Positions 1 to 64,000 of a DNA stretch of 64,000 nucleotides are shown piece after piece. Numbering within the stretch: the first letter of the stretch is position 1; each line of letters begins with the position of its first letter. The position numbers and the translations under genes were made by a program. Below the pieces are notes generated by a model. The model saw only the letters and a program-made list of their open reading frames with translations, searched no databases and was not told where the DNA came from. The DNA comes from a virus. The stretch is taken from IMG/VR virus record IMGVR_UViG_3300045918_000214, positions 4,896 through 68,895 of that record. The stretch is one strand, 5' to 3'.

Positions 1-167
1 TTGTCCAAAGCTTCTTTATCCTTGATATTCACAACCAGAATGAAAGGTGCCTCGTTGTTTTCCTGTTCGTAGAAGGGAAGATCATACCAGCCACCTGGTT
101 CAAATCCATCCTCCTGCCCGGTCAGACAAAATAGATCAATGTCTGGATTTTTCAATTTCGTAACCAT
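1..167 (-). CDS. hypothetical protein, runs off the window edge (MVTKLKNPDIDLFCLTGQEDGFEPGGWYDLPFYEQ...)
   Basis: Manually translated; its ATG overlaps the TAA of the glycosyltransferase gene at 167. Confidence 0.6.
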   Translation of the reverse strand, partial: MVTKLKNPDIDLFCLTGQEDGFEPGGWYDLPFYEQENNEAPFILVVNIKDKEALD

Positions 168-1093
168 TACTTCACTCCAAATTCTGCTTCAAGGTAGTTG
201 TCTGTATTTAGTACAGTGTACTTCGAGGTGATATCATCCTCATTAGACAACTTAACCAATTTTAAACCATAAGCATTGGGATCACGAGAAATTTTTGCAT
301 CGGCGCGTAGCTTAAGCTTATTGTTCCGTTGGAATGAAGAATAGTCAACTGAGTGGTGCCAACGTCCCCATTTCTGAGTAATTTCTACTACATCTGGATG
401 TTGGTCATACAGACTCTTGGCAAATGTGTACCGATTGTCAAACTCTTGAGTATTTCCCAGTTTATAGATTTCCTCAGTGTTGCCGCCCTTCATAGTCAGT
501 GTAGCTGCTTTACCACAAGTAAACTGATTCAGTAGAACCGTGCAATTGCCGTCCTTCAGGATTCGTAGTGAAAGATCCGTATCCTCATTGTACCGACCAC
601 GCCATCGGTGTTCGACTGAGTTGTCAAGCAAGATGCACGAGTAGATTCTAGTGTTCAAATAGTAAGGAGCCTTCTTGACGAACGAAGGTGTGAAGTAATG
701 GTAGTTCAGACCAGACATCTTCACGTTTTCAAATCGGTCAGTAAAATCCTCACAGACTCGGAATGGAGCAGTAGAGCGGACACGCAGCTTAGAATTCTTG
801 TGCAGACGGTAAAGGTACCGAATATTGTCATCAAGAATCCAGTGGCGTTTATGACCCTCAGAGATGGAATGTTCCCAGACCCAATTACGAGCTGGGATGC
901 CACCTTGACCAAGATTGGAAAATGGAAGCACTAGGATTTTCTTGGGATCAATCACAGCCGCATAAGCATCATACTCTTGCGGTTCAATGACGATTCGATA
1001 ATCTGCACCTATCTCTTCAAGAGTACGAGAGGTCATCCGGGATTCGGACCGACCCTTGGAAATGATATAGATTGGATAGCGTGTCTGCTTCAT
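167..1093 (-). CDS. GREB1/TAGT-like (TET/JBP-associated) GT-A glycosyltransferase, probably DNA base modification
   Basis: YPIYIISKGR start, ARNWVWEH, HWILDDNI (DxD-like), GRYNEDTDLSLR and GGNT motifs. Confidence 0.7.
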   Translation of the reverse strand: MKQTRYPIYIISKGRSESRMTSRTLEEIGADYRIVIEPQEYDAYAAVIDPKKILVLPFSNLGQGGIPARNWVWEHSISEGHKRHWILDDNIRYLYRLHKNSKLRVRSTAPFRVCEDFTDRFENVKMSGLNYHYFTPSFVKKAPYYLNTRIYSCILLDNSVEHRWRGRYNEDTDLSLRILKDGNCTVLLNQFTCGKAATLTMKGGNTEEIYKLGNTQEFDNRYTFAKSLYDQHPDVVEITQKWGRWHHSVDYSSFQRNNKLKLRADAKISRDPNAYGLKLVKLSNEDDITSKYTVLNTDNYLEAEFGVK

Positions 1094-1101
1094 GTTTTTC
1101 C

Positions 1102-1545
1102 TTAGACGTATTTAGTCAAGTCTGGTGCAACGTAATTCTTACCTTTGCCAATCTTGCCACCAGGCTGAATGACTGCCTTACCATCTTCAAACTTAGAGTC
1201 GTTTGAATTCAGCACTTCGTCATCGGCACCATTCTTGTCAAATCCTGCAAGGAATGCAACACCGTTCAGAGTCACATCAATGTCGCAGAGAGCATCCAAA
1301 CATGCTACACGATCTTGTGTGCCAAGTTGTTTGCCGTTCTTCTTGAGTTCGTTGCCGATCTTGTGCATCATTGCAGCTACCATACGAAGGTCAATGTTAC
1401 CATCCGTATAGTCAACGAAGCGAACTGACTCGAAGAACTCAGCCATTTCTTCGATCATGACTCCAGATTGGACAGAGAAGGATTCTCCAGAAGGTTCTTT
1501 TCCTGCAACCTTGAGCCAGTTGGAGACGCGGTCATAATTTCTCAT
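1102..1545 (-). CDS. MazG-like / all-alpha NTP pyrophosphohydrolase
   Basis: EEMAEF...LDALCD...SNDSKF...GKIGKG pattern. Confidence 0.75.
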   Translation of the reverse strand: MRNYDRVSNWLKVAGKEPSGESFSVQSGVMIEEMAEFFESVRFVDYTDGNIDLRMVAAMMHKIGNELKKNGKQLGTQDRVACLDALCDIDVTLNGVAFLAGFDKNGADDEVLNSNDSKFEDGKAVIQPGGKIGKGKNYVAPDLTKYV

Positions 1546-1553
1546 TGTTTTCC

Positions 1554-2069
1554 TTATTTAGATTGTTTGTTCATTACATCGATGATATACTGTGCCTGAT
1601 AGGTAGCATCATCTAGAGCGTTGTGGTAAGTACCTTGCCGAACTGTGTCAGCCTTAAACATTGCCTTGAATGTCCGGAAACATCTAGCATGTAGGTACTT
1701 CCAAGGATGTTGTATATTTAGCGCGGAATAGTTTGCTTCCATGATCACAAGGTCGAAGTCTGGACCACAAGCCCAAGTGGGAACTGATTTGGTTCCATAC
1801 CACTCTGAGAACATTGCTAGAGCTTCCGAAAGAGGAACTCGGTTATGTTTTAGAGCATCAAAGGCTTCAGGTTTTTGAGTTTTCCACCAGTCAAGAGTAG
1901 ATTTCTGGAAGTCCAAACCTGCATTTTTAGATGATATAGGATCTACATTGATGTAGAAGGTATCTAGGATTTGCTTATCGTTGAATTTTAAAGCACCAAT
2001 AGAAGCTAGGGCAGCATTCTTTTTAGTAGAGAAAGTTTCAATGTCAATCATTACATCAAAATCGGCCAT
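1554..2069 (-). CDS. DEDDh 3'-5' exonuclease (DexA/exonuclease A-like)
   Basis: MIDIET, GPDFD, HNALDDA motifs. Confidence 0.8.
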   Translation of the reverse strand: MADFDVMIDIETFSTKKNAALASIGALKFNDKQILDTFYINVDPISSKNAGLDFQKSTLDWWKTQKPEAFDALKHNRVPLSEALAMFSEWYGTKSVPTWACGPDFDLVIMEANYSALNIQHPWKYLHARCFRTFKAMFKADTVRQGTYHNALDDATYQAQYIIDVMNKQSK

Positions 2070-2524
2070 TTTCTAATCCCTTAGAGTTGTGTTTCATAAT
2101 AAAGTTTCCTTACAAGGTTTTATTCTATCAAAAATAGATTCAAAGTAAAATTTAGTTGGACTAGCGGAAGCTACAGTCCCGAGGTGAAACCGAGTGGCTG
2201 GTCTATTGCTGTGCACAAGTTACTTTAGCAATAAGTTTTAAGAATACTCTAAAGGTAATAGCTATAGTATCCCTCCATTGTATTCCGGGTAAGCTAGTCC
2301 CTAGCTCTAATTCTTTCTACTCCAGCTTCCAAAGTCTATGAACAGAATATAGTTCAACTTTAGTTGAACACAACTATCCTTTCTATAGAATAATTATAAC
2401 ATCCGTAGAACTTTTGTAAAATCTTTTTTACTGTGCTTACAAAGTCATGAGCTTCAAGGAAAAATTTACATTAAAGCTTCTGTGGTATATAATCAACCAT
2501 CAAACTTTAACATTGAAAGGCCAC

Positions 2525-4180
2525 ATGGCAAATCGTGATCAAGAGATTCTAACCGCATTTAAAACACTAGGATTTTCTCCTAGGAATAATCAGGTTGAGA
2601 TCATCAATAATGTAGTGTCATCTTTCTTGGATGAAAAGAAGAAGAATGTAATTCTTTGTGCAGGAACTGGTATCGGTAAGTCTATCATTGCAGCCGTTGT
2701 TGCAGAGGTTCTTAAGGTTGTGGCTGATTCCAACCTCTCTGGTATATATTTATCCTCGACCAATCAGCTGATTGACCAGTACGGGGATTCTTTCAAGCAC
2801 CTTCCCGAGATGAAGTTCTTCCGTATTAAGGGTGCTCGTAACTACGGCTGTGAGTACTTCATCGAACGTGGTAACAAATTTGCGACCGGTGAGGATTGCG
2901 TCAAGACCGAACTCTCGGACATGGAATGCAATAAGTACTGTAACAAATGCAAGTACGATCAAAATAAGAAGATCATCAACAAGACGGAAAATCTGATTAC
3001 GAACTACTCGTACTTCATGATTTCAAAGTTGAAGTCCGAACATCTCTTGGATCGGAATCTACAGGTATTTGATGAGGCCCACTTGCTCAACGATACCTTC
3101 TGCTCTCAAGTTTCTATTGATGTGTCCGTAGATTCACTGACCAAACTGTGCGAAAATCTAAACGACCTGAACGGCAAGGCTGATAATCAAAAGGCCGATC
3201 TGATCATGTTCCGCAAAGAGATTGAACGCCACGGAATCCATATCGGAAACTACAAGGCAAAGATCAAAGAACTTCTAAACATCTACAAATCAGTTTCGGA
3301 TGTTGCTAACCATCAAGCCGCTCTGATCCCAGATCTTAAGGCAAAGAACAAGGTTCGTAAAGTCGGTTCACGATTTTCTAGACTTGGGGATTTGATTGAA
3401 TCATTCTTCGAGCATGACTATGACCACGTTTTTGATGACACTGTTGACAAGCAAATTTCTATCAAACCGATCTTCGTCTCGGACATGATGAGCCTTCTGC
3501 TTGGTCGTTACAATCTATTTATGTCGGCTACGATCTCAAAGGATTTTGCCAAGACAACTTTCAACCTGGCTCCAGCTGATACGGCTTACATCAATCCAGA
3601 AGAGATCTTCCCCAAGGAAAACAAGCCAATTTTCTTCATCGGCAAAGAGAACCTGAACTATCAAAAGATGAAGGATCCTCAGACGTTCAAGGATATGGCC
3701 AAGGTAATTCAGTACATCGTAGAACATCACAAGAATGATAAGGGCATCATTCTAGTTCCCTCGTTCTATGCGTCTAGGATGCTGTCTCAGGCGATTCCAA
3801 AGTCTGTCCGATTGTTCCTACATGAACAAGGAACTAATTCGGCTGAGATCGTAGAAGAGTTTCGGAAACATAATGGCTCGGGTGTTCTCATGTCACCTTC
3901 CATCTTCGAAGGTTTGGACTTTAAGGATGATGAATCGCGGTATCAGATTATTTGTAAGACACCTTATGCATCACTCGGTGATCTGCGAGTAAAAAAGATT
4001 GCCGATTCGTATGGAACAATTTACAAAGAGATGACTCTGTATAAAATACTCCAAGGAATCGGCAGGTCTATACGGTCTTCTGAGGATACCGCGGTAACTT
4101 ATTTCCTTGATAAGTCCTCAGAAACTCTGTTCAAATCTTCCCAGAATATCTGGGTTGATAGATACGATCTTAAGCGGTAG
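2525..4180 (+). CDS. DinG/Rad3-like SF2 helicase (likely start MANRDQ at 2525)
   Basis: PRNNQ Q-motif, AGTGIGKS, DEAH, SAT, EGLDF, QGIGRSIR; several Cys between motifs I and II (possible Fe-S). Confidence 0.85.
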   Translation: MANRDQEILTAFKTLGFSPRNNQVEIINNVVSSFLDEKKKNVILCAGTGIGKSIIAAVVAEVLKVVADSNLSGIYLSSTNQLIDQYGDSFKHLPEMKFFRIKGARNYGCEYFIERGNKFATGEDCVKTELSDMECNKYCNKCKYDQNKKIINKTENLITNYSYFMISKLKSEHLLDRNLQVFDEAHLLNDTFCSQVSIDVSVDSLTKLCENLNDLNGKADNQKADLIMFRKEIERHGIHIGNYKAKIKELLNIYKSVSDVANHQAALIPDLKAKNKVRKVGSRFSRLGDLIESFFEHDYDHVFDDTVDKQISIKPIFVSDMMSLLLGRYNLFMSATISKDFAKTTFNLAPADTAYINPEEIFPKENKPIFFIGKENLNYQKMKDPQTFKDMAKVIQYIVEHHKNDKGIILVPSFYASRMLSQAIPKSVRLFLHEQGTNSAEIVEEFRKHNGSGVLMSPSIFEGLDFKDDESRYQIICKTPYASLGDLRVKKIADSYGTIYKEMTLYKILQGIGRSIRSSEDTAVTYFLDKSSETLFKSSQNIWVDRYDLKR

Positions 4181-4892
4181 GCTTTTTGGTTCTCTTCTTG
4201 AGGACCACATCAGCCACAATTTCAGCAACATCTGCAACTTCAGGAGCCACTGGTGTCACAACTGGTGGCTTTTTAGTTTTAGGAGCTTTGTGATGAGCTG
4301 CTGCATTTTCCTCTTGGTACTTTTGCTTGTTCTGAAGACGCTTGGCAATTTCTTTGTCATCAAACCAGAACTCTACACCCTTGTGAACATCTACAATTTC
4401 AGCTGGAGTCAAGAATCCACCATAAGTAGTCTCAAGAATCTGCTTGATCTGCTTTGTAGAGAAGTCAACGTTCGACTTGATCTGACCAGTAGATCCAAAC
4501 GCGCTATATGAAGCAGTATGAACTAGCATGTGAGCAGACTTCGTGACCATGACCTCAGCACAATTCAGTGTGATGATTGAAGCTGCTGAATGACATTTGC
4601 CCGTGATAATTGCTCGGACAGAAGCCGATGAGGCCTTGACTGCCTCAATGATTGATAGAGCACCATCCAGATCGCCACCAGATGATCCCATGACAAAGAC
4701 GAATTGGTCATATTCCTCTGCATTGTAAAGCAGATGGTTCAGCTCACGATACTTTGCAGGAGCACCAATATCTTCATCAAAGAATATTGTGTGGACGGAA
4801 ACCGCTGTTCTGTGAGATTTGATCATGGATGGAAAATTATCCTGTTGTATCAATTCGATGATCTGATCGTTATCGTTATTTCTCATTTTCAT
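4170..4892 (-). CDS. ClpP-like protease
   Basis: SSGGD, CHSAAS (catalytic Ser), MLVH, EFWF motifs. Confidence 0.8.
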   Translation of the reverse strand: MKMRNNDNDQIIELIQQDNFPSMIKSHRTAVSVHTIFFDEDIGAPAKYRELNHLLYNAEEYDQFVFVMGSSGGDLDGALSIIEAVKASSASVRAIITGKCHSAASIITLNCAEVMVTKSAHMLVHTASYSAFGSTGQIKSNVDFSTKQIKQILETTYGGFLTPAEIVDVHKGVEFWFDDKEIAKRLQNKQKYQEENAAAHHKAPKTKKPPVVTPVAPEVADVAEIVADVVLKKRTKKPTA

Positions 4893-5560
4893 AACTTCTT
4901 TTCCTTATCGGTTAGTTTTATTAGTTCTTTCATCCACTTGACTGATGGTTCTATGAATACCTCGATGTTCGCACCACCTTCGACTACCATTAGAATAACC
5001 AGATCACTTATTCTAATTCCATATCTTTCAAACACCATGCATGCATAAGCCGCGCACTGTAGGAAATAAGCATTGATGTCTTCTTTGTACTTCAGACGAG
5101 ATGAAGTTTTAAAGTCAACGATTGCCAATTTTCCATCATATTCGGCTATGCAATCTACTGTCCCTGCCAAACCTATCATCTTTGAGTACATTTGGTGTTC
5201 TAGCACAAAGACATTATCTACATGCTCTTCCAAATGCTTTTTCATGGTAAGAAAATCTTGTTTGTAAAACATAGAGATGTCAGACCATTCCCTATTTAGG
5301 AGGAGGTTCTCACAAGCAAGGTGAATTGCAGTCCCACGAGTAGCGGCAGCTTTAGTAATCCTATCTGCTTCCTTGTGTCCTACAGCTTCTCTCCAAGCAG
5401 CAATGCTTTCTTTCCCGGTGCTAAATTGACCCACGAAGGAAGTAACTGATCTGTACTTATTTCCTTCTGGGTCAAAATAATATCTAATAGGCCCAGAATC
5501 ATCTCGCACGAGTTCAAAATTCTGGGGTTTCACATTTTCATAACGAATAAAGTTTTTCAT
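4889..5560 (-). CDS. PD-(D/E)XK (Cas4-like) exonuclease common in T4-like phages
   Basis: SVTS, RGTAIH, GTVDC...IVDFKTS, YFLQCAAYA. Confidence 0.8.
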   Translation of the reverse strand: MKNFIRYENVKPQNFELVRDDSGPIRYYFDPEGNKYRSVTSFVGQFSTGKESIAAWREAVGHKEADRITKAAATRGTAIHLACENLLLNREWSDISMFYKQDFLTMKKHLEEHVDNVFVLEHQMYSKMIGLAGTVDCIAEYDGKLAIVDFKTSSRLKYKEDINAYFLQCAAYACMVFERYGIRISDLVILMVVEGGANIEVFIEPSVKWMKELIKLTDKEKKL

Positions 5561-5561
5561 G

Positions 5562-6140
5562 TTAGTCCGAAAAAGTTCTAATTTTCCAAATATCTTCTAA
5601 AGGTCCAGATTGTGAAATTGGAAATATTGTACATTCAGTTAATTTCTTATGAGTTGTAAATTCATTGAAATGGTGCGCATCAGAAGAAGATGAAGTATTG
5701 CTATAACTAGTTGGAGTTGAGACATTATATCCATGTTTCCTAGCTAATGCTTTTGCAATTCTATGGTAGTGATCAAACATTCCATTCTCATTATGCCCCA
5801 CAATTCTAACAGAATGTCCTTGATCCATCAATCCTTTTGCATGATGAAACATCGTGGCAACAAATCTTGGGTTAGGTTTGTCTGAGTGTAACATAGTGCC
5901 GGTGATATTTCTTACATCGTGATGAATTTCATAAGCACCTTTTCTTTTAAAAGATGTCAAACTACCATGAGTTTTTGGATCACCACCTAGTTCATATTCA
6001 TGGTAATCTGTCACCCCAGCACTTTTCATTGCTTCATGATCCATTTTTGGAAATACTTCTTTCTTTTCGTGTGGTGCATCAAAAGATTCTAGAAGTATTG
6101 TAGCTTCATTTATTTTTTCTAGATAGGTTTTAAATCTCAT
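5562..6140 (-). CDS. hypothetical protein, possible head-internal protein
   Basis: N-terminus MRFKTYLEKINE resembles T4 capsid-targeting sequences. Confidence 0.5.
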   Translation of the reverse strand: MRFKTYLEKINEATILLESFDAPHEKKEVFPKMDHEAMKSAGVTDYHEYELGGDPKTHGSLTSFKRKGAYEIHHDVRNITGTMLHSDKPNPRFVATMFHHAKGLMDQGHSVRIVGHNENGMFDHYHRIAKALARKHGYNVSTPTSYSNTSSSSDAHHFNEFTTHKKLTECTIFPISQSGPLEDIWKIRTFSD

Positions 6141-6144
6141 AAGT

Positions 6145-6963
6145 CTATAGTCCAAGTTTCTCACATGCCATAATCCAGCTCTTAACGAATGCCGATCTTA
6201 CGATGTCGTCGGTAGTAAATCGGAATGATCTAAACTCTGGCATTAGCCGGGTAGCAGATAGGAAGTCTCTGAAACCGGATACGTCGTTCTTTGACTTTAT
6301 CAAGTCATCCTGCTTACCATCACCACAGCAGATAAGAATTGTGTTCTCACCGACACGGGAAATAACAGTAGAAATTTCATGCCAGTTCAAATCCTGGATT
6401 TCATCTACAAGTACAATAGCATCTCGGAACGTTGTGCCGCGTAGGAAAGAAGATGACATGAATTCAATCTTGCCAGTTTCCTTCAGCTTCTCATAAGCAT
6501 GCTTGTTGTTTGTAAGTTCCGCGCAGATTTGTACGTACGGCATTTCATATACAGCCATCTTCTCATCCAAGTCACCTGGTAAGAATCCCATGTCCCGAGT
6601 AGGAACAGAAGATCGTACGATGATTAATTTCTTGAATCTTGAGTCCTGATATAGAATCTCAAGCAGTGCAAAATACACGGCCATAAAGCTCTTACCAGTT
6701 CCTACTGTACCATGGAGGATATATCCATCGGCATCACCATTCTCCCAAGCTTGGAAGAAACATTTCTGTGTCTCTGTTAGGGGTGACAATTTCTTAATGT
6801 CAGCCAGTTTAACCATTTTGCCAGCATTAGGTAATACCTTCGCTGTCATCTCATTTATCAGTTCTTTTTCTAATTGTTTCTGTTGTCGAACAAGCCGTTT
6901 TGCTGTACGTTCGGTTTGTGTTGATGATGATACTTTCCGCGGTGTTACTGGTGCTCTGGCCAT
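6145..6963 (-). CDS. phoH: PhoH family ATPase
   Basis: GTVGTGKS, MGFLPGDLDEK, FLRGTT, DEIQD, DIVRS. Confidence 0.9.
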   Translation of the reverse strand: MARAPVTPRKVSSSTQTERTAKRLVRQQKQLEKELINEMTAKVLPNAGKMVKLADIKKLSPLTETQKCFFQAWENGDADGYILHGTVGTGKSFMAVYFALLEILYQDSRFKKLIIVRSSVPTRDMGFLPGDLDEKMAVYEMPYVQICAELTNNKHAYEKLKETGKIEFMSSSFLRGTTFRDAIVLVDEIQDLNWHEISTVISRVGENTILICCGDGKQDDLIKSKNDVSGFRDFLSATRLMPEFRSFRFTTDDIVRSAFVKSWIMACEKLGL

Positions 6964-6978
6964 TATTTTCCCTTTAAG

Positions 6979-7254
6979 TTATAAGAAAGTCGAAGTGTGA
7001 TTTAGCTGTGATCCTGCTGCTTGTTTATGGATTTTGTTTAGAACTTCTTTGAAGCCGGCCGGGATGGCGCGGCCATACGAACCTGGAACAGTGGTAGAAT
7101 AACCTACCAGCGGTGCAGACAATAAGCGTGATAGTTTACCCACTTCAGAGCAATAGGGGCAGACATCAGCTTCTACATTGTCGCGGTCATCCATTCGTTT
7201 GGATTGCTCACATGCTTGATTGCAATTTGAGCAGTGGTAGTCATAGAGTGCCAT
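6979..7254 (-). CDS. FmdB-family zinc-ribbon protein
   Basis: MALYDYHCSNC...CPYC...GFKEVL. Confidence 0.75.
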   Translation of the reverse strand: MALYDYHCSNCNQACEQSKRMDDRDNVEADVCPYCSEVGKLSRLLSAPLVGYSTTVPGSYGRAIPAGFKEVLNKIHKQAAGSQLNHTSTFL

Positions 7255-7480
7255 TTTTCTTCTTTTCTTTTAAGATTGTGTTGGTCTTTTCTATTTTGTA
7301 CAAAATATTGTACATCTCGGTTGGGACTAAAATCAAAGTGAAACACAATGATAGTATAGCCGCAACCAGGTGAGCAATTATTGCCGGTACGATAAGAATT
7401 AAAGTACAGACAAATATTTTGAACTGAGAATAGGCCGACAATTTTTGATTATCTAGCATATTTCTAGTTATCTGGATCAT
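7241..7480 (-). CDS. small membrane protein
   Basis: Long hydrophobic segment; overlaps both neighbours. Confidence 0.5.
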   Translation of the reverse strand: MIQITRNMLDNQKLSAYSQFKIFVCTLILIVPAIIAHLVAAILSLCFTLILVPTEMYNILYKIEKTNTILKEKKKNGTL

Positions 7481-7776
7481 GCAAGAGCGATCTTCGTTGG
7501 TGGTACAATGATCTTCTTGAAGCGTTCATTGTAGTGGTTTAGCAATTCCTCAGATGGGAAAGCAATACCTGTGACAGAAGATGGAACGGCAAATCCGGCT
7601 TCCTTATCTGCATACGGCATGAATTCCAAAAGTCCCATACGACCTTGACCGCGTTCATCTACGTCCGTTACCAGCTGTAGAATATCACGGCAGATGTATG
7701 AACCTGGGTTCTCTGCTACGGTCGCTAGGATTTCTGTGCCGTCGATTAGTTTCAAAATTACTACTTGAGTTTCCAT
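7477..7776 (-). CDS. Sm-like small protein conserved in T4-like phages
   Basis: ILKLIDGTEILA start and C-terminal IIVP pattern. Confidence 0.55.
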   Translation of the reverse strand: METQVVILKLIDGTEILATVAENPGSYICRDILQLVTDVDERGQGRMGLLEFMPYADKEAGFAVPSSVTGIAFPSEELLNHYNERFKKIIVPPTKIALA

Positions 7777-8018
7777 TTTTAATTCTCACTTTCATCATAA
7801 GGGGTTTTATCTATCGTTTGGATGTCTTCACATCCTTTACACTTGAGGCCGAAACAGATGTAGCCATCTTCTTTCCAGGTTATGACATCAACTTTATTTC
7901 TGCCGAATATGTGTAAAATTTTATGGATCAGTTTTTGCATAGCTAAAAAGGGATCGGACTGTATCAATCCGATCCCTTCAGGTTTAGTTTTGATTGATAC
8001 AAAACTATTTATGTGACA

Positions 8019-8255
8019 TTACATGTAGGCACGAGGTCCTGCAACAGAAAAGGCCATAGCGATCATGCGAGCCGATGGCTTACCAACCTTGTATGTAGTA
8101 CCTTCAGCGGCACGACGAGTATAGATGCAAGCACCATCACGGCGCAGACGCGAAACAACCTTGGAAGGCGAAGCGACACCAAGCAGTTGAAGCTCGTGAA
8201 CGGTAACACCGGTCTGGGTTGATGCAAGTTGGAGAGTGAATTGTTTCTGGTTCAT
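8019..8255 (-). CDS. winged-helix DNA-binding protein
   Basis: T..EL..GVASPSKVVSRLRRDG..IY pattern. Confidence 0.55.
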   Translation of the reverse strand: MNQKQFTLQLASTQTGVTVHELQLLGVASPSKVVSRLRRDGACIYTRRAAEGTTYKVGKPSARMIAMAFSVAGPRAYM

Positions 8256-8330
8256 CGGATTTCCTAAAATAATAAATGATGCTTTTCAAAAACGGGGTAT
8301 GATTAAGCAACAAAATCGTACCCCGAATCT

Positions 8331-9233
8331 TTAGTCGTTAACTAGAGAATTGAAGAAAGCAGTTTCGTCTTCGTCATCTGCTTGTACAACTGGTGGAGCC
8401 TTTGGCTTAGCGGCAGGTTTTGCAGCCTTTGCTGGAGCCGGAGCTTCTTCTGCAATCTTAGACAATTCATCAAGTTCCTTGTCATAGTCAGCAGCAGGTG
8501 TAGAACGTGGAGCATCCTGACCTGTAACCCAGAGGAATTTCTTCTTGAGTTCTTCGGGAGTCTTGAACTTATCAGCAGTCACTTCATCTTCCAAACGGTA
8601 GCAAAGTGCCAGGACTTCATCGATGCGTTTCTTACCACCAGCAATTGATTTCTTGCTAGAGAACTTGGAAGTATCGTAGTTAGGGAAGTTTGCAACAATG
8701 GTCATGCGAAGAAGGAAATCTGCACCAGCTTCTGGGTCAAACACGTTGATTGGTTCTTCACCAAGATCCTCGTCAGGCTTTGCAGCAGACACGATCTTAT
8801 CAAAGATTTTCTTACCGTACTTGAATTTGAAAACCTTACCTTCATTCTCTGGATTCTCTTGGTCTTTGATAACCAGGATATTCGAGATGTAGTTGAGTTT
8901 ACGACCACGAGCGGATACGATCTTCTTGTTTTCATCCAGACCAGTATTCCACAGCTCACGGTTCACTTCAGCAATGTAGTCTTGTTGACCCAAAGTAGAG
9001 AGCGAGTTTTCAATGTACCAACGGTTGGTGCTTGGATCTTTGAAAGAGTGAGTATAAAGACGCACAAACGGAATGTCAGTGATTTCTTTATTTGGAAGGA
9101 ATCGGATTACAGCGGAACCATTTCCTGCCTTGTCCTTGGTCAATCTCCAATAGGTTTCGGAGCCTTCATTATAATTTTTCTTTTTTGCCGTTACTGAGTC
9201 AATCTGAGTAAGGAGGGATTCGAAGTTCATCAT
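8331..9233 (-). CDS. gp32: single-stranded DNA-binding protein (T4 gp32 homolog)
   Basis: DKAGNGSAVIRFLP, WYIENSLSTLG, GKVFKFKYGKKIFDKI, acidic tail. Confidence 0.95.
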   Translation of the reverse strand: MMNFESLLTQIDSVTAKKKNYNEGSETYWRLTKDKAGNGSAVIRFLPNKEITDIPFVRLYTHSFKDPSTNRWYIENSLSTLGQQDYIAEVNRELWNTGLDENKKIVSARGRKLNYISNILVIKDQENPENEGKVFKFKYGKKIFDKIVSAAKPDEDLGEEPINVFDPEAGADFLLRMTIVANFPNYDTSKFSSKKSIAGGKKRIDEVLALCYRLEDEVTADKFKTPEELKKKFLWVTGQDAPRSTPAADYDKELDELSKIAEEAPAPAKAAKPAAKPKAPPVVQADDEDETAFFNSLVND

Positions 9234-9259
9234 TTTAATAGCCTTTTTAAAGTAATTTG

Positions 9260-9294
9260 CACATTAATTGTAGTCGCAATGTGACGGAATCGAC
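9260..9294 (-). promoter_or_regulatory. H-type pseudoknot in gp32 leader (putative autogenous translational operator)
   Basis: S1 GTCG/CGAC, S2 CACATTG/TAATGTG, 27-61 nt upstream of the gp32 ATG, followed by an A/T-rich stretch, as in T4 gene 32. Confidence 0.6.
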
Positions 9295-9365
9295 AACTTA
9301 TTTAATCAAAGCATAGTACTATTCTATCAAAATAGAAAGAAAAGTAAAATATATTTTGACCCAGC

Positions 9366-9387
9366 AAAAAGAGGCCGAAGCCTCTTT
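9366..9387 (-). terminator. intrinsic terminator after DUF2828 gene
   Basis: AAAGAGGC-TTCG-GCCTCTTTTT. Confidence 0.85.
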
Positions 9388-9389
9388 AG

Positions 9390-10802
9390 TTACAGATCGT
9401 AACGTGTCTGCATCACAGCCTTCAGCATGATAGCTTCAGGTGTAAAGTTATCCATATCTCCGGACAGCACAGCCGAAGCAATTGCTGGGGAGAATCCAGA
9501 TACCAGAGCGGCTCCTGACTTATCAAATGCTACAGGAACATTTGAATGCGCATTCAGATTCCAGAACACGATGTTAGGAACCTTGTAACCAGCTTCCTCG
9601 TACTTCCGAGTGATCATCTGCATGGCAGAATCATCACACTCCACACATTCGTTAAATTGCATATCTGAAAACAGAATTAATGTTTCTGGCATATCAGCAG
9701 CAGGAACCTTGTTCGCAGTTGCAGTAGACAGAATCTTTGCAAAAGCGGCATGCAGATTAGTGCTCATTGACCAGTCAGTAGCAACCATTTGGTCGATCTT
9801 TTGGTTGATGTTACCCTTCAAATGAACTAGTTGTGGCTTCTCAGAGAAGGTCAGCATACAATCCTTAAAAGGACCGACATTCTTATCTGCAAAGTACAGA
9901 CCCAGAGAGACTGAGATTTCCAGACAAGTTGTAGTACCCTTCTTACCGGCCTTGCAGGTCATAGAACCAGACACGTCCACAAGTGGAAGTACCTTAGCAT
10001 CACCGACATAGTTTGGCAGAGCAGCCCATTGAGCTTCAATCACATCAAGTTCTTGCTTATCCCAAGTTTGGGCATAACCAGAAATGCGACCCTTCAGCAC
10101 GTCATGTGGAAAAATAGCGGAAGCATTGATCTTCGCACCATCTTCACCCTTGACCAACTTGGTGATGTATTCACCATAGGTAGTACCATGGCGACCAAAC
10201 GCCTTCTTGTACCGAGCATGAGCTACGGATGGAACATGAGAGTAGTTGATCTGATCCCAGTTACCAGCACACATTTGTTGCTCAACGGTAGTAGACAGAG
10301 TCACCAACGACTTACGGAAGAACTTTGGGCTCATTCCGAAAAACTCACGGATTTCTCGAGCAAGTTCACCCTTACGTGGAGTCCACTTTGCAGCAAGTCC
10401 ATTCTTGGCACGGAGAGCGTCACCCAACATAGTGAATGCAACTTCCTTCAGTGGCTTGGTCTTAAAGACAAAGAGGTCATCCCAACGACCCAACTCGGGC
10501 ACCTTCTTAGCAAGAGCAATTGCTGCTTCGGGGTTGGTCTTTTCCAAATGTACCAGGACGGTACGGAAGATTTCACGTTCACCGGCACCACCACGAACGT
10601 CACGGACCCATGCTACAATTCGTAATGCAAGATCAGAGTTTTCTGCATAGGCAGCAGTGAACTGTGGGATGATATTCTTACCGCGGCTCGCACCGATGGC
10701 AAAGAAAAGATCCACACAGGCGTTTGCGGTAGAGGCACGAGCCTTCATACCGTTGGTGGTACGGGCAACTTGGTTGTCGATTGCGATTGCGAATGCATTC
10801 AT
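9390..10802 (-). CDS. DUF2828-type helical-repeat + vWA protein (Ro60/TROVE-like)
   Basis: RDVRGGAGER, GRWDDL, AAKWTPR, MIDAS-type DVSGSM, FSDMQF, IVFWNL, LVSGFS. Confidence 0.8.
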   Translation of the reverse strand: MNAFAIAIDNQVARTTNGMKARASTANACVDLFFAIGASRGKNIIPQFTAAYAENSDLALRIVAWVRDVRGGAGEREIFRTVLVHLEKTNPEAAIALAKKVPELGRWDDLFVFKTKPLKEVAFTMLGDALRAKNGLAAKWTPRKGELAREIREFFGMSPKFFRKSLVTLSTTVEQQMCAGNWDQINYSHVPSVAHARYKKAFGRHGTTYGEYITKLVKGEDGAKINASAIFPHDVLKGRISGYAQTWDKQELDVIEAQWAALPNYVGDAKVLPLVDVSGSMTCKAGKKGTTTCLEISVSLGLYFADKNVGPFKDCMLTFSEKPQLVHLKGNINQKIDQMVATDWSMSTNLHAAFAKILSTATANKVPAADMPETLILFSDMQFNECVECDDSAMQMITRKYEEAGYKVPNIVFWNLNAHSNVPVAFDKSGAALVSGFSPAIASAVLSGDMDNFTPEAIMLKAVMQTRYDL

Positions 10803-10826
10803 GATATTCTCTCTTTCATTAATAAA

Positions 10827-10904
10827 CAGGTTAAAACTATTTCACGGCATAGCTGCCTTCTTTGAAGCCGGAACCCCGGCAATGTGTTTTGCTGAACTTA
10901 ACCT
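10827..10904 (-). ncRNA. Y-RNA-like unit 1
   Basis: AGGTTAA-GTTCAGCA...TTAACCTG terminal stem; internal hairpins GCCGG/CCGGC and GGCA/TGCC. Confidence 0.65.
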
Positions 10905-10911
10905 AATTCTA

Positions 10912-11154
10912 CAGGATGGTGTGGAGTTGAAATTTATTTTCTGGTTGTCACATTAGGGAATAATCCCGTCATCCACAAACAACCCTATCAACAGTTCATG
11001 TTGCCTAGCAAATGTAAGTTTTCTACCACTTGCAATATAGCTGGTACTTTGCCAGCCTATCTATTCCTTCTGTGTCCGCATATTTCTACACGGATAAAGT
11101 ATTCCTACCACATTCTATAGCAATAGCCGAATTTTTAAATGCTGAACTCATCCT
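10912..11154 (-). ncRNA. Y-RNA-like unit 2 (long insert)
   Basis: AGGATGA-GTTCAGCA...CATCCTG terminal stem; several internal hairpins. Confidence 0.6.
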
Positions 11155-11164
11155 AGAATCACAA

Positions 11165-11281
11165 CGGGATAGTTGTTATAGACTTTTTACAAGATCTAGA
11201 GCTTGTTTGTTTCAGAATCCGGAGTTTGTTGTCCGGGTATCTTGAAACGTCCTTTAAGTTTTAAGTTGCAGAACCTATCCC
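11165..11281 (-). ncRNA. Y-RNA-like unit 3
   Basis: GGGATAG-GTTCTGCA...CTATCCCG terminal stem. Confidence 0.6.
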
Positions 11282-11291
11282 AATACTTCCA

Positions 11292-11320
11292 ATTATACAC
11301 CCATTAGAAACGGATGTAAA
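11292..11320 (-). promoter_or_regulatory. sigma70-type promoter for the ncRNA array + DUF2828 operon
   Basis: TTTACA-17 nt-TATAAT ending ~10 nt before unit 3. Confidence 0.75.
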
Positions 11321-11321
11321 A

Positions 11322-11876
11322 TTATTCTTCAATCTTTGGTTTATGTGCATCACAGCGAACTGCGATCCAACCACCAGAATTCCCAGTATCACCAGGTGCG
11401 CCACATTCATCACAGGTCACAGCTGACATCGATTCTGCCATGTGCATTAGACCCGAGATGTATTCATCACCACCGTTATAGTAAAATCTAAGTGTACCAA
11501 ATTTTTCCTTGACTTGTACAGCCACTACTTGGGGAACAAGCTCAGGAACTGGCCAACCCTCAGATTTTTCCAAACTTTCTTTGTAATAGACCAATTGTTC
11601 TTCGGTATTGACAAAGTCATAATATTCACCGAACGGTTTCCAATTACCGATCCCTGCTTGTTGACGCATGTGATTGTATTTCAGAGCACGTTCACGTCTC
11701 TCTGCGATACTATTTATATGAAATTGAGTGGCAGAACAAAGCTGATTGATAATATTGTACCAACCGTCACCCACACAAAGTCCCCAGCACATACAAGTTT
11801 CTTGCATATTCCCATTTCGCTGAGCAAAGATGAGTGGATATTTAGTGCATAGCTTTTCGTCGAGTTCAGGAGTCAT
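11322..11876 (-). CDS. conserved phage hypothetical protein
   Basis: QVKEKFGTLRFY motif and C-terminal CxxCG. Confidence 0.6.
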   Translation of the reverse strand: MTPELDEKLCTKYPLIFAQRNGNMQETCMCWGLCVGDGWYNIINQLCSATQFHINSIAERRERALKYNHMRQQAGIGNWKPFGEYYDFVNTEEQLVYYKESLEKSEGWPVPELVPQVVAVQVKEKFGTLRFYYNGGDEYISGLMHMAESMSAVTCDECGAPGDTGNSGGWIAVRCDAHKPKIEE

Positions 11877-12158
11877 AATTCACATCTTTCATAAATTGTT
11901 CTACGATCCAACCTTGTACTGCATTCATGGCAGCACGAAGATATGCAAGTCGTTCACGGTCTTCAAATATGCCGGCACCTTTTGGTGCAGCCTGATAAAC
12001 AATATCTCCACCCCAATCTGGGCAAGACACAGAGAAATTTCCATGTTTGATCCGCATGTATGCAACTGGTTTACCTTCTGGATCAAACACATCATACGAT
12101 TCAGGACAAGCAATGCACGTGAGGGTCAGCTTATAGCCGTCGATATATAGATTGTACA

Positions 12159-12611
12159 TTATGTTATCCTTGAATTGTTTCTAATTTTCATTAGCATTTC
12201 ACCAAGATTATTGTGGCCAATCCCATCACATTTACCCCAGTATGTATCTTTCCAGTAGTTAGTTTCTTCTAAATAAGCATCACCAGTCGCCAATAACATA
12301 TTTCTCTCGGGAATATTTCTAAACTTAGCCTGCAATGCAATCAACATTGCAGTTTTTCTATAGTCGTTCCAATCTGGTCTAAGTGTTACTTTTGACCCTA
12401 TTTTCTTAGCATCTTTAGGTGTTTCAGCGCAGATGATCATCTGCTGATATTCTGGATCAAATGATTTCTGGTACATATAAGCATGTTCAGAAGATTTAAA
12501 TGGAATATCATACACTAAGCATGTACACAAATGATAGTTCGAAAGAAACCTATACTCCCCAAAGAATCCCAGAATTGGTGTATCTATCCTTTTGTCTTCA
12601 AAGAGATTCAT
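12159..12611 (-). CDS. NADAR (YbiA-like) family protein
   Basis: FLSNY, SSEHAY..QK, LLATGDAYLEE, DTYWG, GHNNLGEMLM. Confidence 0.85.
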   Translation of the reverse strand: MNLFEDKRIDTPILGFFGEYRFLSNYHLCTCLVYDIPFKSSEHAYMYQKSFDPEYQQMIICAETPKDAKKIGSKVTLRPDWNDYRKTAMLIALQAKFRNIPERNMLLATGDAYLEETNYWKDTYWGKCDGIGHNNLGEMLMKIRNNSRIT

Positions 12612-12952
12612 CGCGGTAAACTGTAAGCACGGCCTTGTGGATCAACCCAGAGTCCTGACTGCCAAACATAGGTCAGCCGAGTTCCGTCCTGTAGATACAC
12701 CACAGCCGGAGCTTGGGGTTGTTGAGGAACCACATACACAGGAGCAGGCTGAACATAGACCGGAGCTGGTTGGACATACACCGGTTCGCGGTTCTGCATG
12801 ATCAGAGCTGTTCCCAGCGAACCGATCAGCAATCCTACACCAAGATCATCCGAGCGACCGAAGTGGCCGTATCCGTGAAGATGTTGAGCCGAAGCCGAAA
12901 CAGCCGCAGTAGCAAGTACGGCACCTGCAACAAGAGTTTTAAGAGTTTTCAT
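12608..12952 (-). CDS. secreted Pro/Val-rich (PXPV-repeat) protein
   Basis: Signal peptide (AVSASA) and tandem PVYVQPA repeats. Confidence 0.6.
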   Translation of the reverse strand: MKTLKTLVAGAVLATAAVSASAQHLHGYGHFGRSDDLGVGLLIGSLGTALIMQNREPVYVQPAPVYVQPAPVYVVPQQPQAPAVVYLQDGTRLTYVWQSGLWVDPQGRAYSLPR

Positions 12953-12999
12953 TTCGTTACCTTTTGATAGATTATACAATACACATCAATATGTGTATA

Positions 13000-13890
13000 T
13001 TAATTCGTAAGACTGTACTGTGCCATCTTCATGAACTTTTCGCCTGTGAACTTTTGACCGATGCGGATCACTTGGATCAGGGTACGCATCGAAACTTCAC
13101 GAGCCTTTTCTTTGTGTTGGTTGATGATCTTCAGAGACATACGCTTCACAGAGAGTTCAGCTTCAGGCATGAATTCCGAATCTTCAAGGATGTGCTTCAT
13201 GCGTTCGATTTTTTCTTCCAACTTCATGGACACATCAACACAAACTGCACGAGTACGCAGAGCTTGGGGAATCTTGTCCTTGTTCAGGTTAGAAATAAAG
13301 ATCACACCACCTGTGAAACGGAAAGAGCGTGGGAGGTCTTCGTCACGGCTTTCAGCATTCCAAGAGATGATACGTTCTGCATTTGAATCCAGAGCACCCT
13401 TCAGCAGGTTAGCAGCAACAGCATCAGAGAACACGTTATCGCAGTCATCCAGGATCAGAATTGAGTCCTTGTTTTCGTACAAGAGGCGATACAGAGCCTT
13501 GGGTGTAGAGTAACCTTTCACCACACGATAGTGCTTACGTGGCAGAGCTTGACCTTCAACAAACGATTCCAGGTTAGACACATCAACGTAACCTTCGGCC
13601 TTCAGAGCCTTGTTTACAGTGTAGGTCTTGCCAATGCCACCAGAACCTGTCAAAATGACAGACGGTTGGATCTTTTCAGCAACCATGGAAACGTAGTTTT
13701 CGATGAACTCGAAACGTTCGTTGATAGAGAATTCGGATTCGGTAGCCTCAACCACGGCAGCTGCAACAGCATTCTTGCCGTAAGACTTTTTGAACAAATA
13801 CTGAATGTGTGATTCGTTCTTGGACTTACGGACCTTGCCGTCCACATCTGTGAAGGAGAAAGTACCAGAGTTGTTTTCGATTTTAGCCAT
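13000..13890 (-). CDS. P-loop AAA+-like ATPase
   Basis: GSGGIGKT Walker A, LILDDCD Walker B, ALRTR. Confidence 0.75.
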   Translation of the reverse strand: MAKIENNSGTFSFTDVDGKVRKSKNESHIQYLFKKSYGKNAVAAAVVEATESEFSINERFEFIENYVSMVAEKIQPSVILTGSGGIGKTYTVNKALKAEGYVDVSNLESFVEGQALPRKHYRVVKGYSTPKALYRLLYENKDSILILDDCDNVFSDAVAANLLKGALDSNAERIISWNAESRDEDLPRSFRFTGGVIFISNLNKDKIPQALRTRAVCVDVSMKLEEKIERMKHILEDSEFMPEAELSVKRMSLKIINQHKEKAREVSMRTLIQVIRIGQKFTGEKFMKMAQYSLTN

Positions 13891-14526
13891 TTTGTTTTCC
13901 GTTGTGTTTTGGAGAAGTTGGTTAATTATAAAACAACTGCGAATATATGTAAATTACTTAGACAGAAGCCACACACCGGCATCAAAACCCTTGGTGAAAT
14001 CTGCCTGAGCTTCTTCTTCACCTGGCTGATTGTAGGGATTGTCATATACACACCCAGCATTTAGATGATCTGAAGCATGGGCAAAACCTTGGTTGTACGG
14101 AGTCGGCATTCCGGCGTTCCCAGTACCGCGGCTTGGTCTTTGTAAAGTGTATTTCGTTTCCATGATGCTATTCTAACATGACTGGGAATATGTGTAAATT
14201 ACTAGTCCAACGATCTAATTTTGTGTGGGAATAGTAACATACCTAGAGCCAACTGGACGACCGTTCTACGACGATCTAAGCAGGGTTCTTAACCATAGCC
14301 ATGTTACCGAGTATGTCTATGTGTATCTTTGGTGCGAAGATATCAACTCGAAACTTATCTGCTTCAATTTCTTCCACTTCCATATATGCACCAATTTTGG
14401 CATATTTCTTTACATACCGAGCCAAACGTTTAACTGTTTGAATTGAAACCAATTTAGATATTGTTTCTTTTTGTTTGTAGTTATTACGATATTCTGTTTC
14501 TGCAGCTTCGGTTGAATATACTCTTC

Positions 14527-15063
14527 TCATTTACATATTCCTTTATCAATAATGCACATACGAACTTCATTCAGACGAGATAATGGCACTGGATATTGAA
14601 TGTTTACCGATGCCTCAGTATCTGTGCCATGGGTCATAACGGACATACCGAATTTCTTTGCAATATGCCGCATAGCAGAGTTTTGAGATAGACATACCAT
14701 ATAGATACGTGTTATCTGAAATTCCGTGACTAACTGATAACCACGAGCAAACAATAACTGTCCTAATTTCTGGCCACGGTAATTCGTATCAACCGTAAAT
14801 GCAAATTCAGCCACGTCATCTGCTATAGCAATATGTAACGTAGCAATAAGCGTTTCGCCATCAAATACTCCATACCAAAAGCCTTGATACTTATCTTTAT
14901 CGATGAATGAATTTAGAACGTAATTGCCAATCTTTTCATCTGATAATTGATACCCAAAACGAAGATAACGATCTGACTCGGGTAATGCAATAATATGGTG
15001 AGCAATTGCTACCACGTGATTTGATCGTAATCTGATTAATGAATAATCTGTAAAATTCGACAT
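14527..15063 (-). CDS. GNAT-family acetyltransferase
   Basis: YLRFG, AEFAFTV..YRGQKLGQLL, NSAMRHIAKKFG. Confidence 0.75.
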   Translation of the reverse strand: MSNFTDYSLIRLRSNHVVAIAHHIIALPESDRYLRFGYQLSDEKIGNYVLNSFIDKDKYQGFWYGVFDGETLIATLHIAIADDVAEFAFTVDTNYRGQKLGQLLFARGYQLVTEFQITRIYMVCLSQNSAMRHIAKKFGMSVMTHGTDTEASVNIQYPVPLSRLNEVRMCIIDKGICK

Positions 15064-15064
15064 T

Positions 15065-15508
15065 TTAATCCTTGAAATGTACAAACTTAGTAAACATACC
15101 CGAGTATTTCTTTTTCGTATCTTCGTATGACCGCGGATGAATATCATCGAAATACACTTCAGATACTCCAGCTTGAATCATCAAAGCAGCACATGGCATA
15201 CAAGGCGAATGTGTAATGAATACAGTCCCACCTTTGAGTGAAATACCGCGTCGCGCACAATGTGCAATCAAATTTGGTTCTGCGTGAATCGTATCTGGTT
15301 TTGTTACGAGATAACTTCCGCCATCCTCATTATGAATTTCATCCTCGCAGCAATTATCCATACCTCTCACGGTACCATTATATGCAAATGCAATCATGTC
15401 TCCATTGGAATCACAGGCTACTGCACCTACTTTGAGTCTGACTGCCGATGACTGGCCTGCTGCCAGTTTGGCAACTTCCATGTAAAATTTCTGATCTTTT
15501 AGTTTCAC
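15065..15508 (-). CDS. dCMP deaminase family
   Basis: HAE...PCxxC zinc motif. Confidence 0.85.
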   Translation of the reverse strand: MKLKDQKFYMEVAKLAAGQSSAVRLKVGAVACDSNGDMIAFAYNGTVRGMDNCCEDEIHNEDGGSYLVTKPDTIHAEPNLIAHCARRGISLKGGTVFITHSPCMPCAALMIQAGVSEVYFDDIHPRSYEDTKKKYSGMFTKFVHFKD

Positions 15509-15785
15509 TTTCGAATCCTTTTGATTAGATTCAATTGTACCATAATTAGAAGCTATGTAAAATCTTTGATCTCTGGAAACCAGAACTTGTGTTCTTTTTC
15601 GATTTCAAGCAATGCTGTAGCAATTGATAGACCGTATCCAATTTTGTAATCCGCAGCGTCATGTTCGATGATCCCGTTAATATAAGTAAGGAATTCTTTC
15701 TCACCCCACAGAAGTACCAAATTCTGGTACATTTCTGGATGGTAAGATTTGATCGTCAGGAAGTGATCTTCTACGGACTGCATGA

Positions 15786-16016
15786 TTACCAAACAATTGG
15801 TTCTGTCGAGATCTTACGTAGTCCAAGATTGATGAACGACATAGCGATAGCTTGCAATTCTGGAGAAACAATAAAGCCCCATTTGATCTGAGCTACTAGT
15901 ACCAAAGCTGCCAGGATATTTGCCCAGAAAGTCTTTGAAACATACCATTTCTTACCTGTAGCATTTGCTACCATAATCTCTGCCGCTGCCAAGGTTACAT
16001 TTGATTCTACTGTCAT
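15786..16016 (-). CDS. small two-TM membrane protein (holin-like)
   Basis: KKWYVSKTFWAN followed by two hydrophobic helices. Confidence 0.5.
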   Translation of the reverse strand: MTVESNVTLAAAEIMVANATGKKWYVSKTFWANILAALVLVAQIKWGFIVSPELQAIAMSFINLGLRKISTEPIVW

Positions 16017-16025
16017 GTTTATCTC

Positions 16026-16688
16026 CTAGAAATTTGTTGCATTTTTGATAAGCGTTGGTACATCAACATTGGTGTACGGCCGTACCTTTTCATTTGGTTG
16101 GTTCAGAGCATAATAGAACTCTGTTGCGACTTCGTTCTTGTACACAATCTTCCAGTAACCCATTGGAATTGGAATATTTGAACCAGGCATCATCTGTGGG
16201 TGAGAATACATAGCAAGAGTAACTACTTTGTAATCAACCGAGTCGGCATCGAATTCGGATCTGATTTTCATCTCAAGAGTTTTCCAAGAGTTTCTGTTCA
16301 GAGTTGGCTCTTGTGGAGTCATGTTTGTGAGCAAGAATGTGGATTTCATTTCTTCTGGAGTATGAGAATCTCCCGCTGGAGCCATATGACCGCGGTCATA
16401 GTCGGACTTGTAATAATCTAAATTGGTAGGTGATGATTTTCCAACTCGTGCATCTGCTTTAAAAGCATTTACACGATCAACTGCTCCGGATCCCTTAGAC
16501 TTCTGAAGCCACTCAGAGGACATAACCGTAGCTTTGTTGTTTTTATCAAAACGATCTACGAAGAAAGTATTACAAAGTTCCACTGTACCAACAGGCATAA
16601 CTGTGAGGCTCTTTGGATAGAATTGTGGGCAAGCAGCATATGCGTTTAGAGCAAGGAATGCTGCCGCTAGTATCAGAAATTTTTTCAT
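16026..16688 (-). CDS. DNA/RNA non-specific endonuclease with signal peptide
   Basis: YDRGHMAPA, TNMTPQ...LNRNSW..LE. Confidence 0.85.
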   Translation of the reverse strand: MKKFLILAAAFLALNAYAACPQFYPKSLTVMPVGTVELCNTFFVDRFDKNNKATVMSSEWLQKSKGSGAVDRVNAFKADARVGKSSPTNLDYYKSDYDRGHMAPAGDSHTPEEMKSTFLLTNMTPQEPTLNRNSWKTLEMKIRSEFDADSVDYKVVTLAMYSHPQMMPGSNIPIPMGYWKIVYKNEVATEFYYALNQPNEKVRPYTNVDVPTLIKNATNF

Positions 16689-17377
16689 TGTGAGAGTTTA
16701 TCCAATTTGTTGTTTAGTTTATCAATCAGACCACGATTACGTAGATCTTTATACAGCACATTTTCCACGGAGAATTCGCCTGCACCTTCTAGTCCAGCCG
16801 ATCTCATTCTCCATAGTTTAGTCTTGAATTCCATGATAGCTTCCTCTGTGCCATCTTTGATCAGATTCTTAGCCGTCTGGATGTAGAATTTAATCTTGTC
16901 AATTACCTTCGGATCATTCAGAACTTCGATGTGGTCTAGGTGCTTTGGTTCAATCAGCCATTTGTCATGGAGCAGAGAATATACACCTTGGCCACCCGGG
17001 AAATGTTCCTTCTCATCCTGAATGTAGTATTCGACTGGGTAACCTTCAATTTTCAGCTCTGGGTGTTTCTTTGTCCACTCAGATTTCTTATCGAATAGCT
17101 CCGTTGTATCAAGATCAGTCTCATTGCACATCACGTGTACATCTATGTCCGAAAACTTAGTGTAGTTATAGTTGCAATTCCCTCCGGTCATAACGATGTC
17201 ATTGATCAAGGTAGATGGAACACCAGAAAATGTGGCAAACTTCTTGGCGTTCTCAATTAAGTAAGGAGCTACTGTGGGATTCAGCTCAGAGCTATGCCAC
17301 AGCTTCTTGTTCAAAGTTGGATGATATTTGATTGTCAATTGGAACTTTTCCGAAAGGTATTGGCTGAAAGTTTTCAT
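16685..17377 (-). CDS. pol-beta-superfamily nucleotidyltransferase with capsid-targeting-like N-terminus
   Basis: TGG...YNY..SDIDVH motif; starts MKTFSQYLSE. Confidence 0.65.
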   Translation of the reverse strand: MKTFSQYLSEKFQLTIKYHPTLNKKLWHSSELNPTVAPYLIENAKKFATFSGVPSTLINDIVMTGGNCNYNYTKFSDIDVHVMCNETDLDTTELFDKKSEWTKKHPELKIEGYPVEYYIQDEKEHFPGGQGVYSLLHDKWLIEPKHLDHIEVLNDPKVIDKIKFYIQTAKNLIKDGTEEAIMEFKTKLWRMRSAGLEGAGEFSVENVLYKDLRNRGLIDKLNNKLDKLSQ

Positions 17378-17392
17378 ACTATAAAATATAGG

Positions 17393-18121
17393 TTAAGCAA
17401 ACAGTGAAGTAGAATAGATTTTGGTCTTATTTATAAGTACGGCAAAGAATTCATACACCTTGTCTACCAGAGCCGCACATTTGAAAGCATTATCAATTGA
17501 ATGGCAAGTTTCGCATTGGTCCGAGGTTACTGGGTGACCAGCAGCATAAGAAGATTTACCAGGTGCATAGGTACCGTTGTGGCAATTTACACAACCAGTT
17601 GTAATACCGGCATGAATCGTAGCATGGTTAACTACCCAGCTTTGAGTCGTATGGCAAGACCCACAATCGGCTTGTGTCGGAACGTGTGTAAGAGCCTTTT
17701 GCTTCGCACCACCAAAATTCTTACCATAGTTCAAATATGAACCATTGTGGCATGAATCACATCTCTGAGCCGTAACAACCGTGTGATCCATGTTTACTGT
17801 AGAAGTAAATGCAGTAGTTCTGTGGCAATATGAGCACTCAACGATCTGAGTTGGGATATGGAATTGCGAACGACCCACCGTAGTTCTTAGAGGATCTCCA
17901 TTGTGACAAGTAACACAAGATTTTGGAGTACCAACGAAGACACCGCCTTTGTGGCAAGATGCGCACGTGTTACATTGCCCTGTACTTAGATGAGCTCCAT
18001 CCAAAAGGAATGCAGGGTGAGACTGCTCATATAAGGTACACTCGGCCGCTTGGGCAGTGGTGGCGGTAAATAGAGTTCCCGCTATGACTAGGGCTAAGCC
18101 CATGAAAAGTTTTTTAAGCAT
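17393..18121 (-). CDS. multiheme c-type cytochrome (7 CxxCH)
   Basis: Signal peptide (AQA); CASCH, CVTCH, CSYCH, CDSCH, CGSCH, CVNCH, CETCH with interspersed His. Confidence 0.9.
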   Translation of the reverse strand: MLKKLFMGLALVIAGTLFTATTAQAAECTLYEQSHPAFLLDGAHLSTGQCNTCASCHKGGVFVGTPKSCVTCHNGDPLRTTVGRSQFHIPTQIVECSYCHRTTAFTSTVNMDHTVVTAQRCDSCHNGSYLNYGKNFGGAKQKALTHVPTQADCGSCHTTQSWVVNHATIHAGITTGCVNCHNGTYAPGKSSYAAGHPVTSDQCETCHSIDNAFKCAALVDKVYEFFAVLINKTKIYSTSLFA

Positions 18122-18157
18122 GTAGCCCTCTGATTGTTTTAGTTATCTACTATTTAA

Positions 18158-18664
18158 TCAGTCCCAACTTCTATATAACGAGCCTTTGGTGCCGAGTGGT
18201 CGATGACATCCGACTTGAGAACAGTCTAATGGCACAGGAGTCTTCTGATTGTGTGTAATAGACATTCTTTGCTGATTGCCAAGATATCTTGGGCTTGTAG
18301 AAGAATGACAGGCGATACATTTTATTACACCAAGAGCTGGGTGATTCATAGTCACAGAGGTGGCAAATGATACCGTCTTGTGACAAAAGTCACATTCTAC
18401 CAGATTTGTTGGGATATGTAGTAATGGTCGACCTACTGTGAGTCTAGATGGATCTCCATTATGACATGTGACGCAAGATCTAGGTGTTCCATTGAAGATT
18501 GATCTGATGTGACATTGACCACATGACTGACATTTACCTGTAGATAAATGAGCTCCAGTTAGAGGATAAAGTGGGTGCATTGTTTCATATAAAGTACACT
18601 CAGCAGAGAATGTACTCGAGCACCCAAGCAGTAAACATGCACCAAGAAATTGCTTAAAATTCAT
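18158..18664 (-). CDS. multiheme c-type cytochrome (4 CxxCH + 1 CX4CH), paralog of the neighbour
   Basis: CGQCH, CVTCH, CDFCH, CIACH, CSQVGCH; signal peptide, possibly lipoprotein (LLGC). Confidence 0.85.
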   Translation of the reverse strand: MNFKQFLGACLLLGCSSTFSAECTLYETMHPLYPLTGAHLSTGKCQSCGQCHIRSIFNGTPRSCVTCHNGDPSRLTVGRPLLHIPTNLVECDFCHKTVSFATSVTMNHPALGVIKCIACHSSTSPRYLGNQQRMSITHNQKTPVPLDCSQVGCHRPLGTKGSLYRSWD

Positions 18665-20228
18665 ATTTCAGTCCTATTACAAAAGTTTTGTCCAGAACAT
18701 CTCGAATCTTATTCAAAATGAGCATTAGCTCGAACATTCCATTCTTGCCAAGTGGTTGGTGAGTAGCAAGTGAAAGTGCTTGTGATGTAGATGTCTGAGT
18801 GAACATTGTGTCCAATCTATATGGTCCGAGTGAGGTAGAATCCAGCAGTGTAGCAACGTAGTTGTTTTGTATGCCCATCTGATATGTGAGAAACATTGTA
18901 AGTGCATGCCCGGGTATCAATTTTGCATTTAGAGCAGAAAATGAAATAGCATTAGATCTAGAGAATCCATCCTGCGATTGGTTCCCAGTCATCTCTGCAT
19001 ACTGATAGTCCGTCGATAAAGACCAATCACCTTTGGTAGTTGAAATACCCAGAGCAAAATTAGTAGACATAGAAGTCTCTGCTATAATGTAATCATACAG
19101 CTGTTCCCGAGATATACCAGAACGAACCAAAGCCTCGTTTACTGAGTTATACGGTACCTTTGAATCAAGTAGCAGACCCAGTTGAAGTGCTTTATCACCA
19201 TATAGAACTGGTGACTTCCGTTTGTCATATAGAATAAAGTAACTACCAAAATTCAGGTCATCACGAGCTTGCATGGTCACTGAGTTGATTTGTCTATATG
19301 CAATGTCATATTCAGTAATGAACGTAGTCGAGAGTCCGTTCTTGAAGTATCGAATATCAGTTCCGATGGCTTGCCGTTCAACAAATGAATCTGCTATCTG
19401 CTCATTGAAATAGACAGTGTACACTGTCGAGTCTATAAGCTGTGTTCGAGAGCCGCCAAAGAATGCTCGTTTGGTATCTGAATAGTTTAGAGCAGGTGAC
19501 CCAGAAACTAATCTATACTCTACATCTGACCGAGAACCCATAGATAACTGAGCACCATCAAATTTACCAAGTATGCCAATTCCTGGATCTTGTCGACCAA
19601 GTTTTAGACCAAAATTTCTAAATGTATCTACAACCTCGACCGATGCCTGGTTTAACAGATACCGATCTTTGTCGGATTTACCCTCAACGTTCCGAATGTT
19701 TTCCTTGAAATTAATCTTCGTAGTATATTCGTCACGTTCAAACTTACCAGATGTAGATATATTTGAGATGTAGGATCTATCGGACTCTGAGCTTATCATA
19801 TATGTAGAAACAGCACCTTCTACAGTTGATGTATTTGCCACACGGGGTTTATCTGGCGACTGTGGAGCAGTATCGTGCTGTGGGTTAGCGACCTCTAGAG
19901 TAAGTAGGCGCCTTCTCATTGATTCAAGTATCTGAGAATCTGGGTACATAGCAATGTACGCTCTATACTCACCCATAGCTTTTGTGGGTTTTCCTGAGCG
20001 TTCATAAGCAACACCAATTCGTGCCTGAGCTTCTTGAGTAAATTTATTCTGTGGGAGTAGAAGGACTTTGTTTAAGATTAAGATTGCTGTGTCATAATCT
20101 TGAGCCCTGAGAGCATCTCGTGCTGTTTCCATTTGAACTGAAATGACGGAGATGTCTATATCCGGCTGAGTTTGTGAACTGGCCGCAAAAGAGATAAGTA
20201 ACAATATAGTAGACAGCCATTTCCGCAT
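18654..20228 (-). CDS. TPR + outer-membrane beta-barrel (porin-like) protein (likely start MRKWLS)
   Basis: Signal peptide, TPR-like helices (AQARIGVAYERSG..KAMGEY), amphipathic strands, C-terminal IGLKYEF beta-signal. Confidence 0.7.
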   Translation of the reverse strand: MRKWLSTILLLISFAASSQTQPDIDISVISVQMETARDALRAQDYDTAILILNKVLLLPQNKFTQEAQARIGVAYERSGKPTKAMGEYRAYIAMYPDSQILESMRRRLLTLEVANPQHDTAPQSPDKPRVANTSTVEGAVSTYMISSESDRSYISNISTSGKFERDEYTTKINFKENIRNVEGKSDKDRYLLNQASVEVVDTFRNFGLKLGRQDPGIGILGKFDGAQLSMGSRSDVEYRLVSGSPALNYSDTKRAFFGGSRTQLIDSTVYTVYFNEQIADSFVERQAIGTDIRYFKNGLSTTFITEYDIAYRQINSVTMQARDDLNFGSYFILYDKRKSPVLYGDKALQLGLLLDSKVPYNSVNEALVRSGISREQLYDYIIAETSMSTNFALGISTTKGDWSLSTDYQYAEMTGNQSQDGFSRSNAISFSALNAKLIPGHALTMFLTYQMGIQNNYVATLLDSTSLGPYRLDTMFTQTSTSQALSLATHQPLGKNGMFELMLILNKIRDVLDKTFVIGLKYEF

Positions 20229-20310
20229 GGCATATTTAATGGTGGTAATGGTGAGAATCAAACTCACTTTGGGCACCGTATGAAGGTGGTGCATTATCCT
20301 AATGCTACAT

Positions 20311-20413
20311 TACCATATCTAAATACACTAGAGGAATCGAACCTCACCCGGTGCATGCTGTTCCGGTAGCTCCAAGCGTCGTTGATCAAACGATAGTGTA
20401 TTTAGATATGGTA
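20311..20413 (-). ncRNA. tRNA-like RNA closed by a 20-bp inverted repeat
   Basis: TACCATATCTAAATACACTA/TAGTGTATTTAGATATGGTA enclosing a GAGG-TTCGATT-CCTC T-arm. Confidence 0.55.
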
Positions 20414-20482
20414 GGGCTCCACGGTACTGCCCCGTGTTCTTCTGATTAAAAGTCAGATATTTCACTTTAAAATTTGAACCCC
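20409..20482 (-). tRNA. tRNA-Lys(UUU)
   Basis: TCTGA-CTTTTAA-TCAGA anticodon arm, CCA; atypical T-loop GGCAGTA. Confidence 0.75.
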
Positions 20483-20487
20483 GTTGA

Positions 20488-20562
20488 TGGTCCTCTGCCA
20501 CGGTAACGATCCGTGTTCTTCCGGGTAAGAGCCGGGAGCTTCACCATTAAAGCTTGCAGAAG
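20488..20562 (-). tRNA. tRNA-Lys(CUU)
   Basis: CCGG-CTCTTAC-CCGG, CCA. Confidence 0.75.
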
Positions 20563-20646
20563 AGATTGTGTATAAAAATTTCTTTTACGTGCAACCACAA
20601 ACCATACAACGGGGTTCATGATTACACTAGCGTTTGCCAGTGTGTT

Positions 20647-20832
20647 TCATATAGTTTCTGTACTTTCTTTGATGTCAATATTTGCGAAGTATTCTTGTTT
20701 AAGATTTCCTCCACCTACTTTACTTAATCCTTCGATAGGATTCTTTTTGTGGCCGAAGCCGTTAACTTTTTGTCGTTTGCACATTAAGCAACCTGCACGT
20801 GCATTCTTTGGTTTACCGCGTTTGTGGTTCAT
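20647..20832 (-). CDS. small basic hypothetical protein inside the tRNA island
   Basis: NHKRGKPKNARAGCLMCK. Confidence 0.5.
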   Translation of the reverse strand: MNHKRGKPKNARAGCLMCKRQKVNGFGHKKNPIEGLSKVGGGNLKQEYFANIDIKESTETI

Positions 20833-20840
20833 ATGTAATC

Positions 20841-21134
20841 CTAATGTACTAAAGCTGCCTTGAGAATTGCAATTTGCTTCCGTAGTTCTGCATTAATTTC
20901 TCGTTCCTCTTGGAGGTCATGCTGACATTGAAATGATTCATCTTTCCAAGTCTCAGTGACCGTATTCAGTAATCCTATCTGTGAATCGGAGATGGTGTCC
21001 TTCTCTTCAAGGTATTCTAATTGGTCTGCTAATTGAAGTAACAACAGAGTCATTTTGACGAGAAATTTTTCGTCAATCACTTCTGTGTTAATAATCTCCT
21101 TAGCGGTCTTTTTTAGATATTTTACGGTGATCAT
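20841..21134 (-). CDS. hypothetical coiled-coil protein
   Basis: Open frame in an inter-tRNA gap behind a TAAATA motif. Confidence 0.5.
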   Translation of the reverse strand: MITVKYLKKTAKEIINTEVIDEKFLVKMTLLLLQLADQLEYLEEKDTISDSQIGLLNTVTETWKDESFQCQHDLQEEREINAELRKQIAILKAALVH

Positions 21135-21164
21135 ATTCAACTTTTTGTTGAATATTTAATGTTT

Positions 21165-21239
21165 TGGTGCCTATTGTAGGAATCGGACCTACGATCTCTC
21201 GCATACCAAGCGAGCGCAATACCACTATGCAAAATAGGC
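21165..21239 (-). tRNA. tRNA-Thr(GGU)
   Basis: CTCGC-TTGGTAT-GCGAG, CCA. Confidence 0.85.
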
Positions 21240-21244
21240 TAAAA

Positions 21245-21319
21245 TGGAGGGCCGTGAGGGAATCGAACCCCCGTCTAATGCTTCGAAGGCAATAATTCTG
21301 TCCGTTGAAATAACGGCCC
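21245..21319 (-). tRNA. tRNA-Arg(UCG)
   Basis: TGC-CTTCGAA-GCA, TTCGA T-loop, CCA. Confidence 0.8.
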
Positions 21320-21324
21320 ATGTT

Positions 21325-21399
21325 TGGTACCCGAGGAGAATTTTGAAATCTCGACCTTCGCAGTGTAAGTGCGTTGCTCTACCTCTGAGCTACCCGGGC
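21325..21399 (-). tRNA. tRNA-Val(UAC)
   Basis: CGCA-CTTACAC-TGCG, CCA. Confidence 0.85.
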
Positions 21400-21404
21400 A
21401 TATT

Positions 21405-21478
21405 TGGTACATCGTGAAAGAATCGAACTTTCGTACTCGCCAAGTCAAAGCGGTATTCTACCATTGAACTAACGATGC
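21405..21478 (-). tRNA. tRNA-Val(GAC)
   Basis: CGCT-TTGACTT-GGCG, CCA. Confidence 0.75.
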
Positions 21479-21484
21479 ATAATT

Positions 21485-21562
21485 TGGTGCGGATGGTGAG
21501 ACTCGAACTCACAGAACTACTCCTTTTGAGAGAGCCGGCTTTACCAATTTGCCCACATCCGC
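21485..21562 (-). tRNA. tRNA-Leu(CAA), short variable arm
   Basis: GCTCT-CTCAAAA-GGAGT, CCA. Confidence 0.8.
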
Positions 21563-21686
21563 ATAAATGTATTGAATGAGCAAGATTACGAGGAGTGGAC
21601 CCTGCCCTTATAGTCGTCGTTCAAGCATTTTATCTCCACAACAATGCAAGACACACCGGCCACTATCGAGGCTCTCATTCAAATCT

Positions 21687-21761
21687 TGGTACCCCTGAGT
21701 GGAATCGGACCACTGTCTCTGGCTTCGCAAACCAGTATACTTTCCATTGTACTACAGGGAT
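21687..21761 (-). tRNA. tRNA-Arg(GCG)
   Basis: CTGGT-TTGCGAA-GCCAG, CCA. Confidence 0.75.
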
Positions 21762-21767
21762 AAATTT

Positions 21768-21844
21768 TGGTGCGGATGGTGGGACTCGAACCCACAGCTT
21801 ACGGCTTCTAAGACCGCTGCGTTTACCAATTTCGCCACATCCGC
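21768..21844 (-). tRNA. tRNA-Leu(UAG), short variable arm
   Basis: GCGGT-CTTAGAA-GCCGT, CCA. Confidence 0.85.
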
Positions 21845-21850
21845 GTTAAA

Positions 21851-21942
21851 ACAATTTAGGGGTGACCTGAGGGTACCGCCCCCTCTTAACTAAGTTCACA
21901 GCCTAGGTCATTACTTTTATGATAAGGCCACACCTAAATTGT
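21851..21942 (-). tRNA. tRNA-His(GUG) inside an extended terminal stem, no encoded CCA
   Basis: CTAGG-CTGTGAA-CTTAG; flanks ACAATTTAGG/CCTAAATTGT pair. Confidence 0.65.
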
Positions 21943-21948
21943 CTTTAG

Positions 21949-22023
21949 TGGCAGGGATACTAGGATTTGAACCTAGACTGACGGTTTTGGAGACCGCGAT
22001 GCTGCCAATTACACTATATCCCT
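21949..22023 (-). tRNA. tRNA-Trp(CCA)
   Basis: GCGGT-CTCCAAA-ACCGT, CCA. Confidence 0.9.
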
Positions 22024-22032
22024 GTAAATCCA

Positions 22033-22185
22033 TTAAGCTGCCATTTTAGCAGCAATTTTCTTTCGCTGTTTGGTTGCCTTCAAACCCAATTTGTCCAACT
22101 GGGCCAATTGGTCCGTTGGTGACAACTTTGCCCACGCTGTATTACGAGCCACGGCCTCTGAATGCTTCACACTTCTATCTTTCAT
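22033..22185 (-). CDS. 50-aa hypothetical protein (MKDRSVKHSEAVARNTAWAKLSPTDQLAQLD...)
   Basis: Manually translated; GGAG upstream. Confidence 0.55.
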   Translation of the reverse strand: MKDRSVKHSEAVARNTAWAKLSPTDQLAQLDKLGLKATKQRKKIAAKMAA

Positions 22186-22220
22186 TTGGAGTACTCCATC
22201 TAGTTAAAAATCAATAATAT

Positions 22221-22295
22221 TGGCACCCCGTGAAGGAATCGAACCTTCTAACCGTGATTCAAAGTCACGTATGCATGCCATTGCATATACGAGGA
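22221..22295 (-). tRNA. tRNA-Gln(UUG)
   Basis: CGTGA-CTTTGAA-TCACG, CCA. Confidence 0.8.
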
Positions 22296-22305
22296 GTATG
22301 TATAA

Positions 22306-22425
22306 CAGGGTCACTTTAATTGGCGGCTGCTCTACCAACTGAGCTACGTAAAAGGTTTCACACTAATACGGTGAGACTCGAACTCACGACAGGCTGCTTG
22401 GATTTAAGTATGCTGAACTGACCCT
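22306..22425 (-). ncRNA. YrlA-like Y RNA with permuted tRNA domain (unit 4)
   Basis: AGGGTCA-GTTCAGCA...TGACCCTG stem enclosing a T-arm (GTGAG-TTCGAGT-CTCAC) placed before a D-arm (GCTC-AGTTGGTA-GAGC). Confidence 0.8.
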
Positions 22426-22433
22426 AAAGATAA

Positions 22434-22494
22434 CAGGATAATTTTTACGGTTTTGATTAAAAGTCAAATGTATTTGTTTTGCTGAACTTATCCT
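22434..22494 (-). ncRNA. Y-RNA-like unit 5
   Basis: AGGATAA-GTTCAGCA...TTATCCTG; internal TTTGA-CTTTTAA-TCAAA. Confidence 0.65.
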
Positions 22495-22500
22495 AAATTT

Positions 22501-22590
22501 TGGCGGAGAATCAGGGAGTCGAACCCTGTAAGCTACTTTCGTAACTTTACTGATTAGCAATCAGCTGCATTACCGTCCTGCCCATTCTCC
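22501..22590 (-). tRNA. tRNA-Ser(GCU)
   Basis: GCTGA-TTGCTAA-TCAGT, long V-arm, GCCA. Confidence 0.9.
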
Positions 22591-22594
22591 ATTC

Positions 22595-23158
22595 TTACTG
22601 TAACCGAGCACGTGAGTGCTTAGGTAGATGTGCTGTAAGAAATTCCATCTGATCTGCAAGAATATTTCTATTTGCAAGAATCAGAGCTTCTGCACGGTCA
22701 GGAATGTATGGAGCATATAGCAACGTAAGTCCTGCCTTTTCTACCGACTTGTCATCTTTATAGTTATTGCAAGGCTTGCAAGCAGTAACCACATTCATCC
22801 AAGTATTCGGACCACCTTTGGAAACAGGAACAATGTGATCCCGTGTAGCATCATGATCTCTCACGTGCGAACCACAGTAACAACAAATATGTCTGTCTCG
22901 ACCAAATAGATTTCTATTGGTCAGTGGGACTGATCTATTCTTTGTACGACCAAGTGAGCGAATAGCTACAATTGATGGCACAGACACAGTTGATTGTTCA
23001 CCGGTCAGTCTTGAATTTCCACCACGGTAAATGGTTTCGTCACCAAGAGACCAAGCAATCAAATCTTTAACTTTGTAACAAACTCCTTCTTCCCAAGTGG
23101 ACCAGCGTTGTGGAATTCCAGCTGAGTCAAGAGTCAATACTAATGGATGATTTCTCAC
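22595..23158 (-). CDS. HNH endonuclease (McrA-like)
   Basis: RDRHICCYCG...TRDHIVPVSKGG..W.NVVTACKPCN..K. Confidence 0.9.
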   Translation of the reverse strand: MRNHPLVLTLDSAGIPQRWSTWEEGVCYKVKDLIAWSLGDETIYRGGNSRLTGEQSTVSVPSIVAIRSLGRTKNRSVPLTNRNLFGRDRHICCYCGSHVRDHDATRDHIVPVSKGGPNTWMNVVTACKPCNNYKDDKSVEKAGLTLLYAPYIPDRAEALILANRNILADQMEFLTAHLPKHSRARLQ

Positions 23159-23187
23159 AATGCCCGTCCTTTCTATAATTAAGTTTG

Positions 23188-23279
23188 TTTAGTGTGACAG
23201 GATTTTCACCTGCAAACCCTCCTAGCACAAGCTTTACAGCTTATCCGCCGGCATTCTAAATGTTGAACTACACACTAAA
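23188..23279 (-). ncRNA. degenerate tRNA-like element
   Basis: TTTAGTGTG/CACACTAAA stem with D-like and T-like arms but no clean anticodon arm. Confidence 0.4.
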
Positions 23280-23282
23280 ATT

Positions 23283-23355
23283 TGGTTGCGTACCCCTGAA
23301 TTGAACAGGTCCTGAGGGTTATGAGCCCACCGTGCTACCATCACACTCGGCCGCG
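23283..23355 (-). tRNA. tRNA-Met(CAU), initiator-like
   Basis: GGG-CTCATAA-CCC, C1:A72 mismatch, CCA. Confidence 0.75.
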
Positions 23356-23580
23356 ATATTCATCTGCTTACGATTATGCAGAGTATGTGTCGATACTAGA
23401 GGTACTCAGTGGAGTACTTAGTCCATACCGATTTATTCATCCGCTTACTTGATACGGAACTTAGTTTTTTGAAGGCCAAGTAGTGTAATAACGCCTACAA
23501 CTTACGGATGTTAATCGGACGCCTGAGTAGCCAACAAAGCTACTCTACCGGTGACGTCAAACGGTCCTAAGGGGATCCTT

Positions 23581-23665
23581 TGGTGCAGCTGGTCGGAATC
23601 GAACCGACACGGATTTCTCCACTAGCTTCTTAGACTAGCGTGGCTACCAATTACACCACAGCTGC
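23581..23665 (-). tRNA. tRNA-Leu(AAG)
   Basis: CTAGT-CTAAGAA-GCTAG, long V-arm, CCA. Confidence 0.85.
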
Positions 23666-23670
23666 AATAC

Positions 23671-23767
23671 CCAATTCAAAACACACTGCCAAGAACTCCT
23701 GAGCGGTTAACCTCAGTCCTAATGTTCACACAAGAAACCACTAATGTGGGAATGTGTTTTGAATTGG
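23671..23767 (-). ncRNA. long-stem small RNA (family with 27653-27765)
   Basis: 15-bp IR CCAATTCAAAACACA/TGTGTTTTGAATTGG. Confidence 0.5.
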
Positions 23768-23839
23768 TGCCCCAGGACGGAATCGAACCGCCACACCCTG
23801 CTTACAAAACAGGACCTCTACCACTAAGGATACAAGGGC
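23765..23839 (-). tRNA. tRNA-Thr(UGU)
   Basis: CCTGT-TTTGTAA-GCAGG, CCA. Confidence 0.85.
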
Positions 23840-23845
23840 TAAAAT

Positions 23846-23920
23846 TGGTATGAGCACCCGGTTACGCTCCGGGATCTTCTGTTTGGCAAACAGATACACG
23901 AACTACTGTGCTATGCCCAT
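23846..23920 (-). tRNA. tRNA-Gly(GCC)
   Basis: TCTGT-TTGCCAA-ACAGA, CCA; atypical T-loop and A73. Confidence 0.7.
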
Positions 23921-23957
23921 GTTGTTCTTATTTTTATTCTTTAATCTAAACTACTAG

Positions 23958-24032
23958 TGGTCCGCCGTGAGGGAATCGAACCCCCGTTCGGACGTTAGAA
24001 GTGTCCTGTATTTTCCACTATACGAACGGCAG
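23958..24032 (-). tRNA. tRNA-Arg(UCU)
   Basis: GGACA-CTTCTAA-CGTCC, CCA. Confidence 0.8.
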
Positions 24033-24041
24033 ATAATATCA

Positions 24042-24122
24042 CAGGATCGTTCTCTACTTTTTGATTTAAGTCAGAACATCGAAACTGACAGCCAAATGTA
24101 TTTGGTTTGCTGTAACGATCCT
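24042..24122 (-). ncRNA. Y-RNA-like unit 6
   Basis: AGGATCGTT-ACAGCA...AACGATCCTG; shares CAAATACATTTG with unit 5. Confidence 0.65.
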
Positions 24123-24127
24123 AAAAC

Positions 24128-24201
24128 TGGTCTCGGTAGTAGGAATCGAACCTACGCTCCTTGGTCCCAAACCAAGAGTGATACCATTTCACCACACCGA
24201 G
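24128..24201 (-). tRNA. tRNA-Pro(UGG)
   Basis: CTTGG-TTTGGGA-CCAAG, CCA. Confidence 0.9.
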
Positions 24202-24217
24202 TATAATCTATTTATTC

Positions 24218-24291
24218 TGGAACACCTACTCAGAATCGAACTGAGTTCAACGGGTTTGCAATCCGCTGCCTATCCAACGGGCTCTAGGTGC
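24218..24291 (-). tRNA. tRNA-Cys(GCA)
   Basis: GCGG(A)-TTGCAAA-(C)CCGT, U73-CCA. Confidence 0.85.
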
Positions 24292-24390
24292 ATATATTAG
24301 TAAGCAGGCTGAAATAGAATGGTGCGGATTCGAACCGCCTGTTAGTTCCCAGGACATTCCATGCCCGTTTCAGTCAGGCCCTGCTTAATT

Positions 24391-24482
24391 TGGCGGAGAG
24401 CAGAGGAGTCGAACCCCATCCTATTTCTAAGAACCTGGTTTTCAAGGCCAGTCGCAGGACCATCCCCGCTGCATTACTCTCC
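24391..24482 (-). tRNA. tRNA-Ser(UGA)
   Basis: CTGG(C)-CTTGAAA-(A)CCAG, long V-arm, GCCA. Confidence 0.9.
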
Positions 24483-24489
24483 ATATCTT

Positions 24490-24568
24490 TGGTGGGGTGT
24501 CTAGGAATCGAACCTAGTTCTACTGCTCTTCAGGCAGTCGCTGAAATGACCACACTAGCTCACACCCC
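24490..24568 (-). tRNA. tRNA-Phe(GAA)
   Basis: ACTGC-CTGAAGA-GCAGT, CCA. Confidence 0.85.
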
Positions 24569-24571
24569 GAA

Positions 24572-25030
24572 ATTTAGCCCACCGCTTCGTTAGGACTCTT
24601 ACCCCAGTTTTTCTCAAATGCTACCCACATACGCTAAACGATATGGACACCTGACGCAGTATATCACTGCAAAGAGCACCGCGTAGGGATGATGCTCTAC
24701 TGTTTACTTTGTGGCTCTTGCTTTCCACTTGATTCAATTCATACCGACCTGGAGGATTTATACCCCCGTCTTTTCTAGACCCACGTCAGCTGTGGATGAC
24801 GATTTTCTTCTTGCAAGAAACTTGCTTTGTAAAATTCATCATGCTTCTGTTTCTTGGTTTGCATGGGACCTCAGAATCGTTAGATTAAGATTCGAGCCTT
24901 CGGCTTAGATTCTTGGAATGTCTAGGGTATAGATCATCCCGTTGTTTCACTTTCCCACAAACCTTTCGGCCAATTTGTCTTTCGAGAAATTGTTAAGTTG
25001 AAACTTTGTAGAGAGCGACTCTACCATTCT
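24572..25030 (-). ncRNA. candidate large structured ncRNA (~460 nt)
   Basis: No credible ORF or tRNA; many hairpins including GNRA-capped ones (GCC-GAAA-GGT, TTCTT-GCAA-GAAGAA). Confidence 0.45.
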
Positions 25031-25032
25031 GC

Positions 25033-25106
25033 TGGTGCCCACGTAAGGAATCGGACCTTCGTCTAACGATTATCAGTCGTTTGCTCTACCATTGAGCTAC
25101 ATGGGC
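25033..25106 (-). tRNA. tRNA-Ile(GAU)
   Basis: AACGA-CTGATAA-TCGTT, CCA. Confidence 0.9.
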
Positions 25107-25164
25107 AAATTAATTGAAGTCCTGCTTGCCGTTGTGGTGCAGGGAACCATGGCGTCTTCAAATC

Positions 25165-25240
25165 TTGGAGTCGCATAGGGGTTACGATCCCCTCTACTCA
25201 GCTTGAAAGGCTGATGACCTCACCAGAAGTCCAATGCGAC
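25165..25240 (-). tRNA. tRNA-Glu(UUC)
   Basis: TCAGC-CTTTCAA-GCTGA, CCA. Confidence 0.8.
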
Positions 25241-25251
25241 ATTAAAATGAC

Positions 25252-25342
25252 TTCCCAGACAGGAATCGAACCTGTGTTATCCGGATCACATCATCCGTGA
25301 CCACTCCATCGGCATCCGCGCGGATGATGCCTACACTGGGAA
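25252..25342 (-). ncRNA. tRNA-like RNA with normal acceptor/T arms but replaced D and anticodon arms
   Basis: TTCCCAG/CTGGGAA acceptor, ACAGG-TTCGATT-CCTGT T-arm. Confidence 0.5.
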
Positions 25343-25354
25343 ATAAAATTGGGC

Positions 25355-25452
25355 ACAATGCTAAGCTGACCATCTAGGAATCGAACCTAGCTTATTCTCC
25401 GTTAACAGCGGAGCGCCTACACCATGTTTGCTTATGGTCAGCTTAGCATTGT
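25355..25452 (-). tRNA. tRNA-Asn(GUU) with 18-bp extended acceptor stem, no encoded CCA
   Basis: CTCCG-CTGTTAA-CGGAG; ACAATGCTAAGCTGACCA/TGGTCAGCTTAGCATTGT. Confidence 0.75.
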
Positions 25453-25458
25453 AAAACT

Positions 25459-25543
25459 TGGTGGATGATGATGGTAACGATCCATCAGAGCTTAAAGCGC
25501 CGGGTTTACAATCCGGACCGTCTCCTTAACGGTATAATCATCC
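25459..25543 (-). tRNA. tRNA-Tyr(GUA)
   Basis: CCGG(A)-TTGTAAA-(C)CCGG, long V-arm, CCA. Confidence 0.8.
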
Positions 25544-25894
25544 AAAATCTAGGAGGAATACACGGCGTTATTATAACCACGTTAAAGGGTTAATATAACT
25601 TCTGTCCTCGGCAGGTTTGCCGCTGTTGTTTGCCCTCGACTCCCTACTGGACCGACTTTGCTCATCATTCGTCATGTAGTCGTTTCGCTATGAAGCTATA
25701 CTCTATGTGCTACATGAAGACCGGAAACTCTGTTCCGGCTCGGTTTCCATCTACTCTACTACTAACTAACAACTTAGTATCTATCATTCTAAAGCATATA
25801 TGTCGCCACAAAGCTATGACATAATTGTTCTGCAAGCTTAATATCGCAGAGTCGCTTTATGCTTTAGAATGACACCCTATTTCTAGGGTCATTC

Positions 25895-25998
25895 TGTCTA
25901 CTAAATTGTTAATGAACTTTCAAGTGTAACTCTATCATTTCACTTGGTATGGATTTATTATAACATACACATCAATATGTGTAAATTATTTCTTCATT
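25895..25998 (-). promoter_or_regulatory. sigma70 promoter + hairpin + boxA-like leader (type B, copy 1; repeat of 28235-28338)
   Basis: TTTACA-17-TATAAT (25985-25957), CAAGTG/CACTTG hairpin, GTTCATTAACAATTT. Confidence 0.7.
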
Positions 25999-26133
25999 GT
26001 CTGCTAGGTAAGTTAATGAGAAATTTCCCTTACCCTGTTACTCTGTATCAGACTAATTCCACGCCAACAACTTTCATTAGATGGGGTATCTTAGCATCAA
26101 CCTACGGCTCTCTGTGTTCGAGCAGACAATAAA

Positions 26134-26211
26134 TTTTTAAAGAACCTATCCAACAGAAGCGATGTTTTGTTGGTATGGATTTATTATAACATACACATCA
26201 ATATGTGTAAA
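26134..26211 (-). promoter_or_regulatory. sigma70 promoter + hairpin + boxA-like leader (type A, copy 1; repeat of 28554-28631)
   Basis: TTTACA-17-TATAAT (26211-26183), CCAACA/TGTTGG hairpin, GGTTCTTTAAAAA. Confidence 0.7.
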
Positions 26212-26216
26212 TTATT

Positions 26217-26291
26217 TGGCAGTCCCAAGGGGTAACGATCCCCTTCTTCAACAGTGACAGTGTTGTGTGCGTCCATGAACACTTTGAGACT
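26217..26291 (-). tRNA. tRNA-Asp(GUC)
   Basis: CAACA-CTGTCAC-TGTTG, GCCA. Confidence 0.8.
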
Positions 26292-26298
26292 AAATTTT

Positions 26299-26375
26299 TG
26301 GTGTCCCTGATCGGACTCGAACCGACAGATTATGGATTTTAAGTCCACTGCCTAGACCAATTTGGCTACAGGGAC
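26299..26375 (-). tRNA. tRNA-Leu(UAA), short variable arm
   Basis: TGGA-CTTAAAA-TCCA, CCA. Confidence 0.85.
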
Positions 26376-27020
26376 TTTTAATTTTCTACCTTTAGACCAA
26401 CCATCAGGTATAAAGTCTGTTTTCTTTATTTTCTTATTTTCTTTCCCATTCGTAATCCACATAGATCCAAATTGAGAATTTTTATTCCCGGATTGTTTTT
26501 CTTTCATATGATCTGACATAAACTTTATAAATTCCGGTGTATGAGATTTACCAAGAAAAGAAGTTCTACCAGAATCAATGAAATTTTTATTAGTTCCATT
26601 TTTGAGTATGTTCGCCTGACCACCAAGTGATGAAACAACTTTCTGATAATCATCACCATATTTTTCACATAATACTTCATTGGTTCTTACTCTGCCCAAT
26701 TTTGTTCTTTCTAGATGGAGATCAGAACTATCATTAAGATAATCAAACCCACCCAAACCACCTCTTCTGAGGTTGTAAGTATCTTCTCTACTCAAAAATT
26801 CTTCATTTACAATTTGAAATTCACGGGCAAACATCTCTTCTTGAGACTCAAATGTCTCAAGAATAGTTTTGGTAAAATTTTCAATCCCATGCTTTTTGAT
26901 TGCCCGAGTAATAATTTTACCAGAACCCATATAGCCATCATCTAACTTTTTAGTTTTATGAACACCTATATAGATTTTACCATTGATATTGTTTCTAATT
27001 TCGTATAAGTAATAGTGCAT
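26352..27020 (-). mobile_element. free-standing GIY-YIG (Seg-like) homing endonuclease
   Basis: YYLYEI.N.INGKIYIGVH...YMGSG...YNL..GG; NUMOD-like C-terminus; AT-rich. Confidence 0.85.
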
Positions 27021-27053
27021 TTGTATCTCCTATTACTATTTAGTGAAAGCATG

Positions 27054-27128
27054 AGCGGGATAGGAGATTCGAACTCCTACTTTCAGCTTGGAAGGCTATC
27101 GTGCTAAACCGTTGAACACCAATCCCGC
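27054..27128 (-). tRNA. tRNA-Gly(UCC), CCA not encoded
   Basis: TAGC-CTTCCAA-GCTG, TTCGAAT T-loop. Confidence 0.85.
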
Positions 27129-27215
27129 ATAAAACAAAAGAAAGTCCGTTACTTACCAAGGAAAGGTTCTACCTGTTACTTCCTTATAGCATTTTCGCCT
27201 CGACAACTTTCAAAC

Positions 27216-27289
27216 TGGTCAGGGTACTAGGAATCGAACCTAGGCTTCAAGCTTCCAAAACTCGTAGACTACCATTATCTCATACCCTG
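27216..27289 (-). tRNA. tRNA-Pro(UGG), second copy with A37
   Basis: CGAGT-TTTGGAA-GCTTG, CCA. Confidence 0.75.
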
Positions 27290-27374
27290 TAAATTCATGA
27301 AAGTTCCGATAACACCCATCGTCACTTACAACCGTTGTGAAACCATGCATCAAAACAAGATTTCTATTTGCTCT

Positions 27375-27450
27375 TGGTGGAGCTGTGGGGTAACGATCCC
27401 CAATCTTCGCATTGCAAGTGCGACGTGTAGCCCTCTATCACTACAACCCC
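27375..27450 (-). tRNA. tRNA-Ala(UGC)
   Basis: TCGCA-CTTGCAA-TGCGA, CCA. Confidence 0.85.
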
Positions 27451-27473
27451 AAAATATTCTTAAAGTTGATGTC

Positions 27474-27550
27474 TGGAATTATGATACTAGGAATTGAACC
27501 TAGTCACCCGGGCGTTCAACCCGGTATGCATCCGTTACATCTTATCAAAT
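27474..27550 (-). tRNA. atypical tRNA (GAA anticodon, bulged acceptor stem), possibly pseudo-tRNA
   Basis: CCGGG-TTGAACG-CCCGG, CTAGG-TTCAATT-CCTAG, ends TTCCA. Confidence 0.45.
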
Positions 27551-27652
27551 CTGCAGGAATTCTACACTTCACTCGGCAAAGCGAAGGAACTTACCTGACC
27601 AAACACAACCCGTCTTCGGATTGCCGTCCTCAACTTTAAGAACACTAACTAA

Positions 27653-27765
27653 CATTTTAAAACACACTGCGTATCTTAGTCACAGCACTATGGAGCAACC
27701 CCGTACCTTCAGACCCAAACAACAAGACCGCGAATCTTGTCCGACCTGCAGTATGTTTTAAAATG
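27653..27765 (-). ncRNA. long-stem small RNA (family with 23671-23767)
   Basis: CATTTTAAAACATACTGC/GCAGTGTGTTTTAAAATG. Confidence 0.5.
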
Positions 27766-28056
27766 ATCACTCAGATCATCACAGAAGGGATCCCTTCTGT
27801 GTGGGTTCTTTATCCGCTTAACCGAGTTCCGACGTGGCAAGGTCGTTGTTACCACAAACAAAGTTAAGTTTCGAGTTAATCATCCTTTTAAGTACTTCAT
27901 GTAAGTTTTCGAGGCATTACTGACTGTGGCGAACTTGTCTAGAATGACGCACATATTTTATTGAGCAGCGAGTACTTAAAAAACTGATTTCTATTATCTT
28001 TGAACTATTGTCACATACCGTTTCGGGCACATTATCGTTATTCTATTGTCACAGAA

Positions 28057-28163
28057 GATCATATTTTAGTACATTTGCAGGACTCGAACCTGCCAATTCA
28101 ACTCGGTCGAACTATATCCCTCATATCTGCATGGCCTACGCATTTATGTACTAAAATATGATC
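28057..28163 (-). ncRNA. tRNA-like RNA closed by an 18-bp inverted repeat
   Basis: GATCATATTTTAGTACAT/ATGTACTAAAATATGATC enclosing a GCAGG-TTCGAGT-CCTGC T-arm. Confidence 0.55.
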
Positions 28164-28234
28164 CCTCCAACCGTGCCGAATAGCAACCAGTTGTCATCCC
28201 GACATTGGACTGTGAAGTCGATGTAGAGGAATCG

Positions 28235-28338
28235 TGTCTACTAAATTGTTAATGAACTTTCAAGTGTAACTCTATCATTTCACTTGGTAAGGAATAATTA
28301 TAACATAACTTTCATTATGTGTAAATTATTTCTTCATT
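28235..28338 (-). promoter_or_regulatory. sigma70 promoter + hairpin + boxA-like leader (type B, copy 2)
   Basis: ~55 nt identical to 25895-25949; TTTACA-17-TATAAT. Confidence 0.7.
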
Positions 28339-28553
28339 CGGTTGTTGTCAGGGAAATTTCTTACATTACGCTAATCACAGTCCTCGCGGATTCTGCGGTT
28401 CGTTACCTCACATCCAGCCTACACTAGAGTCTGGAATTGCTACCCTTCACTTGCGTGACGTCGGAACACCTAATTAGTTTCACCTCACTCTTTGGGACTT
28501 AATACCCAGAGCTACCATACTCACCTTAGAGTGAGTCAGAACCTAACAACAAC

Positions 28554-28631
28554 TTTTTAAAGAACCTATCCAACAGAAGCGATGTTTTGTTGGTATGGAA
28601 TGATTGTATCATACCACGGAATATGTGTAAA
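28554..28631 (-). promoter_or_regulatory. sigma70 promoter + hairpin + boxA-like leader (type A, copy 2)
   Basis: ~46 nt identical to 26134-26179; TTTACA-17-TACAAT. Confidence 0.7.
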
Positions 28632-28648
28632 TTATCTAAGAACCAACT

Positions 28649-28677
28649 AAAAAGGCCCTCTTTGTGGGAGGGCCTTT
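28649..28677 (-). terminator. intrinsic terminator / attenuator upstream of the tRNA island
   Basis: AAAGGCCCTC-CCACAAA-GAGGGCCTTTTT. Confidence 0.85.
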
Positions 28678-28703
28678 GGTGTTCCTAAACAATCAAAGTC
28701 CCT

Positions 28704-28808
28704 CTATGTGTGATCCCATTCTGGTGTGAACTGGACCGCACGTGCAGAATCGCATCCACCATTAATGGAGGCAGGATAATTCAACAGTGATAAGAGGTTA
28801 TGTTTCAT
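28704..28808 (-). CDS. putative attenuator leader peptide MKHNLLSLLNYPASINGGCDSARAVQFTPEWDHT
   Basis: 34 codons, all 20 amino acids, 31 distinct codons; stop overlaps the antiterminator arm; ATG 5 nt after TAAATA. Confidence 0.7.
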   Translation of the reverse strand: MKHNLLSLLNYPASINGGCDSARAVQFTPEWDHT

Positions 28809-29147
28809 ATATCTATTTAGTGCAGGTAGCTAACTTTTTCTCAACTATTTTCGTTTTTGTTCAATCTTTTTTTGCATCCGCATCGTCTACCCTGAGAGCA
28901 GTCTTGAGAACACTTAGAAGCAGGTAACTTGCTAATTGCTATACCAATTGCTACAACACCTATTAGGGCACAGATCAATGCTTGTATCATACTTTACTCT
29001 TGAGTCTACTTAGACGTCTATTGTGTTCTGCATGTTCTTCGGCAGAACGGTTCACAAAGAATGCAAAATCATAGAACATCGGTTGCCCGAGCCACAGATC
29101 CCAGTTTCCTGGATGTTCATTCTTGAATGCTTCAAAAAATTCTTTAC

Positions 29148-30757
29148 TCATAATAGGATATCTGGTATCGTCAAAGATTCTTGTTCTGCTATCTGTGCCG
29201 CTTCATTGTCCATAAAGTCCGTGAGACGAGGTACTATATCTACCCAGGCTTCTGTAAGAGTATGAGCTCTACCGCCATAAATTTTCGGTTGATGAATTTT
29301 ACCTGCGTTATACATTCGTCTTAGGGCAAATTTGTATACATCTTCGTGGTGGCCTGTGTCCCAGATCTTAGTAACACGATAGTAATGGTCCCAGATAAGT
29401 TTCCAATGTACATCAGCTCGAGGATCAAATTTTGAGTTGATGATCAGAGCTAAGACATCAGAGGACTTTACTTTCCCTTTGACTATGTCTACCATGCAGA
29501 ATCCGAGACGAAGACCGATCTTCATTTCAGAGTATCTCCGTGGATGTCGTCCCAGTTAATGGAATCACGCATTTCACCAATTTCTACGGCCTTGGCAAGT
29601 TTGTCTTCTTCGATGCCGTAGAAACTTAGTTCCCACATAATTGCTTCAATAGCTTCATGGAAGGTATATTCACGGTGAACATCAAGAATTGTCTTGAGTC
29701 CAGTTACTTCCATCCCACGTTGCCATTCTTCAACAATCTTGAATTTAGAATTCAGAACGATTGGCAGACCTAACAAAGTTTCAAGTGCCGAGAAGTCGAT
29801 GCCCCAGTTGATTCTCATGCCCTTTTTGTATAGGACATAAGTCTTTTCTTCATCTTCGTACTTATCTTCTTGAAGTTCAAATCCTTGGCCATCAAAGCAT
29901 GCACGAGATAGACCAGAGATTTCAGTCTTACCTGCATAGGTGAAAAGATCTGGAGCCCAATAGACTTGGAGGTATTCAATACCATCTTCGTGGTATTCTT
30001 GTTTCCAAACAATCTTTGATCGATCTACTTTCTTCCAAGCTGCCACATAATCTTTAATGAAGCAGTTGTCAAAAATCATATCGCAGATTTCTGGTTCCTT
30101 CGAGAGAAACAGGAAAACATCATCGAGAGTTACATCAGCTGTAAAAGCTACTGGTTTACCGCGCTTGTCCGTCCAAAGCAGATTCTCTGTGATGTCACGG
30201 GGAATATAATGTCCTTCGCCCTTTTCTTCATCATAAAACCACTCATTGTGAGTAAGTTTACCACCTTTGGAGAAAACCAAAGTCGGTGTAGATTCTGTTT
30301 CTTCCGCGTCTCGGTTAATCCCGAGTTGTTCAAAAATGTCCATTATTTCTTCCATCTTTTAGTATTTGGCTTCGAACAGTAGTAAAATGGCCGTGGCTGA
30401 GTTACTACCGTCGTGGTCCATTGTGTAGGTGCCGGTGGAACATAGTAATAGTCTGGTATTTGTAACGGTACATAATCTGTACCAGATCTAGTAAACCAAT
30501 TTCTAATTCCCATCACAAAATCCCACAATTACTTTTAATTTCCAACAAGTAAACGAGTGAATCTTCAGACCATCGACCGTCTCCGTTGTATGGATAGAAA
30601 ACCACAGAGTTTGTAGTTTATCATCCACAAGTTGAGACCAGTGGTCATTTGCCCAAATCCATTCACCCATCAGCTTACCGATTTTGAATTCATGATTCTT
30701 ATTTGTACACGGCTTCAAATCGTAATGCTTCCGAAGTTCATCTTTTATAAGAATCAC
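29148..30757 (-). other. run of hypothetical ORFs (29148-29525, 29522-30355, 30343-30528, 30503-30757)
   Basis: Tightly overlapping minus-strand ORFs, no recognised family. Confidence 0.6.
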
Positions 30758-31809
30758 TTTTGTTTCTCCAGATATTTATTGGACACTGCCTTGAAGCTAA
30801 TTCTCCTAGAAGAGTTGGCTTTAAAAACCAAACCTTCACGCAGACATCCCATCATACCTAGCACGGATTGTCCATCTGCCTTGTCCAACAGACTTTGGCA
30901 AGTTTGATCCACCAACTTTGCTTCTGTTTCCAACACTGGAGCATCAGTCAGACCAAGTGCCTTAGTGATTTCTCTCCGAAAATACGGAGAAAAGTAAGTA
31001 AAGTTGTCGATGTCAAAAATATCAAACACAAAGAACATGTGCTTGGTCAAGTTGTAAATGTTGCCCTGAATTCCAGGACCACAAAGTTCACCTTGAATAG
31101 CAATGTTCAAACCCGTGATAATCAACTTTTCCTTCAAACCAAGTTCAAGAGCCATCTTCCAGAAGGTGTTATCTTCAGATTCTTTCAGATCCAAATTGCG
31201 AGATGCCACACCTACTTCACCATCGCGGATATACACAGTCATAGAAGAGCCTTCAGCCTTCTCAGTGACTTCCCATGTTTCATCTTCGAAGTGTTCTTCT
31301 ACATCGCGGAAGCAATTCTGCACACGTTCCTGGTCAGTCTTGATGATGAAAGATGGGAATGTCCCACGAGCATCAGCAGAGGTAAACTCAGGTGGTGCTT
31401 CCCACTTTACAATACCCAACAGTTCGGATACATCTTCACCTTCGGAGATAAATCCACCCATCGGTTTCCCAGCAATCTCAAGCATCGCATCAGTGATGGT
31501 AGAAAGTGGAAGCAACAGACCCTGAGACAATTGCTTGCGCAGACGGATCGTGCGAAGTTTTTCACCTTCGACACCATTGTACACCTTTGGAAAATGACCC
31601 GGCTTTGTCAAGAAAGGTGCAAGAGTACTCGGCATCCAGGAATCTGGTTCTGCATACACAACACGATCGCCAACTTGATACTTGCCAACTTGATCAACAA
31701 TCCACCAACCGTTCACACGGTAAGCACAGATCTTGTCTGCATCAGGGATAGACTTCACTTCGGCAATAGTTTGCACGGAAGCCATTTTGCGTACATAAAC
31801 TTCTGTCAT
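30754..31809 (-). CDS. ATP-dependent RNA ligase (DRB0094-like, N-terminal OB domain)
   Basis: I..IPDADKI, LRKQLSQGL, KTDQERVQN, TEKAEGSS (motif I variant), QGELCGPGIQGN, REGLVFK, SFKAVSNKYL. Confidence 0.85.
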   Translation of the reverse strand: MTEVYVRKMASVQTIAEVKSIPDADKICAYRVNGWWIVDQVGKYQVGDRVVYAEPDSWMPSTLAPFLTKPGHFPKVYNGVEGEKLRTIRLRKQLSQGLLLPLSTITDAMLEIAGKPMGGFISEGEDVSELLGIVKWEAPPEFTSADARGTFPSFIIKTDQERVQNCFRDVEEHFEDETWEVTEKAEGSSMTVYIRDGEVGVASRNLDLKESEDNTFWKMALELGLKEKLIITGLNIAIQGELCGPGIQGNIYNLTKHMFFVFDIFDIDNFTYFSPYFRREITKALGLTDAPVLETEAKLVDQTCQSLLDKADGQSVLGMMGCLREGLVFKANSSRRISFKAVSNKYLEKQK

Positions 31810-34209
31810 ATCATTCACTTTTGTTTCTGCTTTCAATTATATAAATCAAGTCGTTAAGTATCTCGGCCTTAGCTCTGCACTTATCATACCACTCAGATTC
31901 ACAATATGAACCTGGATTCTCGTAGGTTTCTACTTCCGAACGGAGCAGTTCTAAAATTTCTTCAACGGTAATCATAATCAATCTTCATCGTTAATTCTTG
32001 GATAACCCTTATACAGGCACGAGTTGATTTTGAATACAACTTCTGCCATCTTTTGATCTTTTACCGAATTGAAGTGGAAAGCATCCTTGACCAACTCATC
32101 ACGAAGTCGTACAAGATCTTCATAGATTTTTGGATTCTGTTCGTTCATTTCAATTTCCTAAAAATTTCTTGCACTTCCGGTGTGATGTTATCAATTTGAT
32201 CCATCACTTCTGCCGAAAGCATTGACAGAGCCACTTGAGCATCCGTCCAATCCTGTCCCTTCAGAGGTGCCATGTAATACTTTACTTCTTCTTGTGACTG
32301 CAACTGCCAAAGGCAATCTGCATGTTTAATCTGATTGTCGGTAAAACCGTGAACACGAACTGGTTCCATTTTAATTCTCTTTTCACTCATACAACATCAT
32401 TCTTAAAGTAACCGTAGGGAAGGTTGAAATCGTAACACAGGAATTCCCAGTCACCATTACATGTACTTGACTCCATAATCCAACGGAGTGCATCAGCACG
32501 GGTTTTGGCGCCAGAGGCAATGGTCATATCAACCAGACCCTCGAACTCGGCCTTGGCGTTCTTTTCATCTTCTTCACGTTGAGCCCATACGGCTTGTGCC
32601 TGGACATTCAAAGAGTCCAACATGGCTTCGATGTCTGCTTCCGTGCAGTTCGTAAAGTCAACCCAACGAGGACGAACGTTGTACACTTCTTTATAGAAGT
32701 CCCAATAGATGGACTGAAGTTCTTCGAGGCGTGTCATTACGTAGTCCATGATATTCCTTTGTGATTCGGTATGGGTCTATTATACAACACTCAGGAATAT
32801 GTGTAAATTAATTCATGATCCGATGGCCATTCTCATCGTAGAACTTGTCGCAAACCCAAAAGCCTTCTTGATCGTCAATTCCTGTGATCATAGCTTGTAG
32901 ACTGCTTCCCCGTGTAGATACCCAATGACCGCCGGGCTTCCCACATTCTTCACAAATGTGCTTTGAAAGCCGAATTGCTTTAGCCACAACACGGAGCGCT
33001 TCGGCATTCTTTCTATTGGAATCTCGTTGATTGCGATTCATTTTCTTACCTCAATGGTTGCCGTATACCGGTTGCTTTTTCTACCATGACAAATAGATCA
33101 ACATAACTTATTTTAAGTTGTGTTGCGAAATCATTCAGCATTTGATAGTCAATCTTAAATTCTTCAATCTTAGCTTTTGCCGCTTTGAGATCTTCAAGTA
33201 CAGCTTCGAAATGATCCACACAGTCTAGGTTTGCTTTCTTTACTGCTTCATTTTCTGCTTTTAATTCGGCTACTCGCCGATCTGCAAAATCTGTGTACAA
33301 ATCGAGTTCTCTACGATATGAATTCTTTGTTGCTACTTCGGAGTCGTAAAGATCTTTCCGGATGTAGTCAATGTACACGCCGTCATCAAGAAGTAGAGTA
33401 ACTTTACCGCGATAACCTTCTTTTGATGCTCCGCCTGAAATCATTTGCAGGCTGATTTCATCGTTACAAAAGCAAAAACTTTCCTCTGATGAAGGAGGTG
33501 ATGGAGAATCCGAAGTAACTTTAGTAATACTCATTTCTTGTATTCCTTATCAATTTCGTCAAGTATAGAATCCCACTGCCGAGTAAGCTCTGTGATGTGT
33601 GGCTGAATCATTGGCTGTGATTGCCCAATTACCATCATGAGCCGCACGACCAAACCTTCAAGTGCAGAGCACCGTTCTTCCCAATATGTTTCTGGTTTCA
33701 TACTTCAATTTCCTCGAGGGAGTCAAATACTCGTTGTTTAGCATTTGGATAAAGAGTTTCGTATTCCGAATCTGGTTCTCCAAGCATGTACAGAGAATTA
33801 TTGGTAGCAATCAGGCCGCGGCACTTACCGACAATTCTAGAGGTCTTTATAGTTTTACCATCTGGATTTATTCCAACTAGTGATTGTGTACGGAGTTCTG
33901 GGGCTAGATAAGCATCACCGTTGATAACAATGCCCCATTTGTCTATGAGTTTAACTTGTTTCATTTTAATGCCAAAAGTAATTTGCTTTTTCCCAAACGA
34001 CACATTGTGCTAAGAGTGTTTCAGCCCTCTTTTGTGCCTTCTTAAATGCGTCATCAATTAGATCATGACATCCGTGTGGCGATGTGTCTCGTGCCGCCAC
34101 ATAGTCGTATGAATCCGTGGCGATCCATCGAAGCCCAAACACACCTTTTTGTTGAACGTAGTATCGTCCCTGTAGTGGAGAATGTACGATCCGAACTTTT
34201 TTGAATAGA

Positions 34210-35262
34210 TTACTCACCTAATATTTCCTTTACTTTTTCCAATCGTTGTTCCATAGAACCAGTTAACAGTGTATATTCAATCCCACAGTCTGACAGTTCT
34301 TTCAAATAGTAAGCATGACCCTTGTTTCGGAACGTTTCGTCCTGGCGAGTTCCATCTTGCACCATTGGAAAATCTGGAGCACACAGGAAAACCTTGTGGT
34401 ATGAATTACTATGTTCCCAGATAAGATCTTCGAGTGTTTGAGAAACTCGGCCGAACCATTCACGCGAATAGAACTTTGTAGTCAATGGAGAAGTATCACA
34501 GTACAGGAATTCATCAATCCGAACTGCAGCTGCATAAGCATCTTCCATCTCTACCTGTTGTTGTCCAATGTAAGCCAGGTCTTCATACCGAAGAATTCCC
34601 TTGCGTTCATCGTACAGTTGTCGGCCATATTCTGGTACAACATTTCGAGTCTTAGCATAAGTCAATGGAGAACCCAGAGCTTCCGTTAGAGTAGTTTTCC
34701 CAGTTGATTCTGCACCAAGGAACAGCACTCGACGAACGAAGTTCTTCTTCACATACCAAGGGACGTAATATCCTAATGTTTTGAGATCTGCACGGCATGA
34801 GGTACCGGAGACTGGATATTGTTTCCGTTCAAGATCTACCATCACGTGTTCAACGTTCACGGGATTTGGAAAATTCACGGTGAAGAACAGAGCAAGATAA
34901 TTTGCAAAACCTTGGCCATATTCTTCCGAAGTGAATACTGCTTGCACAGTAGTATCAAGAGTATTCAGCAGGTACTGAGCACAAAATTTACGGTGATCAT
35001 CGGCGGGAGCGTCATCTTCAAGTCCAAGAGCAACCACCAGCTCATCAAGCACAACAATCGTGACTCGGTAAGAATCTTCGGCTGTTGCTTGCTTGAGCCA
35101 TTGTTCTCGGTTAACAGCAGAACAGCCCGGGAAATTCTGCGATGTATATGAGAGAATTACTACGTTCTCACATTGATCCAATGCCTTTTTGATCACAGAG
35201 ATGTGACCCATGTGCAGGGGACAGAATTTGCCTACTACAAGACCAGTTACATATTTTTTCAT
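34210..35262 (-). CDS. nadR: NadR-like NMN adenylyltransferase / ribosylnicotinamide kinase (no HTH)
   Basis: GKFCPLHMGH (HxGH), LGAESTGKTT, EYGR, CDT, VQDGTR. Confidence 0.9.
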   Translation of the reverse strand: MKKYVTGLVVGKFCPLHMGHISVIKKALDQCENVVILSYTSQNFPGCSAVNREQWLKQATAEDSYRVTIVVLDELVVALGLEDDAPADDHRKFCAQYLLNTLDTTVQAVFTSEEYGQGFANYLALFFTVNFPNPVNVEHVMVDLERKQYPVSGTSCRADLKTLGYYVPWYVKKNFVRRVLFLGAESTGKTTLTEALGSPLTYAKTRNVVPEYGRQLYDERKGILRYEDLAYIGQQQVEMEDAYAAAVRIDEFLYCDTSPLTTKFYSREWFGRVSQTLEDLIWEHSNSYHKVFLCAPDFPMVQDGTRQDETFRNKGHAYYLKELSDCGIEYTLLTGSMEQRLEKVKEILGE

Positions 35263-36930
35263 AGATTCATTATAACAAACTAGTGGATATGTGTAAATTA
35301 AATGAACGGCAGCATGTTCTCTGATTTCGACACACATGGTCTCAGGCAAAGAAACATATCGCGCTTCAGATCAAACGGAAGATCTTCGTAGTAATAGACT
35401 TGATCTACTCGGAGGCCTCTCATGTGGGAAACCGTGGTGAGAAATCTAATCGTACCATTATCGTACTTCAGTTGGTCCATGCTTTCCACTATGCAAGGAG
35501 GTATTAGATATGAAAGTACTTTAGACAGTTCGTTCTTCAATTCTTTACGAAATGCCTGCCGCATATCAACCCGCGGAAAAACCAGTACAATTTCTTGTTT
35601 CCGATTTGCTACGATTTCTTTTACCAGAATTTCTATGACGCGATCTGCAGTTAGCATGTTTGCAGGCTTCATAGCATCTTCGAAGCACTCGGTAAGGTAT
35701 GAATCTAATGTGGGCTTATTGTCCTCTGGGAACTCAGTCTTAGCAACCTCATAGATTGTTTTATATAGTTCGGTAATGCTATCTTGCCGTTCACGTAATC
35801 TCATACGTTCTTGGATGTATGACTTTACAAATTTTTCTACAATACTTACCATAGATCCTCCGAAAATAGATCACCACCTTGATAGCCGCCAACTTTTGGT
35901 CGAATAATCTGACCAGTTCTTTGAGCACGAATGAACGCGCCTTGCCGATTCAGAAACTCACCATTTTCGTCCAAGAAACCTTGTACATCTGGACCTTTGA
36001 TTCCGACTCCGTTCTTTGAAGCAATAAGACGAATTACATGGTGATGTCGATTTGGTCTCGGTAGAGAATAGATCACACCATCATACTTAATTGCTACATC
36101 AGTAATATCTGCATATCCGTTTGTCATATTACCAGTCCGCCACACCTGAGATTTCAACTTCAAACTTACCTGGAAGGCCATTGACTTTTGTGTCAACAAC
36201 TAGTGTAAGAATTGACCCAATTCCAGACTGACCAGATTCTTTCAGTTCAAAAGAACGGCTGTCCGGAAACTTTTGCATTGCAGCTAATATGTCTTCAACA
36301 TTTGCTCGTGTTAGATACATTATAGATCCTTTAGAGTTTTCATTTTAGCTAATCCAATAGCTCGACGTATGTTATGTTCAATATCAGCATGATCAACCAA
36401 ATGTTGCCAATAGTTGGCTCCAATTCTTTGACCTGCTTTGATGCATTCTTCTGTGATCAATTTGGCATATTCTTCTTCCCAAAGCCATGGTGCATTGCTA
36501 TTCTTTGCTACACAAGCATCAGCAGCCAAACTTGAGAGTTCTTTATATCGTTCCATCATAAATCCCTGTAAAAATTATACCGAGCCATGTAGTTGCTCAG
36601 AGTATAAGGAGAGACGAAATTACCGTAGTCATCTGGGAAATTTGCTACGATGATACTTGAGTTCATTGATCTTCTTGCCAGAACTTATCACAATCCGGGC
36701 AGCGACAGTCGTACCAATAAGAATCACATGAAGGATCATAGTTCCCAGTATTTGAGCAACCCTTCTTGGTGGCATTGGGATGATCACATGAATCTTGAAT
36801 TTCTGTGATTTGATCAACCAGTGCATTGATCTTGAGCCTAAGTTTTTGTACTTTAGTTAGTTTAGTCATTTAATACCACCCTTCCACGAATCAGAAAATG
36901 TTAAATAGAATATACGCAAAGGAATTAAGA

Positions 36931-37713
36931 ATGTCATATGTTTATTTGTTAAGATGGAAATTGACTGGTGTTTGGTATTATGGTAGAAGAACTGCACCTG
37001 GATGTTCTCCGAAAGAATTTTGGGTAAGTTACTTTACATCTTCAAAGTATGTAAAGAAATATATAGAAGAACATGGACAACCGGATATAATGCAAATCAG
37101 AAAAACATTCAATGACATCAAAGAATGTGAAAACTGGGAGCATAGATTTTTACTCAAAACAAATGCTCCAATGAACAAATTCTCTCTAAATAGATCATAT
37201 GCTACAGCCAAAATGAATTCTACTGGTATGGCCCCAGCCAAAAATTATTTAACTTCTGAAAGATTAGGATTGATTTCTCTTGATGACCCGAGGTGGAAAA
37301 CTGGGGAGATCGTTGGAGTTTTCAAAGATATAAAGAATGAAAAAATTAAAAAGTTAAAAGAAAACACAGTCCAAGCAAAAGATTTAACTGGTAAATTTCT
37401 AGGTAATGTTCACAAAACAGATCCAAGATGGAAAACTGGAGAAATTGTACATATTAGACAGGGAGAAACACAGGATCAAAAATCGAGAATCAAAAATAAA
37501 CTATCGAACCAAAATAGAATTACTATTATCACACCTGAAGGACAAATTTTAAAAATTTACAACGATCATCCACTTTATTTAGATGGTACCTACAAAGGTA
37601 TTTCTGCTGGTCGAGTTTGGGTAAATAATGGGATTAATAACAAAACAATAGAAAAAAGTAAATTAGATATTTTCATTTCCGATGGTTGGTTTAGAGGAAG
37701 AATTAAGAAATAA
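36931..37713 (+). mobile_element. GIY-YIG-like homing endonuclease in antisense orientation
   Basis: YVYLL...WYYGRR...YFTSS; twice-repeated DPRWKTGEIV; WVNNG..GWFRGR tail; AT-rich. Confidence 0.7.
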
Positions 37714-38749
37714 TTTTAATGTCTGTAAATTCTCTGTTAACAACACCATGATACTTTTCGTGTGTTTCCTCGGTACCGTACTTTCTAAAGGCATCTAGTG
37801 GAGTTTCATTTTCTAAAATATTAGTACTTGTACCGTAAACACCCCCTTTCCAGCTTCCTTTTTGCCGACCAGTTTCTTTGGCAAATTCAATGTCCATCTT
37901 ACGATAGAATCGTGGCTTGAAAATGTACCCCAGAAACTTACACCAGGAAGTACCTTGTCGATACATAGAAGTTTCAAGGTAGCATGTAGCTACATTTTCT
38001 TCGCCATCAAAATCCTTGAATGCAAATTTAATCTTTGGGAGTTTGTCCCTGATTGCATTCATAGAGTCAAAGTTAATTGAGCCGTTCTTATTGTCCTGAT
38101 ACCTAGCAAACAAAGTTCCATCTGGATTCAGATAATCAATGTACATCCGGCGCTGCTCATTCCATGGAAGAAAGATACACTTGGAGTGATCTGAATTTTT
38201 CTTATCAGTTGATGACCAGCAACCTGGTTGAATACCGTATCGAATATGAAGTGCATCTTTGTGAAGTGAGAATCCAAATTCCCGAACAATTGCATCCCAG
38301 TAACCCGAACCTGGTTTACCCCAGTCATATCTAGAAGTATCTATCCACTTCATTTTTGGTTTCAGAATCTCTGGTACTTGAAACCAATATGACCGATTGA
38401 AAAATGCTACATGAAGCAAATTCGGTTCGTCTTTGTAGTATTCTCGAGCAGTCTGAAGACCCAGAGCAAATTGCCACTCTTTAGATACATGAGCTTCTTT
38501 AAGTTTTAACATTTTTAGTTTCTTTAATTTTCGGTAGCATCTCTCTTACCGCTTGATAAACCGCGTCAAAATGTGCAAGATCATTAAAGGTGACTACTCC
38601 ATTTTCGGTAGAATCATTGCATTGGGCAAGTTGCAAATATGCACCTCCGCCATCATCTTCTACTGAAATATGTGTAGCATTTTCACCAAAAATAGGTGAT
38701 TCATCTTTTGTGTGAATAGAGATTTTGATCACCGTTGCGTAATATGTTG

Positions 38750-39175
38750 TCATTTAGTTTCCTGAGGCCAAAATATTTTGATGTGTTTATTCTTCTTGGC
38801 AGCGTAGTCGTGCGTATATCAGGTGCCACCAGACGTTTGGTGAGCCTTTTGGTATGGTACTACCAAAAGTATTTCCGTTTCATCTACGATGTTTCTGTTG
38901 CGTTCAAAGTAAGAGAATGGTTTTCGAGTTTCATCGGAGTTTACAAATGCTCGAAGATCTTCCTTGGTCGGAGGATGGCAGACAATTCTTATACCCAAAG
39001 AAGTTGCTAGTTCTGCTACATCTGCATCAGCTCCGACACAATCTCCGTGATGAAGTTCTATTGACTCATCTCGTTCGCGGCAGAATGTTACGCATTTATT
39101 CAGAAACTTGTATATAGCATCTACCTGAGTAGGTGTTGCACCTGACCTAGTTCCTGTTACACCAATTTTCACCAA
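38750..39175 (-). pseudogene. SLOG/YspA-like nucleotide-binding protein interrupted by an in-frame TGA at 38819-38821
   Basis: IGVTGTR, HHGDCVGAD, ERNRNIVD, SGGT*YTHDYA...IFWP; downstream stop overlaps the next ATG (ATGA). Confidence 0.6.
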
Positions 39176-41686
39176 TCTTCTCCTGCTTGTTCACAATAAA
39201 GCGATTCGACCTGTCTCTGTAAACTTTCAATCTCCGTTGCCGCTTCCTCAAGCAAATCTGCAATCCGATCTGGTTTACCTTCTTGTACAGACTTCCGTGA
39301 AGAGATCTGCCGCCGAATCTCGGCTCGTCTCTTCAGGCGGTAAACTAAATCTTGGTTTTCTTCAAGACCCTTTGGAATATATGGGCAGTGTATAGCGGAA
39401 AGCACATTGCCGTTTTTATCACGAGTTATGATTGATATGTAATCTTTAATCTCATAATAAGTTCCGCGATCAATAAGTTCTTTAGACATGGCGTGTTTGA
39501 CTGCATGTATAGCAAAGTTCTGTCATATCAGACATTAGCTTGTCACCACATGATCGACACCGCGTTGGTCCGAGGCTGTTTGCTTTGATGTTGTACTTGT
39601 GAATCTGATTCATAGCGGCTTCCCAGCCTTCTTGGAATGTTTGCCAATGATCTTCGAGTGTAGGATTGAAGTATTCACCAACTGAATTTCTTTCATAAGC
39701 AAATCTACCAACATTAGCACCAAAGTTGGGTGCAGAAATCCTTTCAAATTCTTGTCGCATCAATTCTTGAACAGATTGTGTTGACATATCAAACCTTTAC
39801 TAAAGCTGTTTCGCCAAAACCATATAAGTGTTTCCGGCCGGGCTCCATGAGGATTACTTCGGTTGACTGAGTTCCATTCTTGTCCCAATTTGTCTTGATC
39901 CAAGATTCTTCATCAAATATAACCGCGATAACAAATCCATCCGGAGTGCAATCGACCGATCGTACAGTAGCCAAAGCACCTCGAACCAAGAAATGAGCCG
40001 ATCCAGCCCAGCCACCTGGCATTGGATCTGGACGTTCTTTCAACATCACACGGTCACCTTCTTTGAATGGAGCAAAGCGATCCATGAGGTAATCATACGC
40101 ACCTGTGATTTCAGATACATAGTAAGAGCACGGACCCTTCTGAAGCAACATCTGTGCCTCAGTAATCTTTTCCATTGCCTTGGTGAAATTTTCAAATCTA
40201 TTCGTCGCCATTTGCTTCTTTCATTTCTTTCAACAATTGGATTGCATATTCATATCCAGACCAATTATCGACACCAGCATCTTCAAGACATGTGAGCCAC
40301 GTTAGATCATCTAACATATCTTCATATTCTTTTTTGCTGATCGTCACCATTTCTTGTTCAATAAGCATCATCTACTCCAAAATGTTTCAATAGTGCTTCC
40401 GAGGCAGTCGGACTTGCACATTTAGATTTTACCACACAAACTGCTTCAAGTACAATTTTATCTGCGAATACCTGAAGTGCTTTCTCAGAGAAAACATAGT
40501 ACACAGTGTCGGTTCGTTCTTCAACTTGCCGGCGATTCGCCCAGACATTAGCAAGTGACTTAATTTTTGGATTCATGATACCAACACAGCTTCCATTACT
40601 TTATCTTCGTCCAGAATTCGGATCGACCCAGCACCAGCATTTTTGAGTTGTTCTTCAAAACCCAAGTATACTGAGTGAGTATACATCGAAGCTCCGTAGG
40701 CATCTTCATGACAGTAGTAAGTTGAACCCGAGTCATTCAAGAAGGCATATATCTTGCCTTCTTTGGTAATCTTGGTAACACCAGAGCTGAGTTTCCAGGA
40801 ATTAGATCCTGCAAATCCGCCGTACCATGAAGCCATTACTTTTGTAACTTTGCCATTGTCGGGAGATTCAATCTCAACCAACATCCATTTGTCTGGGTAA
40901 TAATCAGCCATTTCTTTCACTCCTAAATTTTCGTATTGCCTTCATTACTGTGAACACAGCAATGTCAAGCTCTGTTGCTTCTCGTACATCATCTTCTGAA
41001 ATAGAACCGTGACGGTGGCCCGGGTCATCTTGCATTACCCAGATCTTTCCATCTTTCTTAGTACGAAGATATTCACCGGGAGAGACAATTCGTTCTAACC
41101 GGTGCAGTGTAACTTCGTCCTGTTCGCTCAGAGATAATTCTATATCTGAGTACACGGTTTCTGTATGTCGTAATCTCATTTGATTAATCCTTGTAGTCGA
41201 GCAATTTCTGCTTTAATTCTATTCTGTTCTTCTGTATCTTTAGATAGTAACATTTTCTTTGAGTATGCTACTGCCGCGGCACCTGGATCTTTGGCTTCAA
41301 TAATCTCAAGTGGAACAATCCAATCCTTCCAGGCATCTGGGTCACGTTCGGACACTGTGCAAATTCTGAATCCACCTTTTGTGTAGTCAATCTGAGTCAG
41401 TCGGTATCGTGGGGCAGTTCCATGGAGAATGTTGATCAATGGGTATAGGAATGATTCGATGTCATTTCGAGTATCCTCTGCTTTTTGAGTAGCATTCTTC
41501 CACTTTTCCATCAATTTTTCGAGCTTGTTCATTGCTTTTCCAATTTTTCTTTCAGAATGTTCCGTTCTATCTCTAGCTTTTTAGCAAGTCGCATAAGACA
41601 TAGATATGGAGCTGAAGTCAATTGTTCAAACTCTTGACGCATTTGGTCTAACTTATCACATTCAGGTGTAAGAGATTTGGTTTCCA

Positions 41687-42265
41687 TCATTGCTTTACCA
41701 TCAATTTCTTCCAGTTAAAGAATGACCAGACTGCGTTCACCCAGAAGAATCCATACAACACAGAGGTCAGATAAAGTTCACGACTCCAGAACAGAGGGAC
41801 GGACAGAGTATTCACAAGTACCCAGACTTTCCAGTTCTCAATCGAGCGTGACATCAACAGCATCTGCGCAACTATAGAGAACGTGAGTACCGTAGAATCG
41901 ATCCAGGGCGCATAAGCATTTGTGAATGAGTGTAGCATCCAACCGTACCCAATAGCGACAACTACGGCGATCCCAATTGACATGCTCAACCATACTCGAT
42001 CGGCCTTGTTTATTTCTAGTTCTTTTGTGACGGAAGTACCCTTAGATTTCCACATGACCCAGCCGTAAATTCCGGTGATCAAGAAGAATAGCTGCAGTGT
42101 GGCATCGGCATATAGCTGAACGTTGTAGAACATGATGCCGAAGAGAGCCGAGCCGACCAATCCAGTCCACCAGGTGTGAATTGAATTCCTACCTGCGAGA
42201 AAAATGCAGGCTACGGTAAAAAAGTTTGCCCATGCTTCGAGCGGTGTCCAAGTAAACCAAGTCAT
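41687..42265 (-). CDS. pnuC: PnuC nicotinamide riboside transporter
   Basis: Multi-TM; LYADATLQ, PWIDS, AQMLL.RSIENW..W..VN. Confidence 0.9.
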   Translation of the reverse strand: MTWFTWTPLEAWANFFTVACIFLAGRNSIHTWWTGLVGSALFGIMFYNVQLYADATLQLFFLITGIYGWVMWKSKGTSVTKELEINKADRVWLSMSIGIAVVVAIGYGWMLHSFTNAYAPWIDSTVLTFSIVAQMLLMSRSIENWKVWVLVNTLSVPLFWSRELYLTSVLYGFFWVNAVWSFFNWKKLMVKQ

Positions 42266-43225
42266 ATCTAACTCCTAGATTTGTTAATGATGTGTCTATT
42301 CTATCACAAAGAAGAATATGTGTAAAATTTTTATGGAAGTTGTAGAACGAGAGTAATCTCGGATCCAACTCCCATACCGTAATCTGCAAGCGTGTGCAGA
42401 ACATCCGATACTCGATACTTCACTCCGAGTATATAGCAGGTTTCTCCTATATGAGGCACAGATTGCACAACTACTGAGGTGCAAGAACCATCTGGGAGTA
42501 GAATTTCGATTTCGATTTTTTTCATACGAATTTGATGCGCCAAAAAGTACGCCACATACGAGCAGCAGTGGTGAGATGGAGAGACAATGTTCCCATCATC
42601 AGGCGCCGCTTACGGAACATTCCGAATGGTTTGGCTTTTGGCTGATTCTTCAGCAGCTTATTTGCCGTTCTTTCATACGACGAGTATTTGATGTACTGAG
42701 ATGAAATAAGTCTCATACTTGTCCATTCAATTTGTTGATTTCTAGTGACACAGTTTGCACCAGCTGATAACTTGAGATAACATTTCCATCGAGCAATTTC
42801 TGACCCATGACCAAAAGCAATTCTTTATTGTCTTTGGTTGCGCCGATTGCTTTATCACCTGTGTTCATAAGAACCTGAGTTCCAGAACCAGGGTAGGTGA
42901 TGATCAAATAATAGTAAACTTGAGGTACCACAAATTTGTATGTACTTACGGGACCACAGACGTGAGCGAAGTCACCAGTACCGCCATCGTCATATCCACA
43001 CTTGTCACATTTCATAAAAATCCCGGATTCGTAGGTAAAAATTCAGTTGCCGCATCAAGTTCTTTGTATTTGCCGAGATCGCATCCGTCCGACGAATCCA
43101 TGTCTATACAAACAAGTTTATCGGCACCAAAATTCGTATTGTTATTGGAGGCAAGCCAAGGCGGCAGCATAATCTTACAGTAGCCGTAGCCGTCTGTGAT
43201 CTCGGCCGCACAAAATCTACAGTAC

Positions 43226-43624
43226 TTACAACTTACCATTTTCTTTAACCCAATTTGCAAATTTCATATCTTCGTGGTCCAAATGCGACAAAAACTTTTC
43301 TTCAAAATCAGTAATGAAATTATGAGAAAAGTAAGGCGATTTATGTAATGAAGCCGCAAGAGTATTCAGATTCTTGATGATCTGACCGTGCTGCTCACAG
43401 TGATATTCGATATAAGGATAGTCGTGAGCTACCATGAGTTCACGCTCGGTCTTACAGTGCCGATACATCATAAGCTTTAGCTCTGTAACCAACTTCTCTG
43501 CGGCCAATTTATCTGCTTCTTTAAGACAGACGATCAAGTTGTCCAGTGTTGTGAACAGCTGAAGATGCTCGGCATCCATTTGATGGAAACCGGTGATGTA
43601 ATGGACGAAGCGTTCGGGTGACAT
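43226..43624 (-). CDS. bacteriohemerythrin
   Basis: TG...MDAEH..LF, H...E..LM...YP....H...H, H...ED iron-ligand pattern. Confidence 0.8.
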   Translation of the reverse strand: MSPERFVHYITGFHQMDAEHLQLFTTLDNLIVCLKEADKLAAEKLVTELKLMMYRHCKTERELMVAHDYPYIEYHCEQHGQIIKNLNTLAASLHKSPYFSHNFITDFEEKFLSHLDHEDMKFANWVKENGKL

Positions 43625-45533
43625 GATTACTCATCCCGATTCATGTCTTCAAACACAGAGATAACGATATACAGTGGAATATCAAGATCCTCTGCAATTT
43701 GCTTAGCAGTTAAACCTTCACCATACAGATCCATGATGAGAAGGTGGAGTTCGGACATACGGCTCATGATTTTTCCTTGTTTCAATGATTCATTATAAAC
43801 CACCGAGGAATATGTGTAAATTAAATGTCCATTGCACACTGATGTGTGGCATCGTGGTCACAGTCGCATAGACTGGTGTGATCACCGAAGATTTCCTCAC
43901 GGTACGGGCATGTATGCTTCTTAACGGAAGTACGCTTTTCCTTCTTGCCGAAGATTCGGTCCCAACCGTCCACATATGCTTCTTGGTCTGCACTTTTACG
44001 GGGAGCATCCCCTTTACCTGCTTCTCTGCTCATTTTCTCATTCCTTAATATTCAATGTTTCCAAGACGATCCCAAGTTTTTACGCCACGTGGCTTTGCTT
44101 GCATAATCAAAATCGGCTTCATCTTGTATTGCTTATTCTTCACCTGGTCAAGCTTGACATACGGATTCATTTCCCACTGATTTACTTTGTTATAGTTCTT
44201 CGTCAAACGAGCAACTTCTTCTGCCGGCATTTGATAATCCCAGTCTTTACGATCTTGGCAATCTTGGAGCCGACACATCTCAAGCCAATGCTCAAGAGAT
44301 TGCTTCACAAGATCTTGGCGAATTAACTTTGGGTCAATTTCCATCCAGTCGCCGACCATGCCATTCCACAACTTGATGTCAGGATTACCTGGCAGTGCAT
44401 TCAGCAGAGCGATAAGTTTAGATTTTTTCATTTTTCAGCTTTTTGATTTGCATTTCGATTGTGTGGATCTGAAGATCCTTGAAGGACCAGAGATGTTTCT
44501 TAGAAACAATCTTCACTCCATTCTTAAGACCATTGATTGCCATATTGAAAGAAGTATTGACGGCTCCAAAGCTACCGTAGTACTTTTTGTCACCGGTGAC
44601 CGGATCAACATCTGGGAGTGCATCAAACTCAACCCATGCATTAGGATCCAAACAGCGTGCAAGAGCATGAATATCCCAGTGGGTATATCCACCAATTGGC
44701 TTTTTCTCTTTATCAAAGTAAAACATGATTACAGCAAGTTCAAAAGGGCACGTTCTTCAGTGGTAAGCTTATTCAGAGCAGTCTGACGAGCCAACCGTTT
44801 ACGTTCTTGTTCACGAGCCGCATCTTCCTTTTCACGGACTACAAACTCGAGGTTATCGAGATTCCAATCATCATCCGTTGAAAATTCAAGTCCAACTACA
44901 TAGACATCATAGTCGCGGTCATCCCGGTCATACACACGGAAGTACATTCCATCAACTGCCAACTCAAAGTTGCAATTCTGAGCACGTTGGAGTAAAGCCA
45001 TCAAACGTACTGGATAATTGCGACACTGTTCGACGAGCGAACGGCCGCGTTCTTCCGATTCACGGACTTCACGTTGAGCTTTTGTTTCTTTAGCCATAAT
45101 AAAAATTCCTGAGTTAAACTACTTCGGATTCAAGGAAGAGATTGTCCATGGTAACATCATCGAGTAACATAATAGATCCGTCAGAAAAGACTATAATATA
45201 TTCGTCACAGCAAAGTTGTATAGATTCTACACGTTTGAAGAAACCAGTCTCATTCTTAATATAATCTCCAACATAAACGGTAACCATAGCCATTTCAATT
45301 CCTTTGAGTTTCGATATGAGTCTATTATACTACACTCAGAATTATGTGTACATTAATTCCAGTTGACAATTGTCCCGGGTTCTGAGGCCTTTACAGTCAG
45401 CTGATCGTACCGCTTCTCGAGCATTTCTACATCGAGAATGTCTTGTGGATCATGAGCCTTGATGTACTCATCCAATGTTGGTGGAGTTGGGAAAATAGCC
45501 TTGAGAATGTTTTGAAAGTTCATTTTGATTTCC

Positions 45534-46091
45534 TTAGTTTGCACCGTGGTGGCCAACTTTTGGCTTCACAGTCTTCATGTGTTGTTTTACTTCATCCCAT
45601 GTCCATGGCATCATGTCCGCTGGGTTCCTATTGTCAATTCCTACATCCAGAATCTGACCTTCGGTCTTGAAAGATCCGTGACAGTGTCCGTGCAGGTGGA
45701 ATGATCGTTCTTCGTCTTCCCAATGAGCCAGAGGGAAGTGACACAGTACGACCGTTTGCTTTTCAATTGTGATAGTTCTCATTGTAGAAACGGAGGTACA
45801 CAGATCTTTCAGATCTTGATTCTTACGAATGTTGTGGTCGTGGTTGCCCAGAATCAGGTGATGTTCGACTCCGGTCGCTCGAATGCGGTTCAGAGCCTTC
45901 TCACAGAAACTCACACCCTGGAATGCTACGTCACCCAGATTGTACAGAACGTCACCTGGACGCAGAGTATTTTCTAGGTTGCTCAGGATGCGCTCGGACA
46001 TATCTTCCCAATCCGAACCGTGGCGAGTGGTGGGACAGAATTCTTGGATTCGTCGGTGGTAAATGTGCAGGTCAGATGTAAAGTAAATCAT
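45534..46091 (-). CDS. calcineurin-like metallophosphoesterase
   Basis: TSDLH, LGD, GNHD, HFP, HGHCH. Confidence 0.85.
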   Translation of the reverse strand: MIYFTSDLHIYHRRIQEFCPTTRHGSDWEDMSERILSNLENTLRPGDVLYNLGDVAFQGVSFCEKALNRIRATGVEHHLILGNHDHNIRKNQDLKDLCTSVSTMRTITIEKQTVVLCHFPLAHWEDEERSFHLHGHCHGSFKTEGQILDVGIDNRNPADMMPWTWDEVKQHMKTVKPKVGHHGAN

Positions 46092-46579
46092 TTTTCAGCA
46101 ATCATAATTTTGTAAAAGCCCTCATCTAGTGTAGGTACTTCATATGAGGCAATCATAGAATCCAAAACGTATTTTGGAATAGTTTTTCCTGGTCGTGAAG
46201 CCAGACGTTTTTGAAGTTCTTCGACTTCGGGTGTTTCAAAGAGCACGGCAATCACGCGATAACCGACCAAGTTCTTGATCTTGTTGGCACGAGACTTCTT
46301 GGACATGTTGGTTTGATCCCAGACAAAATCCTGCTCTGTGAACTGGAAGTGCATTACTTCGTCGATCATACGAGAGGTTGCTTCCTTGATGTTAGGCAAG
46401 AATGCATCGTTGTATGAAATGCCTTGTTCAGCAGCAAACTGGTCAATATACTTGTCAGTTGAGGCACAGCCGAGCTCTGGGTGGTTCTTAAGTACCCAAG
46501 TAGTTTTTCCAGCGCCAGGACAACCAATAAGCATATAGCAAATTGGTGGGTTTAGTTTCATGTTTTCAAAATCAGTCAT
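46088..46579 (-). CDS. AAA_33 / polynucleotide kinase-like P-loop kinase
   Basis: GCPGAGKTT, STD, DQTN...R, R...RPGK.IP. Confidence 0.8.
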   Translation of the reverse strand: MTDFENMKLNPPICYMLIGCPGAGKTTWVLKNHPELGCASTDKYIDQFAAEQGISYNDAFLPNIKEATSRMIDEVMHFQFTEQDFVWDQTNMSKKSRANKIKNLVGYRVIAVLFETPEVEELQKRLASRPGKTIPKYVLDSMIASYEVPTLDEGFYKIMIAEK

Positions 46580-47471
46580 TCCATTGCTCCAATCTCTACA
46601 GTTAGTGCATTGCGCAGCACTTGAGCGGTAAGCGGATCGACACTTGCGAGGTGCATGACCAATTCCGCAATCTCCAAGCTCTTCATCTCGGTCAGTGCGA
46701 CAACGATTTCAATTTGTTTGAGAGAGAGCATCTTATTCCTTTGTGTTCGGTGTAGATCAATTATACTACACGAAGGAATATGTGTAAATTATTCCTTCTT
46801 GGGCTCTTCTAAGTTAGCACCTTGCCAACCCCACGAGGTTGAGCACATCTCTGCCAGCATATCACACGACTTAGCATATCGTTCCATCAGATCGGTCATG
46901 AGAGTGTACTCATGCCATGCTTCTTTTGTGTTAACTTTGGCTAGAGTTACTAGGTAATTTTCGTTCATTCTACATTCTTTCTGATGCATTGCATCTTTTG
47001 TTCTGGAGTCCAAGATTCAAATCCATTATCCTCATCATGTAGCTTAAAGAATTCGTCATAAGAAATTTCACGGTGTCCGACCAACACTTCACCAAGATGT
47101 TTTTGTGAGAATTCGTCATCCAATTCTCTCAGTTCTACATCTGCCAAAGTGAATTCGGTCTTGTCATCTGGAACTTCCAGAACATACCGAATACGAAACT
47201 GGGACAGAGTTTCGACCATGATCAATTTAGACATTTCGTTTCCTTTTTTCAACATTCAACACAAAATTTTCAACGGCAAGTTTAGTTGCGGCAGCCAATA
47301 GAATCATTTCACGATCTTCTGGGTCGTTCCCGAGATAGGTCTCAAGTATCTTTGAAGCGACAAGAGAGTAAGCTATGTTCTCATCTACCTCGAGCAGGCC
47401 AAAGTCAATAGGATCTTCCGATTCTATATCTTGAGCCAACTTCACAATTTGTCCGACTAGATCAAGTTTTT

Positions 47472-47618
47472 TCATTTCTTACTCAATGTAATAGTTTCGC
47501 CTTCAATCTTCCAAACTAGGACATCATCCAAAGCCCAGTCGAGTTCGGCCACAAGTTCTTTGGGGAACTCAATTACAAGTTCCCCATCTACTTCTTGCAC
47601 TTCAAGTGTGTATTTCAT
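47472..47618 (-). CDS. AbrB/MazE-like small DNA-binding protein
   Basis: Manual translation MKYTLEVQEVDGELVIEFPKELVAELDWALDDVLVWKIEGETITLSKK. Confidence 0.55.
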   Translation of the reverse strand: MKYTLEVQEVDGELVIEFPKELVAELDWALDDVLVWKIEGETITLSKK

Positions 47619-48271
47619 TCTGATACCGCCAACATAATTTCTTTGTCATATTTATGCTGAGTACTGATTACCTTCGTTGCATACACAGGAGCCTGTCCGA
47701 CAGAACCATTGTACCGAAGTAGAGTTTCTACTGTTGTTTTTGACATATCCATATACTCGCGTACGATTTGCGCGCCTACCATGATGTTATGCTTTGGATC
47801 AAACAGAGCAGCTTGAGTCGTCTTTTCTTTATGGTAAGTTGGAATGATCTGAAGTAGTCCGATGGCACCAAAAGGTGAGACTGCTTTATAGTTGAATCCA
47901 GATTCCGTAGCCATGACAGAAAGTAGTAGTGTAGGATCTAATGAGTATTTTGCAGATGCTTCATAGATCCAAACTGCATATTTCTTTGCAACACCTGGTT
48001 CTACATTACCATCTCGGGCAATAATATATGCAGTCTTGTCTAGGATCAATCCTTCGTTTATTGCTACTGATTCTGCTGGTTTGCTTTGAAGATAAAGCAC
48101 TTGTTCACGGATCACATTTAGATACAAGGCACCGGTCAATAGCGAGATTGCCAGTACAAAGTAAATTACATACTTAATGTATTTGAAGGTTTGAGATTCT
48201 GCTATTTTTGGAATTGCTCCGAATGGATTCTTAATTTTGAGTCGAGGTAAGTTGTTTGATTTCAGTTTCAT
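47615..48271 (-). CDS. membrane-anchored lytic transglycosylase (SLT domain)
   Basis: TM helix; ATESGF...AVS..GAIGLLQI...LLRYNG. Confidence 0.85.
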   Translation of the reverse strand: MKLKSNNLPRLKIKNPFGAIPKIAESQTFKYIKYVIYFVLAISLLTGALYLNVIREQVLYLQSKPAESVAINEGLILDKTAYIIARDGNVEPGVAKKYAVWIYEASAKYSLDPTLLLSVMATESGFNYKAVSPFGAIGLLQIIPTYHKEKTTQAALFDPKHNIMVGAQIVREYMDMSKTTVETLLRYNGSVGQAPVYATKVISTQHKYDKEIMLAVSE

Positions 48272-48456
48272 TTTCGTATCGTATCGAGTTGGTATCAATT
48301 TCTCCATACTCATCGACGAAAAAGCGAATTCTTTCCCCATCGATGATAGCAAGGCCATAGCCGTCCTCATCAATTCCATAGGTAAAATTAGAATCGCGTA
48401 TATAAAGAATTTTCTTTATAGTACAAAAGGGGACGTCATAGATTGATTTTATCATA

Positions 48457-48786
48457 TCAGAATAGCAATTTTCTTGCGGTAATTACTGACATATTTTTAG
48501 AAGAAGCAATATTCAAAATTACTATGTTCATTTTGAATTCGGATAGAGGTTTTATTTCTAAGCAATCACAAAGCGCATAATATACAACAGTAGCAGTCCT
48601 TTTGTTACCGTCTGAAAATGCATGATTCTTCGTAATACCTAGCACTACAGAAGCAATCTGATCCTTAACATCTCTATAATAGTGCCAAGAAGAAATGGCC
48701 GAACCCACGAGAGATTTATTTAGGATTGAATACCCTAAATTCTTATTAATCTCTATTATTGTAGATTCGGTTAAAAATTCAAGCAT
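48457..48786 (-). CDS. Doc/Fic-family protein
   Basis: HAFSDGNKRTA Fic/Doc motif. Confidence 0.8.
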   Translation of the reverse strand: MLEFLTESTIIEINKNLGYSILNKSLVGSAISSWHYYRDVKDQIASVVLGITKNHAFSDGNKRTATVVYYALCDCLEIKPLSEFKMNIVILNIASSKNMSVITARKLLF

Positions 48787-48910
48787 CTTTTAACTTATCA
48801 AGCAATGCTTTGTGAAGTTTGATTTGTTTTAAAGCAGAAGATAAAAATTTTTCTTTTGTAATTTTTTTCTTTTCCGCTATCGGTTGTGTTAACTGTTTAG
48901 TTTTGATCAT
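48779..48910 (-). CDS. 43-aa putative Phd-like antitoxin
   Basis: Manual translation ending ALKQIKLHKALLDKLKDA; overlaps the doc start. Confidence 0.5.
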   Translation of the reverse strand: MIKTKQLTQPIAEKKKITKEKFLSSALKQIKLHKALLDKLKDA

Positions 48911-48934
48911 AAAATTTCCTTTATGTTGATTCTA

Positions 48935-49381
48935 TCATACTGGTGCAATTTGTGTAAATTTCAGTAGATGATCTCTGCGTGTTCTACATGAGATCCAAGC
49001 ATTGTAGAATTTGTCTGGGTATAGTAAGCAATCCGTGACAAATTGTTCACGGGCCTCAAAGTAGGTCAGTTCGCTTAGTGTTCTACACCACCGAGTTATT
49101 TCTCGTTTGAAGTTTTCTTTTCCTAAAGTTTCTACATCCTTCTTTAATTCTTCTGATGATCCATAGTAAGTATCCCAATCGGAAGGAACTAAAGATCGGA
49201 TTTTCTTCTTCCGCTTCTCACCGTTTTTTAGTTTGATGGTTTTAATCGAAGTTTTCTTGAAAGTCGATTTCTTTTTTCCTATGTATCGTCTACCGTCTAA
49301 TAAGTTAGTGATACAGTATATGAAACCTATGTACTGTGGGTCAACCTCAGATACAGGTTCATTCTCATAAATCCAAGTCAT
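48935..49381 (-). CDS. GIY-YIG-fold protein common in large phages
   Basis: GFIYCITN...RRYIGKK...SDW..YYGSS...FKREI. Confidence 0.7.
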   Translation of the reverse strand: MTWIYENEPVSEVDPQYIGFIYCITNLLDGRRYIGKKKSTFKKTSIKTIKLKNGEKRKKKIRSLVPSDWDTYYGSSEELKKDVETLGKENFKREITRWCRTLSELTYFEAREQFVTDCLLYPDKFYNAWISCRTRRDHLLKFTQIAPV

Positions 49382-49476
49382 AATAATCCAGAAAGTTACT
49401 CTGGAAAGTATTTAATGCATTAAATAGATGGTAACCACGGAATTCTCAGTTCCTGCTAGTCAAGTTAAGGATCTAT

Positions 49477-50352
49477 ATGACCAGCACAGATATTTATTCA
49501 TCTGAAAAAATTCTACCCTATGTTTATCTATGTACCCACAAAGAAAATGGTACATTTTATATAGGAAGTAGAACATCAAATAAACTCAATCTACCTTCTC
49601 ATAAAGATATTTTGAAGTACAAAACTAGTTCGGATATAGTTAAACCTAGATTTGAACAATTCAATACTATGATCCTTGCGGAATTCTTTGATCCATATGA
49701 TGCCTATGTTTTTGAACAAGAATTAATTTTAGAAAATTTTAAAAATCCATTAATTCTAAATATGGCAGTGCAACCACCTAAAGGTAAGACAAAATTCTTA
49801 GGGAATGCCGGCCGCACCCAAAAATCTAGAGAATCTGCTAGTAAGCGGATGAAATCAGATCAAAATCCAGGGAAACATCAAACAAAAGAAAGCAAATTGA
49901 AGCGCAAAAGCACTCTTGAACTACTAATGTCGGAAATGAGCCCAGAAGAAAAAAGTTTAAAATATGGAAATTTTGGTGATAAAAATTCTATGTATGGTAA
50001 ATCTATCAAAGAATTTATGCACCAAGAAGAATTTGATCAATGGAAAGAATCTATAAGCAATGCATGGATTTCCAAAGAATCTATTTGGATGCACAATTTT
50101 CTTAATAAGAATGCTAGAATTGATTTGATAAATTTAAATGAAGCTTTGGCACAGGGATATGTTTTGGGCTATGCAGAAAAATCTCATACAAACTATACAA
50201 GATCGGTTGTGACATATAAATTATTAACCCCAGCTGGGAAAATCATAGAAGTTGGTAATTTGTCTAAATTCTATAGAGATAATAACGTATCCGGCATAAC
50301 AAACAAAAAGAATAAATCCGGATACGTCATTTTATCAAAAATTAGAAATTAA
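49477..50352 (+). mobile_element. GIY-YIG-like homing endonuclease convergent with the RNR gene
   Basis: PYVY...FYIGSR...YKTSS; KNSMYGK NUMOD3-like motif; AT-rich. Confidence 0.7.
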
Positions 50353-52592
50353 AATTCTACGGAACAAGTACCTCCGCTGCATGCAGCACCGGCAAGAGAA
50401 TCTACAGAAACATACTGTTGAGCTTGTAGTTCCTTAGAGAAGTCGATGTGGTACATAGAACGGTTGATGTTGGACCATTTGTGTAAATTGTAGCAATCTT
50501 TGAGACATGCAATCATGGAGTCCGAATCACCCTTGAAGTAGTTGGAGGCAAACTTGGTAGCTCTGCGAATCCAGTCACGTTTCAGCAAATCTTCCGATTC
50601 CGTAGACAATTTAAGACCCTTACCGACCAATGTATCACAAGCGAGCCAAAGGTTCTCATTGTAAGCTCTTAACGCCTCTACGATTAGACCTGACGCGAAT
50701 AGTGAACCTTCACCATGCAGTTCTACGATCTTCTCAAACGTTAGCACTTCAGTAAATGGTGCCTGAGCATATGCCTTGTCGCCTGACCCTGCCATAAGTG
50801 AGACACCAGCAAAGAATTGGCGGTTGTCAAACAAGTATTGTTCTACTTCATCCCAGTTATCTACGGTGATAGTATTAGAAACATTGTGCCGGAGTTTTGG
50901 ATGGGCACATAATTCTACATTGGTGCCATATTCTACCCAGTACTGTTGGGCAAGTTTTACGTACTCAAGTTGTTTCACACCAAGCAACTCGGATTTATAC
51001 TTAGAACCAGGCTTGGTAATGATAGGAAATGCTACAACTACATCTGTGCCGTTTGGTGACCAGACTGATTTTTCTACCATCTTTGGATTGATAGCCTGGA
51101 TATGCTTTGCGACTTCGTCGTTCACATTCATCTGCACGTGACGGAAGAACAATTCAGCATGCTCACCATGAATACCAGAACCCGAAGCCAATAGGGTAGA
51201 AGCATTACCAGATGGTTTCACACAGGTAGTACGAGCAGCATGGTTGATACCAAGAATGTCGGCCATCTGAGCATTGACTTCCTTGATCAGTGTAGCACCT
51301 TCAATCATGTTTTGTTTGTCAAACAAGATGTCTGGATTGTTCATCCAACCGGTAATAGAGCAACCGATGAGAGCTTCGCGCTCTGTGATTTTACGAGTAG
51401 CTTCAGAAACATATTTGAAGTTTGTATACCCAGCCTGGATAGTACCAAGAATTGCAGATGCACGGCAAGCACGGAGGAACGTAGCCTTATCTATACATTT
51501 GCGACCATTGATCTCTGTAAGGTTGCAGAATTGGAAGCCAGACACGTAATCTTCGGTTTGTGGAAGCATACCAATTTCTACACAAGGATTCCACATGAAG
51601 TCATCGGATTCAGCAAAGATGAATCCTGGCTCACCAAAGTCCTTGACCGACTTCATAATTTGATGCCATTCATCACGGGTCAGTTCGTCACGGATAATGA
51701 GAGCTGAATTGTTAGAACGACCACGTTGTGGGTTGGTAATAAACCAATCACCGGTCTTTGCCTTCAGCATATCATGGTCATCTTTGTCGAAGACACAGAT
51801 TGTTGCTGAGCGGCGAACACCACCAGAAAGTACGGCATCGGACATGTGCATCACGAAGTCGTAGGCTGTGATCGAGTTCAGTTTTGTGATAGGCTTCTCT
51901 TCAAGCAGGTTTTCCAACACATCTTCACATTTGACCAAAGCCGCTCGTAGTCCATCTGGGCCTGGAGCCTTGAAACCACCAGAGATTTTGGCACCAGAAG
52001 GGCGAATCTTTGTAAAGTCAAAGTGAACCTGGCAACCACGGAACTCGGGGTGAGTTGCACCCTCAGTGAAATATGAACTTAGCAGAACACCAAATGCCTC
52101 AGCCCAACCTTCAATAGAATCTGGCACCTGATAGATCTTTGCCTTCTTCTGTGACCGGCGAGCAATAGAAGGAAGTTTGTCAATACGTTTCTTGCCGACA
52201 GAGAAACCGACTCCACAACCCGAGAGCATAAGATACATGCATTCGTTGAAGAATGCTGGACGGTCAACATAAGAAACAGAGCAATTGTACATACGAGATT
52301 CATGCTTAAAGATTTGATCGCCACCAAATTGTAGAGCACGTTGGGCACCAAGAACAAGTTTTTCGGTATATGCTTCTTGAGCATAGTTCATTGCAACTTC
52401 TAATTCTGGAGTCATCTTGTCTGCATACTTTTGTCTATGCATGTTCATAACTCGGGCTACGGATTCTTCCCACGTTTCATATCTTGAATTTACCTCATCC
52501 CACCGTGAGTAACCCATATAAAATTTTGATTCAGCCAGCATCAGATTGCCCGAATGTTCTTGTTCTTGTACCATGTTTATATTCTCTTCCAT
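50349..52592 (-). CDS. nrdJ: ribonucleotide reductase, probably class II (B12-dependent)
   Basis: YNCS, GGVRRSA, NPCVEI, CNLTEIN, TCVKPSG, C-terminal CSGGTC; no nrdB nearby. Confidence 0.75.
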   Translation of the reverse strand: MEENINMVQEQEHSGNLMLAESKFYMGYSRWDEVNSRYETWEESVARVMNMHRQKYADKMTPELEVAMNYAQEAYTEKLVLGAQRALQFGGDQIFKHESRMYNCSVSYVDRPAFFNECMYLMLSGCGVGFSVGKKRIDKLPSIARRSQKKAKIYQVPDSIEGWAEAFGVLLSSYFTEGATHPEFRGCQVHFDFTKIRPSGAKISGGFKAPGPDGLRAALVKCEDVLENLLEEKPITKLNSITAYDFVMHMSDAVLSGGVRRSATICVFDKDDHDMLKAKTGDWFITNPQRGRSNNSALIIRDELTRDEWHQIMKSVKDFGEPGFIFAESDDFMWNPCVEIGMLPQTEDYVSGFQFCNLTEINGRKCIDKATFLRACRASAILGTIQAGYTNFKYVSEATRKITEREALIGCSITGWMNNPDILFDKQNMIEGATLIKEVNAQMADILGINHAARTTCVKPSGNASTLLASGSGIHGEHAELFFRHVQMNVNDEVAKHIQAINPKMVEKSVWSPNGTDVVVAFPIITKPGSKYKSELLGVKQLEYVKLAQQYWVEYGTNVELCAHPKLRHNVSNTITVDNWDEVEQYLFDNRQFFAGVSLMAGSGDKAYAQAPFTEVLTFEKIVELHGEGSLFASGLIVEALRAYNENLWLACDTLVGKGLKLSTESEDLLKRDWIRRATKFASNYFKGDSDSMIACLKDCYNLHKWSNINRSMYHIDFSKELQAQQYVSVDSLAGAACSGGTCSVEF

Positions 52593-53605
52593 TCATTAAA
52601 GTTTAAATTTGCAACTAAACCTTTGTAGGTATTCCTCTTTATAAGGGCTACGGGGTCTATCTTATTCATAATCATTGAGTTTATGTCTTTGTATTGATCA
52701 ACAGCTTTTGGCCAGATTACTACTTTTAATCCTGAGTCAATTGCTTTTTCATATTCCTTCACGACTGCCTTATTGCGAGGCTCATTATCTAGTACTACGG
52801 TGAGCAAGTCACCTGAAATTTTCGTTCCTTTTAGAAACCAAGTAGCGGTAGTCGCAAGAGACGCGTTCACAGAAGCTATACAATTTTCTATGAACAACGA
52901 GTCCAAGGGACCTTCTACTAGGGTTATGGGTTTATTTAAATCAAGGCGCTCGAAACCAAATAGCAGAGGCGTCTTTTCGTTGATTTTGACTGTGACATAT
53001 TTCTGATTTGATTTGTCAGAGAGGTCTCGTCCTTGGTACGCGAAGATCTTCCCGGCTCTATCGAAGAAAGGAATAATGATACGGGCTTCGTCTCGTTTGT
53101 TTGATTCAAAGGTGTCATTAAACTGGGAAGAGTATTCATAAAATTTGTCTGCGTAATAGAATGGATAGGCTGGGAGCTGGCGTGACTTAATGTATTGCTT
53201 GGCAAAGTGATCATCTGGTAGGTCTGAGACCAACGGAAGATCTAATTCTGCTTCACATGTCTGTTTCTTTTCATATGTTACCTTCTGGGGTACAAATTCT
53301 TTTTTAGGTGCCGGTGCATTGTGTCTAAATTTTTCAAATAAGAATTCATCGAATAGTTGTTTGAAATGTATCTTTAGAAAACTTGTTAGAGTCGTTGACA
53401 GACCACAATTAAAACATAGACAGTTCAGGTCATGATTCTTCTCATAGATCTGGAAACGAGTCTTTGTCTTTACCTTAGCAGAATCACCACAGACTGGACA
53501 CCGTGCAGCGGCCAAAAATGGAGATTCTTTTTTGATCCGGAATCTTTCTAACCTGGACCCTAGAATTTTAGCATATGAAACTTGCAGGAAATAATCATCA
53601 TTCAT
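52577..53605 (-). CDS. gp61: DNA primase (T4 gp61 homolog)
   Basis: RCPVCGDS, CFNCG, QGR, VEGPLDS, DNEPRN, KDIN. Confidence 0.95.
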   Translation of the reverse strand: MNDDYFLQVSYAKILGSRLERFRIKKESPFLAAARCPVCGDSAKVKTKTRFQIYEKNHDLNCLCFNCGLSTTLTSFLKIHFKQLFDEFLFEKFRHNAPAPKKEFVPQKVTYEKKQTCEAELDLPLVSDLPDDHFAKQYIKSRQLPAYPFYYADKFYEYSSQFNDTFESNKRDEARIIIPFFDRAGKIFAYQGRDLSDKSNQKYVTVKINEKTPLLFGFERLDLNKPITLVEGPLDSLFIENCIASVNASLATTATWFLKGTKISGDLLTVVLDNEPRNKAVVKEYEKAIDSGLKVVIWPKAVDQYKDINSMIMNKIDPVALIKRNTYKGLVANLNFNEWKRI

Positions 53606-54018
53606 TGTATAACGGTGGGAGCACTCATAATATCTTTGTCAGCAAAGTCGACTCCATTCATGATGGAGTCAAGCATCAATAGCCGCCGCGTTTCTTCCAT
53701 AATTAGAGCATTGTAGCAATTTTTGTAGAATCTAGCATCAGACTCGGAAGCCTTGAGGATAGAGATCACATGATCTGCCACGATGGGGATATATTTATTG
53801 TCTCCAAATGGTTGGTACAGCTGTGGAACGTATTGTGTTACAATTTTACCATCAAAAACCATGGAAGTAAAATTTATTCTCACCGGTGCTAGGAAATGCA
53901 TAAGTCCGGCTTCAATGTACATTGGACCAGTAAGAAGTGTCTCCCCAGTCATGAGTTTCACAGCAAAGCATGGGTAGTTGATTTTAGTTTGTTCGGGCAT
54001 TAAGGATTCACCTTTCAT
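53602..54018 (-). CDS. conserved hypothetical (Sm-like) protein
   Basis: VKLMTGETL pattern; position between uvsW and primase. Confidence 0.5.
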   Translation of the reverse strand: MKGESLMPEQTKINYPCFAVKLMTGETLLTGPMYIEAGLMHFLAPVRINFTSMVFDGKIVTQYVPQLYQPFGDNKYIPIVADHVISILKASESDARFYKNCYNALIMEETRRLLMLDSIMNGVDFADKDIMSAPTVIQ

Positions 54019-55502
54019 TTAAAATTCACATTTATGATTGTGTATGTGAAACCGTCTCGAGTATAGGTCCCGAGTCTGTCGCCGAGATGTCGGTATGAGA
54101 TATTTGCCTTCTTACCGAATGTCATGTTGTCTGAGATATCATACAGTATGCATTTGTCCTTGCCTTCTTTGAGACGAAGACCACGGCCAATAGACTGAAT
54201 GATTGTGATAGCAGATTTTGCTGGGTGAGCAAAAATGATGTTCTCGATAGCAGGTAGATTGACACCAGTAGAAAACACAGCATACGAGGCTACAATAATG
54301 TCATCTTCACCTTTATTTGCTGAATGCCGAATGAGCTCTCGGTCCTTACCTGTGACTGTGCCGTCGATGTAGTGGATATTTCTATCGGGTGCTTTTTCAC
54401 ACACTAACTTGTATAGATCTTCACCCTGGAGTTCTACGAATCTAAAGAGTACCAGAGTCGTTCCCCTACACTGAGAAGCAAGTTTTGCAATGAACTTGTT
54501 CCGATTCGAGTTAGACACAATGTACTTTATCTCCGTGTCATAATCAACCTTCTTCATAGCCTTAGCGACTTCGGGTGGATGGTTTAGAATGATTGCTTTG
54601 ATTGTAAGTGGCACCAGTTGTTTGTTCTCAATCAGAGTTGCAGTGGTAGCAATTTCATACACTTCACCTGTGATGCCCTTCATTACTAGAAGGTTACATT
54701 TCATATCATGAAGAGTTCCAGTACAGGCAAGTTTGTACTCAACATCAGTTGCACGTTCATAGATGCCCGTGATAGTTTTTGCTACAATTTTATGGCCTTC
54801 GTCTCCAATCATAGCACCGAACTGATTCAGCCATTCAGATGGCATCTTATAGATAGATTGGAAAGTAGAAACTGTGATAGGCTTCTTGATATTTTTATCT
54901 ACGCCTGCTGTAATACAATGTACATTGTCATCTGCTGACCAATCGGTACCAGAAGCGTAGTCTGCAAAATCTGACTTCATCTGAGAGGTCAAAGAAATTG
55001 TAGGCACAACAATCAGCACACGCATCTGAAGTTCATCCACTATGTATCGGCAAATGATAAAAAGAACTAGAGACTTTCCTGCTCCGGTAGCTGCATGGAG
55101 GATTGCTCGTTTATTCTTTAGTGCTTGGTATGCTCCATTGATTTGGTAGTCACGAATCTCAATTGGTGGAATTCGTTTCTCAATGCCCAGAGTTCCGGCA
55201 AAATCCTGGATGTCTTTATATGTGAGTCCAACGTCGGTATGCTCGGGAATATCTATCTCAATAGAATATGAACGTGATTCAGCAAATTTCTTGAGTTCTG
55301 CAACCAAACCGTATGGCAGAGTTCTTGGTCCTAGATTGAAGATGCGGATTTTTCCGTCCCAACGACCCATCTTGTACATCGGCGAGAACTTTGCTCCCGG
55401 TACTTCAAATGTGTAGGTATCTGAGATTTCCCGGGCTATATCCGGATCACACTTAACTCGTACAAAAGACTCGTTGTGCTTTGTTACTACAATATCACTC
55501 AT
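54015..55502 (-). CDS. uvsW: UvsW DNA helicase
   Basis: WDGKIR, RDYQ, TGAGKS, DEGH, QSIGRGLR. Confidence 0.95.
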   Translation of the reverse strand: MSDIVVTKHNESFVRVKCDPDIAREISDTYTFEVPGAKFSPMYKMGRWDGKIRIFNLGPRTLPYGLVAELKKFAESRSYSIEIDIPEHTDVGLTYKDIQDFAGTLGIEKRIPPIEIRDYQINGAYQALKNKRAILHAATGAGKSLVLFIICRYIVDELQMRVLIVVPTISLTSQMKSDFADYASGTDWSADDNVHCITAGVDKNIKKPITVSTFQSIYKMPSEWLNQFGAMIGDEGHKIVAKTITGIYERATDVEYKLACTGTLHDMKCNLLVMKGITGEVYEIATTATLIENKQLVPLTIKAIILNHPPEVAKAMKKVDYDTEIKYIVSNSNRNKFIAKLASQCRGTTLVLFRFVELQGEDLYKLVCEKAPDRNIHYIDGTVTGKDRELIRHSANKGEDDIIVASYAVFSTGVNLPAIENIIFAHPAKSAITIIQSIGRGLRLKEGKDKCILYDISDNMTFGKKANISYRHLGDRLGTYTRDGFTYTIINVNFK

Positions 55503-55776
55503 ACGTAGATTTTAGACACAGTCTTGTATACAGAGATTTTAAGATCTGTTCGGTCTTGAAGATCAAATAACATGTGGTACACAGGATATTTTCCATTGAA
55601 CACTGGCTCGTCAAAAAGTTCTGATTCACCAATGATGTAGGTAATATCGGAGTTATTTGTGTACATTACTTGCTTTTTGACATTGTTCTCTAACCAATCA
55701 AGCATCATGTTTCTTTGTGCTCCGGAAGATTGGTACAGAAGTTCATTTGCTATGGCTATTGCGCCTTTATTCATGC

Positions 55777-56217
55777 TCAGACTCCAGATAAAAATTTGTT
55801 TTGGTCGACAATGGATTTAAACAAGTAGTATTGATTGCCAATATCCTTGAGGATGCTTTCACAAGCCTGAACCATAGTCTCGGTGTATAGAATCTTCTCT
55901 TTGATAAGTTGCAGAGAGCTATCAGCGTCCAAGATAGTTTCCATCTCGGACTTCAGAGGTTTCTTGTATAGATATTGCTTCAGATCATTAGCAATGAGTT
56001 CAGCTTCGTCCATTTCCCCATTATAGTATTTCGTCATAAGTTGCCGTCTCTGCATGTATTTCAGAGACAGTGTCCGAAGGCGAATCTTGTATGTTTGGAG
56101 GAATGTAAGATATTTCGAATGCCGAATCGGGTGGGATGACATTCTCTCGGATAGCTTGAGCTGATCTATCTTACAATCGATAGCCCATTCGGCCATCAGT
56201 TCTTCATTAGTTAGCAT
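55777..56217 (-). CDS. uvsY: UvsY recombination mediator
   Basis: W..DCKID, HSKYL, YYNG, KFLSG; adjacent to uvsW. Confidence 0.85.
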   Translation of the reverse strand: MLTNEELMAEWAIDCKIDQLKLSERMSSHPIRHSKYLTFLQTYKIRLRTLSLKYMQRRQLMTKYYNGEMDEAELIANDLKQYLYKKPLKSEMETILDADSSLQLIKEKILYTETMVQACESILKDIGNQYYLFKSIVDQNKFLSGV

Positions 56218-56276
56218 GTTTACCTAAATCTAGTGTTCATTACTTCATTATAAATTGATTTAGATCTAAGTAAAAT

Positions 56277-56753
56277 CTATGTTAGCACGAACCTTGAGAA
56301 GTAGAAGGTAGCAGTACACTCGACCGGGATTGGATCGGGATGCTGTGTAGAGAAGTTCAGAGCCGAAAGTGATGTTGGGAATAGATCAAAGAACTTGATC
56401 ACTCGGTTTGGGTTGGAAGAATTCGTAAGAGTGAGCAAAGTACCATCGGATACAAGCTTATCCTCTTGGATGTTCTTCGTTGCAAATTCAGATCCAATAT
56501 CATACCGCTGTTGTGTAATCCAACGATAGATTTCTTCATAGTTCAGCAGATTTTCATCAACTAGGAAAGTAACATTTAGTTGTGAGAATTCCGATGACGA
56601 ACCTGGAAAGAATTGATTTGATGCAGCTGAGGCCGACATTGGGGCAGGAACTGAGATATCAGGTAGATTCACTGCAGTGACTCTAAATGCAGTTTCTGGG
56701 ATTCGTTCAATAGAGAATTGAAACGAATTGCTTTTTAGCATATTGTAATCCAT
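56277..56753 (-). CDS. gp3: tail completion / tube terminator protein (T4 gp3-like)
   Basis: FLVDENLLNYEEIYRW, SDGTL, FPTSLS..F. Confidence 0.8.
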   Translation of the reverse strand: MDYNMLKSNSFQFSIERIPETAFRVTAVNLPDISVPAPMSASAASNQFFPGSSSEFSQLNVTFLVDENLLNYEEIYRWITQQRYDIGSEFATKNIQEDKLVSDGTLLTLTNSSNPNRVIKFFDLFPTSLSALNFSTQHPDPIPVECTATFYFSRFVLT

Positions 56754-56756
56754 AGC

Positions 56757-56960
56757 TTACAATCCTTCTTGAATTTCTAGGAGAGCAGTCATGACACCAG
56801 AGTTGAAAGGATCTTCATTGTCATGAATCTTTGGGGGAGCACCTTTACGGAGTTCATATGCACGAGCTGAGGCAATGATGATTGTTTCATACAGATTACC
56901 TGCTTCACGGATCTTACCCATGTCTACTTGGTCATGGCGAGAAAGTTTCTTAATTTGCAT
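56757..56960 (-). CDS. RNA polymerase omega (RpoZ)-like protein
   Basis: NLYETIIIASARAYEL..G...TALLEIQEG resembles the RpoZ core. Confidence 0.7.
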   Translation of the reverse strand: MQIKKLSRHDQVDMGKIREAGNLYETIIIASARAYELRKGAPPKIHDNEDPFNSGVMTALLEIQEGL

Positions 56961-57017
56961 CTTTATTCCTTTGGTGGTGACTTATTTATTATATCACCAA
57001 TAGAATGCTTGTAAAAT

Positions 57018-57041
57018 AAAAAAGGGACCCGAAGGTCCCTT
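57018..57041 (-). terminator. terminator after the major capsid gene
   Basis: AAGGGACC-TTCG-GGTCCCTTTTTT. Confidence 0.9.
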
Positions 57042-57060
57042 GTTTTGTCTAACCGAAAGA

Positions 57061-58404
57061 TTAGATGATGTTACGTACTGCAGCGATGCGGTAGTAAGCA
57101 TTAGTACGGCCAGCCGTATTGAAGAACGGATTGCGAGCCATACCGTAACGAAGACGGTAAGCAAGCACTGGGCTCATTGTAGCTGGATCGGTCGTACGAA
57201 CGATTTGCAGTGGAATGTATGGGCAGTAGAACTGACCAGCGTCCCATGCGGAAGCGCCCTTGTAACCAACCATGAAGAACTGAGAGTTCGTGCCAGCGGT
57301 ACCAGAGTATGGATCGATGTAAACACGCATTTTCTTGTTCAACACACCTGCGAAGGTAGCACCAGTGTCATCAACATTGATGTCATTTGCCAAGGCTGGA
57401 GCATAATCCAACATACCACCCATTGCTAGAGCGGAAGCAACATCGCTTGAGCAAACAAGGATGTTACCCTTGCCGCGACGAGTTTCTTGAGCGATAGCAT
57501 TAGCTTCACGTTCGATTTGGAACAACAGACCTTTATGACGTTCAGCCAACCAACGGCCATCAGAGTCAGCAGTAAGATTGAAGATACCAGGAACAGTAGT
57601 TCCTTGAGCACCAACCTTAGCACCAAGATAGATAGTCTTGAGAACTTCACGATTCACTTCAGCCAAGATTTCGGTTGAAAGGATGTTAGACAGTTCTGCA
57701 TCAGCATCAAGACCGTGAAGGTTCTTAACGTCTTGAGCAAATTCAACTGAGTAACCAGCCTTCAAAGCGCGGGTCTTAGCAGTAACGGACATTTGTTCGA
57801 TAGTGAAAGACATTTCAGCAAATGCTGGACCTGTCGAACCCAAGCTTTCGCCTACCTGTGTCGTCATACCTTGGCCTGGAGCCACGATAGCGGTAGAAGT
57901 AGTACCAGTTGGATCCTGATCAGAGAACACGAAGTCATTTGTAGGATCGTTAGTGTACACAGCTTGACCGGTACCAGTAGAAGTACCTGGGGAAGTACCA
58001 GCAGCACCAGAGAATGCAGAGTTAGCTTCTTGGAATTGGGCTTCAGCACCAGCTTGGTTGCCGTAACGGCTACGCAATGCGAAGATCAAACCTGTAGGCT
58101 GACGAAGTGGTTGAACGCCGCAGATGTCATAAGCCAACATTTGTGGAGCTGCACGGCGAACCATGGAGATCAACACTGGGTCGAACTTAGACAAACCGGA
58201 ACCATCTGTAGGATAGCCTTGGGTTTGCGATGTAGGAGTTGCTTCTGAAAGAAGTTGACGAGTTTGGATGATGTCCTGCTCGGTGTTTTCCAACAGCACG
58301 GCAGTCGTTTGACGCTTGTGCATGTTGGTGATTGGAGTTACGCCTTCAGCGTCGAGCACTGGTGCCCATTTTTCCATTAGTTGTTCTACGGTTTGAACTG
58401 CCAT
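57061..58404 (-). CDS. gp23: major capsid protein (T4 gp23 homolog)
   Basis: KWAPVLD, DPVLISMVRR, CGVQP..PTGLIFALR, AKTRALKA, DADAELSNIL, YCPYIPL. Confidence 0.97.
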   Translation of the reverse strand: MAVQTVEQLMEKWAPVLDAEGVTPITNMHKRQTTAVLLENTEQDIIQTRQLLSEATPTSQTQGYPTDGSGLSKFDPVLISMVRRAAPQMLAYDICGVQPLRQPTGLIFALRSRYGNQAGAEAQFQEANSAFSGAAGTSPGTSTGTGQAVYTNDPTNDFVFSDQDPTGTTSTAIVAPGQGMTTQVGESLGSTGPAFAEMSFTIEQMSVTAKTRALKAGYSVEFAQDVKNLHGLDADAELSNILSTEILAEVNREVLKTIYLGAKVGAQGTTVPGIFNLTADSDGRWLAERHKGLLFQIEREANAIAQETRRGKGNILVCSSDVASALAMGGMLDYAPALANDINVDDTGATFAGVLNKKMRVYIDPYSGTAGTNSQFFMVGYKGASAWDAGQFYCPYIPLQIVRTTDPATMSPVLAYRLRYGMARNPFFNTAGRTNAYYRIAAVRNII

Positions 58405-58451
58405 TTTAATTACCTCTTTTTGGTTTGTGGATTTCTAATTGTGATCAATAC

Positions 58452-59351
58452 TTAAGCAGGTTTCTTAGCAAGGTACTGGGCATAACGGTTAACTGAAGAG
58501 AATGTCTCGGTGATAACTGGTTGTGCAACTGGTGCCTCAACTGTTTCAACAATAGCTTCTACTTTTTCTACCTTCTTTGCAGCGATCTTACCAAAGTTTT
58601 CAAGCACAATGCTCAATTGCTTTTCGTACTGGGATTCGTCTTTAAACTTAACAGACTCCGTCAATTGAACGAAGCGATCAAATTCAGTGTCGGTCATCTT
58701 AGTTTTGAACGACTCAAGAATCTTTTCAGCCTTCAGTGTGGCGATTTCTTCATGCAATTGAGCAATGGTTTCATCGGTACTAGAGACTTGTTCTTCAAGT
58801 TTATTAACTTCATCTAATGCAATTTCCAAAGCATCTTCGGACTCTTCTGGCAGGGCAATATTGTGTTCAGCCAACAATGACTGAATACCATCCATGAAAC
58901 TTTCTGCAAGGCGGGTCTTAAAATTAGCTTCAATTGCTACTTTATTATTATCTGCCCATTCCTGGACAGCTTCATTCAAAAATCCATCAATATTGGTTTC
59001 GAGTTCAGCAGTAGCTTCCTCGAGTTTTACGTTGTACTCAGCTTCCAATTCTTCTTGGATCTGAAGTACGCGATCTGTTACAGCTGCTTCAAAAATTGTC
59101 ACTGCTTGTAGTTTGAATTCTTCGGAGAGACCTTCAGCTTCAAGGAGGGCTGCTACTTGTGAGGACACTTGTGTGTCTTCCTTAACCGTCTTTGCCTTTG
59201 GAGCAGGTTTCGATTCAGCAACAACTTCTTCTGCTACTTCCTCTTCAACAACTTCTTCTGCTACCACTTCTTCAGCGATAACTTCTGGAGTTGCCTCTAC
59301 TTGCTTTGTGCTTTCTTCAAGCATTTGTTTGATTCGTTCTTCTAGGGTCAT
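58452..59351 (-). CDS. gp22: prohead scaffolding protein (gp22)
   Basis: Acidic coiled coil, LSEEFK..A.TIFEAAV. Confidence 0.9.
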   Translation of the reverse strand: MTLEERIKQMLEESTKQVEATPEVIAEEVVAEEVVEEEVAEEVVAESKPAPKAKTVKEDTQVSSQVAALLEAEGLSEEFKLQAVTIFEAAVTDRVLQIQEELEAEYNVKLEEATAELETNIDGFLNEAVQEWADNNKVAIEANFKTRLAESFMDGIQSLLAEHNIALPEESEDALEIALDEVNKLEEQVSSTDETIAQLHEEIATLKAEKILESFKTKMTDTEFDRFVQLTESVKFKDESQYEKQLSIVLENFGKIAAKKVEKVEAIVETVEAPVAQPVITETFSSVNRYAQYLAKKPA

Positions 59352-59424
59352 GTTTAATTCTCCGAATTATGATTTATTTAATCTTTTCAAAATTGTGCAT
59401 CTGTGTATTTTATTAGAGCTTTTC

Positions 59425-59808
59425 TTACTCTAATGTTTCTTCTGCAAGGTCTTTATGTCTTTGCAGAAGCGAATTTGCATATGTCATGTGTTGACCCAAT
59501 TCTTTGCGGTCATCTGTGCCATGTTTAGAATTCTTATTTTTGGAGATGTTTTTGTGTAAAACATCAGCACCAACAGCAATTCGGGACAAATCACCATTAG
59601 AATTCTTACCAACGATTTGATTAATCAAACCACGTTTCTTCGAAGCCTTAGCAGAAATTGCCTTCAGACCAGCCAGAGTTTTATTTATGCTGGTGTCATT
59701 TGCTTCCTGACCGGCACGAGTAAACTCATCATGTCTAGACTCCCATTCAGAAGCCTCTTGAAGCATAGATGTATATGCTTCAGAGATTAGTTTTAGTTCT
59801 TTGTTCAT
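59425..59808 (-). CDS. hypothetical protein inserted between gp21 and gp22
   Basis: Overlaps the gp21 stop; LxEA motifs. Confidence 0.55.
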   Translation of the reverse strand: MNKELKLISEAYTSMLQEASEWESRHDEFTRAGQEANDTSINKTLAGLKAISAKASKKRGLINQIVGKNSNGDLSRIAVGADVLHKNISKNKNSKHGTDDRKELGQHMTYANSLLQRHKDLAEETLE

Positions 59809-60455
59809 TTGATAGCTTCCAACAGTTGTTTGAATAATTCAATCTTACGTGCTTCGGTAAGTACTTTCTTGTCATAGTCTTTCTTAGCACGGGCTCCAAT
59901 GTCTTCAATGATTGCTTGTCCTTTGGCATCCAAGTCGTACTCGAAGCCTTCCATGATACCATTGATTGTGCAACCTGGTCCAGAAGGATCAGATACAACG
60001 TCGACAGCAGTTAGGAAGAAGTCAGAACCAACATGTTTGATACCATTGGCTTCGGTAATAGAACCGGCACCACGAGTAGACACACCAACATTCACACCAG
60101 ACTCAAGCAAACCCTTAAGGATCGCTCCCATGGGTGTATTTAACACTTTAGCTTTTCCGATCCAGACGTTGCCATCTTGGCGCATTTCTGTGATCATGTG
60201 AGTAGCACGTTCGTAATCAATGTTCAGCCGAGCTGGGTGGTTCATTTCACCTAGAGCACGAGCATTCTTGATGTAGTCTAGATCATACTTATTGATAGCA
60301 CCTTCGAGGATTTCCTTCTTATAGATGCGACCATTTTTATTTTTAGACTCAGCGACAGCAAACGGGCCTTGGATGAAAAGATTCTTCTTACCATCTGTTC
60401 CTGCTTCCATGAGCAGGCTTAGGGGATTATCAATTACTTCAGTAAGGAATTTCAT
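59805..60455 (-). CDS. gp21: prohead protease (gp21)
   Basis: NKNGRIY, ALGEMNHP, GVSTRGAGS, DVVSDPS. Confidence 0.95.
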   Translation of the reverse strand: MKFLTEVIDNPLSLLMEAGTDGKKNLFIQGPFAVAESKNKNGRIYKKEILEGAINKYDLDYIKNARALGEMNHPARLNIDYERATHMITEMRQDGNVWIGKAKVLNTPMGAILKGLLESGVNVGVSTRGAGSITEANGIKHVGSDFFLTAVDVVSDPSGPGCTINGIMEGFEYDLDAKGQAIIEDIGARAKKDYDKKVLTEARKIELFKQLLEAIK

Positions 60456-60466
60456 ACGTTTCTTCT

Positions 60467-60826
60467 TTATAGAACAGGAGCAGAGTAACCGTTAACCTTA
60501 CGAACACGTAGGATTGTAGTGCCAACAGCAACCATGTTGACTGCAATGTCAAAAGTTGCATTTTCAGCAACATTACCGAAGCCCATAGGGCCCATGTTGT
60601 AGTCGTAGTTACCGTTTACTTGAAATGCAATTTCAGCATTACGTGTGATGGTAGTAGCACCAGAATTAGTTACTGACATTGAATCAATAGTTACTTCAGG
60701 TGTGCCGGTGACAGTTTGGGCGCCAGCAACCAAGGAAGCTAGAGTCAATGTATCTGTGCCAGAACCGGTCCATTTAACTACCACTTCGCGTGGTGTTGCT
60801 TTGAGAATTTTCTTAACTAGAGCCAT
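60467..60826 (-). CDS. hypothetical virion protein
   Basis: Beta-rich ORF in the head operon. Confidence 0.55.
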   Translation of the reverse strand: MALVKKILKATPREVVVKWTGSGTDTLTLASLVAGAQTVTGTPEVTIDSMSVTNSGATTITRNAEIAFQVNGNYDYNMGPMGFGNVAENATFDIAVNMVAVGTTILRVRKVNGYSAPVL

Positions 60827-60828
60827 TT

Positions 60829-62601
60829 TTATTCTTCCGTATCAAGTGGTTGGCCAGATGAACGAGTTGAAGAACGGGCTTCATGTTCTTTTTGGCGTTC
60901 TTTTTGGATTTTGTCGTGGTGTGCCTTGATCTGTGCTGGAGTTAGCTTAGCAGAATCAGGTACAGTCTTAACATGAAGAATGTTACCGTAGTGATCCTTC
61001 TTTACAGATCCACCGACTACAGCTTCATTGGTATCAAGCATTTCAACCAACATAGCTTCCAGAGCTTCTGTGAGTTCTTCTGATTCATCAACCTTATCAC
61101 CACGAAGTTTGGCAAGGTTAGACTTAGCATAAGACTTGTCGTAACGAGACTTCAGATCTTTAAGATTCTTTGCGTAGTCAGCAATCTTATCTGCATGGGT
61201 AGACAGACCTTGTTGGCGGACGTGGTCGGCAAGTTTGTTAGCAGTATTGATCGCATTTTTGTGGTCACCCTTAGCAAGGTGAGCACCAAGTTCGGCATGC
61301 AGATCCATAGCCTTCTTGTTAGCAGAAGAATTATCACCACCAAGTTTCTGAGTAGCCAATTTAAGGGCAGCAGCAGTCTTGATAGACTTCAGGTTGTCAC
61401 CAGCAGAGGTAACAGAAGTCTTAGTCTTACCGTCAACATACTGGGAAGCATGCTTATCACCAGGCTTTGTATTTACATAGTTAGTCTGTGTTTCTGGACG
61501 AGCATTTGTACGCTGAGCATGAAGTTTCTGACGTTCTTTGTCTGGGTGAATAACCTTAACTTCGACCTTGTTTTCCTTATAGAAGGAAGCTTCATGGCCT
61601 GGAGTCAACTTTTCAAGAGCATCACCTTTTGAGTACCGTGGGTTCTGACCAACGTGTGGCTCTGGGTAGTGCATTTTGCCACCAGAGCGATAACCCTTCG
61701 AGTATGTAACTTGTCTTTGTGTCTGTTGTTCATCACCAGAATGGATGGCATAGTCAGGACGACCATAGCTAGAACTATTAGATTTACCGGCAGAGTGGAT
61801 CTTACCGTTTACATATACAACTGGAACATGGCCTGCATCAAGAGCTTTGTTCAGAATAGCACGATGACCGGACTTATTCTTGACTGCATGAGTTTCAACT
61901 TCTGAGTGTTCGCCGGCACCTTGGACACCATAAGCACGGCCAGCAGTAACAGTCTTGATCAAATGTTTAGACAGACCAGCAAGTGAACCTAGACCTTCTG
62001 CGAGGCCTTCAGTAGATTCATCTTCGACCGATTCATTCTTTGCACGAGCTTTAGCCAATTTAGCCAATCTTGCTTTTGTAGCAGCATTTGCAGCTTTAGC
62101 ATTCAGATCAGCAGCATGTTCTTTAGCTTCATATTTAGCTACATACTTACCAACGCGTTGACCACCGTGGTGAACTTCGTAGTAACCAAGATTCAGTTTA
62201 ACTGATGCTTCATCGAGTTGTTCTTCAACAGATTCATCAACTTCATCGTCATGCTTTACACGAGCTGCATGGAGGGCTTTGGCAAACTTAGGAGCAGATT
62301 TATTGGCATTTGCAGCCTTTTTCTCATAAGCTTGACGGATTTGCCAAGCTTTGATATCGGCATCAGTCATAGGCTTAGCCATATTCTTTGGATATGGAGT
62401 GTTCTTTGCTTCTTCAAGTTCTTCTTCTGTAAGATCTTCAACTGATTCGTTGGTGTCATCTTCGTCATCGTACATAACTACTTCGATCTGTTCATTAGAA
62501 GAAATAGAGTCCAGTATGTCAAATGCTTTTTGATTCAAAGCAGCACCAAGAGCAGCTTTTGCGGCTTCTTGATCTTGTAGGATTTGGTCTAATATACTCA
62601 T
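60829..62601 (-). CDS. large prohead core / internal head polyprotein (gp67-like N-terminus)
   Basis: Directly after the portal gene; basic modules separated by acidic ESVE..LxE linkers. Confidence 0.55.
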   Translation of the reverse strand: MSILDQILQDQEAAKAALGAALNQKAFDILDSISSNEQIEVVMYDDEDDTNESVEDLTEEELEEAKNTPYPKNMAKPMTDADIKAWQIRQAYEKKAANANKSAPKFAKALHAARVKHDDEVDESVEEQLDEASVKLNLGYYEVHHGGQRVGKYVAKYEAKEHAADLNAKAANAATKARLAKLAKARAKNESVEDESTEGLAEGLGSLAGLSKHLIKTVTAGRAYGVQGAGEHSEVETHAVKNKSGHRAILNKALDAGHVPVVYVNGKIHSAGKSNSSSYGRPDYAIHSGDEQQTQRQVTYSKGYRSGGKMHYPEPHVGQNPRYSKGDALEKLTPGHEASFYKENKVEVKVIHPDKERQKLHAQRTNARPETQTNYVNTKPGDKHASQYVDGKTKTSVTSAGDNLKSIKTAAALKLATQKLGGDNSSANKKAMDLHAELGAHLAKGDHKNAINTANKLADHVRQQGLSTHADKIADYAKNLKDLKSRYDKSYAKSNLAKLRGDKVDESEELTEALEAMLVEMLDTNEAVVGGSVKKDHYGNILHVKTVPDSAKLTPAQIKAHHDKIQKERQKEHEARSSTRSSGQPLDTEE

Positions 62602-62632
62602 TTTGGTGCCTTTAAAATACTTGTTATTCTAT

Positions 62633-64000
62633 TTATTGCTTCTGATCTGCAGTAGGCCATTTTGGTGGAGTCGTAGGAGTGTTATCCTGTGCTTGGCCAC
62701 TCTGAGCATCTTGGCCTGGAGCAGGTTGCATTGCTGCCATAGCCTTGGCCGCTTCGGCATTGTCTTTTTCCATTGCTTTATTCATCTCGTCAATTTCTTC
62801 ATCTGTCAGCTTAAGCATATTTCTCATGACGTAGTCTTTGGAGTAATACTTACCGACATACATATCAGCAATCTGGACGTTCTGTAGACGTTCTCTCAGC
62901 ATGTCCGATTCTTTCAGTTCTGCAAAGAAGTTATCCTTGGCATAACGGAAGCGCAGAGTTTCCTTGATCAGAGCCCAATCTTCGGGTGTAGCAATACCCT
63001 TGAGCAAGAGTTGAGTCTTGAGCAAGTCAAAGAATAGGTTGTTGAAACGGAGCCGAAGTTTGTTGATGAACTTAGCAAACTTGATTTCGTCCCGAGTAAT
63101 CTCATTGGACCGGCCAATGTTGAACGAACCCTGACCTTGCTGAAGGCGAGACATTGGGATGTTCATTGCCTGATACAGCTTCTGTTGGAAATACTGAGTA
63201 TTCTCAATAGAACCCAAGCTTGGAGCTCCATCCAAAGTAGTGATTTCAGTTCCCTTGCCACCAGTCGTGCGTGGAAGGAAGAAGTCCTCTAGGATAGACT
63301 GATGGTTCTTTGCATCTTTAACCGTACCAGTATTGACATCATAGACTTGCTTGTTCTTATACCGAGCCATGACATCTTTAATGTACTGCTCAGCCTTGGT
63401 ACGAGCCATACCAGAAGTGTCAATGTAGAAAATACGACGCTGTGGAGCACGAGTAAGCCGATAGATAACATCGGAGTCTTCCATCATGCGCAGCTGATTG
63501 AGTGGTCGGATTGCCTTATGGAGATAAGACAGCGACATGTTCGAGTTACGATCAATCAGACCGGAAGTAACATATGCAACCGATTCTGGAGCAATTTTGA
63601 TGCCAGTCTTTTGGTCGCCTTGCCCACCATTGTAGTTGTTAGTTTTCTGTACGTCTGTGTAGATGTAAAAGTCGGACTGACCAACGACCATAGAGATACC
63701 AGTCTTGGAATCAACTTCCTTCTTTATCTCAATGATTCGCTTTAGTTTAGCTACGTCAATTGGCCGAAGTTCTTTGATACCGTCTTTTGGTTTGGCAGCA
63801 TCTACAACCTTGTGGAAGGCGACTCGGCCGTCAATATACCAGTTACGAGCAATATCCGGACCAACTTGTTGGAACTTTAGCAGATCAAGAATATTTTTGA
63901 ATTCTTCTGTGATTGCTTCTTTGGTCTTTTTCGAGTACTTTTCATCGAACTCGGTTTGGAAGTCGATAGTAACCAGTTCTTCTACTTCGTCAATAACCAT
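62633..64000 (-). CDS. gp20: portal vertex protein (gp20), 5' part outside the window
   Basis: WYIDGR, SYLHKAIRPLNQLRMMED, RRIFYID, EDFFLPR, EITRDEIKF. Confidence 0.97.
   Translation of the reverse strand: MVIDEVEELVTIDFQTEFDEKYSKKTKEAITEEFKNILDLLKFQQVGPDIARNWYIDGRVAFHKVVDAAKPKDGIKELRPIDVAKLKRIIEIKKEVDSKTGISMVVGQSDFYIYTDVQKTNNYNGGQGDQKTGIKIAPESVAYVTSGLIDRNSNMSLSYLHKAIRPLNQLRMMEDSDVIYRLTRAPQRRIFYIDTSGMARTKAEQYIKDVMARYKNKQVYDVNTGTVKDAKNHQSILEDFFLPRTTGGKGTEITTLDGAPSLGSIENTQYFQQKLYQAMNIPMSRLQQGQGSFNIGRSNEITRDEIKFAKFINKLRLRFNNLFFDLLKTQLLLKGIATPEDWALIKETLRFRYAKDNFFAELKESDMLRERLQNVQIADMYVGKYYSKDYVMRNMLKLTDEEIDEMNKAMEKDNAEAAKAMAAMQPAPGQDAQSGQAQDNTPTTPPKWPTADQKQ

Follow-up and report, generated by a model that had tools for sequence, protein, structure and literature searches.

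A late-promoter-like box, a conserved mini-ORF of 34 to 36 codons and a terminator whose 5' arm is complementary to the segment adjoining the stop codon of the mini-ORF make up a self-contained module, about 170 nt long, in uncultured T4-like phages of a small clade. Our preferred reading, to which we give a probability of roughly 40%, is that the leaderless late mini-ORF acts as a ribosome-position-dependent attenuator that would sense general translation speed. The module was analyzed in a window of 64,000 nt from the virus record IMGVR_UViG_3300045918_000214, which is 37% complete; the phage is T4-like by its structural and replication gene set. All coordinates refer to the window.

The module lies on the minus strand. 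It opens with the box ACTAAATA (28814..28821), whose TAAATA core (28819-28814) is separated by GATAT from the ATG of the mini-ORF at 28808; the 5-nt distance is that given in a preliminary description of this DNA. The mini-ORF (28704..28808) consists of 34 codons and a TAG stop codon (28706-28704), has no Shine-Dalgarno (SD) sequence and is preceded by an in-frame stop 8 codons upstream of its ATG. A recount bore out the composition reported before, that is, all 20 amino acids and 31 different codons, including four Leu, three Ser and three Ala codons. Codons 3 to 6, CATAACCTCT (region 0, 28793..28802), might pair with region 1 and serve as an anti-antiterminator. Region 1, GAGGGACTTTG (28694..28704), is the putative 5' arm of the antiterminator and begins at the G of the stop codon. 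It is followed by a variable spacer (28679..28693), for which a small inner hairpin is predicted in every locus, and by a stretch (28649..28678) that holds region 2, CAAAGGCCCTC (28678-28668), and the terminator stem-loop (28677-28651), with a T tract that reaches 28649. Regions 1 and 2 indeed pair at 10 of 11 positions, as had been claimed for the stop-adjoining segment and the terminator arm. Directly 3' of the terminator lies an early sigma70-type promoter, TTTACA-17-TACAAT (28603..28631), and a second sigma70-like promoter (28325-28297) follows 300 nt beyond the first; the caveat raised earlier, that such promoters stand 3' of the terminator, is thus correct. A conserved structured non-coding RNA (ncRNA) occupies 28330..28596. 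On the other side, a small ORF ends with a stop codon at 28843-28841, and neither a terminator nor an SD sequence was found between this stop and the ATG of the mini-ORF. Genes of the tRNA-repair type, for an RNA ligase and a kinase/phosphoesterase, are located near the module.

Homologues of the mini-ORF, 34 to 36 codons long, were found at 8 further loci on 8 contigs (L002, L004 and L011 to L016), and these relatives are close to the window, with 73 to 82% DNA identity. The proposal in the preliminary description hinged on relatives that keep the arrangement, and the ORF, its frame, the TAAATA box, the stop-adjoining segment and the terminator are all kept. Moreover, the position of the module ahead of the early promoter and the ncRNA is kept, also in L016, where another gene lies upstream. 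All insertions and deletions in the mini-ORF are in frame (34, 35 or 36 codons), and the stop codon changes from TAG to TAA. The dN/dS ratio is 0.02 to 0.52 at the ends of the peptide and 0.13 to 0.73 in the middle, and synonymous differences at the ends amount to 0.19 to 0.63 per site; the ends of L011 and L015, for instance, differ by 6.0 synonymous and 1.0 nonsynonymous changes. Since the frame survives indels and dN/dS is below 1, the mini-ORF is probably translated, and since the ends are under purifying selection at the amino-acid level, the pattern suggests that the peptide itself is functional. The loci L011 to L016 were recovered by the peptide word QFTPEWD or MK[QH]NLLSL, so that conservation of one peptide end is partly forced in each of them, whereas L002 and L004 were recovered via the RNA ligase gene and hence without this bias.

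A profile search of 1.84 billion protein representatives yielded only 2 true members of the mini-ORF peptide; two other matches (P0004 and P0005), repetitive proteins matched over 12 to 22 positions, were dropped. Exact look-up of 7 peptides found records for 2, both of them unnamed clusters with a single member. The peptide matched 0 families in PHROGs and Pfam, gave only chance matches (E of at least 5) in tblastn against cultured phages and had no usable lead in the ESM Atlas. Also, the locus matched nothing in nucleotide searches of cultured phages in near and distant mode. When viral contigs were probed, the neighbouring 277-aa protein found no relative, the exact terminator word was not found and the ncRNA word occurred on only two contigs, both already known. 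A homologue of the module was absent from Synechococcus phage BUCT-ZZ01, the nearest cultured relative (capsid 63% identical), from the contig of L005 and from a more distant 166-kb contig, G002, with 24 tRNA hits from position 1174. The absence from G002 is uninformative, because the contig begins only about 1.2 kb before its tRNAs. BUCT-ZZ01 has a 30-hit tRNA island of its own, preceded by an ORF of 46 aa with 19 kinds of amino acid and by a terminator; the stop codon of this ORF adjoins a 6-nt copy of the 3' arm of the terminator. This ORF was rejected as support for the module: hhalign gave E=0.08 over 7 columns, BLASTP gave no match and the global fold did not contain the pairing.

Among lineages, identity is 1.00 for TAAATA (identical in five of five lineages compared), 0.94 for region 1, 0.91 for region 2 and 0.92 for region 3, but only 0.51 for the spacer, 0.48 for the loop and 0.47 for the upstream intergenic DNA. 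The distance from the stop codon to region 1 is 0 to 1 nt in every locus, whereas the spacer varies in length and sequence. In the region 1:2 helix, 97% of 69 cells are paired (7 loci). Two one-sided changes to wobble pairs were counted, no change in region 2 leaves less than a wobble with region 1, and a single pair is disrupted, in L011 and L015. The preliminary description had looked to covariation of the antiterminator in relatives, but compensatory changes in region 1:2 numbered 0 across the 7 loci. For region 0:1, 98% of 62 cells are paired over 7 loci, again with no compensatory change. Because the relatives are close and no compensatory change occurs, the conserved complementarity is inseparable from conservation for other reasons. 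The terminator itself, a 10-bp GC-rich stem with a T tract, is paired in 100% of 70 cells, has two compensatory pairs (C-G to U-A in 3 loci, A-U to G-C in 1) and a predicted energy of -15.6 to -19.2 kcal/mol in the 7 loci. A consensus scanner missed it because A-T pairs take up part of the T tract.

Folding of the growing transcript gave a consistent order of predicted structures. Region 1 pairs with region 0 until region 2 is made; nascent RNA that reaches region 2 folds region 1:2 in all 7 loci, with predicted energies of -12.8 to -15.1 kcal/mol. Both conformers postulated before are therefore predicted, the antiterminator ahead of the terminator, in 7/7 aligned loci. The terminator is only slightly stronger than region 1:2 in these folds, and after it has formed, region 1 is predicted to return to region 0 in 5 of the 7 loci. 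Pairing of region 2 with the 80 nt upstream of it has a duplex energy of -13.8 kcal/mol, a value reached by 2.2% of 5,000 shuffles (P = 0.022) and by 8 of 1,598 real 80-nt segments, 3 of which are the module locus itself. For three other strong terminators on the minus strand, the upstream partner reached only -3.1 to -5.8 kcal/mol. The complementarity of regions 1 and 2 is thus unusual for this phage. Two Rfam leader families scored below threshold, Trp_leader (RF00513) with 22.0 bits against a cut-off of 41 and Phe_leader (RF01859) with 18.6 bits against a cut-off of 55, and this resemblance rests mostly on the terminator.

The box before the mini-ORF agrees at 6 of 8 positions with the T4 late consensus. 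It shares with T4-type late promoters a conserved TAAATA core and an AT-rich stretch after the box, and the phage has a T4-like gene set. Moreover, the motif is strand biased, with 35 copies on the minus strand of the window and 8 on the plus strand, and enriched before ORF starts: 9 of the 35 minus-strand copies lie 0 to 60 nt before a start, versus 2.8 expected. The difference lies in the spacing. Other TAAATA boxes in the window are 9 to 50 nt from start codons, whereas the distance here is 5 nt (the same in 8 loci and 8 nt in L011), which would imply a leaderless mRNA. As outlined in PMC2988020, T4 late promoters consist of a TATA box of 8 bp that precedes the start site by about one helical turn, and the TAAATA box here stands at about that distance from the ATG. 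With the box only 5 nt from the ATG and an SD sequence absent (the anti-SD duplex energy of +0.4 kcal/mol is among the weakest 14% of 81 ORF starts), we infer that the late transcript probably starts at or beside the start codon of the mini-ORF. Three metatranscriptome runs, each with about 6% of the sampled words and matched at 80% likeness, gave 6 short contigs of relatives, which cover parts of the ncRNA region and 28779-29069 and none of which lies over 28608-28778. One of these RNA-library contigs, of 151 nt (28779-28930), reaches from the upstream ORF into the start of the mini-ORF; such contigs cannot prove transcription or show transcript ends.

Because the relatives keep the module and the nascent folds give the antiterminator first, a translation-coupled conditional terminator is a reasonable interpretation. 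A ribosome at the stop codon would cover region 1, the terminator would form and the late transcript would end as a short mRNA. If the ribosome lagged or stalled more than about 5 codons before the stop, region 1 would be left free and would pair with region 2 as soon as the latter was made; the terminator would then be blocked and RNA polymerase would read on into the early-promoter region, the structured ncRNA and finally the tRNA island. On untranslated RNA, pairing of region 0 with region 1 would restore termination, as in classical four-segment attenuators. The element would thereby sense general translation speed late in infection, and a leader rich in different amino acids may widen the range of conditions that slow the ribosome.

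The DNA downstream of the terminator limits what such a switch could control. The first early promoter starts 18 nt 3' of the T tract, is strong and is kept in all relatives; it is part of a repeated word, AATTTACACATA, that occurs 16 times on the minus strand versus 0.88 expected, with the nearest upstream copy at 32809. The ncRNA is 73 to 81% identical in all relatives, RNAalifold predicts 66 pairs for it, 8 of them with compensatory changes, and a search of Rfam gave no family at E<=5. The island was said to follow directly, but its first tRNA starts at 27549, 1,100 nt past the T tract and behind the two early promoters and the ncRNA. It was also said to hold tRNAs for all 20 amino acids; ARAGORN found 29 tRNAs for 19 amino acids and none for His, an amino acid for which the leader has two codons, and Rfam added one weak tRNA with a CAU anticodon (23287-23354). 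Late-type boxes occur inside the island as well, for example 7 to 8 nt before the tRNA-Pro at 24201. Since early promoters and these late-type boxes follow the terminator, read-through is not needed for tRNA expression, and gating of the island by the terminator would be limited. The terminator also has an ordinary job, which is to end the upstream early unit.

How exceptional the leader is depends on the measure. Of 32,649 stop-free 34-codon segments in six frames, 45 contain all 20 amino acids, as do 33 of 13,761 such segments inside long ORFs; with at least 31 different codons as well, the counts fall to 4 and 0, respectively. The base rate of all 20 in segments of 34 to 36 codons inside long ORFs is 0.24 to 0.33%. 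The window has 839 ORFs of 20 to 60 aa, and all 20 kinds are present in 5 of these, the mini-ORF being the shortest; such content is rare per ORF, yet one ORF of this kind per 64 kb is not extraordinary. It has to be kept in mind that the window was picked for its all-20 content. Among the relatives, the peptides have 18 to 20 amino-acid kinds in 34 to 36 residues, the longest run of one residue is two (LL), and a run of regulatory codons for one amino acid was not found in any of the 9 loci. All 20 kinds are present in 6 of 7 distinct variants (window, L002, L004, L011, L012 and P0003), which represent about three lineages; the variant of L015, L016 and P0002 has no Val and no Phe. His, Ile, Val and Tyr occupy non-homologous positions when L002 is compared with the window. 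If only the columns shared with the window are taken as fixed, an L002-type peptide would have all 20 with a chance of about 0.035, this being the deepest comparison, and the chance of retention from L002 to L011 is 0.2 to 0.33. Given the peptide, synonymous-codon diversity is unremarkable: the P values for six variants were 0.07, 0.35, 0.61, 0.31, 0.008 and 0.29, and five of the six are no more diverse than expected from the peptide sequence. The match between leader codons and island anticodons, pointed out earlier for the four Leu codons, is also unremarkable overall. The island tRNAs read 26 of 34 leader codons versus 82% of long-ORF codons, and under simple wobble rules they do not read the Lys codon, either of the His codons or any of the three Ser codons.

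Nearly as likely as the attenuator is an ordinary small late gene for a product of 34 to 36 aa, combined with a terminator that closes the upstream early unit and exerts no control over read-through. Purifying selection on the amino acids that is strongest at both ends (dN/dS of 0.02 to 0.52) is what such a gene would show, an early unit must end where the terminator lies, directly before an early promoter, the antiterminator does not covary and the tRNAs have promoters of their own. The segment after the stop codon would then be kept for another reason, such as structure at the 3' end of the mRNA or between its 5' and 3' ends, stability or control of the gene's own translation. This explanation, however, sits uneasily with region 1, which is non-coding and yet 0.94 identical beside a spacer of 0.51, and which is complementary to the terminator arm while the other three strong terminators have no such partner. 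The peptide, moreover, belongs to no family in PHROGs, Pfam or cultured phages and has no Atlas lead, and a plain gene would not usually lack an SD sequence or have its promoter box only 5 nt from the ATG. The missing SD sequence could instead point to a temporal switch, in which the ORF would stay untranslated in an early polycistronic RNA and be translated in the leaderless late RNA, so that the pairings 0:1, 1:2 and 2:3 would give early and late RNA polymerases different termination efficiencies. We regard this as unlikely. It agrees with the stretch free of a terminator and an SD sequence between the upstream stop (28843-28841) and the ATG, with the 151-nt RNA-library contig across the same junction, although contigs cannot prove transcription, and with the three-state folding progression predicted in 7/7 loci, but the direction of the effect is not derivable from the sequence and the pairings do not covary. 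An untranslated late small RNA or RNA-level element with an incidental open frame is very improbable. The missing SD sequence, the strong predicted structure and the fact that gene callers almost never call the ORF (2 proteins in 1.84 billion representatives) would suit it; against it, the frame is intact in all five length variants, the stop codon is only TAG or TAA, and the differences at the ends are mostly synonymous, as between L011 and L015.

The preliminary description had gone further and proposed a pan-tRNA sensor, with a leader selected for every amino acid, in which depletion of any tRNA, for example by anticodon nucleases, would cause read-through and tRNA resupply. The conserved ORF, the stop-adjoining segment and the terminator on which this proposal was built have stood; a tRNA-His and covariation of the antiterminator were not found, the anticodon match is unremarkable and the sensing of all 20 amino acids is doubtful. 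In its favour are the all-20 content of 6 of 7 variants in about three lineages, set against the low base rate in long ORFs, the shifted positions of His, Ile, Val and Tyr between the window and L002, the low chance of retention in the L002-type peptide (that from L002 to L011 being higher) and the nearby RNA ligase and kinase/phosphoesterase genes. It is weakened by the variant without Val and Phe, by codon diversity that the peptide explains in 5 of 6 variants, by island tRNAs that read leader codons no better than long-ORF codons and include none for His, by the choice of the window for its content and the few, related variants, and by the limited gating of the island. Furthermore, a codon sampler would not need a conserved order of amino acids at both ends. 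We consider this sensor distinctly unlikely. Only slightly more credible, and still doubtful, is an attenuator of classical architecture (0:1, 1:2 and 2:3) with an all-amino-acid leader, in which slow decoding of any amino acid would open late transcription into the ncRNA and the 29-gene island; slow decoding might then come from starvation, host shut-down or tRNA-cleaving defence nucleases.

To our knowledge, the regulation of phage tRNA islands is largely unaddressed, and a leader-peptide attenuator ahead of phage tRNA genes was not described in the literature searched. The islands themselves are discussed as helpers in codon usage and as counter-measures to tRNA-cleaving defences (PMC10264068, PMC11464382, PMC11555353). 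If the preferred reading, an attenuator that senses general translation speed, is correct, the module would be a case of viral ribosome-mediated attenuation on a leaderless late mRNA, with a sensor that does not respond to one amino acid alone. If the all-amino-acid version were true, the phage would have a feedback loop in which translation capacity is gauged and translation components are supplied in response. The module is small (about 170 nt) and portable. Even if it is not an attenuator, it is a conserved, uncalled late gene for 34 to 36 aa with unusual expression signals.

The leader attenuators of amino-acid operons (trp, his, phe, leu, thr, ilv) have a short translated ORF and mutually exclusive antiterminator and terminator hairpins. 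The phage module has this layout by prediction and resembles them further in the position of its stop codon, at which a terminating ribosome would mask the 5' arm of the antiterminator, and in the possible fourth segment within the ORF that could pair with this arm. Unlike these leaders, it has no run of regulatory codons, its peptide is conserved at both ends and the Rfam scores are far below the cut-offs. It is also viral, has a late-type promoter and presumably no 5' leader, and stands before a promoter, an ncRNA and tRNA genes rather than biosynthetic genes. A closer functional parallel may be found in the stress-sensing attenuators and upstream ORFs of antibiotic-response genes, such as Bacillus subtilis vmlR (PMC9226507), streptococcal msrD (PMC10314930) and the toiL upstream ORF of Escherichia coli (PMC12121999). 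There, a short ORF without an amino-acid-specific run reportedly gives read-through upon stalling at any suitable site, and general translation trouble is sensed rather than one amino acid. Those elements answer ribosome-targeting drugs and control bacterial resistance or toxin genes, whereas the module described here is phage-borne and has RNA genes as its putative cargo. The attenuator RNA rnTrpL and leader peptide peTrpL of Sinorhizobium, which are reported to act in trans as well (PMC6614838, PMC7968998), have no sequence relation to the phage module but offer a precedent for a terminated short RNA and a small peptide as functional products. With products of this kind, selection at the amino-acid level could be reconciled with the attenuator role that we propose for the mini-ORF.

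The record, 68.9 kb from IMG/VR with an estimated completeness of 37%, carries T4-like genes (portal, prohead protease, scaffold, major capsid, gp32-type SSB, gp41-type helicase, primase, UvsY, and RNR), and its capsid protein shares 63% identity with that of a freshwater Synechococcus phage, the closest match, and ~52% with those of marine T4-like cyanophages, which come next. On its minus strand, a late-type box, ACTAAATA (28821-28814), is followed by GATAT and a mini-ORF of 34 codons plus TAG (ATG at 28808, stop at 28706-28704), whose peptide contains 20 of 20 amino acid kinds encoded by 31 distinct codons. Re-reading of the coordinates confirmed the preliminary description in the TAAATA, the 5-nt gap, the 34 codons, and both counts. 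An in-frame stop lies 8 codons upstream of the ATG with no alternative start codon in between, and a Shine-Dalgarno sequence is absent before it (duplex energy of +0.4 kcal/mol, in the weakest 14% of 81 ORF starts). In the window, TAAATA is present in 35 copies on the coding (minus) strand versus 8 on the other strand, and 9 of the 35 lie 0 to 60 nt ahead of ORF starts (2.8 expected), usually at a distance of 15 to 29 nt. In T4, late promoters are described as consisting of a TATA box of 8 bp, placed roughly one turn of the helix upstream of the start site (PMC2988020). Since the box is only 5 nt away from the ATG, a late transcript of the mini-ORF would begin at or beside the AUG and would be leaderless.

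Four related contigs were reached through the RNA ligase gene 2 kb upstream, and the module is present in two, L002 and L004, with 79 to 82% DNA identity; the L002 locus lies within a complete 192-kb genome. Peptide-word scans gave six more metagenome loci (L011 to L016), and one additional variant (P0003) came from profile searching among 1.84 billion representatives. The seven distinct peptides have 34, 35, or 36 residues and represent about three lineages. The reading frame is kept through several indels, the sole stop change is TAG to TAA, and dN/dS is 0.02 to 0.52 in codons 2 to 8 and 26 to 34 and 0.13 to 0.73 in the middle, with plentiful synonymous change. Judged by the kept frame and these ratios, the mini-ORF is a genuine coding sequence. 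It is almost never reported by gene callers, and its peptide matched no PHROGs or Pfam family and no homologue in cultured phages. A 49-amino-acid ORF (28841-28990, minus), whose product has a single hydrophobic helix and a tail rich in Cys (in relatives, for example, G-C-x-G-x-C-N-Q-G...K-C-D-C-K), adjoins the module upstream in 5 of 6 lineages; in L016, an unrelated 66-amino-acid ORF takes its place. Although its upstream gene is different, L016 has the TAAATA, ORF, terminator, early promoter, and ncRNA, and thus, the module starts at the late box and travels in synteny with the downstream part. The module is absent from the more distant relatives G002, the contig of L005, and Synechococcus phage BUCT-ZZ01. 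BUCT-ZZ01 has an annotated 46-amino-acid hypothetical ORF (ON615601.1, 129384-129524, minus) with 19 amino acid kinds, followed by a terminator and a 30-hit tRNA island, and 6 nt identical to the terminator 3' arm adjoin its stop; the likeness is superficial and was not counted as support, because homology was not detectable and the predicted global fold makes no use of the alternative pairing.

Region 1 (GAGGGACTTTG, 28704-28694, minus) begins with the G of the stop codon and is separated by a 15-nt spacer from region 2 (CAAAGGCCCTC, 28678-28668, minus), which doubles as the 5' arm of the terminator hairpin (28677-28649, minus; 10-bp stem, 7-nt loop, then five T). Regions 1 and 2 indeed pair at 10 of 11 positions, as claimed before, and in predicted folds region 1 also pairs with region 0 (codons 3 to 6; 28802-28793, minus). 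Mean pairwise identity over five lineages was 0.47 in the upstream intergenic region, 1.00 in TAAATA, 0.92 in codons 1 to 8, 0.60 in the middle codons, 0.85 in the last codons plus stop, 0.94 in region 1, 0.51 in the spacer, 0.91 in region 2, 0.48 in the loop, and 0.92 in region 3 (the terminator 3' arm) plus the T tract. The terminator helix keeps all its pairs across the 7 loci, and two of them show compensatory changes. The close relatives have both the ORF and the region 1:2 pairing, with 97% of its pairs kept and one pair broken in L011 and L015; its variation is one-sided only (G-C to G-U, U-A to U-G), at the positions that changed in concert between regions 2 and 3. Of the region 0:1 pairs, 98% are kept, and covariation was found for neither pairing across the loci compared; for region 1:2, the data are compatible with pairing. 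When growing transcripts of the 7 loci were folded with ViennaRNA, the predicted order was alike in all of them: region 1 pairs first with region 0 and moves to region 2 once the latter is made (-12.8 to -15.1 kcal/mol). For 5 of the 7 loci, the predicted full-length optimum combines the terminator (-15.6 to -19.2 kcal/mol) with region 0:1. The two mutually exclusive conformers proposed earlier are both predicted in 7 loci, but the antiterminator lacks covariation. Likeness to the Rfam Trp_leader was below threshold (22 bits versus a cut-off of 41), with the terminator contributing most.

Directly 3' of the terminator is an early-type promoter (28631-28603, minus) carrying AATTTACACATA, followed by a conserved structured ncRNA of ~270 nt (28330-28596, minus) and a second early-type promoter (28325-28297, minus). 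With at most 1 mismatch, AATTTACACATA has 16 copies in the window, exclusively on the minus strand (0.88 expected); it forms the -35 region of TTTACA-17-TATAAT promoters (for example, 28622-28633, 28316-28327, 26202-26213, and 32798-32809) and is probably the early-promoter signature of this phage. RNAalifold on 5 relatives gave 66 ncRNA pairs, 8 with compensatory changes; the predicted structure includes GNRA-type loops and is closed by a long helix, and a search of Rfam gave no match at E≤5. L002 has a partial second copy of the ncRNA promoter and 5' part (14028-14115). A 171-nt contig of a relative from RNA-library run X1 joins 28408-28330 directly to 28602-28511, so the promoter/ncRNA modules are ordered otherwise (tandem or permuted) in that relative; the RNA-library contigs of relatives are short and lie outside the ORF body and terminator.

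The tRNA island (20240-27549, minus) encodes 29 tRNAs, which carry 27 different anticodons and serve 19 amino acids. It was said to lie directly downstream and to serve all 20, which does not hold: it starts only at 27549, beyond the ncRNA and both early promoters, and neither ARAGORN nor Rfam found a tRNA-His. A weak extra tRNA-like match with a CAU anticodon (23287-23354) and homing-endonuclease genes (GIY-YIG, 26352-27020; HNH, 22598-23158) lie within the island. The RNA ligase gene (30754-31836, minus), located 2 kb before the island, and a phosphoesterase plus kinase-like ATPase pair farther upstream (45537-46579, minus) form a gene set usually tied to the repair of cleaved tRNAs. Late-type boxes inside the island, such as AATAAATA (24209-24216, minus), 7 to 8 nt upstream of tRNA-Pro (start at 24201), suggest that some tRNAs may have their own late promoters. 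Since there are two early promoters in the first 1.1 kb of the island side as well as these internal boxes, read-through into the island could matter for late transcription only, and the ncRNA would be made first.

We propose as the most likely mechanism, with a probability of about 0.4, that a late leaderless mini-mRNA is made whose translation state decides what RNA polymerase does at the terminator. In this model, region 1 would be masked by a ribosome at the mini-ORF stop, and the terminator would form; a ribosome delayed more than ~5 codons before the stop would leave region 1 available for pairing with region 2, and the polymerase would read through; in untranslated RNA, region 0:1 pairing would favor termination. 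The quantity sensed would be general elongation speed, and tRNA levels might be affected in this way. Of shuffled sequences, 2.2% attain the region 1:2 complementarity (-13.8 kcal/mol), as do 8 of 1,598 real 80-nt segments, among them 3 from the mini-ORF locus itself, and the other three strong minus-strand terminators have an upstream complementarity of only -3.1 to -5.8 kcal/mol. An ordinary small late gene with a unit-end terminator, against which this complementarity speaks, is nevertheless nearly as likely; the terminator also closes the early unit arriving from upstream, where the nearest early-promoter word is at 32809. An early/late temporal switch, set by whether the mini-ORF is translated, we consider unlikely. 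An untranslated RNA element, against which the coding constraint stands, is very improbable.

The idea that the leader is selected to contain every amino acid and so senses all tRNAs is a further refinement. All 20 kinds are indeed found in 6 of 7 peptide variants, and four residues (His, Ile, Val, and Tyr) occupy nonhomologous positions in the window and in L002; the chance of all 20 given only the shared columns is ~0.035 for this step and 0.2 to 0.33 from L002 to L011. However, the window was selected on account of this content, and the lineages number only about three. Neither Val nor Phe occurs in the L015/L016/P0002 variant, the count of different codons is unexceptional for the peptide in 5 of 6 variants, the island tRNAs read 26 of the 34 leader codons versus 82% of codons in long ORFs, and the island has no tRNA for His. 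All 20 kinds occur in 45 of 32,649 (0.14%) stop-free 34-codon windows in six frames and in 33 of 13,761 (0.24%) inside long ORFs; together with at least 31 codons, they are rare (4 of 32,649 and 0 of 13,761, respectively), but 5 of the 839 ORFs of 20 to 60 amino acids in the window have all 20 kinds, and therefore, the property alone is at most a mild curiosity. Moreover, the amino acid order is conserved at both peptide ends, which suggests that the peptide itself has a role, be it in trans or within the exit tunnel during termination. We regard a selected pan-tRNA sensor as quite improbable. What the preliminary description observed is largely real, the module being conserved and nonrandom, and its attenuator idea remains a plausible proposal; the pan-tRNA refinement is weak.

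Literature searches turned up no description of a leader-peptide attenuator ahead of phage tRNA genes; if real, the attenuator would be a known type of regulator in a new form and an unexpected place. Classical attenuators have the logic in common with the module, which differs from them in having no codon run. As described in the sources consulted, the closest in function to the proposed module are the translation-stress attenuators and uORFs of antibiotic responses, and peTrpL of Sinorhizobium, a leader peptide with a function in trans, is a precedent for a role of the peptide itself.
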